The position numbers and the translations under genes were made by a program. Under the pieces are notes generated by a model. It worked only from the letters and a program-made list of their open reading frames with translations. It was not told the origin of the DNA and did no database searches. A DNA stretch of 64,000 nt from Pocillopora damicornis. Taxonomy: Eukaryota. Shown in pieces: positions 1-64,000 of this stretch. How positions within the stretch are numbered: position 1 is the first letter of the stretch; the number at the start of each line of letters is the position of its first letter. The stretch is taken from assembly GCF_003704095.1 (NCBI RefSeq), contig NW_020844837.1, positions 124,001 to 188,000 on the forward strand, written 5' to 3'.

Positions 1-14100: not shown

Positions 14101-15447
14101 TTATTTTTGTAGACCATTTTTGTTGACTATCTAGACTACTTGATTGCCTTATATCTTTCATTTCTCAATTTTTTTTTTCACTCTTTTACCAAAATGCAAT
14201 TTCTCTTCTTGCTGCACTGACCTTTACATGTATTTTATATTACTTTAAGTAAACTCTGTTCCAGTCATGCAGTATGTGGGACAAGTGAAAAAGCCTGACA
14301 AACGAGGAAAAATCCTGACTAAAACTGAGATAGAGATTTGCTGATTTTTTCTGCTCATCTCGTCTGACCAAGAGCCTTTGCATAGGCTATTCTGATGTCA
14401 ATGTTTGTCTAAATTCACCATTTTAGTGATGCGCACTCAAGGTAGTTTACGTGTTGTCCTCAACACTAAGCTTTGGCCAAGTATGACTCTTGAAAAAGGA
14501 AATGAGAAGAGTTTACGGATAACTGCCATGGACACTGATAAGGACATCAAAATTTACCTCATAATGGTAATTGAGTTTTTCTATGTTATCTTAAGTAAGC
14601 TACAAATCAAACATTAAAAGAAAGTCCAAACTACTTGTTTAGCTGTATCAGGGATGGTTAAAATTATCCTACGAGTGGCTTAATGTATGGTTTATATATG
14701 ATAACTTTTTTTCTTTCCTTTGAAAAATCTCAATTATTTTCACGATTGTATGTTGTCATTTAGACTGCGAGCAGGCTATTCAGAGGCCTCCAGTTGTGAG
14801 CTACACCTACACCAGCATCGGCCTCCGCATTTACGCCCACGCGCGCTCACACCTTCGTGTCTGTCCCCCGCGAAAGAGCCAGCTTGTAATACAGAAGCAT
14901 AAAGCTTCATTTAAACAACTAGCTTGCAATACAGAAGCATAAAGCTCCACTCAAAATAACCAGATGATGTGAATAACTTTTTAAGTTCATTTAAGTGTCA
15001 CCGTTGAAGGGCGAGTCCTAGCTATTAAAATTGTTTAATAAAATGTGGAATCGTTTTGTACGTAACGTTATTGAATGCTGAGCTCTACTCCCAATTAACT
15101 TTCTCCGAAATATCAGCAGACACTTGTACGTTACGTGACTTGTTTGGTTTTTCTCGTAGGCTGCACCGAACGACATCCAGAGGCTATGGACCGCAATTGA
15201 CCGTCGTATCCAAGCATTAAAACGTGGTCAAAACACCCAAGCTAATGAAGAAAGCAGCGTCCAAGGGCCCAGTGCAGATGACGAGGAGGAGACTAGGACC
15301 GAGCCAGATGACGAGATTAAAAGCACTGGACACGAAGACGACGATGAACCTGCTAAAGACCGATGTGAAGTCGTGGATAAAAGCAATAATGATTCGTGTC
15401 CAACGGGGGAGGGAAGGGGGAAAGAAACAGTCGCTAATGATGATTAA
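8161..15447 (+). CDS. RANBP3: Ran-binding protein 3 (about 15 exons)
   Basis: Exons approx. 8161-8173, 8272-8310, 8483-8550, 9275-9352, 10072-10120 (GC donor), 10567-10623, 11133-11222, 11473-11507, 11748-11901, 11997-12060, 12333-12431, 13407-13607, 13911-14034, 14427-14565, 15160-15447. FVFGQNMSDRV FxFG motif. RanBD: TGEEEERNVLQSNCRLFVFD..SWREKGRGILRLND..QSRLVMRTQGSLRVVLNTKLW. Confidence 0.9.
9670..9870. mobile_element. piggyBac-like MITE, degenerate copy
   Basis: ttaaacctgtaactccc ... gggaaaggattaa, with internal similarity to 6714-6926. Confidence 0.6.
14881..14960. repeat. About 40-bp tandem duplication in the last RANBP3 intron
   Basis: agcttg(t/c)aatacagaagcataaagct occurs at 14881 and 14921. 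Confidence 0.7.
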
Positions 15448-16758
15448 ATATTTGTACACGTTCGTGGCTGTCTCGTCCGAAATATCTGTTCCGTTCTGGA
15501 GCCTTCTAGCTTTAATTCAGGACATGAAATTGACCCGTACGCACTGGAAATGCCACCTTGTGCTTTCAATGATCGACAGCGAAACTTTTGTGTTACTAGG
15601 TATTTTGATGTTTCCCGGAAGTCAAGGAGCTGCTACTAAGTTGTTTTTCTTGTTTCCTCTTGTGACCAAGTGGTGTAGTCACGTAACAAGTTGTGGCGTG
15701 ACGTTCACGTAACGGCTGCAAATGAAAAGCCAACAGACACGAGCCAAAGAATTCCTGTCTGTTGGTTTGTGGTACATTGAGCTGACAGTTTTCCGCAGTG
15801 CTAGTTTCATGGTATAATTTCTGCCATCATTAACTGATTGGCGCGTTTGCCTGGTAGTCAATAAAATAGTTTCTTCATATTGCGTTGAAACTTTCTTAAT
15901 TTTTTTAGGTGAGCAGGATCGCACATGTCTTTGAAACATGCGACTTCGAAGAATACAGGGGCTGAATTTCTCGGAATGCTCTTCGATTCCCCCCCTACCC
16001 CCAACCCCCACATCAGTATGCATATTCTCCATACTATTCATTGTATATTGCCTTCAGTGTTGAAAGGAGAGTTTGTTAGACAATGAGTTGTATTTTGAGG
16101 AGAAATTAGATGCTAGTCACTCTTAGGGGTCAATGAATTTACAACTAAACAACCCTTTACATCCATGCAGATAGACAGTGGGATACTCGCGTCAAGATAA
16201 GGAGAAAACTAGGAAAAAATAACTTTTCTTTTGGTTCCATGACATCAAAGTTCACTTTACATAATTCCTCTAAAAGTTCGTCAATTTCTTTCCATCTTCC
16301 TGGACTGCTTTAGCTATTTCTTAGAGCCATTTGTGGTAACTAAATCACTGGCGGCGAATGTGGGTTAGCAACACGACTTACGTTTGTTCGGATGCCATTG
16401 CCTTCAGTATCTTGGCAATTTCGCAAATCTTAACCCTTCAGACAGCTCACTATTTTGTTGTCACTTTCCACCTTTATAGATGCCTTCTGTGCGTTGCGAT
16501 GCAATCGCTCAAGATCAAGCCTTATGCATATTCAATTAGCCCCCATACCACTACAGACAGGCTTTTGCTGTCCAGATAGTTAAAGAGGCCAGGCTACTCA
16601 GCAAGAGAGTATCAAAACAACAAAGTGTATGAGCTTGTGTCGCTGTGGAATAATTTGCACTTGAAAAAAACAAGTCCTTCAGTGAAAAGGAAGCGTCGAA
16701 GAGAATGACACAATCAAAGAGAAGAACAATTTGATATATTGACATATTGCCCGTAGAA

Positions 16759-18117
16759 ATGGGAACGAATACGTCCCACTTTAGGCCCACGGAAGAATTT
16801 TCACTCATCAATCGCGCAGCTGTGCCGCGTTTGTCGGGCAGATCACATCGCTCCTTACCAATCGAAAATCGTCATGGTCATTTGTTTGATGTTGTTATTC
16901 AGCTAAAACATGAAGACAAGGACATATATTCGTGTTTCTTTCCAAGTGACGACGATAGCGTCCTTTTAACCGCGTCCAAAGTAGAACAAACAACTTTTTT
17001 CCGCCATAATCGCGAATTTTCATCGATAAGATTATGGGACCTGAATCAGAAACAAATCAACACTGGGTTTTTGGCTGACTTCCCTCGCTCATTTAGATCC
17101 TGCGATTTTTCGCCCGATGGCCAATTGGTGGTTTGTATTTTTAGCGAAGACTCCCTTGCACTGGTGCGAATGAGATCTTGGAAAACTACCAGTGCTGAAG
17201 TTGTTCACATGCGTAGATTTTGGCGAAAGAGACGAGGAGTACTAATGTGTTGTTCGTTCTCTCCTGATGGTCGATCGCTTGTCGTAGCATCTAAATTGAC
17301 AGGTGATTTAAATCATATCTGTATTATTGACATTGCCAGCAAGAAAATGGTCAGAAAAATGAAATCCGCAACGAACTCAAGCTCAAAGATTCGCGGTCAC
17401 CCGCGATCATGTGTATTTTCGCCTGATGGTTTGTTCTTAGCTGTATCGTGCACCTCTGGACAGCTAATTGTTTTCGACACTCAAGACTTTCATATCCATA
17501 GTAGTCTAGACTTGGATACTTCCACATCATCCACGTGTTTATGCCTTCCATTCCGTCACTCAAGTCGCCGCACGCTTAGTTCTCACTTACAATGTTGGTA
17601 TTTGTTTGATCCTCGCTATGGACATAAGTATTTGACATCATGTCTTGAAGATGGCACCATTCAAACATGGTCTCTTACTGCCGACGATCCTGGTCTTACA
17701 TGTATTCAACTTGCTTATGCATTGCAGACTCCATGGCAGAAAATAAGGTCTGCTGCCTTTTCCCCTGATGGTACAATGTTAGCAGTCGGTACATCAGACT
17801 CCAAGGTCTTGGCACTGAATTCAGAAAGTTTAAGTGTATTGTTTGTCCTCAATGCTCATCTTCAACCAGATGGTCTAAGAACATGGTATCAAAACACAGA
17901 AGTGTCTTGCCTGGCCTTTACAAGAACATGCCAGCAGGTTGCTGCTGGTTATAAAGATGGACGCGTCAGGGTTTGGCAGTTGCCATTAATTTTAAATCTT
18001 CAGCACATGTGTAGATTGGTTGTTATTAATCATGTTCCCGCCCAAGAGATTCCAGAGTTACCTCTTCCAGCACATTTAATCAGATATCTTCTGTTCTCCC
18101 CTCTGAAGCAATTCTGA
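16759..18117 (+). CDS. WD40-repeat and SOCS box protein (WSB-like), single coding exon, about 452 aa
   Basis: Repeated FSPDG WD40 blades, IRLWD and VRVW. C-terminal SOCS box LNLQHMCR...LPLPAHLIRYL. First ATG at 16759. Confidence 0.85.
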   Translation: MGTNTSHFRPTEEFSLINRAAVPRLSGRSHRSLPIENRHGHLFDVVIQLKHEDKDIYSCFFPSDDDSVLLTASKVEQTTFFRHNREFSSIRLWDLNQKQINTGFLADFPRSFRSCDFSPDGQLVVCIFSEDSLALVRMRSWKTTSAEVVHMRRFWRKRRGVLMCCSFSPDGRSLVVASKLTGDLNHICIIDIASKKMVRKMKSATNSSSKIRGHPRSCVFSPDGLFLAVSCTSGQLIVFDTQDFHIHSSLDLDTSTSSTCLCLPFRHSSRRTLSSHLQCWYLFDPRYGHKYLTSCLEDGTIQTWSLTADDPGLTCIQLAYALQTPWQKIRSAAFSPDGTMLAVGTSDSKVLALNSESLSVLFVLNAHLQPDGLRTWYQNTEVSCLAFTRTCQQVAAGYKDGRVRVWQLPLILNLQHMCRLVVINHVPAQEIPELPLPAHLIRYLLFSPLKQF

Positions 18118-19157
18118 CTAATGGATTTCTGGAGAGGGCTACTCAATAAAGTGAGGTTCAATGAGATAGACAGGGAAAAATTGTGGTTATGTCAGTTCTA
18201 CACAGTAAACATTGAAGCAATTTTTTTTTTTAGCTAAATTGTTATTAATGAATATTTGATTTTCTCTCTTGTTGTTAACATTGTCATTCAATTTATCTTT
18301 GGACTAGCATTGTAACATTTGTTGATATTAATATTTAAGGCCATCCTCATTTTTCCATTAACTGTCTTAAATGTTAATTTATCTGTTTGGTGGTGATTGA
18401 AAGGTAGTTAATATGTATAAACTTTTCTAGTGAGATGTGGAAGCAAAAGCTCAGCGAGGGAAAGATTATAGAGAGATGGATCACCATGTAGGATGTTTTT
18501 GTTCCAGTCTTTTAAACCTCAATTGTAACCAGCATCTACTTTCTCGTTACAGTAATACTGCTGAATTGTTCATTTAGATCACGAGAATAAAGGAAAGGAT
18601 TGCCAACTTAAGAAGCTTTGATTGTTAACAAGCTCTCCTTGGCAGTACCAAAGGGAGAGTAAAGACAACAGTATGAAGAATGTAGATACTGATGTGAGGG
18701 TGTTAAAGAGTTCAAGAAAAATATAAATTTGGATTTTCTTTTCTATATTCAAGTGATAAAAACAAGAACTCATTTTCAAGTTCTTGCCTACATTGTGGTC
18801 ATGTCATTGCTTTTAATCTTATGCTAAAATTATTTGGCAGAAGAGCAAATAAACTAAAAGGACAGCCTGATTTTAAGTGATGTTACAACTTCCATCTCTT
18901 GTTTAGAACAGAGAGCAATAAATAAATATCTAGATTCCCCCCAACAAAGCTTTTTGTACAAATGTAAGACATGCTGTAAAAGGTTATATTTTTAAGGAAA
19001 TCTATTTATCAAGTTGTAACTATTTAAATTATTGATTGTTGTAGTACATCTCAGGAAATGCTATTACTCCATGTTTTGGTAAGGTATCTTGATTGTTACC
19101 CTGGATCTCAGGAATCTCTGGGAATAAGTATCAGAATCACTGTAGTTTCATATACCT

Positions 19158-19367
19158 TTAACCCTTTAACCCAAGGGATGACCAGCATCCAATTTTTCCT
19201 TAAAGTATTACTTTGGAATCATTCATTAAGATCATGAGAATAAATTTAATGATTGCCAACCTAAGAAGCTGTGATTGTTAAATAAATTCTCCTTGTCAGT
19301 ACCAAAGGAAATGTATATAGAAGAGTGTGGAGAACATGGGTGCTGATGTTAGGGTGTAAAGGGTTAA
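19158..19367. mobile_element. piggyBac-like MITE
   Basis: TTAACCCTTTAACCC ... GTGTAAAGGGTTAA. Related degenerate copies at about 18512-18712, 30808-31023 and 45137-45330. Confidence 0.7.
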
Positions 19368-20328
19368 TTATGCCACATGACCAGTTACAGTAAATTGAGA
19401 TGTTTATGTACACAGTAAGCTTATCAAAAGGTATAATTCATTCCATAAAAATTGTTTTCATTTTTGTTATGAATCATATGATTAAAAAACACCTTTGATT
19501 GGGTTGAGTGGCAATTAAATTAAAAAATTTAGGAGTTCTTTTAACAACCAAAGAAATTTTGTTAAGTGAATTTGCAATTTCATATCTGTCATTTACCAAA
19601 TTTTGGAATGCATGAAAGAGGCAACACACTGAATCATTTGATAACAAATTGAAATAAACTATAAACTCTAATTTTGTACTCAAATTTGTGATGTCATTTG
19701 ATAACAATTCAAACTGTTTATACTGCATGTTGATTATGAGGAATTATTTATTTCATGCTAAATACAGTAGTAGTACACTTGGAAAATAGATATGTGTAGT
19801 GCATAACTTGTTGACAGAATAAAATGAAGAAAGTTGAAGTAATCTTGAATTTGAAAAGTTTACTTTAGCACTTGTGCAAGTTAATTACGGGACAGGCAAC
19901 CATAGATTTACTTCCTTTTCTTCTTACTAGTACTTTAAGCCATGCTGCTCTCATCAAGCCAACATAATTGCTCCCTATCAAATGATTTTGGGTTATGTTT
20001 GTGCACTGTAGTGTGGCATTTTGTTTAGTGTTTAGTAGTAAAAGCCCCACAGCACTCCCTTAGAGATACAAGAAACTAGATTCAAAAGGGCAGCAAAAAT
20101 TTGGTGAAAATAAAAGCGTTTGATTTTGTTTTAGGGAATATCGGTCTGTGTACTAAGCTTTTTCTCTTTTTTTTTTTTTGCAGTTGGATTATTAAGTCCT
20201 CTTTGATACATTTACATGTCGCGTATATGAAGTAGTAAAGGTTAAAAGTTATTCGATTATTTCGCATTTGGATTTGTAACGAGGCGCTACTGAGCAACTC
20301 TTCTCTGAAAAGATCGTTTCAGTTTTTG

Positions 20329-23300
20329 ATGGCGAGTATCCAAGCAGATCCCTCTTTTGAGGGAAATTTTAACAGGTACATGGATTTTGATTTTACTATA
20401 GCTTGTTTGTTCTACCTTACGTGACGCTGAAATATTCTAATTTCACCAAAAGATTATCAAAATTATTTAATAATATGACACGTGTGTTTCATGGACCTAT
20501 TGGTATTTTCAATTTTGTACATGTACAAAGCTTTTGTCGTCTTGCTCTGAAAATTACAACTGCCTTCGAAATGCATCAAAGTATTTCATCTTTATATTTT
20601 TGTGGTGACTGAGCGCAATCATATTTTTGCAGGCTCAATGTAAGCGATGAACAGTTGAAAAATCGCATGCTTATGGCGGTGCCGAAGAAAGGAAGACTCT
20701 ACGATCAGTGTATTGCGTTACTGGATAGGGCTGGAGTAAAGGTAATTTGAACAAGACTTAACATTTAAAATTTTCTGTATGGTAAAGATTTACGATAAAG
20801 AAACCACACAGAGGGGGGTGGCTAAGTAAATTCTGCTGTTGTGAGGGTGCGGTCACTGAACGCCGTTACAAAATTGGCGGCTCGATTACCATGGAAATCC
20901 CCCCCCTCACTATGCAAATCTTTGAGAACATAAGTTCCACTGAAGGTGAAATCGAAGCCGTCGAAAAATTGAGCAGTGTCGGAAAAAAATTAATTTATTC
21001 ACATCTGGAAAAAATAAGAAAGATATGTATGGAGAACGCAGTGCTATGTCAGAAAGGTATCGATTATGCTTCTTTCTCCTGAAAAACTGTTGATCAGATG
21101 TTTATTGGTAAAGAGGTCAGAACTAAAAAGTTCACAAATTCAGTTGTGTTGTCGAGAGCATTTAATATTAATTCTCTCATTTGTGGTCACTCTAAGGGTT
21201 TATAGGGTTAAGATTCTTAGTTGTGACATTAAATCCAGTCAAATCCATACCTTCCTTTGTATGATCTGACATACCTCTACTTCCTGAAGAACTGCCAATA
21301 CAAGTTCATTAAACAAATCATTTTCTTACAGTATCGCAAAAAAGCACGTTTGGATTTGGCTCTCTGTACTTCACTTAACAGTAAGTCATTGTCAAAACTC
21401 TAGTACTTGCACATCATAGATATGTATTTCATCTCTCATTGCATTTTTTCCATCCTTTCCATTTGCTGCAATATGGCCTGCAAACAACTACCTGCTCCAT
21501 CTAATTGTCATATGTGTGAATAATTTTCTACTCACACATAGATGATAGCAGTACATTCTTAGAGGGTATTGATTCCTACAAGTTCAAGGGATCTGCTTGT
21601 TTAAAGGCAAAATTCTGTTCATCTGTTAAATTCATGCTGCTTGAGGTCATCACAGGTCTAATTATGGTTGTTTTAACTTTTCAGTGGCTCTTGTCTTTCT
21701 CCCAGCATCGGACATCGCTCTCTATGTTAGTCAAGGAAGGTCAGTATCAGGATCTGTAGGGGAGGTTTTGTGAGTTGAGTTATAAGCCCTAAGTACCTTA
21801 CTCCCTAAGACCTCAACATTAATATGAATGTTCTCTATCACATTCTTTATACATTTCTTGTGGTAGTGACAAGTAGGGTTTGTGGTACAATCAAGAGCTT
21901 TGAATCTTTAACTGGGAATGTTTCCCTTCATCTGATTTGTTTGATCGAGAGATAACTGGATGCTAGTACTTTTGAGCCATTGATGGCATAACTCAAGACT
22001 ACATCCCTTGCCTTGTCATTCAAATCTTACTTTAAGATCATTTGATATCTCCCCCTTTCCAATTAATTATAAGGGTCTGTGTATTTGACCCAGCACATGC
22101 ACAGGACTTCTTTGTTCTCTGGCTTTTTTTTCTTGGACAGGACTCACAAATAAATTTGGGGCGTAACATTCATATTTATAGGATGGATTCTAATAGATTT
22201 GTAGCCAAAAGAGGCTTTGTTGTACTATTATCTGCACTCATGGTTGAGGTAATAATGATAGATAACACTGATATTTTTTGTTACTAAAATTTACATTGAT
22301 TCCTTAGAATTGACATGGGAATCACAGGACGAGATGTTGTGGCAGAAAGTGGAGGAAAAGGTAGTAGTATTTGTTGCATAATTTCTTTTAGCCCCTTTTT
22401 TATGTTTTATATCGTATCGATTTTCTCTTCGCTTTTTTAGTTAATTTCAAACAATGTTTCTTAAGCATATTGCTGAATGATTTCAGTTCATGAACTATTG
22501 AACCTTGGATTTGGCAAGTGCAGGCTGGCAGTACAGGCAAGTACTATCATTACAATTAGTTAATTTTAAGTATCCCTTAAAAATAATCAAGTTATTTTGC
22601 ATGGTATACAGGCACCTGTGTCATCCAAAATTTCAAGTGCAGAGGATCTTGTTGGTATGAACATCTTTGTATTTTTTTTTTTTTCAAATCTTAAATATGG
22701 AATACTAAAACAGATTATAAAAATATTATTAACATCATTTTGATCTGTTTTCTTTACAGGAAAAAGAATAGTCACATCCTTTCCAAATGTCACCAGAAAG
22801 TACCTTTCTGTAAGTTCTTCATACTTGAATACCTAATTTTTAATTTTTTAAAATCACTTTTGACATTTTTGTCATCTATCAATATTTGCACCTGCAGCAA
22901 TATGATCCCAACAACACTACCACGATTAACTATGTCAGTGGATCTGTGGAAGTAAGTCAATTATTATTTTAATATAGCTAGAAAAATGCTCATATTTACA
23001 ACTATATAGTGTATAAAAATAAAAGCTAAGTTTTTTGTTTGTCTCACAATGTAGTCACATGTGATTTAGATTGTGATGTTTCGACTGCATACTGCTAGTC
23101 TTCTTCAGGTGGTGAGGTCGACTGGTCATGCATGATCTTATAAAGCATGATGCTCTGCTGTGATTAGTTGTTTTTTCAACAGCTCTGATTGGTGCATTTC
23201 AATCCTTGCTGTTCACTCAGTGATTTGCTCCCTTGGCAGTCTGCTGCTGTACGGCTCTCCTGTCGTTGTGTTTTTTTAACGTGGGCATCCACGCTTCTGG

Positions 23301-26152
23301 AATTTCTATTCCACTATCCCTGTTGATGTTGTTAGGGTGAAGTCTTATATGAATTGCCTCTTTGACCCTGCGCATGTGGTAATAAGGGTCACGATCAATA
23401 AACTTTACTTCGTTCCAGTGTGCATTGAAGATAAAGGAGGGAATATTCATGCCTTAGTTGTAGGTTCATCAAGATATGACAGATACTGATGGAAGTTTGG
23501 AGAGGACCCAAGAAGCTAGAGATATTAAAAATACTCCAAATAAAAAAATACTCTTATGCATCTTTTCCACTCTTCAGATTTCAAGCATGATTCATATCAT
23601 GATTAACACATACAAATGCTATTAGGGAATCAACCTTTTTTTTTTTGTTTTTTTTTGTTGTTGTCAGGTGGCCTGCAGCCTGGGAGTTGCTGATGCTATA
23701 GGTAAGAGTGTCAACTGATGTCGTCCTCACTGCTACATTTAGCCCCGAGCTTAGAACTCACTTTAGAAGAGAAATATTACAATATAGAGGATATTACATG
23801 GCCCTGCAGTGATAGGAAATTTCTCTTCAAGTGTTAAAAAATATTTTGGAGTGAGCAAAGTGAATAAGTGAAATATTTTAGTTTTCAACACCAATGAAAT
23901 AGCAACAGTGATCCTTTCAAGTGTAAAGATATTATATTTTCAGGCAAAAGCTCACCTCGAGTGATCGAGACAGAATTACCCCTCACAAAAACAATACAAT
24001 AGCAAGCAGACAATTGATTAGAATAAAGGAAAATATTAATTTAATGATAATATAATATTTTCTAATACTAAATTCTTCAAACTCAAGTCATAAGAATTGT
24101 ATAGCAGACAGTAAGGAGAATTAATAATGAGATCGTGGAAGTAAAAGGGTCAAAGGTGTATTTATACATGTTGATAAATATATCTGTCTGCAGCAGTAAC
24201 AGGCTAAGTTGATTCATTATTTTATTGACTGGTTTTTTTCTTGTTTTTTTTCTTTTTTAAGTTGATCTTGTTGAAACAGGGGACACAATGAGAGCATGTG
24301 GACTAGAAATAGTATCTGAAATTATGAAGACTGAGGTGTGATAATTGATCCATTTCTGATTAATTTATAACTAATCTTAAGGTATTAATCAGTCAATTGA
24401 CTGATTAATAAATGCATCAATTTATGAAGTATCAGGCCTGAGGCTGACACAGCTCTTTTATTATAATCATAATTAGAAGGGAGGAGAAGATTTTCAGTGG
24501 TTTCTTTCTAGTCCTCTCTACCTTTTGAAAGAGAATGTTCCCTCTGCAGTTTTGTTTCATTTGATCTTGCTTTTGAGGTTCACATAGAAAAGCATCCCTC
24601 AATTTCTGGAGAGGACTGTAATTATAAACTATTTAACAAATGAAATAAATTAATACAGGGTTTCTTTTTGGTTTTGCTCAATATGTAGGCTGTTTTGATT
24701 GCAAACCCTAAAGCCCACTTTCAGGTTAGTAATTACAGATGGTATTAGTCTTAATGTGCACAGTGACTTTGTATAATTAAATGGTATCTAGAAGTTATTA
24801 GCATTGGGTCATGAACATGCAATTCATATAAACTTGCAGCTCCTCTTTTTTAGCTAAAACTCGCCATGTTCAGCGGCAGATTTTGCTGTATTAAATTTGA
24901 AGCACTGTCCATTTGGATCAGAATATTTGTGTGATAAGATTAAGTAGAATGATTTTAACAAGGGTTTTTATTATTTTATATCATAGGATGTTGTTAAGAC
25001 AGTTACATCAAGAATTGAAGGGATCATCCATGCAGACAAGTATGATTATCTAACTTTTTGGAGTCACATTTTGGCTCATTTTCAATTCATAAAATGCAAT
25101 TTAAGGTTCCAAGCATGATTTAAAGTTTTCAATTGTGTTAATTAGATGATCATTTTGACCAGGTATGTGATGGTTGAATACAATGTGGAAAGAGTAAATC
25201 TCCCAAAAGCACTGAAAATAACACCAGGAAAGGTAAGTTACATGTTTAATCACCAGTGAGTAAACTCATCAAAATGTGTTAAAATGTAGCTAAGCAGGAG
25301 ATTAGAAGTTTCTTGTAAATGAATGAAGACCATATGATTAATATTTTTCTTATGATCTGCTTTTTCTCAGAGGTCTGCCACACTCTCTCCTTTGGATCAT
25401 GAGGCCTGGGTAGCTGTTCAATGTATGATTCTTCAAAATGAGGAAAATCAGGTTCTAGACAAACTGAAAGGTTAGTTTTTAACTCATAAAGTAAGGAATA
25501 CCAGTATGTAGTCTCTTCTAGTTGCATGATTTGTAAGATCTCCCAATTGAAAGAAATTACCCTAAAAACCTTACCTTGAAACTCCAAAATCACTCCTAAT
25601 TATTTACTGCTTCTTCATGCTTATTTTACAGTTTCTGGTTTCATTTTCTTACATATTGGGTAAAATTGCAAACAAAGCAGAAGGGGGCATGCCATCAACA
25701 GCATTTCAAAGGGAGGTGGTTCGGTGGCAGATTCAGTAGTGAGGGATGAACTTTGGCCAAAAGAAAAAAAAATTCCTTTTAAATCTTTAGAGGTTAGCAG
25801 TTCTGGGGTCACCATTGTCACCTTGTCATCAACCATATCCATCCCAATCTTTACCTCTCCCTATACAATATCCATACATTATTCAGCAAACAGGTAATGA
25901 GAATATTCAAAGTTATCAGGTAAAAGCTGCTATCTTGATCTAACACCAAGTTATCATAACTAATTTACAAGGAAATGTGTAGCAGCTACAGGGGAGAATT
26001 AACAATAAGATCTTGGGAGTTAAAGGGTTAAACATGCAAGCTGTTTTGCTTATAACACATTATTGATTTAGTAATTGTACTTGTTATTGTCTATTTTAGA
26101 AATTGGTGCCCATGACATAGTGACCTTCACCATTCAGAACTGCCGTGTTTGA
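20329..26152 (+). CDS. hisG: ATP phosphoribosyltransferase, long form (fungal HIS1-like), 16 exons, 309 aa
   Basis: Exons 20329-20375, 20633-20741, 21332-21380, 21685-21739, 22308-22360, 22487-22536, 22612-22654, 22760-22809, 22898-22951, 23668-23701, 24262-24335, 24689-24724, 24987-25039, 25163-25232, 25371-25470 and 26100-26152 sum to 930 nt with consistent phases. Motifs: MAVPKKGRLY, FLPASDIALYVSQGRIDMGITGRD, LGFGKCRLAVQAP, RIVTSFPN, YVSGSVEVACSLGVADAIVDLVETGDTMR, and C-terminus GAHDIVTFTIQNCRV. Confidence 0.93.
23070..23450 (-). mobile_element. Penelope-like retroelement 3' fragment (GIY-YIG C-terminus plus terminal hammerhead motif) in hisG intron 9
   Basis: ORF fragment HWNEVKFIDRDPYYHMRRVKEAIHIRLHPNNINRDSGIEIPEAW. 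Downstream on the minus strand is CTGAAGA-A-GACT..AGTC-GAAAC-ATC at 23108-23075. Confidence 0.8.
25840..26031. mobile_element. piggyBac-like MITE subfamily copy; a second copy at 26366-26559
   Basis: Ends gatcttgggagttaaagggttaa. The internal sequence matches 26366-26559 and the outer element at 47245-47669. Confidence 0.65.
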
Positions 26153-27838
26153 TGACAGGGTTACTTCTAATTTAGAAGTACATATTATAACTCTAGGAAC
26201 TTTATGTAATGTAGGAATATTTAATAATGGTTATTACCTGTAAGGTACTTTAGTTAGCATATCTCACCTTTGTAAGACTTAACGTATTTATTGTGTCTAA
26301 CTTAAGAAAATATTTTTCCAGTAAAAATGGCATCTAATATTAATATTGAATTAACTTCTGTTGTTTTAACCAGTTAACTCCAGAAGTGACTAACAACCTC
26401 TTACTATAATATCCAAACATTATCCAGCAAATAGGCAATGAGAATATACTCAAACTTAACAGGTAGAAGTTATCTTTATCAACCATGTCACTGATTAAGA
26501 AGGGAATTTGTAGCAGCTAGAGAGGATTGACAATCAGATCTTGGGAATTAAAGGGTTACATGGTTAAAATGACGAGATATTGTTATAACACTCAATGATG
26601 TAAAATCATATTAGTTCTGTAGTAAAACTGCCACCTGTTTTGATGCTGTGTTTGTAAAATGTCCTATAAAGATGTATTTATTTTTCAGAATGGTATATTT
26701 TAAGGCAAAAAGTTAATTTTTCAAAGGTATCTCTAAAAAAGAGTGAAGGAGTATAAAGCATGGGTAGACATGTATCATTATTGACAGTATTTGTGCCTTG
26801 TTTTAAGGATGTTATACTTTTGTTCTGGATCACTTTACAAGAAGTAAAAATGAGAGAGTTAATATTAAATGTTCCAAGCAACATATCTGCATTTGTGAAC
26901 TTTTTCATAATCATGTCCTCTGGACCAATAAACATCTGATCAGCAGTTTTTCATTTGGACACAGCATAATTGATATCTTTCTGACATAACATTGTGTTCT
27001 TTTGGTCAGACACTGAGTCTTAANNNNNNNNNNNNNNNNNNNNNNNNNNNNNNNNNNNNNNNNNGGGGGGGGGTAAGTAGGTAGGTTGAGCAAACACCAG
27101 GGGATGGGGGGTGGGAAAATTGAAATTGACTTGTTTTGTACTGTTACATTCTTACTGAAGCCACGCATCAACTGATAAGTAAATTGTCTGGTAAACTGGA
27201 TTTTGTTGGTGTTTGTCTTACTAAAATTGACTTCCTTGTGATCATTTTTTGCTTGATGTTGTCTCTGGATGTTTGTGAGAAGTTGGATGTGGATCATTTA
27301 TTTAAGAATTATAGGTGTGCAGCATTTTACCTGTAATGATATTGATTTCTTTACAGTTTGAATGTTGTAATGCCTTTATTTCTACATCTACAAGATCAAC
27401 AACAGTCAGCACTTCACAAATTCATCATTAAAAAGTTTCAACAGCTATGGAACATGAGACAGAATTTTTATGGTTTTCATTAAGACTCTAATTAAGGTAG
27501 AATTTTTCATGACAATTGAAGAATAAAAATTGAACATTGATCAGGAAGTACTGGTAATATTAAAGAAAATTATGACAATTCAAAAACTTATTTAATAGTG
27601 TAGAACATGTTAGTAACAGGTACATGTATCTTTACATGAATGAATGTCAGGTTGATTCCATTCCAAAAATCATTCATACCATTCAATGTTTTCAATTATT
27701 GCATTGCGAGTTGTAGTCTCCTGAGAAAAACATTTCTTGCATGTCAAAATTAATTTCAGGTATAAATCGTTACCAGTATCAAATACTTTTTTGGCAGAGG
27801 TAATCTCCGTAAATAATGATTTGAAATAATTTCTGTTC

Positions 27839-30800
27839 CTAGGATTTCTTTTCTTTTGTGACAATGGACTGTAAAGTATATGGTATAGTAAACTGAATAT
27901 AATTAAAGTAACACAGAAAAGCTAAGAAATGTGCACAGGAATAGAGAGAGATGAGTACAGGCCAGAGGTCTGGGTACCGTTTGGGGGGCTGAACAACTGC
28001 TGATCCAATGTGTAAACCCAAGGCTCCAATCACTGACAGAACAAACTGAAAAAAGATTGGGTACAAGAAAATCTCATGGAAAGAAACAGGAGTTTGATTA
28101 CCATTATGAATTAAAGGTGTGCAGCATTTAAACTGTACAGATGTTGATGTCTCTACAGTTTGAATGCTGTAATGCGTTTAACTCTTCATAACCATGATCA
28201 ATCATGTATTCTGTTTGGTAACTCTATCAGAGTTCACAATGAAAGTCTACAACACTGCTTTCACCCATTCATTCCCATGACCTTCATATCAGTTCTCAGC
28301 ACTGTCTACCATACATTAAATAAAATTTTAACCCTGAAAATTTGGTGCAAAACCAAACCTTATATCATGGAATGATTTTCAGTTCCCTCTTTTTCATCAT
28401 CACCTATCTCATTGGAGAATATATCAATAGTTGGGCTCTTCAAGAAGTAACTGGCTCAATTTTAATGGTGTGTGGATTGTACAGAATGAACAACTCACCA
28501 AACTTTGTTTAAGTGGTTCTACCTTGTTGAACTCAAACACATGATAAGCAATGGTGTAGAAAAACAACATGCATGAAATATAGGGTAGAGACAAACCATC
28601 CTTCAGTAGTAAGGGCCACATGCTGGAAAATAAAATAAGTTATTAATTATTGATAGTAATTACTCTTAGTAATCATTGTGTTGGGTGATTCTAGCTGCAG
28701 AATTCAGCTTGGTACCAAAGGCAATGGAAAAAATATTGCAGGAGGATGTTAGTACCTACCCAGCCATCTGGGAGGGGAGGGGTTAAGTCAAGTCTCCCTT
28801 GACCAAAACACCCATTGCTTGATAACTAGAGGAAGCCTACATCAAGGTGGGGGGGGGGGCCTATTAGTAGAGATTTCATGGTGAAGACAAGCTAATTTTA
28901 CATTATGATTGACTAATGAGACATTCAATTGACAGTAAGTTTTACTGAAAGACATTAATTACAGACTGCAAAACTTAAAATGTTTTATCACCAACCTGAA
29001 AGTAGAGATGACTAAGAACCATACACACTCAAAGGGTTTATAGTGAAGCAGAAGACAAACAGGTCTGAAGTGATCAATAAGAAAACATGAATTATTTAAG
29101 TATTACTGTAGTCATATGTTGTCAAATAACAGTCACAAACAGAATAAAAATCAATCTGATCAGAAGCTGTTATAGCACTCCTTAGCTTAACATGGGAACA
29201 CATAATCAGAAGAAACTTCCTTTGCTAGATTAATTGTTAAAAAGAACAGTACTTACAGAGCTGCTAACAAAATTGATTTTTCATGCACTTGATAGGAAAA
29301 AAGGAAAAATGCCAATGAAGAATTCACCTGGAATTTAAGTAATAGACAAATTATAAGATGGTAGAAAAACATTATGGAATCACTTTAACTCAAGAGTCAA
29401 TTTAAAGTCTGAAGTTTTCTTCAGGTAGAAGGGATGTTACTTGATTCTTACGTAAGGTCAATCTTAGATGATCACATTGCAAAGACAATGACATTTAAGA
29501 CAAATTGTGCTGCTGCCTTTGGCAATTAGTTCATAACATTCAGGTGAACTAGATCCTTACCAAGGCTAAAACAAATCGGTCTATCATTGGATTCTTTAGC
29601 AAATTCAGTGAGGATGGTAGGCAAGTTATGATTGTTGACCAGGTGCTGCAAGGGAAGGATGAATAATATGGAGAGAAGATTAAAAATAAAAATAAAAAAA
29701 TTGAAAAAAATGCGTATTTTGTTAGGTTTATTAGCCTTAACGTTAATATTTTGATGTCCCCTATTTCTTACCACTTATTTTACAAATCTAATTCCTGAAA
29801 ATTCTTTCATGTATCATTGAGTGAATGATGTGTTCTTACCTGAGTCTTATAATCTGAGTTTGTGAGAGTATTTTTTTTACTTTAATTAGAACAGAGATTG
29901 AGCACCAAATGTTGGCCACCTTGTCCTTGTAAAGGAATGATAAAAATACAAGTTTGATTAATACTTTCAATATCCACACAATGCATTAGACTGTTACAGA
30001 TTGTTATTGGATGACATGAAATTTTGATATCTACCTCAAAGATACCTCTGGCAAATGGAAAAAGTCTGTGGAGAACTTGTAAAATCATTGGTAATCCAGT
30101 CAAAAATGGTAACCAACTGAAAATTCACAATCACAAACAAAAATTCATTAATTGAAAAATTAAATTATTGTTAAATTAAAATGACTGAATTAATGAAAAA
30201 TTATTGCAATTTGTCACTTACCAAAGAACAAATGTTAAAACAACCACAATCCCAATTTTTGCAATATTAAATATTCTTGAGAACCTATGTAAACAATCAA
30301 CAGATTAAGTCTTAGTTGCAGGATCAGTGTTGACAGAAAAAACCATAGAGTGAATAAACATATGTTACAAATAATAAAACCTACATACAAAACAATCCCT
30401 GTTAGAGTTAGAATGTTTAGAATCTGTTCATCAATATGCACTTGAAACATCTTCAACCTTACTCTAGTTCAGCTCAAGTTATATTACTTTAATTGTGTGA
30501 TTAACAAAAATACTTACCAAGAATTTTGTTTCCATGATTTCCCTAATAAATAGAAAAAAAAAGGGAGAGCATGATAAAGTTCCATCTGTTTGTAGTTTAA
30601 CGCCAGTGTAAAAGCAACTGAGCCCAGCAAATCATGATCACAAGCCAGTCCTATAACTCCCCACAGAGCTAAACCAAGGCTTATTGAATTATATCTGAAT
30701 CAGCCAGTTAAGGAAAAAACAGTTGCATTTTAAGGCAACTTTATATTTTTAAAAATAACACAATCCAGTGATGTTATGTACTTTTACTTGACTGTCATTT

Positions 30801-33374
30801 TCTAATTTTAACTTTTCCCCTCCCTTCCATTAAAGTGACTAGCATCTAATTTCTCCCAACAGTAATACTGCTCAATCATTCATTACAATCATGAGAATAA
30901 AGAAAATGATCACCAACGTATGGAAGTTTGATTGTTAAATAAATTATCCTTGTTAGTACCAAACATATGTATAGAGAACAGTATGGAGAATATGCCTACT
31001 TATGTTGGGGTTACAGGAGTTAAAAAACACGTGTCTTTAAATCTGAGTATACACTGCACAGTAACCTTTTCTTTCAATTTTCTTTCAACAATTTTACAAA
31101 ATTTTGCTGCATTGGCCAGGCACCCTCTTTAATTAATTTATGGAAGGTCAGGCATAAGACACCCTAAAAAGACAATTCTGAAATTGATGCATTGTCTTTT
31201 TCATATCAAATATCTTCCATCAGGTTGGATTATGAAAAACAAGGTTGGATACTGGAAGTGACCATGGTCAATAAGGATAAGTCCTGGGTAGAATAACACA
31301 GTAGCTGCAGTAAGAACCTAGAAATTAATGGAAAAAATTATTTGGTACAAACATTTCATATCTTTGACAAAGATATCATTATGATCAAAAATTAACTAAC
31401 ATTTAGATGATAGCTTTGGAAAACAGTGAATTGTTAGGAAGCTTTAATACAAAATGTTTGAGACTATGGTACATTTTAAGGGGCTCAGAATCCACAGAGG
31501 AATCCATCCTTTACTCCCTCTATGCTAATCTTTATGCACAAGTTCACACTCCGAATGTAACTTTGCAATGAAGAGGCCTGCACATCACCCTGCTTGTCTT
31601 AGATACCAAATGCTGTCATTACCTTGTTGATGACTGGTTTCCTTCTCAAGCAAACAAAAGCAAAAACTAAGACTGCTGGAATATACACCAATATATCTGC
31701 TATAACAACTGAAAAAATCAAAACAGCAAGTTAACTATGAGATAAACTTGACTTAAATTTCCTACTCAGCAGTTGCACTTATAATTGTAAAAATCAAATA
31801 ACAAGACTCAGTATGATTCTATAAATCAGTTCACCTGTATGCCTCATAAACAGTTTATGCGTGTGACTTTCATGTCCCCTGGACTTGTTGAGTGCAACCC
31901 AGTTTGGATTTATCTTGTTAGCTCTGCAATATAAAGAAAATATCATTATGATAGTGTCAGTGTTTGGAATTAGGTACTAATGTGTGTGAATTTCTTAAGA
32001 GCTCTACAAACCTTACATCCTGGAACCAACCATAGTTAACAGAATCTCTTACTACAGTTATGTTAAACCTGCAGTTAAGCACCATGTTCTGAGGGTTAAC
32101 CTTCTCAATCTTGGGAGTGATCAAAAATGAATCTCTCCCCTCATTGAAAAAAATAAAAGGCAGAGGGAGTGGAAAATTTAAATGTAAATCATAGTAGTGA
32201 AAGGATCATTGCTGTCTGAAACAGAGATTCAAGAATTATTTTTAATTGAAGTACTCACATGAAGCCACAAACCCAGCTGTGGTATGCAGTGAGCGGAGGG
32301 TAATCCAAGCCCCAATACATTAAGTCATTATTGGTTGTGTTTGTGTACCTTCCAAAAAATATTGATATTTTTTATAAAGTTAGATTGCAATCATTGACAA
32401 CTCATCAACTCTCTGATACTCAGTACTGATAAGTACAAGAAGAAAAAAAATAATCTTTATAATTTTAATCCACTCATAACAGGGCATGTAATGAAATTGT
32501 AAAAATTATTCCCCACCCTGACATTCAAGTCTTAAAACTAGTCATCAACAAATGTAAGGTCTGCAGCCAGGGGAATCACCCGTCAGTTCTTGGGAGAGAT
32601 ATTGTGGGTAAATAGGTTTCCAACTATCTCAAATAAGTCTTTGAAGGTCTGAACAATACATGATCCTTAATCGCATTGTCTTTTCACGTGGCCAATACTT
32701 AGAGGCCATCCTCTTTAGCTTTCCTCGATAGAACTTGGAAGTTTCGAGGGTTCAAGTTCTTCTTTAAACAGACATAGTTTGAAGCTACACTGGTTTGCAG
32801 TTTTAATGAATGTAACCGAAGAAGTTACAATTCATAGACCCAACGTTTCGACACTCCTGTCTAGTGCCTTGGTCTGTCCGATGTATTCGTTATCACAGTC
32901 ATTGCAAGGAATAGAATAAATGGCGTCGGTTCGTTGTTCTTTCGTGACAGGATCCTTAGGTTTGGCAAACCTAATGCAATGACTAATTTTCTCAGAGAGA
33001 AATCACGATTTTCGTCGACAGACTTTCCGACCTGCTGATCAGACACATCACTCTCACCTATGGCTACATGTACATGTAACCGATAAAAGGCACTTAATAA
33101 CACGGGATTACCACTCATCAAACGGAAGATTGTATGTTATTTCCATCCAGTGTCGCTGTGCTTCATAATCTCCAAACATTGGGGGTTTTCCCTTTCCTGA
33201 GAAACAAATTCAGCAAAAGCAAGCGCGCGTGTAAATTTCAAAACATTATCTCCACGAGATCGCAGAAGAGAACTTCAATTTCAAGGTACCTGAATAGGTG
33301 CTTAGAGACACACACCACCGCACAAGAATATTGGCTAGAACGCAAAGCACCACTGCATAAAATGTTGCAGCCAT
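27839..33374 (-). CDS. ALG6: Dolichyl pyrophosphate Man9GlcNAc2 alpha-1,3-glucosyltransferase (about 15 exons)
   Basis: [29 protein letters not shown]|[46 protein letters not shown]|[59 protein letters not shown], and a C-terminal KEKKS ER-retrieval-like tail. Confidence 0.93.
32730..32876 (-). mobile_element. Degenerate Penelope-like terminal repeat fragment in ALG6 intron 2
   Basis: Minus strand GGCAC-tagacagga-GTGTC-GAAACGTT (stem II plus GAAAC of a PLE hammerhead); the CUGANGA box is mutated. Confidence 0.45.
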
Positions 33375-33589
33375 TTCCACAGTTATCAATTTTCACGAAC
33401 GTTCATATCTCATCCGCCATCTTAGAGAGGAAGGGATCATGGGTTCGTACCCAGACTCTTAGAAAAAGTGGTCGAGGCAAACTCATCCTCAGGGCTTTCT
33501 CGGTCATTTTTTCAATATGGCGAAAGCCCCGAACTGACTTTCTCCTCACAATCTGCTATTGTGAAAACCGACCGAGAATACCCTTCGGC

Positions 33590-33680
33590 AGAGCGAGGGC
33601 TAACGCTCGAAACGTCAGCCTTATTGTCCTCTCTATGGTACAGTAGCCGATTCACATTATCAACTCAGTCGATAAAACTG
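33590..33680 (+). mobile_element. Penelope-like terminal repeat fragment upstream of ALG6
   Basis: gagggctaacgctcgaaacgtcagc...gattcacattatcaactcagtcgataaaac, the same family as 60150-60497. Confidence 0.55.
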
Positions 33681-34770
33681 AATAATCTTTTAAGGAAACA
33701 TACCCCTTTATTCATTTCAGTGTCACCCGTAAACCTCAGTCTATTCAACGCTCTGAGCTGTTTACTTCCCTTATTGATTCTGGTATTTACGGTCTGATTC
33801 CTTCTTGAATTCACCTATAAGCGGCATTACTGTTACCAAGTCCTTTGCACAAAACTGAACAATCCCATGACAGGAAACGAGAAATGAGCGTAATCTTCAT
33901 CTGCTTTGCTCCCGAGGGTCCATGGGCGCTGATTGGCACAAATGAATTTAAGATTGGTTTTCAAAGTAGTAGTCAGAGTTGATGGTAGAAGTGCAGAGCA
34001 ATATGATCCGGCAAAAATAAGAAAAAAACGCAATCACAAACAGAGTGCAGTTGCCGCTTGTGACTCCGTCGCTTGTGATCTGTAAAAGCTAAATTTCTAA
34101 AGTGGTAACCTATCGAATGGTAACAGAACTCGTAGTATGACTGGTTGGCTCTTCTGCTGCTATTTGTGAGTGACGCAATCTAGTTTTGAACGGAACATAC
34201 GCGTCAGAAGAAAATGAAACTGTAATGATTCTTCCGATCCTGATCCATGTCTCCCCTTGCGTCTCCGATTTTCCGATTTTCCTGCTCACAAACGCGTTTA
34301 CAACGCTGGAGCCAGTGAGAGTTATCCTTAAATAGCATACCCTGTTTGTTTCGTGTAAACTGTGTAGTAACTGGTTATTTTTGTTTAAGAGCTCTTTAAA
34401 TGATCCCGTTAACCTTACTAGCACAGTAATTAGAGCAGGAACCGTCAATGAAGTAAATCCCGATGTGAGTGCGGGGAAACTGCAGAAATGGCGAATGTCA
34501 GAGGCCGAGACCACTCCGTCTGACGGATAGGCTGCGAAAAAAGGACAGCGGGTCTATCATAATTGTGATATACCTAACAAAGCAATTTACTCACAAACTC
34601 GGACTGCGAATTATTTTAAAAATTTCAAGTTTAATCTCAAATTCAGTCGTGAACTTCTTACAGTAAAAACTCTCTAAACTCCAAAATATTGAATGACTTC
34701 TTGACTTTCAAGTCTCGTATTTTCCACGATTTTTTCTCACTTTGATTTAGCTCTGAAACATATTTTTTAT

Positions 34771-36903
34771 TCAAGAGCGTAATGTTTCCATTTCGTCAGC
34801 GATTGGATCAAGGCTAAGTAAATTCAACAGATCCTGACACTCTTCCTCGATTATTCGCACGCGCTTAATAGGTGACTCCTTGCGCCATTTTAAATCATTT
34901 TTATGAGAATCTCTAACATGAGAGTAAGGGTTATCCAAGGAATCCTGTAATTCCTCTTCATCAGGATTCGTGCTCTTGATAATCCAATCAATTAAGCTGT
35001 CTGGCATTTCAAAGCCAGCAAATTTATACATCTTCTTAGCTGTGGTAACAGGCATTGTAGTAATTTCTCGGTAGGTTACCTCCATGTAACTGTCTTTCCA
35101 TTCAGAACTTGATTCTCTGCCAAACTGAATATTTGTTTCGATTTTACCACACATCTTTCGCACCAGGGAACGAAATCGGACGTAAGTGAAATCCGAGATC
35201 CACCCGTTCTTTATTCGTGAATTTAGGCTTCCTCTCGGATCGCGCACTATTTGAATGACACGTATGTCAGTGTCGGGATTCGCGTGGAACACGCGTGGGA
35301 TAATGGTCGAGATACTCTCGCGCGGAACGCGAACTTGTCCGACCTTTACTACGCTGTGGTTAAAATCTTTGAGGCAAACCTCTTCTGCAAATTCCGGATA
35401 ACGATGAAGATTAGGCCAGAACCACTTTCCAGTTTTTGTCTTGCGCTTAAATGGAGAAGTTCTGAAGACGTTTTTCTCAAAAACCCCTGCACCCACCCAA
35501 TGCGATGAGGTATGAAAAAGAAAATCTTTTCCCGCTCTGGAATGCGTGAAATGACAAGACAGCAAGGCATTAATCAAATCCAACGTAACTCTAACTTGCT
35601 CTCTACTTCCTGTAATAGATCCTGAAAACCATTTCTTAGTTACCCACAAAGGTTCATAAACTGTAAACATTTGAGGATCAGCAGCAAACATCTTAGTTAC
35701 GAATGTTGTTCCAGAACGATCGTCACCGAAGATAAGGAGACTCTTTCGTTTTTTCACCGAAGTTGTTTTCGGAAGCTGGTCGGGAGTACGTTTTATCTCC
35801 TCATCTTTTAGTCGCGATCTATGACTATGAAGATTTGTTGCCACTTTGCTTGAATTCTGTCCATGATTAAAACTTTGTCGATTCGAATTTTTATTTTGAA
35901 TTCGATCTGAATTTTGCACATTACTAAGCGATGATTTATCTTGATCATTTGAAACTGGCATTTTACCTGACAACAGAGATGTATGAAGAGAACTTTTCAC
36001 CAACATTTGTTGAGTGTCTACAGGACTAACTTTGATGATATTCCCCTTTTCGCTGTTATCATGTTTGAGAAGACGAAGAGGATTTCTGTCGCTCAATTTT
36101 TCTTTTAAGTTGTCTGATACATTGGTACTGAAATTATTTTTTGTTGCGAGATTTTCAGTCTGATTTAAAATTTCGCCTTTGTATATTTTTTCTTGCTGAA
36201 GGATGGACTTTGTGTCATTGTATACCATGTGGTGTTTTGATGAGTTTACAAACTTAAACTGTCTCTCCAGTTTCCTTCTTACTCCGATTTGAGGGTGTAA
36301 CATGTGATGCCGTAGGCGTTCAACCCCCCGGTTGGGCGAGCGGTTGTCAAATCTTCGGGAAGATTTCGCTGTTTCAGAATATCTTTCGGAATCCGATTTG
36401 GACTCTACTGGACTCCCATGTTTATTTCTTGAGAGTTCTCCTGAATCAATTGTATTCATTTTTCTTTCCAGAAATGAAGATACATTCTGAGGAGAACCCA
36501 TTTCATCTTGCTGTTTCAAGTCAGTGACTGGGTCAAAATCATTTGATTCATGTAACACTTTGCTGGACTTGGAGACAGGAACATCAGTTGAAGATAAATT
36601 TTTTGGAGCATCGTAATCGTCCAAGTCAAGCAGATCTTTGAAAGCGTCGTCATTTCTTACAAAATCAGAAATTACCTCTGCCCTCCAACCTACGCCTCCA
36701 AGTTGGGTGTAGGAGTCATTCCGTTGCGATTCTGGTTCATGGATGAATTGTGTAGACAAATCTCTGTTTATAAATGGATTTTCTATCTGATGTACCATAA
36801 CAAATAGATAGAAACCAGAACAAGCTATCACAACCAAGGCAACTTTGATTAGGCTCAGCTGGCTCTGTAGTCCTTTGCGAGTCTTCTTTACTTTGGCAGC
36901 CAT
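34771..36903 (-). CDS. Golgi type II carbohydrate sulfotransferase (CHST1/3/5-like), single coding exon, 710 aa
   Basis: N-terminal TM segment (LIKVALVVIACSGFYLFVMV) and a long polar stem. 5'-PAPS motif RSGTTF, YEPLW, 3'-PAPS motif IVRDPRGSLNSR, VTYREI, KWRK. Confidence 0.85.
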   Translation of the reverse strand: MAAKVKKTRKGLQSQLSLIKVALVVIACSGFYLFVMVHQIENPFINRDLSTQFIHEPESQRNDSYTQLGGVGWRAEVISDFVRNDDAFKDLLDLDDYDAPKNLSSTDVPVSKSSKVLHESNDFDPVTDLKQQDEMGSPQNVSSFLERKMNTIDSGELSRNKHGSPVESKSDSERYSETAKSSRRFDNRSPNRGVERLRHHMLHPQIGVRRKLERQFKFVNSSKHHMVYNDTKSILQQEKIYKGEILNQTENLATKNNFSTNVSDNLKEKLSDRNPLRLLKHDNSEKGNIIKVSPVDTQQMLVKSSLHTSLLSGKMPVSNDQDKSSLSNVQNSDRIQNKNSNRQSFNHGQNSSKVATNLHSHRSRLKDEEIKRTPDQLPKTTSVKKRKSLLIFGDDRSGTTFVTKMFAADPQMFTVYEPLWVTKKWFSGSITGSREQVRVTLDLINALLSCHFTHSRAGKDFLFHTSSHWVGAGVFEKNVFRTSPFKRKTKTGKWFWPNLHRYPEFAEEVCLKDFNHSVVKVGQVRVPRESISTIIPRVFHANPDTDIRVIQIVRDPRGSLNSRIKNGWISDFTYVRFRSLVRKMCGKIETNIQFGRESSSEWKDSYMEVTYREITTMPVTTAKKMYKFAGFEMPDSLIDWIIKSTNPDEEELQDSLDNPYSHVRDSHKNDLKWRKESPIKRVRIIEEECQDLLNLLSLDPIADEMETLRS

Positions 36904-39900
36904 TTTTTTGTTTCTCCTGGGCTGGGTAAAGATATGATCTGCGGCTCAAGGACGTAATCTACACGTTCTCCGGCTGCACTGCAACAAGCTTAACTGAAGG
37001 AAAGCAAGAGATGGAGATTGCGTTGGAAATCTTAAACATGTGTTTTATTCGAAAGCAGTCCGTAGAGGGCTGTGTTAAACGATAAAAATAGAACTATATT
37101 TAATCTGAAATATTGTAAGGGTTTNNNNNNNNNNNNNNNNNNNNNNNNNNNNNNNNNNNNNNNNNNNNNNNNNNNNNNNNNNNNNNNNNNNNNNNNNNNN
37201 NNNNNNNNNNNNNNNNNNNNNNNNGTCCAAAGAAATAGGTAATAAAGAAAATTCAACCGAGTGTTAGAGACTAATTCTTCTAACAGCTGTATGTCTATTG
37301 AAAAACGGTAAGAATTGCACTTTTGCTGTGGCTAAACAGAGAACTTTTCCGTTCGAGTTTGCCCGTCTTCAAGACCAAAGCTTGTGTTTAAAATTTTTCG
37401 CAGAAGCTTGCGTGAAACCGAAAAATTTTTTGTGTAAACGCTATTAATGTTATTTACCGTAAAAATTAGGCTGAAGTTTGGTTTGATAGATACATATTGC
37501 AGTCACTGGTCGCTTGAGCCCGTTTTGAAATTTACATATTGTGGATAAAACAAGAAAAAGGGTCTGTCATAATTACCTTTTAACAGCACGCCTCATCGAA
37601 CCCAATAGACTCTTTTCTAAAAACAGACTGACAGACAGACAAACAAGCAATTACTTTCTTCTTAAAACTTCCATAAAAACCCGATTAAAACATCTGCAAT
37701 TAAGTATTCAAGGTTTTGTTTTTAAAATAGTAAGACTAAGCAATTTTCAGTATTTCACTTGGCTAAAGAGTTTTCCGGGAAATTCTTTTACTCTCTTACT
37801 TTATTGCGGTTTGTTTGTACCATAAATCTCCTGTGAAAAGCTTATCTCCTCGTGATGTTCAAATTATTTTTTTTAAACCGCCAGACTTCCCTACAGACTG
37901 GTATAGACGATCCTATCGAACGTTTATTTGCATGCTTTATTATAAAAAGCAATAGAAAATACCAGCTGGTATATAGTTTTATCATCTTTTTTTTGTTTGT
38001 TACAAGGAGAAAACTAGAGCTTTCAGCTAAAATTCAGCTAAAAATTTAGCTGAATTTTTTTACAATTTAAATTATCTCCCGTTGGGTTCTTTAAGGTCGT
38101 CTTAACAATATTCATCATACAATTGTATCCTGCTATTTGTTTCTAGTCGTCCTTTATAAATTCTCAAATCTTTCCTATTAACCAGAAATATGGGGACTGC
38201 TCAGATAATTCCTTTGTTCCACGTTTGTAACAAAAGGAATAAATTAAGAGGAAAATTTGTCCTGTAAGATGGACGTTGAAATCGGTGATCCCTTTGTTTT
38301 TGAATAGAGTTAAATTTGTAAGCTTTTGTTTTTCTGACTGAATGTTGAATAAATTGTTAATGAGATGAGCCATTGAAAGGAACAATGAAATCCTTTATGG
38401 TAGATATCGTTAAAAAAAAAAGAAAAACATTTTGACGGGAATGTGCCGCAAATTATGAACATCGAGCAATGCATGGTTGTAAAAAGAAAATTTAAACCTC
38501 TCGAAAAAAGAAAAAATCGAACGAAAATTTTTTCTCGATAAACAACAAAATGTTTCAAGTGTAATATTAGTCTGCGCCTGGTGTGTCCTACCATTTTACT
38601 GTATAAATATTTCATTCTGAACGTTTTGAAGCTTCTTGAATCCGATGTTCGGATTCCTGTACGTATCAATGTGAAACATAAGTCGAAAGAACTTGTCAAC
38701 TCCGGCTAAAGTTTTTTAACGATCTTTATTCGAAATGACACTTTAATATATACGGAGAAAACTCCAATCAAAGCATAAGATCAAATCGCATATCAATGTA
38801 TACCAAAGTTTTCCATGATCTGTAAAGACGCTTTTAAATAAACACATCCAGGAGCCTATGACATATCGAATTAATGGAGCTTTATACGGCGAAAAATCAG
38901 CCGAAGTTTACTCCACGTACCAGATGATTGAAGTTCGTGAAACAGTAAACAGATTATAGCATGGTTAGGAGAGTGATATTATTATCGCGTATCATTTAAA
39001 CCAAGGAGATTTAACTATGCTGCGATGCAGTTGAAATCCATACGTGAAAACACGACATTCATCGAATGAAGTAACGCTGAATTGAACTTACCTTTCAATG
39101 GCCCGTTCTGGTTTAATCGATTCACCTTTTTCAACCGCCGAACTGATTACGGGATTCTGATTAGCACCTCTCTCAAGCTGAAATTCTATTCGTTAATCTT
39201 TTTCATGCAGAGTTCTGGCGCCATCAATTTTTTTTGTCGTAATTGAATAATTCGTAGTCGAAAAGTTCGAGATAAGGTGTAAATGTGTTTCTTCCTTTTA
39301 TTTCAGTAAAATTTCAATGCGACAGTGAGATTAAAACTCCTGCACAGTCGTGGGTTTTGTATTCTTCGGCTAAGAAATAAACAAATAAACAGGAGTGAAG
39401 AAAGACGAACTAATGTAAACTTGTCTCCCCTGGTTACAAATGGTGTCACGCCAACTGGTTATTTTAAAAGATTGGGGTAAAATATAAAAAGAAGAGATAA
39501 ATGTTACTTTCATACTGGACTTGTAATCAATAATTTATGAAAAGGGAGCAAGTATTTTGATAACTTTTTTTTCGAAGTGTAGTCCTCTGCTTCTCTCCAC
39601 GCAGCGAGAGACTTAAAATTTTCGAATGGTATCAAAATTGTCCGGAAAACTGGCCACCAAAGAGGCAGAAGTATTAAATGACTGACTTCAGGCTTCGAAA
39701 AGGACGAACGGTTGTTAAGTTCCTGATAAAAAAATATCTTAAATTTCAAAGTAAGGATGAAGATGGAAATTTAATAGTCCGCTAAGACAGCGATAACAGA
39801 AATGATAATTTTATCCTCTGATAGACCCTTCGTCAAAAAGCGATCGCTCAATAATTATTTGAAATAATATGAAAAGAAGTTTACACTTCCGCCAAGGGCA

Positions 39901-41546
39901 CTAGACCTGTAATTACAATGGAGGATGATAGGTGCTGTTTATCAAAATGATCAGAGAAACGCAACTGAATACTTGACAAACGTGTTAAAATTAAGATATA
40001 GTTTCTTTCTCTGTTTTTATATATATTTGTCGCCACTTTGATTTATTTAACTTACTATTTGAAAAAAGGCGTTTGCCCAATTTAATAAATATAATGTTCT
40101 TTGTTGCATGCGTTCATATTCAAATTTTATTTTCACGCTTATTAGGGTTTCGAGTTTCTTCCGGCTCAGGGTAAATTTTTGCTGAAGGGTTTACCACCGG
40201 AGAGAATTGCCTTTCAAGATGTGATCTACATCTCGCGTATAAGATGAGAATGATCTTACGGGTCAGTAGCATTTTTGGGCAACAGTCGCAATTTGAGCGA
40301 TCTTTTTGCTTGAGAAAAAAAAAATTATTTCAAAGCAATTGATCACTTTTTGGGCATAAATACTCGTATGACTTCAGAATTTTAAATACGGAGTCTTATT
40401 TTATAATAATACTTTAATTTAAAAAGTATTTTAAAATGTTAAAACATCTTAAAAGAAACCTTACACTATCAATTATTACATGTCATTTTTATCATCATCA
40501 TTATCATTTGTATTATTATTATTATTTTGTTACCGTTATTACATTGGACAAATACAGATCACCACATGAATTCTACCTAGTACCCCTCATGCAACCCTGG
40601 AGAATGTGTTACACAATGTCACACTGTACATGTAATGCCATCATCTTCAATACACTCACAACGAGACAATTTTTATTCTTTTATTGACAATCTACCATTC
40701 GCATGATAGACTACAGTGCTGAACTACTAACACAACTGCACATGGTTTACCACTCGTCTTTATAAAGTGCCACAAAAAACAAAAGGTTGCTTTTTTGTTT
40801 TCCTTAATTACACATTATTTTCTTTTGGACTTATTTCCCTCACAATTGATACAACCTAACTATACTTGAATTAATAATTCCCTGATATATCTTCAGTAAA
40901 TTTTCCAACGAAAGAGAAATGATTTAAGATCTAAGAAAAACAATTTACTTGTGTTTTTATAAGTTCTTAGAACTAAAATTTAAGGAAAGTATGTCAATCA
41001 GTAAGAAAAATTTTTACTTCCACCAAGTTATTTTCACTTCCCATATTATTTGGGATTTTTGATCCTTATTAATTACATGAATAGCAAAACCTAAAGCCCA
41101 CAATAATAGCCTGAATTACATGACTCTTTCCCCTTTTATTATTTCCTCTGGCTTTTATAATAGCATAAAACTTGCAATTTGATAGAGTCATTGATTTTTA
41201 CTTTTTTTGACACATGCTTTTGACATTGGAAAATTTGAAATTTCTCATTTGCAAAGATTTGGATCTGAATTTTTTTATGACTAGATAACCTATAAAAATC
41301 ACTAAATACCAGAAAAAGAAACAGGACAACTGTTTGTGGTTTAAATCCATATGGAACTAGGAAATCTCCACCAACCTTCAAGAATTTAAAGCTTTCTACA
41401 CAAAGCATGATTTCTGACAATTATTTGCCAAATGATCAGTGAGTATGTAAAAATATTCAAGGAACCTGAGAAAATACTTAGTAAACAACTTGTGAATAAT
41501 TATATAAAGCAGACAGTTGAGAAGTTTGTCGCACCCAAACAATTTC

Positions 41547-44239
41547 TTATAGTTTGAAGAAATTTTCAGTAAGATAATCTTTGACTTTGGGCCATATTAC
41601 ATTTGTTTCTGTTCCAGAAAATGATTCAAGTATTCCTTGTTTCCTGTAAACAAAACAGCATTTAAAAAGTGTGAAATATCATAAAATATGAAGTTTCTGT
41701 GAAGACTAAATCACACAAAATGGTTCAACATACTGTACTTGTTTGTACTTACGTATAAAAATCAATAAGTGGCTTTGTCATTTCCTCATACTGTTTTAAT
41801 CTCTGTCGCACAGTCTCAGGCTAGAGGAAAAATGCCAGCATCATACAAATTTTAATAATTTCATTCAGTTAGTGTTTTTTTTACAATCCTTTCTTTCTCT
41901 TTTACATGCCGTTGTTTTTAAGAACACTTCCTGATTAATTAAAGGGCTTTTGATTTCAAAAAATACATCAAAACTTTCACAGTAAGCCAGATAACAAACC
42001 TTATCATCATCTCTTTGAACAAGATCCTCACCTGTGTCATCATCTTTTCCCTAAAGAGAAATTTAATTGCTAATTTTAAAACAACACAACACATAACTTA
42101 AAAACCTCACTGCCTTGATTTTTTTCTCAGCAAAGCAATCTTGCTGTCTTAATGTTAGTACTACTTGCAGACATCATCTTGAGAAGGTTGGAAAGCAGAC
42201 AGTTCACAGTCTGTCCAGGTCTTGCATTTACCTTCTTGTCTCCTTGATATTATTGTTAAGAGACCACCCCAGGGAACCTATAAGAACTTCAACCCTAAGC
42301 AATTACTATCCTCCTCCATAACTACAGCTAATACAGTGAAGATCAACTTTGAACAATTTGTCTTGCATCTACCAAAGTCACCTTTTCCTTTTGACCCTAT
42401 CTCCTTGTTGTAACTAAGAGCTGAGAGATTGAAAAGACTTTTCCTAAAATAAACACCAGCACCTGAGGTAAACAGTCCTATATTACTTAATAATTAAATC
42501 ACATAATTGTAAATATTCAGAAGAACAATACAACTGGATTGTTATCAAATCACAGTGTCACTTAATGTTATTCAAATGTCTTCAATAACAGAAAAATTTC
42601 ATGATTAAAACCCTTCCTATGCTTAAACACCCAGATGTTAATCTTCATAAAAGTTGCTAATCATCACAAATTGTAAAGATTAACTGCAGTCATAAAATAC
42701 TTCATACTGTTCACGTACTGGTACTTTAGGAGGGTTGAAATCTAAGTTGTAAGTCTTCCCACTCCCTGGATGTATCCAACGTTTCTAGGAAGCGAAAAGT
42801 AAACATATTTCATATTTCATTTCAAGACATAATTATCTTTCTTTTATTCACACATTAGTGACAACAGCGCTGAAAATACCAGCACAACAGTACTTGGTTT
42901 ACCTCTGTTCTAACTTGTTTAGTGCCACAAAAGGCTGCTTTTTTTGATTAACTATATATTATTTTCTTTTGGACTTATTTGACTTCACATTACTTAAATT
43001 GATCTGCAGAGTAACTACTAGCTATTATCACTCTAACCTTTTTGAAATTTTCATTAGATTATCTCTTGTTATGGATCATGAGAGACCACCTAATGTGACT
43101 CAACATGGTACAAATTGATGTTTCAGAAATAGAAAAAGAAAACTTACTGAAATTCTATCAATTATGGTTTCAAATGGAACATCTAAGTTTATAACAACAT
43201 CAAGCTCTTGTTTCTCGCCCAGCTTCTCTGCCTGTACAACAGTTCTTGGAAAACCTAAAAATAGAGGTGTAGGTAGAAGAGTAGTAAATACACACCAGGA
43301 TCATTCTCAAGAGACCTCACCCTTTATGCCTGGGTTTTCTGTCCTCTGCCCATATTCCTGCTTATACCCGTTTGTTAAAATATTATAGGCTATAGTCTGA
43401 TCCTCTAAGCCCCTTTTCTAATGAAACAAAGTCACAAATTATGTAGAATACACAGGTAAGTGTTTACCCAACAGTGAAGGCCAATGTGGCAAAACTAGTT
43501 ATCTTTGGAAGGCACTGTTTTCATTTAAAGCAAGAAATTTGAAAGTCAAGTTGCAGGAAACAAATAAATCAAAGGGCCTTTCCCATGACAAGACACATTG
43601 AGGAAAAAGTGATCCATGCATTGTGTGGAAATAGTTTTTCTTCTGAACAGAAACGACCCTCTCCTTGCATTCCTCACAAAATGGACGTCTTTTCCACGCT
43701 TCAGATAAGAAACCTCACTGTTGTTGGCATCTGTTTATCACTTCAAATTTCATACAAATCAAAGAGAGCTTTGGATACTGTATAGTTTTTATTAGCTTAT
43801 GACTCTCAAAATACATCCAATCAAAATTAATTTTCTATTAAAACTGTGTAAGCAATTTGCATTATAAGTATATCATTTCGAATCAATTTTGCTCAGATCA
43901 GCTGAGGAGATGTTTGCACCAAGGACATATCCTGAAATTGTAAAATCCTGAAAACTGCCTTGACATGTACCTACCATCTAAAAGCCAGCTTCCTCCAGAT
44001 AACTCCTTCATCTTGGCCATTATCAGTTCTATCATGACTTCATCAGGTACAAGTCCTCCTTTTTCCACGATCGCTTTTGCTTTCAAGCCAACTTCTGTAC
44101 CTTCTTTAATTTGGGATCGGAGCACATCTCCACTCGATAAATGTGTTACCTTAAAAGTACTTACAATGCGTTCAGATACAGTTCCTTTACCTGATCCTGG
44201 AGGGCCCATGATGAGGGCGCGCACTGGCTTCGACGACAT
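41547..44239 (-). CDS. AK3: Mitochondrial GTP:AMP phosphotransferase AK3/AK4 orthologue, 6 exons, 217 aa
   Basis: Exons 44239-43975, 43254-43148, 42784-42719, 42050-42000, 41820-41753 and 41643-41547. P-loop [75 protein letters not shown]. Confidence 0.93.
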
Positions 44240-44442
44240 GTTCGACAGGTGTATTTGGCGAATATGATTGATAGGCGAGAGCGCTGCACGAAGTAGTCGA
44301 AGGCGATGGGCAGAGCGCATATCTATATCAGTCAAGGAAATATTATTGGAACTAAAGGAAAAAAAATGGTAGACTGGGAACCAAAAACATTACGCTGACC
44401 AAGTCACAGTTGGCTCTAATATTTGCACGTGTGTGTTTTAAA
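44240..44442. promoter_or_regulatory. Bidirectional promoter between AK3 and PUM3
   Basis: Divergent ATGs are only about 200 bp apart. E-box CACGTG at about 44426 and a YY1-like AAAATGGCGG overlapping the PUM3 start. Confidence 0.65.
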
Positions 44443-47400
44443 ATGGCGGACGCTGAAAATCAGAAGAGGTACTGTGTGGAAAATTTTTCCTTAAAAACTC
44501 GGAGTACAGTTGTTTTTTGTTCTCTGTATAATACTTCTAGATTAAAAAAATATCACCAGAGTTAAAAGGCTGTCGTTTTTTGTTTTACCCACGGGGACAC
44601 TCTTTGTAATGAGGACTTTTTTCCTCATCTGTTTCAAATGAACGCTGTGCAAAACGCTCTGCGAAAAGACAAGGGAACATTTTTTGCCGTTACAATTGAC
44701 TCACTCTCTTTACTTTTATTTCATCAGGTCAAGGAACTTCAAGAAGAAGTTCAAAGGGAAGGGTGATGATGCTAAACGGAAATTTAAGCCAAAAAAGTTT
44801 TCCAAGGATTTTAGGGGAGAGAATTCTCCTGGACAAAAACGGAAAGCTAACGACACAAATGCAGATGGTTACAGAAAGAAGTGGAAGGGTGAAATAGGAA
44901 GTCAAGATGGTAAAAAAGGATATAGACGATATGAAAACAATGATAAAAGTTTTTCAGTTAATGGCAAAGGATCACGGAACAGTTATGTGAAAGGAAACTT
45001 TGTTGGTGATAAAGCCATGAAACGAAAGTTTAGTGATGGTAAGGGATCTGACTTCGGGAAAAAGAAAAATTTTTCCAGTTCTTGGGAAAATAAGAATGGT
45101 GAGTATATCGTGTCGTGATTCTCTGTATTCTGTAAATTAACCCTTGAACTCCCTAAGAGTAACTGGTATCAGTATCTTATTTCTCCTTTTGATATCACTT
45201 CTGAATCAAACAATTAGGTCACGAGAATAAAGGAAATGATCACCAACTGAAGTAGCTCTTGATTGTAAGATGAATTCTCCATGTCAAAACCTTAGGAAGT
45301 GTAGAGAGAACAGTATGGAGAATATATATTCTGAACTTTAATTGTGGGAAATAGTAGTAAATGCTGTTGAAAAGTGCTCAATACACATGAGTGTAGAATG
45401 AAATACAGTTCAAGTGACTAAAATGAAACACGCATGATTCCCTGTTACTCTGAGTTTTGTTCTTACGCACTCATCAGACAGATTTAATGAAAGTGCATAA
45501 GCAGGAAACTCAGAGTAACAGGGAATCATGCGTGTTTCATTTTAGTCATTTTGAACTGTATTCTGAACTTTATAAAGTAGTGCTGTCAGGTAGACTGTGC
45601 AGCTTGATTTCTCTTCTGAGGCAATGTCAGCATGAGAATATTAAAATGAGAGTCATGAAGTTGTTCTTCTCTTTTGGTACTGTCTTCTTCTTTTTCACAC
45701 AGTGAAATGCACTTTGACAGTGTTAACAACAAAGAGCTTTAGCATTCTCTGGAAGTCCATGGTTTTTGTATATGCACATGCAAGGGAATTCCATGTGCTC
45801 TTTGTTTAAGAGTTTCTTGCATGTGCTTTGAGTGCAAACTTTCAGTATTGTTTGGAGTCGCAGCTTATCATTCAGGCAGTTTCTCCACCCCTTTCCTCTC
45901 TCTTTCCACTGTTTATTCAGTGTGACAGGTGTCTGTTTCCCTTTCCTGTGTGGAGGCTTATGGCTGAGTTGCCAGGATTTACCAGCCATGGGAGCAGTCT
46001 CCATTTAGGAGCTGACTGCCAATAGTGGAAGCTCCTTGTGGAAGTCTATTACATGTACTTGAGTTCACAAAGTATGTTTTCAATAAATTGTAAATTTGGG
46101 TGTCTCCACTTAATCTTGTAGAATCTGATGAGAAGCCCAATATCTGGCAAATGAAGAAAAAAGAAAGAAAAGACTTTCGCCGCCAACAAGATGAAAACTA
46201 TGATCTGGTTCATGGTCTTAAAAAACTCTATGAGACTATTAGAAGGTGTGGTAGCTTGAAAGTTGTAAGGCTGCAAATACAATCCAGAAAATTTCCATTC
46301 CAATTTTCCTAGTGAAACAGGGTTGTGCACTGGTCCTGGTATACATTCAACTCTTTAAAAATAAAATGTGGATCCAAATGTCTTTTATGTCTTTTCTCAC
46401 CTCAACTATTATACTTATTAGGAGGAAAAATTGATGCCACAGTGATTGATATTTTTTATTTTATCTGTTTTTCAGAAAGAAGTGCTCTAAGGCAGAGAAG
46501 GCAGAATTGGTTGAGAAGATACTGAGTCTAATTGCTGGTCATACTCATGATGTGAGTACAAGAATTTAGGGATGAATTAAATTCTAAGCAAGTTATTTAC
46601 ATCTTTCCAATTTCATTTCAAAATATGTTTAGTAATTGATTTTCCCCTCTCTCTACTTAACTGTAATTCCAGGTAATTTTCAAACATGATACAGGGCGTG
46701 TGATTCAGGCTTGTGTTAAGTTTGGTACTGTAGAGCAAAGACAGAAGTTGTTTGAGCAATTTAAAGGTAATTCATTTTCTTGGAAAAATATTAAAACTAA
46801 AAATTTGTTTCAATCAAAAATGATTTCATAACCAGCTCAAGTCATGTCTGAATTTTTGTGTTCAAGGTGATTTTGGAGAACTTATCAAGTCAAAATATTC
46901 CAAGTTCTTCATCAAAAAATTGTTAATTTATGGGTAAGTACCTTATCAGCATTCTTTAACTGAACTTGGCACTTTTGTTAATGGTGTAATTTAGCTAACT
47001 GGGCAGAGGTTTTTCATTTTCATATTCTTAGTTCAGTCTGAATATAGACAGTAAACTGAAAGTAAAACAGTATTGTTGTCTGATTTCTGTTCCATCATTT
47101 TGAGAAATCCCTAATTTTAATAAGCAAATGTTTTCCACGGTCCACAATCATGGACACTACCTTTGATAGATTCTATTGGAAAAGACACTCTGGTTTTTGT
47201 GGCTTGAAATGATTAACTCTCAACATTCATACCCTTTTATATGATTAACTCTTTAACTTCCAAGATCTGATTATTAACCCTTTAACTCCCAGATAAAATT
47301 TGTAATTCTCCTTACTGTCAACTATACAATGCTTATAACTTTAGCTCAGCGAATTTAGTGTTGGATCAACTAATTATTTGCAAATTGATATTTTTCTTTA

Positions 47401-50400
47401 TTCTCATCACTTATCTGTTTGATATTGTATTGATATTGTATGGAGAAATTCTGTCTTGATCTTTCATGGGAGTTAAAGGGTCAATTATCCCCTTCAGTTG
47501 CTACACATTCCCTAGTAAATCAGTTATGAGAATTTGATTTTAGATCTAGATGACAACTTAACTTCGAGTAGATAATTTTGAGTACTGTCATTGTCCCTTT
47601 GTTGATTGATGTATTTGTATCATAGGAAGAAGTTTCATATGAATTACTTCTGGGACTTAATGGATTTAAGTACATAAAAGAAAACTGTTGAGGGTGTTTT
47701 AATCAGTGTAACATCTCATTTTCAATATCTTTAGAACTTACTTGTTTTATAAGTAAATTAAATGAAGAGAAAAATTTATTATTTAAGATAATGGGAAATT
47801 TTGGTCTTTTCAATCAGAACAAAGAAACAGCGGGATGTTATTATCAAGTGCTTTTATGGGCAAGTTCGCAAACTTATCAGACACAAGGTGAGATTATGAT
47901 TTTAATGATGATACTGATAAGGCTCTCTATGACATAAGCTTGATTTATCAATATTTATATCTATGTATGGCTAACTTAGACAATTTTTATCAATTTTTAG
48001 GAGGCATCATCTATTCTAGAAACTATATACAGTGATTATGCAAACTCTGCCCAAAAAGCCCATCTTATACAGGAATTCTATGGAGCTGACTTTGCTTTTT
48101 TCAAGGTACATGTAATCTAGCATTAAAAAAATTAATAAAAAAATGAAAAAAAAATTCCATCCAAGTGATCTTTTGTTATCTCCAGATTCCTATAGTTAAT
48201 TTTGAGTAAATTACCATCATGTAGTTGTGCTTGCCTCAACTTTCATCTGCCTTTCTAGTCATCAGAGCTAAATTCTTTGGAAAAAGTTTTGCAATCAGAT
48301 CCAGCAAGGAAAACTGGAATCCTCAAATACATGAAAGATGCCTTGCTGCCTCTTATAGACAGGTAAAGTTTAAAGATGAAAATATCTTTAATAACCTTGA
48401 ACCCTTGACAACTTAGATCTCATTAGCAATTCTGATTCCTTGTTGCTGGCTTAGAAATCTTATGATATTATTTGTGAGAACTTGGTATTGGGTCAACTTA
48501 TAATCCCCCAGTTGATACTTTACTTTATTCTCATCACTTGTGTGCTTGATGTTGTGGTGATATTGTGAAGAGAAATTCTGTCTTGATCACTCACAGGAGT
48601 TAAAGGGTTAAGGACTTAGTACACCCAGGCCAGATTAAGTATTAAACTTTTTACATACAGCACGAAAACAAAGAGGTTAAATCCAACTTCTACTTGACTG
48701 GATTTAATGCAAAATTTCTTTTTTCTCTCTGATTATGTCAAGCATTGTACCATCAAGTAACAGCTGGTGTTTTGCTTAATTTTCATGTAAATATATTTGA
48801 ACACAGGATGAAAATCTGCAAGATTATCTGTCAAAGTTGAAAATGATATCTTAATACAATTTGTATTGCCTGTGGATATAGATAAACAGCATAATATTAA
48901 TTTATTTTGTATTACTTTTTTCCATAGATCTGTCATTGGTCATAGTATAATTCACAGAGTCCTTCTTGAATACCTCACATATGCTGATGAAAATGCAAGA
49001 TCAGTACGTACTTCATCCTCTTTTTGTACCAGTACATTGTGAAGCCTCACTTCTTATACATAGTTGTATCTTTTCTGTAGGAAATGATAGAGCTAATCAA
49101 AGATTCTGTTGTTCTCATTCTTCATACTCATGATGGAGCCAGAGTTGGTATGCATTGTTTGTGGTATGGGACTGTAAAGGTAAGTCTAGATTCTGTTGTT
49201 TATTTATGTTGAAATCTGGTAACTTTAATTTTTGAAATATCTTTTGATGTCTCATATGTTTACCAGCAACAAAATAATTTGATTAAGCTATTTGACTTTA
49301 TAACAACCTGAGAGGTTGAGTTCTAAGTATGACATGTTACATAGTAAATTTAACTTGAGTTTTTCAGACCTGAAATAAAGTGAGTTGGTAAGAATTACTT
49401 TTGACATTATTTCATTTTACAAACCCTCACCAATATTTAAAGACTTAAGGTGATTTTTTTGTTGTTCTTGTATCTCTTTCAAGGATCGTAAAGTACTTGT
49501 CAAGTCCTTCAAAAGTTATTATGTAAAGATCTGCAAAGTAAGAGTTGTATTATGCTGTGATGTGAATTGAATGAATGCATCAGGAGGTCTTAAATTTTCC
49601 TCATGGTGTACTTCTTATGAGTTAGTCTGCCAAAATCTTAGGTCAGTCTCTTATGGTCTTAAGTTGGTTCCCTAACATCAAAGATTGGTCAGCAAGCAAT
49701 ATCTTACATTTGCTTTGTTCCCTAACATCTTTGACAAGTTATTTCACTTCTTACACAATGGCTCAAATTTAATTACAACACAGTGTTACTAATCATCCCA
49801 TATCTAACATACTATCCAGTCATTGTGTGTCTCTCTTGGATTTCAGAGGTGTAAACATAAACATATGCAAAGAGAAGTGTTGTTGTGTCACCATATTTGA
49901 CTTAAACATATGGTGGGAACAGTTGATCATGAGAACAATTCCACATTTATAGTAAACTTACTTGAATATTGATTGTTGCTGTTTAATTTACAGGAAGAAT
50001 TTGGACATCTTGTACTGTTAGCATTATTTGACTGTGTTGATGACACAGTGCTTGTCAAAAAGATTATGTTCTCGGTGAGATTTAAACTGTGTAGTTTTTC
50101 CTCCAAGGTTATGTATGTGACTGATTTTTTAGTTTAGCATACAGTTTTGTCAAACAGGTAGTGACTCAGGTGTGTGAAAAGTGTTAAAAAAGGTTATATT
50201 TTGTCTCTAAACAGATAGGTGAATGGAAATGATGTGATTGTTTGGATTGAGCATTCACCTCTCAGCATTAGCCTTCCAAGAAATACATTGACATTGGTTA
50301 GAATTAGGACTGGAGACTTTGAGAGCACAAAATTTATATAAACAAGAAGTCTAACAACTAAAATGACCTAAATGTGACAATTCTGGACAATGAAAATTAT

Positions 50401-53164
50401 GACTTAATGGTATATTTTTGTTTTTCTTGCTTGGCAGGAAATTCAACCATCTCTTCAGGAGTTAGCTGTGGACACTTATGGTAGGAAAGTGTTAATGTAT
50501 CTGGTGTGTCCACGGAGCCCCAGCCATTTCCATCCCACCACTGTGGAGTTGCTTAAGAAAGGGGATGGAAACTCCACCAGGTGTAGTACCACAAGTTTTG
50601 CCTTCGATTATTTCTGACCTGGCAGTAATAGTCCAAGTCTTGATTATAAAAATCCACACTTATTCTGACTTGTTATGAACAAGAGTTTCTTATTCTTGCT
50701 GATATCCTCTGAACACAACATAAATCCATTCATTTCTGTTTGGTACTGAAGAGAGTTTGTACCAGATATTTTTTTTATTTGTTAACAAGCAGCTGTAGGC
50801 ATATATATGTAAACTTTGAATGTTTTCATCAGATTTATCCACTTTTTCAGGTTATCAGTCAGGCCTTGACCAGTTATTTGTTTCCCTCATACATTTTTTT
50901 TTTTTTCGTTATTTTTCATTATTTCAGCAAAAAAGATTCACATCAGAGGCAAAATGAACTCTTGGAAGGAATTTCACCGGCACTGTTAGAGCTGATAGAG
51001 AAAATTGCAGAAGAGTTGTTATTTGATAAAGGAGGTTGCCAACTTGTTCTGGCTGCTCTTCTTCAATGTGCTGGTGGGTTTTCCTGATAGTTTCAATTTA
51101 AATTTTTTCTCTTTTTAAGAGGTTAGCTAAGACTCCAAATAATTTCCTGGCTTGCACCAGTCAAGCTGTCTAGTCAAACCTATCTTTGCTCAAACACAAT
51201 CTACTTGCAACTGGAGAAATAACCATTTCATCATGAAATTTTCATTGAATCTTAGCCCCTTCTGGTGTAATAGCCAAACTTTTTTTTCATAATTTTGGAC
51301 GCTAGTGTCCGATTTTAGAAACTATCAAATTGGTATTACCTTAGTTCCAAATTAAATTGATGACATGTTAATTATTTAATTTTTTTTTTTCATTTTCAAG
51401 GAGATGTGGAGCGTGCTATGATGGCTATTGTGAACTTAGCTAACAGAGATCTTGATCCTTCAACTGAAGACGAAGTAAGAAGAATCTATGAGTTTAATCA
51501 TTTTTTTACTTTCTGGTTTATACGTTTGTCACAATCTATTCTGATGCCTCCTTGTGGGAGATCACTCTTTTCTATGGATGCCGGTGAATTCTTTCAGTAT
51601 TTGAAACACAATGTTTACTTGCGACATGCAATTGTCTTCCGTGCAAAGGATCATGTTGTGAAGAGTGCTGCTGGTCATTTCGCGTTGAAGAGGCTTATTA
51701 ACCAGGACAAGGGAAGACTACAGTCTGAAAACAAAGGTAAAAGTGTTGGTATGTGTGTTGGAGATTGACAGATTTGTGCTTAAAGGTGTATTCGTTGTCA
51801 TCGTGAGTTTGATAAGAAATATGGGAATAAATCGATTGTGTTTAAAGACTTGTGATTTGTGACTTGTTCGGGAAACTAAACTATCATTGCTTATAGAGGT
51901 ACAGAGAGGTAGAGAGGTACCCCTGACATGAGTTCCGCACTGTACAAATGCACCCGAAGGTTTTTCGACTTTTCACGACTGTCTTCGTTTATTCAATCAC
52001 TCACCCCGTGATTCTTACACGTCCGTTCTCTTACAAGGCACAGCCATTCTTTTGTACATGTTTTAAAGGATGTCAAATTTGAATCGGAGAACCGAGAATA
52101 CTCCGCCAATACGCAGAATTCTAAGCAATTACTGGCCTTAGCTATATTTCATTCGGATGTGGGGATTATTGTCCTGTTACTCTACTCTGTTCTTCTGCTA
52201 TTACAATTCTTAACCCAACATTAGTATGAATATTCTTCACACTATACTGTATACATTTCCCAATGAGCTGATTAGGAGCATTTGTTTGGCAATCAAGAGC
52301 TGCTTTGGTTGGTGGTCATTTCCTGTATTCTTGGGATCGTAATGTTTGATTCAGGGTTGATATTGTGAGGAGAAATTAGATGCATGTCACTCTTGTAGTT
52401 TAGTCGGATCAGGGAAGGGATCTTTTTTCGGGATATTTCTTTCCGGGATATTTTTTTACGGGGCTGGGTGTGTGTGTATTAACCAAGTAGGGGACTTATG
52501 TCCTACTGTTATGCACCTGTACTTGTACTTGTACGAATCCATTAAATAAATAAAGTCTTGAGGGTTAAAGGGTTAATGAAAACCCTGATCTTAGCATGTT
52601 CCTTTACCCATCTGTCATTCCATCCTATTTGTTTTCTACGTGTTACAATTTGCGTTTCTCCCTCTGTTTTTTCTGTTTTTCCACAGTTTTATCCTTTTCC
52701 TTTTTCATTTTCTTGAAAGTTACAGTTTCTCCTAAGATGATTTATTGCTTTTACAAAATCTAAATAAATGATGTCTTTCTTGCCATATAGATGAAGTGTT
52801 GTTCAGTAAACTGCTGCTTGATAACACTGATCCCCGGATGTTGCTCGACTGGTGTAAGGTGAATAGAGGGGCTTTTGTGGTCGCAAGGTGAGGCTTGTCG
52901 TTTGTCACGCAATCCATCTAAGAAATGTGTTGCGTGACAACTTTAAACCGGCTGCTACTTGAGTTTTGCACCCTATTATCTAGTACTTTAAAACTATTTT
53001 GAATTCAGTTTCTAGACATTGATTCTTTTTCTTGCAGTTTACTTGAGAGTTCCGTCCCTGGAGTTTCAGATACAGTCAAGTCACATCTACAACCTCGGGT
53101 TTCAAAACTGAAGAAACACGATTCCAAAGGCGTACAAATCGTGTTAAAACTTCTTGCTAATTGA
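44443..53164 (+). CDS. PUM3: Pumilio homolog 3 (PUF-A/KIAA0020, nucleolar), about 19 exons
   Basis: K/R-rich N-terminus; FKHDTGRVIQACVKFG, KSKYSKFFIKK, FYGQVRKLIRHKEASSILE, QEFYG, ILHTHDGARVGMHCLWYGTVKDRKVLVKSFK, FDCVDDTVLVKK, KGDGNSTSKKD, WCKVNRGAFVVASLLES; stop at 53162-53164. Confidence 0.92.
45402..45562. repeat. Near-perfect inverted repeat (about 56-bp arms) in PUM3 intron 2
   Basis: tgactaaaatgaaacacgcatgattccctgttactctgagttt is the exact reverse complement of aaactcagagtaacagggaatcatgcgtgtttcattttagtca. Pairing extends outward and imperfectly inward. Confidence 0.9.
47245..47669. mobile_element. Nested piggyBac-like MITEs (inner element 47274-47484)
   Basis: The outer element ttaactctttaacttccaagatctgatta is interrupted at a TTAA by a complete CCCTTTAACTCC...GGAGTTAAAGGG element, then resumes and ends gggacttaatggatttaa. 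Confidence 0.75.
48398..48611. mobile_element. piggyBac-like MITE
   Basis: Ends ggagttaaagggttaa; collinear with 47274-47484. Confidence 0.7.
52210..52576. mobile_element. piggyBac-like MITE interrupted by an about 160-bp insert
   Basis: The MITE body runs to tcactcttg, then an insert ending (TAAA)n, then tcttg-agggttaaagggttaa. Confidence 0.55.
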
Positions 53165-54729
53165 CATCGAAGACGGATTTGATCGTGTTTCATCCCCACC
53201 CTTCCCTCCCCGTCCGCTCTTACTCTATCTCAGGGGGAAAACTGAGTGGGATGTACAAAAGTGCATGTAGATACGATTCAGCTAATACAACTGATTTCTC
53301 AAAGTGTAGATCTCAATGTCGTAAGGTTACGACGAGTTTTAAAAGTTCATGCTCAAAGGTAACCATCAAACTTTATCCCAGTTGTTAGATGAACTTCTCT
53401 GAAGGTCACATGATCCTGTTTAAATAAAATTTTATAACACTACACTGCGATTCGAAAATTTACAATGTTCCCAAGGTCTCAGGAATAACGCAGTAAAGCT
53501 GCCTTCAATGCAATGAACAATTATTGTGTAATTTTCCCCAGACGTCGATCATTTTCGTTTTACTGGGCAATCAGCCATCCGTCGTTTGTTCTTCGTTCCT
53601 ACGTTGAGTTATCGATCGTGTTTTTGTCGATTAATCGTCGATCGTGAGTTTTTTTTACCGTGCTTCAGTCGTTGTTTTCTTTCATTTTTCGCTGATGTTC
53701 GTTCACTTGTGCGCTTGACACTCTATTCTGAGACACAGTTCTTTTTATTATTAGCCTGAAAGCATTAACATCAAAATCAAATAGGTCGACGGAATTTACA
53801 ACTTACTGAATCAGTAACGATCACATAAAGGCTACTGTTGTTCCTGAAAACGATAACACTATAAGACACATCCTAGTAAGCCCCCAACCCCCTTCCCCTT
53901 TGGATGCTTTTAGCAATTAGTTTCCTTACCCTTACAGACAGGGTTCTATTTTGGAGGGGGGCTTGTGTGAAACTTACTGAGGGCCCTCGCAGGGTCGTTG
54001 TTATTCTTTTGAACTGTTAGCCAGATTCAATGATTATTGTGCAAAGAAACAACGTGCCATTGGTGAAATACCGACGTTACTTACAAAGAAAGCCAATACA
54101 GACTTAGGACTGCAGTTATATGTTGTACTATAAAGCCACCTTGCTCAAACAGATGGCCAAAAATTGTGACATTTTAGAGTTTGTGATAAGGGGGGAGGGG
54201 GAAGGGAGTTTTATAGAAAAAGAGGTATATGAGAGGGGGGGTAACTGGAACGGTTACTCTATTTATCCTATGATTTTGTGACGTAAAGTTAACTTATAGC
54301 TATACAGTGTTATGTTAGATACTTCATAAAATCATTTTAAAAAACTTTTGTTTTACCAATTTCTATGTAACAGAAATACTTTTAAGAACTCAAAGATACT
54401 TAATCTAAGACACTAAAAAAAATCTGAACTGTTGTAAGTGACTATAAATCAACCAACGAGCTGACTTAATGTAAACATCCACTAAAACCTCCACTAATTT
54501 TTGTCCTCTCCGTTAGTGCTCCTTAAAACGGGGGCACTGGGGACCAAGCAATCCAGGTGGTTTCATTTTCCCCAAAGTGGTAAAAGGATTAAAAACGAAA
54601 AGTGATGCGTGATCTCATGGTCAGAGCTCGCTAGACTTGTTTCTTTGGAACATTTAATGTTCGTTTAAAGCGATAGTAAAAAGATAGTTTGAAGAGAAAA
54701 GAATTTAACAAAGGAAACGATTGATCAGT

Positions 54730-57700
54730 CACTTCAGCCCTTCTCTGTTGAAGCCTTGTCGCATGTTCCTCCATGACATCCTGGGATTCATTTGATCCTG
54801 TAAAAAGAAGAGGGGCAAGTGTGTTACGTCATGTAATTGAAAGGATTCTTAAAGATGTTTCACTTGATCCTCTTGGGGCCTAGAGGTCTTTATCTGAAGT
54901 GGCACCTTTCGAGAATTCAGAATAAGAAGTCCAGTCTTATCGCGAACATTCTTTGGCCTCTGGAATGATGGGATGATTCTATGTTCCCTCACTTTTCGAA
55001 GTAAACTATCTCAGAAGAACTTGCCCCTTTTCTCATGGAAAAACTAATCGAAGCGCCATCAAATTTATTGCATAAAACTGACAGTCCTCAGAATCTGCAA
55101 AGTGGTTGTGTCCAAGGAAAGAAACTTTTTCGAAGTACCGCCCCTAATTGTAAAAAAAAAACGCTTTTCATAAAAACATACAAAATTTGTAATAATAAAG
55201 CAACTTGATACACCCTAAGATGCCTATCGTGTGTGACGCGAGTGCCATACCCCTACCCGTCTCTTAAGCCTTGCCGATAAAAGCTTAAAATTCTTCCTAA
55301 TGGAACAACTTGTCATCCCCCCAAATACAACAAAACCAGAAGGTCCTACCTATGGAACTGAACCAGTTTCTTGGTAGTTTAAGAACATATTTGCTATAAC
55401 TGAGAACATCGCAACGACTTACTTCCGGAGTACACAGCAAACAGCTACAGTTATGCACATCATGCCCAGAAACACCACGGCAATAGCTACGGCCAGCAGA
55501 ATCACAATCACTTTACGATCTGTGAAGACGAAAATAATTTTCTAACCCTGAGCTGAAACTGTGAAGTTTAGATTACCAACTCCTCCTTACTGATCATAAC
55601 TGATATTCAATCCTGTTAACATGAACTAAATGCACACCCAAATGCGTACCTACCCCTCCCCTAATCCAATTACAGTCAACTGATAACAATTGAGGGTTCA
55701 TGTTGGGCTAGGGGAGGGGTAGGTGCGCAGTTGCTCAGATACTGACATTGATCCAGCTAAATCAGGGTGAAACTAATATCTATCTTTGCCAAAGAGACAT
55801 GAAGTACCGAAGTATCCAAGACTGGCGGGATACGTACCAATTTCCTCAACGCCCTTCCCCTCATCTTTGCCTCCCTCTTTTCCTGGCTTTCCAGAAGTTG
55901 ACGTTGGTGATGTTGGGGGCTCTTTTGGTTGTGACATGGTTGGTGACGCTGTTGGTGACGTGGTTGCTGATGTTGTTGGTGACGTGGTTACTGATGTTGT
56001 TGGTGACGTGGTTGGTGACGGGGTTTGTGACGGAGATGGTGACATAATTTCTAAAGTGGATGTGACCATGGACTCTGACATCACTTGTGACATTATGGAT
56101 GTGGCTGCTTGGGGTGACATGGGTTGTGACATCGAAGGTGTTGCGGGCTCTGGAACTGATGATGGGATGACCTGTGACACTGCGGATGACTGAGATTGTG
56201 ACATCGCGGCCTGTGTTGGAGATGGTGATGGTGACTCAGTTTCTACTAATGAGGTAGGAGCCACTGATGTTGAGGCTAAATGATGGGGAAAAAATTAAAC
56301 TTACTTAAATTTGGCTTGTTTAGAGTACAAGACTATCACCGCACTTTCTTATAACCTCTGGTTTGAAATTGAGTAAGGCTTACTCCACCATCTGGGTAAT
56401 CAGCCGAAGAGAGGCCCTTGGAAGGGATGATTGCCTGTCATTTCTTTCTCTATTATTAATTAGTTATGTTGTTTTTGTTTCATTGTTGCTTTTGAAAAAC
56501 GAATTCGTCTTAAGATCGACGTCAGTTGTTGTTTGCACATTAACAATCTAACTTGAAGCGCATGATGTGTACTTTACCGAAGCCGGATAGAAAGAACTGA
56601 CGAGCAAATTTATCCTTGCATATACTACGCTCAGTGTTTTTTTTTAAATGATAATAATGATTTATCTAAACCTATATTTTAAATGAGAGTACCGTTAGGC
56701 CAAGTTCAATGTATCAATATCGTGACCTTCTTTAGAGGCTTTCAGAACAAATGATCTGCATATTTTTTTTTTGTGCTATTAGAGTCTCTTTAAACAATTT
56801 AGATTTATATCAGAAAATTTCCAAAAAGGCCTTGATTGCCTTTTAATCTATTAAAGCCTCAAGTAGGGTGACGTTTTAGTATCGTGATCGAACAATGATA
56901 TCAGCAAGAAGCCTCACTAATTGTCATCTTCCGACCAAAGACAAGTTCACAGCCCTTCTGTGAGAAGTTCGAAATCGCCATGTTATCGTGTTATTGGATA
57001 AAATCCTAAAATTTTAACTAGCCCTAACCCTTTCACTCCACGAATGACCAAGATAGAATTTCTCCTCGCAATATCCTTACAATAACAAGTACACAAGTGA
57101 CGAGAATAAAGAAAGATATAAATTAGGGGATTATTAGTTGATTCAATACCAAATTCTCCGAACTAACATCTTAAGAATTGTATGGCAGACAGTAGAAAGA
57201 ATTACGAGTGAGATCTTGGGAGCGAAAGGGTAAATACTCAATAAATGATCTGACAATGAAGTTTTGATGTCGTGAAACAGTCGATAATTCTAGCGATCAC
57301 TGACTCATAACTTTTGGAAATAAAAGTGGCAATCGTTGGGGACGCCATCCAGTTTGATTTTATCTCATTTCTCCTCCTAAAATAGAAACTCACGGTTTTG
57401 TTTCGAGAGGAAGAAACCTTTCAACGGATTTTTAGCCTACAGTTCCACTCTTTATTTTATTGCGTTCCTCAGTAATTTGTGAGTACGTCCCTAAATGTCA
57501 GTTCATGCCGGATTATCTCAAAACGGTGCGAGATATAAAACTGGATGCCCGGTGGGAACTGGATTTACCCCTAAACTTGGACGACGGACGGCTTGCTATC
57601 TGTACCCCTAAGATATTCCTTAGCGAGGTACCAGAATCCAGTTGCTGGATACCAATTCTCAGCAAGAAGTACTTCTTTCGAAAATGTTTCCAGCATAGCG

Positions 57701-59258
57701 TTGCTCTCATTTTTATAAATTTTAGCTTTCGACATTGGGGTGGTTCCAATTATGTGTAATTAAAAGGTACGAGCGGAACTTCATTAAATGCCGGTAAAAA
57801 TTAATAAACTTTGAAAGAGAGAAGCAGCTAATGATCATATATTTGATAAAGTTTTGTAGAGTATGATAGATGGCACTTGATGTTGTCATGTCACGAAGAG
57901 GTTCAACTATCAACACATTATCTAATAAATAAGTTAGTCACGATATAATACGCAATGGGTAATACAGAAAATTTTAAAATGATTAAATAGAGCTTGAATG
58001 TATTGACCCACGACGGTTTCTTAAAATATCCTTGATTTTAAAGTGTTCAGAAATTTTAAAACGATTAGAGTTTTCATCCTTTCTATATTACTTTGAACAT
58101 TATCAGTGTAATATTTCAACGTTATCGCGATCTGGTGATATTGTATTTTGTTATGATTGCAAATTTGCAGAATAGACGCCAACATTTTTCCAGTATTGTT
58201 AATTTTCACGTTGTTAATCTAAGTAATTAATTTTGATCTAGAATACAATATTTCTGCGGATGATCTTTTATATTTATTATCATGATAATATGTAAATTCA
58301 TAACTCTTAAGAAAGATGGGAAAGTGCTTCCATTTTTTCCTTTTCGATGCAAGATCAGATAATCAGAATTTACTCTTGTCATTTCTTCTGAAATCAAAGT
58401 TTCCGCTCGAATAAATAAACTATATTCTGTATTGCGCCTGATGTTAACGTAACGAGACTACAAGGAAAGGATAAAGAGTTTCTCTAAATAGCATAATGAT
58501 ATTAGAATACGGATTCTGTTGTAGTTACGTTGGATTAGCTGGTTAGAGCTGAGGAACGAAAATCCAGAAGCACTCGTTTAAAGGTCCAGCAACTGGTCAT
58601 GGGTGTGGCCCTGAGCACGTGTGCAGAGCGTCAAAAGACTGCTTCAGTTTAGAAGTGTTTTTTACGATATTATGTCAAGCAACAGCGAGAATTGTCTCAG
58701 TCTTATAAGTGTTTATCACAATATCGTGGCAAATAAAGGAATGAAAACACCTCTTGCACCTTTAAAATTGTTGTGAATTTCTTACAACGTAGTCGCCCTA
58801 TGTCACTTCTTTTCAGCTGTGGGTGAGTTAAAGGGAAAATTTGGTCTTGGAAAAAAAAAATGTCTTTAAGAAACACTTTTGTGACTCACATTGTTAGTAT
58901 TAAGAAAACCAGATTAAAAAAATATAGCAAGAGAATGAAAACACCCAAGCAATTGTAAGCAGTTAATAATTTGTTAATTCTTTTGAATTGATTTGACTAC
59001 AAATTGCTCTTCTCGTGACTATCTTAGTGTTAAAAAATCCATGAATACTGAGACAATTTCCTGTAATATTCGCCGAAGCAAGGTACCATAGGCTTCTACC
59101 TGAAGCATGAATGTCGTTTTTTTTTAATTCTGTTAATGCTAGATCATTATTCTAAGCAATAAGAATAAGTTATTTTACTTACGGGACTGACCAAATACCC
59201 CAACAATCATGAACACAACGACAAATGCTATCATTCTTGTCCTGCTACTGCACGCCAT
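54730..59258 (-). CDS. Uncharacterised mucin-like single-pass (type I) membrane protein; the C-terminal exon(s) are uncertain
   Basis: Exon 59258-59183: signal peptide MACSSRTRMIAFVVVFMIVGVFGQS. Exon 56275-55838: S/T/P-rich, in frame. Exon 55519-55423: TM segment DRKVIVILLAVAIAVVFLGMMCITVAVCCVLR. Candidate last exon from the acceptor at 54797. Confidence 0.7.
55642..55754. mobile_element. Short foldback MITE
   Basis: gcgtacctacccctcccctaatccaa ... ttgggctaggggaggggtaggtgcgc. Confidence 0.6.
55927..56043 (-). repeat. Coding 12/24-bp tandem repeat (SPTT/SATT/SVTT)
   Basis: Repeated gttggtgacgtg units encode TTSPTTSVTTSPTTSATTSPT. Confidence 0.85.
57024..57233. mobile_element. piggyBac-like MITE; a partial copy also at 62566-62731
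   Basis: ctaaccctttcactcc ... gggagcgaaagggtaa, collinear with 6714-6926. Confidence 0.7.
58525..58625 (+). mobile_element. Degenerate tRNA-derived SINE head
   Basis: A-box-like ttagctggttagagc and a weak B-box-like gtttaaaggtcc; no cloverleaf. Confidence 0.25.
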
Positions 59259-60149
59259 GTTGCTCTGTTGCTGTACTTTGATCGTTTAAGTTGGGTTTGG
59301 TTATAAACACATCGACGAGGATTGTCTTGTCTAAAGCTAAATATTGATTGTGACGCCGTTAGATGTTGCCTGCTCAATATTACTCTCCTTGATCATTTTG
59401 TGATATGCACCCATGATGTAGTAATGAATAATATGCTCTATGTTTAACTAGAAATGGGAAGGTATTAATAATACCAAGGCTATAGATCAACAGTAGAACA
59501 TCTGAAAATACTAAGAGGCCTTTACATCTTAACGGCCGTAATGAGTAGATAGGATTGTATTGAGGTACGTGAAAGAAAGTAAAAGGGGTGTAAACGAATG
59601 TTATTTACGAGAAGTGACTAATAAATGAGAAACGAAGGCGGCTAAAAACAGAGCAACAAGCAAGTGCGAGCGTCATTACGGAAGATTGTGATATCCGGCT
59701 TACTCGTTAGCAGAAAGTGTCTGAAGAGTTCATTAATCTGCGGTGTTTAGTTGTCACTATTTGGTAAAAAATATGGAACATTTGAACTTCGTAATAGTTT
59801 ACCTCTGCCTTCGTATAAGATAAAGGTTATCACAGTAATGATGTTTGATGCGAGGGTCACCGTAACCTTTGCATTGTAAAACTGAGCCCACGGTTTGAAT
59901 TGTGTACATCAAATCGTTAAACTATGTCTGATGAGAATTCTCATGTCAAATCAACAAAGAATTTTACTTTATTACAATTCAATTACGTTCACTAAAACAA
60001 TATCTTACCTAACGCGGACGTAAAGAGAGTTCATTGAGTCTTGGGATAATTTTACCTTGATTTACATTTTGCTATTTCTACATTTATAAAAAATCGTAAA
60101 ATGTGTATCTCGTTCTCACATTTACAAGAATGTGTCTAAGGAATGTGTC

Positions 60150-60435
60150 TTGGCTCTGACGAAAGGCTCACGCTCGAAACGACAGCTTCAGACAACTCTT
60201 TACGGTGTATGATTCACATAATCAACTAGGTTGATAAAAGGTAATTTAGTGTAAACAACTGGGTTGAAAACGCAAATTAGCCACCGTAAAGGGTAAAAAA
60301 GCTGACGTTTCGAGCGTTAGCCCTTCGTCAATCGCTCTGACGAAGGGCTAACGCTCGAAACGTCAGCTTTTTTACCCTTTACGGTGGCTAATTTACGTTT
60401 TCAACCCAGTTGTTTACACTAAATTACCTGCTATA

Positions 60436-60480
<45 letters not shown>

Positions 60481-60497
60481 TTTATAGGTTGATAAAA
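60150..60497. mobile_element. Young Penelope-like element with an inverted terminal repeat (60240-60484) inserted into an older copy of the same family
   Basis: 91-bp arms 60240-60330 / 60338-60428 with one mismatch. A 13-bp direct repeat taggttgataaaa lies at 60227-60239 and 60485-60497. The older copy starts ctctgacgaaaggctcacgctcgaaacg. Confidence 0.8.
60334..60367 (+). ncRNA. Minimal type I hammerhead ribozyme motif (PLE-associated)
   Basis: GCU-CUGACGA-A-GGGC(UAAC)GCUC-GAAAC-GUC-AGC: intact core, stem II, palindromic ACGU in place of stem III, and a 3-bp stem I. Confidence 0.65.
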
Positions 60498-60601
60498 CCC
60501 CAGTAAAATTAATCAAGCAGGGCTACAAATGTTGTAAATATGTATGGTACGAGTAAATCTCATAAAGCTATTTGTCCATTAGAACCGGGTTTTGAGCTTA
60601 T

Positions 60602-63600
60602 TCAATCCTTGTCGTAAATTGGTGTAGTAAAATTTGAATACCAGTTCCTCTCAAACACAGCTTGCAGCTGCGCACGCACATTGCTGCTATTTCCCGTTTC
60701 GTTGATGACGTAACCGATGCCACCGGTGTACAGAAAGTAATCCGCTGACCAGTTGGACGTACCGATGTATGCCACACTCTCAGTGACCATGTATTTGTTG
60801 TGGTTCACCCGGGTGAAAGGGATCTCTTTCGTGTAAGGTGGCACAGAGTATAGCCTCTGTTGACGTAAATGTAGAGAGAAAAATATTGTCTAGTTCTTGA
60901 CTCATAAAGGCGGAACTTATTTTTCAGTAGTTACCGCAGTAGACTCAGAGCAAATGTAACCGCTATTCCCCCGCACTCTCCCAAAACTTGTGATTGGTCA
61001 ACAAGCAACGTGAGAAAACGTGTAAGTAGACTTACTTTGTCTCTCGGTACGTGCGCTTTGATTGGTCACATTACACAGTACGGCCGCCATATTCAAAAAT
61101 ATTTTCAATTGAAATCTTCCTCCTCTAATCGAACCCAGAGACATAATGAACATTCTACTAACCTTGTTTTATCGGTTCGCACTTTAAGTTACAGAACATC
61201 GTTTTTCTCACTTGGATTTGTGACCCGTGCGCTTCGCGCTTTGGGCATGAATGAATGCGAGTGGAAAAAATCAAGTCCATAACTCACAGTACAGAGTAAG
61301 AAAACGTGGTCAGTAAAAGGTATGTACCAGGGGAGTTATTTATAACCAGATACCACAGAAATGTCTTTAAGAAACGAGGAAAAAAATCAGTTATTACCTG
61401 ATACTGCACTTACCACTTGGACATAAGCATCATTAGCATAGTTCAAAGCAGCCAGGGATCGAAGGTAGTTTTTCATATCAGATCGTGTGTGATTCCATAG
61501 GCTGGCCATCAGTCGCACATGTACTTTACGATCAAATGCTGCTCGTCTTAAAGCGTCATCTATAACTGGCCAATAACTAATGAAGAATATATTTTTTTTA
61601 ATGTCAACGATTTCAAGTGAATCCGTCTTTCTTAATCAGTGCTCAAGTTGTTATCAACCGTGGATATGGAGTTTGAATTTTTACGCTGCCGCCGAACGAA
61701 ACCGTGTCTCTCGTTTCTTCTTAGGATCACTTAACTCCGTCTCACATTTCAAACGCAATATCACAAAAAGTTAGCTCTTGATGATTTTTAAAGGTATCAT
61801 GTGTTAACTGAAGGTAAAATATGAATATGAGAATAAGCTCAGGAGTGTGTCGCATTATGTTGTACACAATCTAGTGCGAGAATTGCCTAGTTTTTATTAT
61901 CTTGCCCTAGGAACCATTTGGCTAATTTGGCAGCCAAAATGAGAAAAATAAGCCCTGAACTTTACGGGATTGATGCTCTCTAAAATCTTGAGAACTAATT
62001 CGCATTAAAAAATAAACTCCTACGCCAAGTTGTTCAAAGGATGATAACGCTATCCACGGATAAATCGCTATCAGGCGGATAACTGTTATCCGGAGGTATT
62101 ACCCTATTCAATAGATATCGATTTATCCAAAGGATAGCGTTATCCATCCCGCGAACAACCAAGGCCTGGGAACTAGAGTACAGTGAAACATTACAAACAT
62201 GGTTGATTAAGAGGGAAAAAAAATGAACTCACGTTCTTTGACGTGTATACAAAGTTGTTGGAAAATAATCCATCACAGAAACAAAAACAAACTTTGTGGC
62301 ACTGTCAATAACTCGTATTATGGCTGACAAATCATCAGTACGACCAGGTGGACAAAACTTGGGTGGAGAAGAAGACAAATATACTGAAGCTGCATTGGAA
62401 CCATTGAATTTTATTTGAGCCGGAGAATCTGTAAAAAGAATGAAAAAATTGTGTGGAAAAATTAAAACTGAACAGTGTTGGATTCTCTCTGATAGAGTCA
62501 AACCATGTCAGCACTTCAACTCTCGTACAGAAGCTGCCTAGCAATTACCCTGCAAACAATACACCTTAACACCCTAACATCAGAATGCATATTCTCCCCA
62601 CTGTTCTCTATACATTTCCTAAGGTGCTGAGGTGATCTTTCTTTTATTGTCTTGATCACAATTTTTTAATTCAGGGTTGATATTAGAAGGAGAAATTAGA
62701 TACTAATCACTCTTATTGGTCAAATGGTTAAGAATCTCTAACACCAAACCTAAGGAACATACCCCTGCAGGGTTTCAAGCTTTAATATATCAAATATCAC
62801 ATCAGCAGTCATATCTCAATAGGATATTTTGATCTCCAGATATTAGAATGTAACTACAATGGGACTGCCCAAATCCTTGAGCCTAAGTTAAAAAGTGGGT
62901 TAGGTTAGTGGTCTGGGCACTTACCAACATTAATGGTTGTTTGGTACTTTTTTGGCCAGGGATTTGGGATCTTTGTGTCTTTTGCTAGGTCCCAGTATAC
63001 CTCAAATATTTTGCTCATATCATTTGCCATGAGACTGCAGTTGTAGGTGATAAGGCCAAGCTCTTGCACCTAAACATTGACAGAACTGAAGTATGGTCAG
63101 CTTCAAGTCTAAAACAATGAAATGACATTGAAATGTGACACAGAAACCTGCCATACAAAAAAAGTGATAAAAAGTGGACAGGAAAATGGATCACACATAA
63201 AAACTGGAGACTCACTCTCCAGTAGAAGCCCAACCTGAAGCCTTCAAGTTTTAGTTAAAGGGTGGGGTGGAATGAGGGGGAGATGGGGGGGGGGGGGNNN
63301 NNNNNNNNNNNNNNNNNNNNNNNNNNNNNNNNNNNNNNNNNNNNTTTCTTTACCTACATGTGAATAAGCAAGGGCTTTCTCAGTATTACTCTGATAAACT
63401 TCAGAGAGAAAAAAATCCTTGAAAGCAATTCTTACTCAGATTAAAAGTATTCACTGAGCTGTACCTGTGTGAGTGCTCTCCAGTCCTGATTTGCACTGCC
63501 AACATAAAAGTGTTTACCATCAACAAGCCACATCTTAGTGTGCAAGATTCCACTGCCAACCAGACGTGTTATGTTTAATGATCGTACATCTGCAAGCCCT

Positions 63601-63676
63601 TCCTTGGAAAGGATATTTGTGTCTATCTGGGGGAAGGCATCAGTAGGAGGTGTCTGTACAATTCGGATTTTAACAC
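60602..63676 (-). CDS. PLD3: Phospholipase D3/D4-like 5'-3' exonuclease, 3' five exons; 5' exons lie upstream or outside the window
   Basis: Exons 63676-63465, 63069-62925, 62428-62233, 61576-61414 and 60856-60602. HKD1 LHTKMWLVDGKHFYVGSANQDWR, SSSPPKFCPPGRTDDL, YWPVIDDALRRAA, HKD2 variant VNHNKYMVTE..AYIGTSNWSADYF. Confidence 0.9.
62023..62167. mobile_element. Foldback MITE in a PLD3 intron
   Basis: gttgttc..gataacgctatccacggataaatcg / cgatttatccaaaggatagcgttatc..gaacaac. Confidence 0.55.
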
Positions 63677-64000
63677 CTTGAAGGCAAAACAAGAGGTAGA
63701 ATAAAAAAACAGAATATCAAAGTTTTGTCTTTAACTTGGTGCTAAGTATTAGTAGATCAATTATACTTAACAAGAATTGAGTACCACGCCAGGTGTTCTG
63801 TACCTCACTTGCATGTGAAGGCCACCCCCATTACATTTGGCCTTAAATGGGAAAACATACTGTCATGACCTAAGTGTTACAGCGAGCTTGTTGATAGGTT
63901 CATGATAGGTGATTTAGGATTATTGATTGTGAGATCAGAATTGCTGGTGAGTTGGAAGAATAAAAAGTGTACATCGAACTAGTGTGATTGTTTGTTGCAA

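What the first reader, a model, noticed from the sequence alone, without database searches (positions are those of the whole stretch)
20329..26152. Hidden 16-exon histidine-biosynthesis gene (ATP phosphoribosyltransferase) in an animal genome
Seen: sixteen exons of 34-109 nt splice in phase into an uninterrupted 309-aa ORF with the ATP-PRT motifs and a C-terminal regulatory domain ending NCRV, as I recall for yeast His1. No ORF in the supplied track reveals it. Its introns carry the same MITE families as neighbouring host genes, so it is not a bacterial contaminant. Known: ATP-PRT catalyses the first, feedback-inhibited step of His synthesis; the long form needs no HisZ; most animals have lost the pathway. 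A fungal-like His pathway has been reported in 'robust' corals, so the phenomenon is probably not new in kind. Inference: the host makes its own histidine, and the gene is a vertically retained opisthokont relic rather than recent HGT.
Basis: partly seen in the sequence, partly recalled or inferred. Interest (0 to 1): 0.85.

Follow-up and report, generated by a model that had tools for sequence, protein, structure and literature searches.

The report
Coral host histidine-synthesis gene HIS1
This is a real, spliced and expressed gene of the stony coral Pocillopora for the first enzyme of histidine synthesis, part of a complete pathway that most animals lack, but the pathway was already described for robust corals in 2018.

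Summary
Sixteen + strand exons (34-109 nt, 20329-26152) add up to 930 nt, giving 309 codons plus TGA with no internal stop. Fourteen introns are GT-AG and one is GC-AG. Searched exon by exon, the pieces match HisG and then HisG_C in colinear order, so this is a long-form ATP phosphoribosyltransferase. RNA contigs from three independent studies carry 13 of the 15 junctions exactly. One 959-nt contig has the length expected for exons 1-15 joined. A DNA run shows no junctions. The gene is single-copy and sits beside a WD40/SOCS-box gene. Its introns hold a roughly 168-bp repeat with over 4,000 candidate copies genome-wide. Orthologues in two other anthozoan assemblies keep the same exon boundaries under purifying selection. 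The genome is Pocillopora damicornis and holds all six other His pathway genes. Contamination, a pseudogene and recent transfer are therefore rejected. Ying et al. 2018 (Genome Biology) already reported this pathway, including ATP-PRT, in robust corals such as Stylophora. This scan had already noted three sister genes on other DNA of this genome. Not tested here: the whole-protein search and deep phylogeny (joined step left out), and enzyme activity.

The parts
20329..20375 (+). exon 1 (47 nt): start codon and variable N-terminus
   Evidence: Junction 20372/20630 (cut +3) in three RNA runs. In-frame stop upstream at 20236-20238.
20633..20741 (+). exon 2 (109 nt): N-terminal strand and helix of HisG, with the AVPKKGRL motif
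   Evidence: TIGR00070 positions 3-24. PDB ATP-PRT 7dah_A residues 15-42, E 0.044. E. coli HisG residues 6-32. Single copy in the genome.
21332..21380 (+). exon 3 (49 nt)
   Evidence: Junctions on both sides in RNA contigs. 100% amino-acid identity to L016 and 88% to L014.
21685..21739 (+). exon 4 (55 nt)
   Evidence: RNA junctions. 94% amino-acid identity to L014 and 82% to L016.
22308..22360 (+). exon 5 (53 nt): HisG profile 14-30
22487..22536 (+). exon 6 (50 nt): HisG profile 31-51, followed by the only GC-AG intron
   Evidence: The junction skips 75 nt with 8 nt of ambiguity, and GC..AG is the only canonical placement.
22612..22654 (+). exon 7 (43 nt)
   Evidence: RNA junctions.
22760..22809 (+). 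exon 8 (50 nt): HisG profile 65-80
   Evidence: E. coli HisG residues 124-139. RNA junctions.
22898..22951 (+). exon 9 (54 nt), with the SGSVE motif
   Evidence: Upstream junction in RNA. The depth in its bin equals contig depth x 54/200.
23668..23701 (+). exon 10 (34 nt)
   Evidence: Its junctions are not among those listed. They are implied by the 959-nt X1 contig, whose length is 3 nt plus exons 1-15 counted from 20250. 100% amino-acid identity to L016.
24262..24335 (+). exon 11 (74 nt): PRPP-binding loop region (DLVETGDT), HisG profile 109-132
   Evidence: Pfam E 4.5e-5. TIGR00070 positions 155-177. E. coli HisG residues 169-192.
24689..24724 (+). exon 12 (36 nt)
   Evidence: RNA junctions on both sides.
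24987..25039 (+). exon 13 (53 nt): linker into the regulatory domain
   Evidence: RNA junctions.
25163..25232 (+). exon 14 (70 nt): HisG_C profile 4-26
   Evidence: Pfam E 6.3e-5. TIGR03455 positions 29-50.
25371..25470 (+). exon 15 (100 nt): HisG_C profile 27-59
   Evidence: Pfam 30.5 bits, above the cut-off of 23.5. TIGR03455 positions 53-84.
26100..26152 (+). exon 16 coding part (53 nt): ends NCRV then TGA; the 3' UTR continues
   Evidence: Junction 25468/26098 (cut +2) in three RNA runs. RNA contigs run on past 26249.
25864..26031 (.). high-copy interspersed repeat of about 168 bp in intron 15; a related copy lies at 23955-24154 in intron 10
   Evidence: 4,264 first-look candidates genome-wide; 40 were scored, at 93-96% identity. 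Depth up to 1e5. Other copies in the window. No TIR found.
23050..23449 (.). second repeat family, in intron 9
   Evidence: Depth 150-1,800, against 5-8 for single-copy DNA in run X19.

Best explanation
This is the nuclear HIS1 gene of the robust stony coral Pocillopora damicornis. It encodes a 309-residue long-form ATP phosphoribosyltransferase: a HisG catalytic core followed by the HisG_C regulatory domain. The gene is transcribed and its 15 introns are removed. By homology, the enzyme condenses ATP with PRPP as the first step of histidine synthesis, is feedback-inhibited by histidine through its C-terminal domain, and needs no HisZ. It feeds a complete fungal-type pathway encoded elsewhere in the same genome: a HIS4-type PRA-CH/PRA-PH/histidinol-dehydrogenase fusion, HIS6, a HIS7 HisHF fusion, an intronless HIS3, HIS5 and HIS2. 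Shown here: the gene structure, family, expression and splicing, host location, conservation under purifying selection, and the full pathway gene complement. Inferred: catalytic activity, feedback control, histidine prototrophy, and descent from the opisthokont ancestor with loss in other animals.
For: Structure. Family: HisG pieces at profile positions 14-30, 31-51, 65-80 and 109-132, and HisG_C pieces at 4-26 and 27-59, abut at exon borders. TIGR00070 and TIGR03455 give the same order. PDB ATP-PRTs are the only hits for exon 2. RNA: 13 of 15 junctions appear in polyA or oligo-dT RNA contigs of three studies and none in the DNA run. The 959-nt contig length fits exons 1-15. Intron depth is 0-9 against 120-430 on exons. 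Host gene: it is single-copy and has a WD40+SOCS-box neighbour. A host repeat with over 4,000 candidate copies lies in its introns. Its G+C content is uniform with the flanks. Constraint: L016 shares 70.6% amino-acid identity over 282 codons, with pS 0.85 against pN 0.19, and the exon boundaries of exons 2-16 are the same. L014 gives dN/dS 0.126. DNA similarity is confined to the exons. Pathway. Species: the IGPD ORF is 100% identical to pdam_00000220 of Pocillopora damicornis, and the 234 Mb assembly size matches PMC6208414. Literature: PMC6214176 reports the same gene family and pathway in Fungia, Goniastrea and Stylophora.
Against: There is no biochemical evidence for any animal ATP-PRT (PMC9506716). 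The whole protein was never scored against a profile because the joined step was left out. Each HisG piece alone is below Pfam's cut-off of 25.5 bits (best 23.9); only the HisG_C pieces reach theirs. Similarity to E. coli HisG is weak. Logan contigs cannot give strand or expression level. Expression of the other six genes was not checked here.
Confidence: 0.9

Rival explanations
1. Ancient horizontal acquisition. The gene, and perhaps the whole pathway, entered an ancestor of scleractinians and corallimorpharians from a fungus-like or other eukaryotic donor. It later gained introns and host repeats, rather than being retained since the opisthokont ancestor.
For: Almost all other animals lack the pathway, so vertical descent needs many independent losses. 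The best SwissProt matches of the coral proteins are fungal (PMC6214176). IGPD is intronless. The published ATP-PRT tree is unrooted and has no unicellular holozoans. No deep tree could be built here.
Against: Seven unlinked genes would each have had to be transferred. The published tree separates the coral ATP-PRTs from fungi, Symbiodinium, plants and bacteria, and synteny shows loss in complex corals. Choanoflagellates retain His pathway families, so the animal ancestor's lineage had them (PMC6040629). Fifteen introns with boundaries conserved across saturated synonymous divergence point to great age.
Confidence: 0.2
2. Contaminant or symbiont DNA (Symbiodiniaceae, fungus or bacterium) mis-assembled into the coral genome.
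For: His genes are unexpected in animals. Nematostella 'His' hits were bacterial contamination (PMC6214176).
Against: The gene has fifteen spliceosomal introns. It shares a contig with a WD40/SOCS-box gene. A coral repeat with over 4,000 candidate copies sits inside its introns. Its G+C of 33-37% matches the flanks. An independent DNA run covers the locus contiguously at single-copy depth. Orthologues exist in other coral assemblies.
Confidence: 0.01
3. A transcribed relic: the gene is spliced and expressed, but the enzyme or the pathway is no longer functional, or serves something other than net histidine supply.
For: No enzymology or labelling data exist. The coral can obtain histidine from symbionts and food.
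Against: The frame is intact over 16 exons. Purifying selection is strong (dN/dS 0.126; pN 0.19 with saturated pS). All seven genes are kept intact in the same genome. The HisG PRPP-loop region and the regulatory domain are conserved.
Confidence: 0.07

Closest known systems
Robust-coral ATP phosphoribosyltransferase K00765 of Ying et al. 2018 (Stylophora_pistillata_8185, ffun1.m4.9038, gasp1.m3.565; PMC6214176)
   Same: The start (MASIQ/MARIQ) and the end (IQNCRV) are the same, and the exon-2 peptide is near-identical. The sequences were read off the supplement. The exon-2 peptide of P0002/L014 equals the published Goniastrea one. The pathway context is the same.
   Different: The species differs: Pocillopora is not mentioned in that paper. 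The window's RNA-supported model has all 16 exons. The published Fungia model lacks the stretch of exons 13-14 and the Goniastrea model lacks that of exons 7-8, both in frame. That comparison was made by eye, not by a tool alignment.
Saccharomyces cerevisiae His1 (P00498), long-form ATP-PRT
   Same: Both are about 300 residues with HisG plus HisG_C. They share the PKKGRL, SGSVE and DLVE(S/T)G(D/E)TMRA motifs and the C-terminal NCRV. Both are unlinked from the other HIS genes.
   Different: The coral gene has 15 introns. No tool-computed identity is available because the joined step was left out. Yeast His1 function is proven; the coral enzyme is untested.
Bacterial long-form HisG (E. coli b2019; PDB 7dah, 2vd3)
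   Same: The domain order and length are the same. E. coli residues 6-32, 124-139 and 169-192 align colinearly to exons 2, 8 and 11. PDB hits for exon 2 are.
   Different: Similarity is weak (44-56% over short pieces, E 0.05-0.8). The bacterial gene lies in an operon and has no introns.
Short-form HisG with HisZ (hetero-octameric ATP-PRT)
   Same: The catalytic HisG fold is shared.
   Different: The short form lacks HisG_C and needs HisZ. The coral gene has HisG_C. HisZ was not searched for.

Membership tests
ATP phosphoribosyltransferase, long form (HisG-L; Pfam PF01634 + PF08029; TIGR00070 + TIGR03455) | HisG catalytic domain | tested here: met
   Exons 5, 6, 8 and 11 hit PF01634 at positions 14-30, 31-51, 65-80 and 109-132. 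The hits are colinear and abut at exon borders, with 14.5+16.8+14.7+23.9 bits. TIGR00070 pieces run from 3-24 to 155-177. No single piece passes the whole-protein cut-off.
ATP phosphoribosyltransferase, long form (HisG-L; Pfam PF01634 + PF08029; TIGR00070 + TIGR03455) | C-terminal regulatory domain HisG_C, which separates the long form from the short form | tested here: met
   Exon 14 hits PF08029 at 4-26 (23.5 bits) and exon 15 at 27-59 (30.5 bits); the cut-off is 23.5. TIGR03455 hits are at 29-50 and 53-84.
ATP phosphoribosyltransferase, long form (HisG-L; Pfam PF01634 + PF08029; TIGR00070 + TIGR03455) | PRPP-binding loop region (D-x-V-x-(S/T)-G-x-T) | tested here: met
   Exon 11 begins DLVETGDT. 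It aligns to HisG 109-132 and to E. coli HisG 169-192. The role of the motif is from general knowledge of the family.
ATP phosphoribosyltransferase, long form (HisG-L; Pfam PF01634 + PF08029; TIGR00070 + TIGR03455) | Whole-protein score above the curated cut-offs | not tested
The joined 309-residue protein has no reference.
ATP phosphoribosyltransferase, long form (HisG-L; Pfam PF01634 + PF08029; TIGR00070 + TIGR03455) | ATP + PRPP condensation activity, inhibited by histidine | not testable with these tools
   This needs an enzyme assay or complementation. None has been published for a coral enzyme.
Robust-coral fungal-type histidine pathway (Ying et al. 2018) | All seven genes covering the ten steps are present in one host genome | tested here: met
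   HIS1 is in this window. The HIS4-type fusion lies at C2740:164272-168461 in the order PRA-CH, PRA-PH, HDH. HIS6 is on C538, HIS7 on C130, HIS3 on C3883 and intronless, HIS5 on C2801 and HIS2 on C2969.
Robust-coral fungal-type histidine pathway (Ying et al. 2018) | The host is a member of Robusta | tested here: met
   The IGPD ORF is 100% identical to a Pocillopora damicornis protein. The next hits are P. verrucosa, Stylophora, Desmophyllum and Orbicella. That Pocilloporidae belong to Robusta is general knowledge.
Robust-coral fungal-type histidine pathway (Ying et al. 2018) | Coral ATP-PRTs form their own clade apart from fungi, Symbiodiniaceae, plants and bacteria | not tested
   Known only from PMC6214176 Fig. 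6. No outgroup sequences could be reached by reference here.

The most novel reading that the evidence does not exclude
The enzyme is active and histidine-regulated, and the pathway makes Pocillopora a true histidine prototroph. That would be the first biochemically proven case in an animal. The RNA-verified 16-exon model gives a complete cDNA to test by his1 or hisG complementation. A weaker extension is that the intact orthologue in the unidentified, much more distant assembly L016 shows the gene reaches beyond the published robust-coral set.
Probability: 0.65. Interest if true: 0.45.

Novelty: already known. Interest (0 to 1): 0.2.

Why it matters
Animals are textbook histidine auxotrophs. 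A host-encoded pathway changes how one reads coral nutrition and dependence on Symbiodiniaceae. It also shows that loss of essential-amino-acid synthesis was not complete at the root of animals. That point was made in 2018 for robust corals. This window adds a clean, RNA-verified full-length gene model for Pocillopora damicornis and evidence of purifying selection. It also shows that two of the published coral models appear to miss exons. These are useful for annotation and for a complementation experiment, but they are not a discovery.

Tried and rejected
1. The six-frame search of the genome with PF01634 found nothing at E <= 0.001. The exons are too short, so this says nothing against the gene.

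2. The one representatives search, run with exon 2, returned only prokaryote-style read-through ORFs from coral genome contigs, with no full-length ATP-PRT.

3. Two word-index searches with such ORFs (P0011 residues 12-55; P0001 residues 100-146) found nothing further. No fungal, holozoan or dinoflagellate homologue could therefore be obtained by reference, and no tree was built.

4. The ESM Atlas search with exon 2 gave only weak leads: score 0.78, with one cluster carrying HisG in 12% of members.

5. tblastn of E. coli HisG against the window gave only three weak colinear pieces.

6. Looking for the WD40/SOCS neighbour upstream of the orthologues in L014 and L016 gave no hit within the 8-10 kb available. 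Synteny was therefore not shown here.

7. A search for terminal inverted repeats in the intron elements found none, so 'MITE' is not supported and 'interspersed repeat' is used instead.

8. The IGPD search returned 120 coral proteins only, so it named the species but gave no deep relatives.

9. The joined spliced protein was not sent to any search, fold or family tool. It was assembled only inside the script, to count its length and stops.

10. Contamination and pseudogene readings were considered and rejected (see rivals).


Full report
**Observation.** Lengths are 34-109 nt and total 930 nt, giving 309 codons plus TGA with no internal stop. The protein starts MASIQA and ends QNCRV. The 15 introns measure 75-716 nt. 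Fourteen are GT-AG and intron 6 (22537-22611) is GC-AG. The ATG is preceded by an in-frame stop at 20236-20238.

The joined protein was never sent to a search, family or fold tool. It was built only inside the script, to count length and stops.

**What it encodes.**
- Pfam on the exons, or on the small open frames that contain them, gives HisG at profile positions 14-30 (exon 5), 31-51 (exon 6), 65-80 (exon 8) and 109-132 (exon 11).
- HisG_C follows at 4-26 (exon 14) and 27-59 (exon 15).
- The pieces are colinear and abut at exon borders, which chance hits would not do.
- NCBIfam repeats the pattern: TIGR00070 from 3-24 (exon 2) to 155-177 (exon 11), then TIGR03455.
- Exon 2 alone finds only ATP phosphoribosyltransferases in the PDB.
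- E. coli HisG (L017) aligns weakly but colinearly to exons 2, 8 and 11.
- Having HisG_C makes this the long form, which by established knowledge of the family works without HisZ and is feedback-inhibited by histidine.
- Caveat: each HisG piece alone is under Pfam's cut-off. Only the HisG_C pieces reach theirs.

**Expression and splicing.** RNA runs hold 0.22-0.28 of the sampled words of the 6-kb stretch, roughly what exons plus UTRs would give. DNA runs hold 0.84-0.92. I laid contigs from three RNA studies (a polyA metatranscriptome, an oligo-dT coral library and a third run) and one DNA run.
- All three RNA runs carry junctions for introns 1-8 and 11-15 at the predicted places. The DNA run carries none and covers the introns at single-copy depth.
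- The junctions of introns 9 and 10 were not among those listed.
- One X1 contig of 959 nt has a length equal to 3 nt plus all of exons 1-15 counted from 20250. The depth in the bins of exons 9 and 10 also matches that contig.
- Intron depth in RNA is 0-9, against 120-430 on exons.
- Contigs cannot give strand or expression level.

**A host gene, not a contaminant.**
- Exon 2 is single-copy in the 234-Mb genome.
- G+C is 32-37% across the gene and its flanks.
- A 456-residue ORF 2.5 kb upstream carries WD40 repeats and a SOCS box. Further neighbours are a sulfotransferase and an adenylate kinase exon.
- The repeat of about 168 bp in intron 15 has 4,264 first-look candidates across the genome. 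The 40 that were scored are 93-96% identical.
- Related copies lie in intron 10 and at five other places in the window.
- No terminal inverted repeats were seen, so I call it an interspersed repeat, not a MITE.

**Species.** The intronless IGPD ORF of the same genome is 100% identical to 'pdam_00000220 [Pocillopora damicornis]'. The assembly size of 234 Mb matches Cunning et al. 2018 (PMC6208414). Pocillopora belongs to the robust corals.

**Age and constraint.** ORFs reading through exon 2 in other coral assemblies led to two orthologous loci.
- L014 has the exon-2 peptide of the published Goniastrea protein. Exons 2-7 are 64-94% identical at the amino-acid level, and dN/dS is 0.126 over 116 codons.
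- L016 comes from an unidentified, more distant assembly. It has exons 2-16 in order, each matched essentially end to end and flanked by AG and GT.
- L016 shares 70.6% amino-acid identity over 282 codons. pS is 0.85 (saturated) against pN 0.19.
- Nucleotide similarity is confined to the exons.
- The gene is therefore old in this lineage and under purifying selection. Recent transfer and pseudogene status are rejected.

**Pathway.** The same genome holds all the other pathway genes.

| Gene | Location | Evidence |
|---|---|---|
| HIS4-type fusion (order PRA-CH, PRA-PH, histidinol dehydrogenase) | contig C2740 | |
| Eukaryotic-type HisA (HIS6) | C538 | |
| His_biosynth pieces starting in a 381-residue ORF (HIS7-like) | C130 | |
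| Intronless IGPD (HIS3) | C3883 | |
| HisC-like aminotransferase, four colinear pieces summing to about 288 bits (HIS5) | C2801 | |
| PHP-type histidinol phosphatase (HIS2) | C2969 | |

The 'would refute' condition of missing downstream genes is not met. Earlier notes of this scan on the same genome had already flagged the HIS5, HIS4 and HIS7 genes, with follow-ups reaching the same verdict.

**Comparison with what is known.** Ying et al. 2018 (PMC6214176) reported a complete fungal-like histidine pathway in robust corals, absent from complex corals and sea anemones.
- It covered Fungia, Goniastrea and, from annotation, Stylophora.
- It included an ATP-PRT tree that separates corals from fungi, Symbiodinium, plants and bacteria.
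- It also gave synteny evidence for loss in complex corals.
- Its supplement prints the coral proteins and yeast His1.
- Read by eye, the Fungia model lacks the stretch of exons 13-14 and the Goniastrea model that of exons 7-8, both in-frame omissions. The RNA-supported model here is complete.
- Richter et al. 2018 (PMC6040629) found His pathway families retained in choanoflagellates, which makes vertical retention plausible.
- Salazar et al. 2022 (PMC9506716) note that the function of the coral proteins is still unconfirmed.

**What remains open.**
- Vertical descent against ancient transfer was not tested here. No full-length outgroup could be reached by reference and the joined query was left out.
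- I put about 0.7 on vertical retention and 0.2 on ancient transfer, mainly from the literature and from the need for seven separate transfers.
- Enzyme activity and prototrophy are inferred.

**Verdict.** The thing is real and biologically remarkable for an animal, but it has been published since 2018. It counts as already known and of low interest as a discovery. Its modest value is a verified gene model for complementation tests.

Noticed in passing
window:25864-26031 and window:23955-24154; also 6733-6926, 9779-9865, 26501-26558, 47274-47551, 57038-57234: An interspersed repeat of about 168 bp has 4,264 first-look candidates genome-wide, many at 93-96% identity, and is very abundant in RNA contigs too (depth up to 1e5). 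No terminal inverted repeats were detected, so it may be a SINE-like element rather than a MITE.
   Followed up: partly
window:23050-23449 (intron 9): A second repeat family shows depth 150-1,800 in both DNA and RNA contigs. It was not characterised.
   Followed up: no
window:22537-22611: Intron 6 uses a GC donor in this genome. The orthologous intron in L016 starts GT (L016 after 10257).
   Followed up: partly
PMC6214176 supplementary files 6 and 8, compared with window exons 7-8 and 13-14: The published Fungia ATP-PRT model appears to skip the stretch of exons 13-14, and the Goniastrea model that of exons 7-8. Both are in-frame omissions of 123 and 93 nt. L014, which carries the Goniastrea exon-2 peptide, does contain an exon-7 match at 17836-17877, so these look like annotation gaps. 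The comparison was made by eye only.
   Followed up: partly
L001:1447-2046:- (G000:C3883): The imidazoleglycerol-phosphate dehydratase gene is a single 200-codon ORF without introns, unlike the 16-exon HIS1. It is 100% identical to pdam_00000220, and 87-94% identical copies occur in Stylophora, Desmophyllum and Orbicella.
   Followed up: partly
L016:7986-13276 (ENA ERZ25073755 contig): An intact ATP-PRT orthologue from an unidentified organism is only about 71% identical, but has the same exon boundaries. It may come from outside the published robust-coral set (corallimorpharian or another hexacoral?).
   Followed up: partly
window:16747-18117:+, 34771-36903:-, 43898-44335:-: The neighbours are a large single-exon WD40 + SOCS-box ORF (456 aa), a 710-aa ORF with a sulfotransferase domain, and an adenylate kinase exon.
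   Followed up: partly
P0001 / P0137 (Logan and ENA contigs of a close relative): In a closely related Pocillopora genome, exon 1, intron 1 and exon 2 are open in one frame, giving a 146-148 aa read-through ORF. In this window the same intron has stops. This is an artefact of prokaryote-style gene calling, not an isoform.
   Followed up: no
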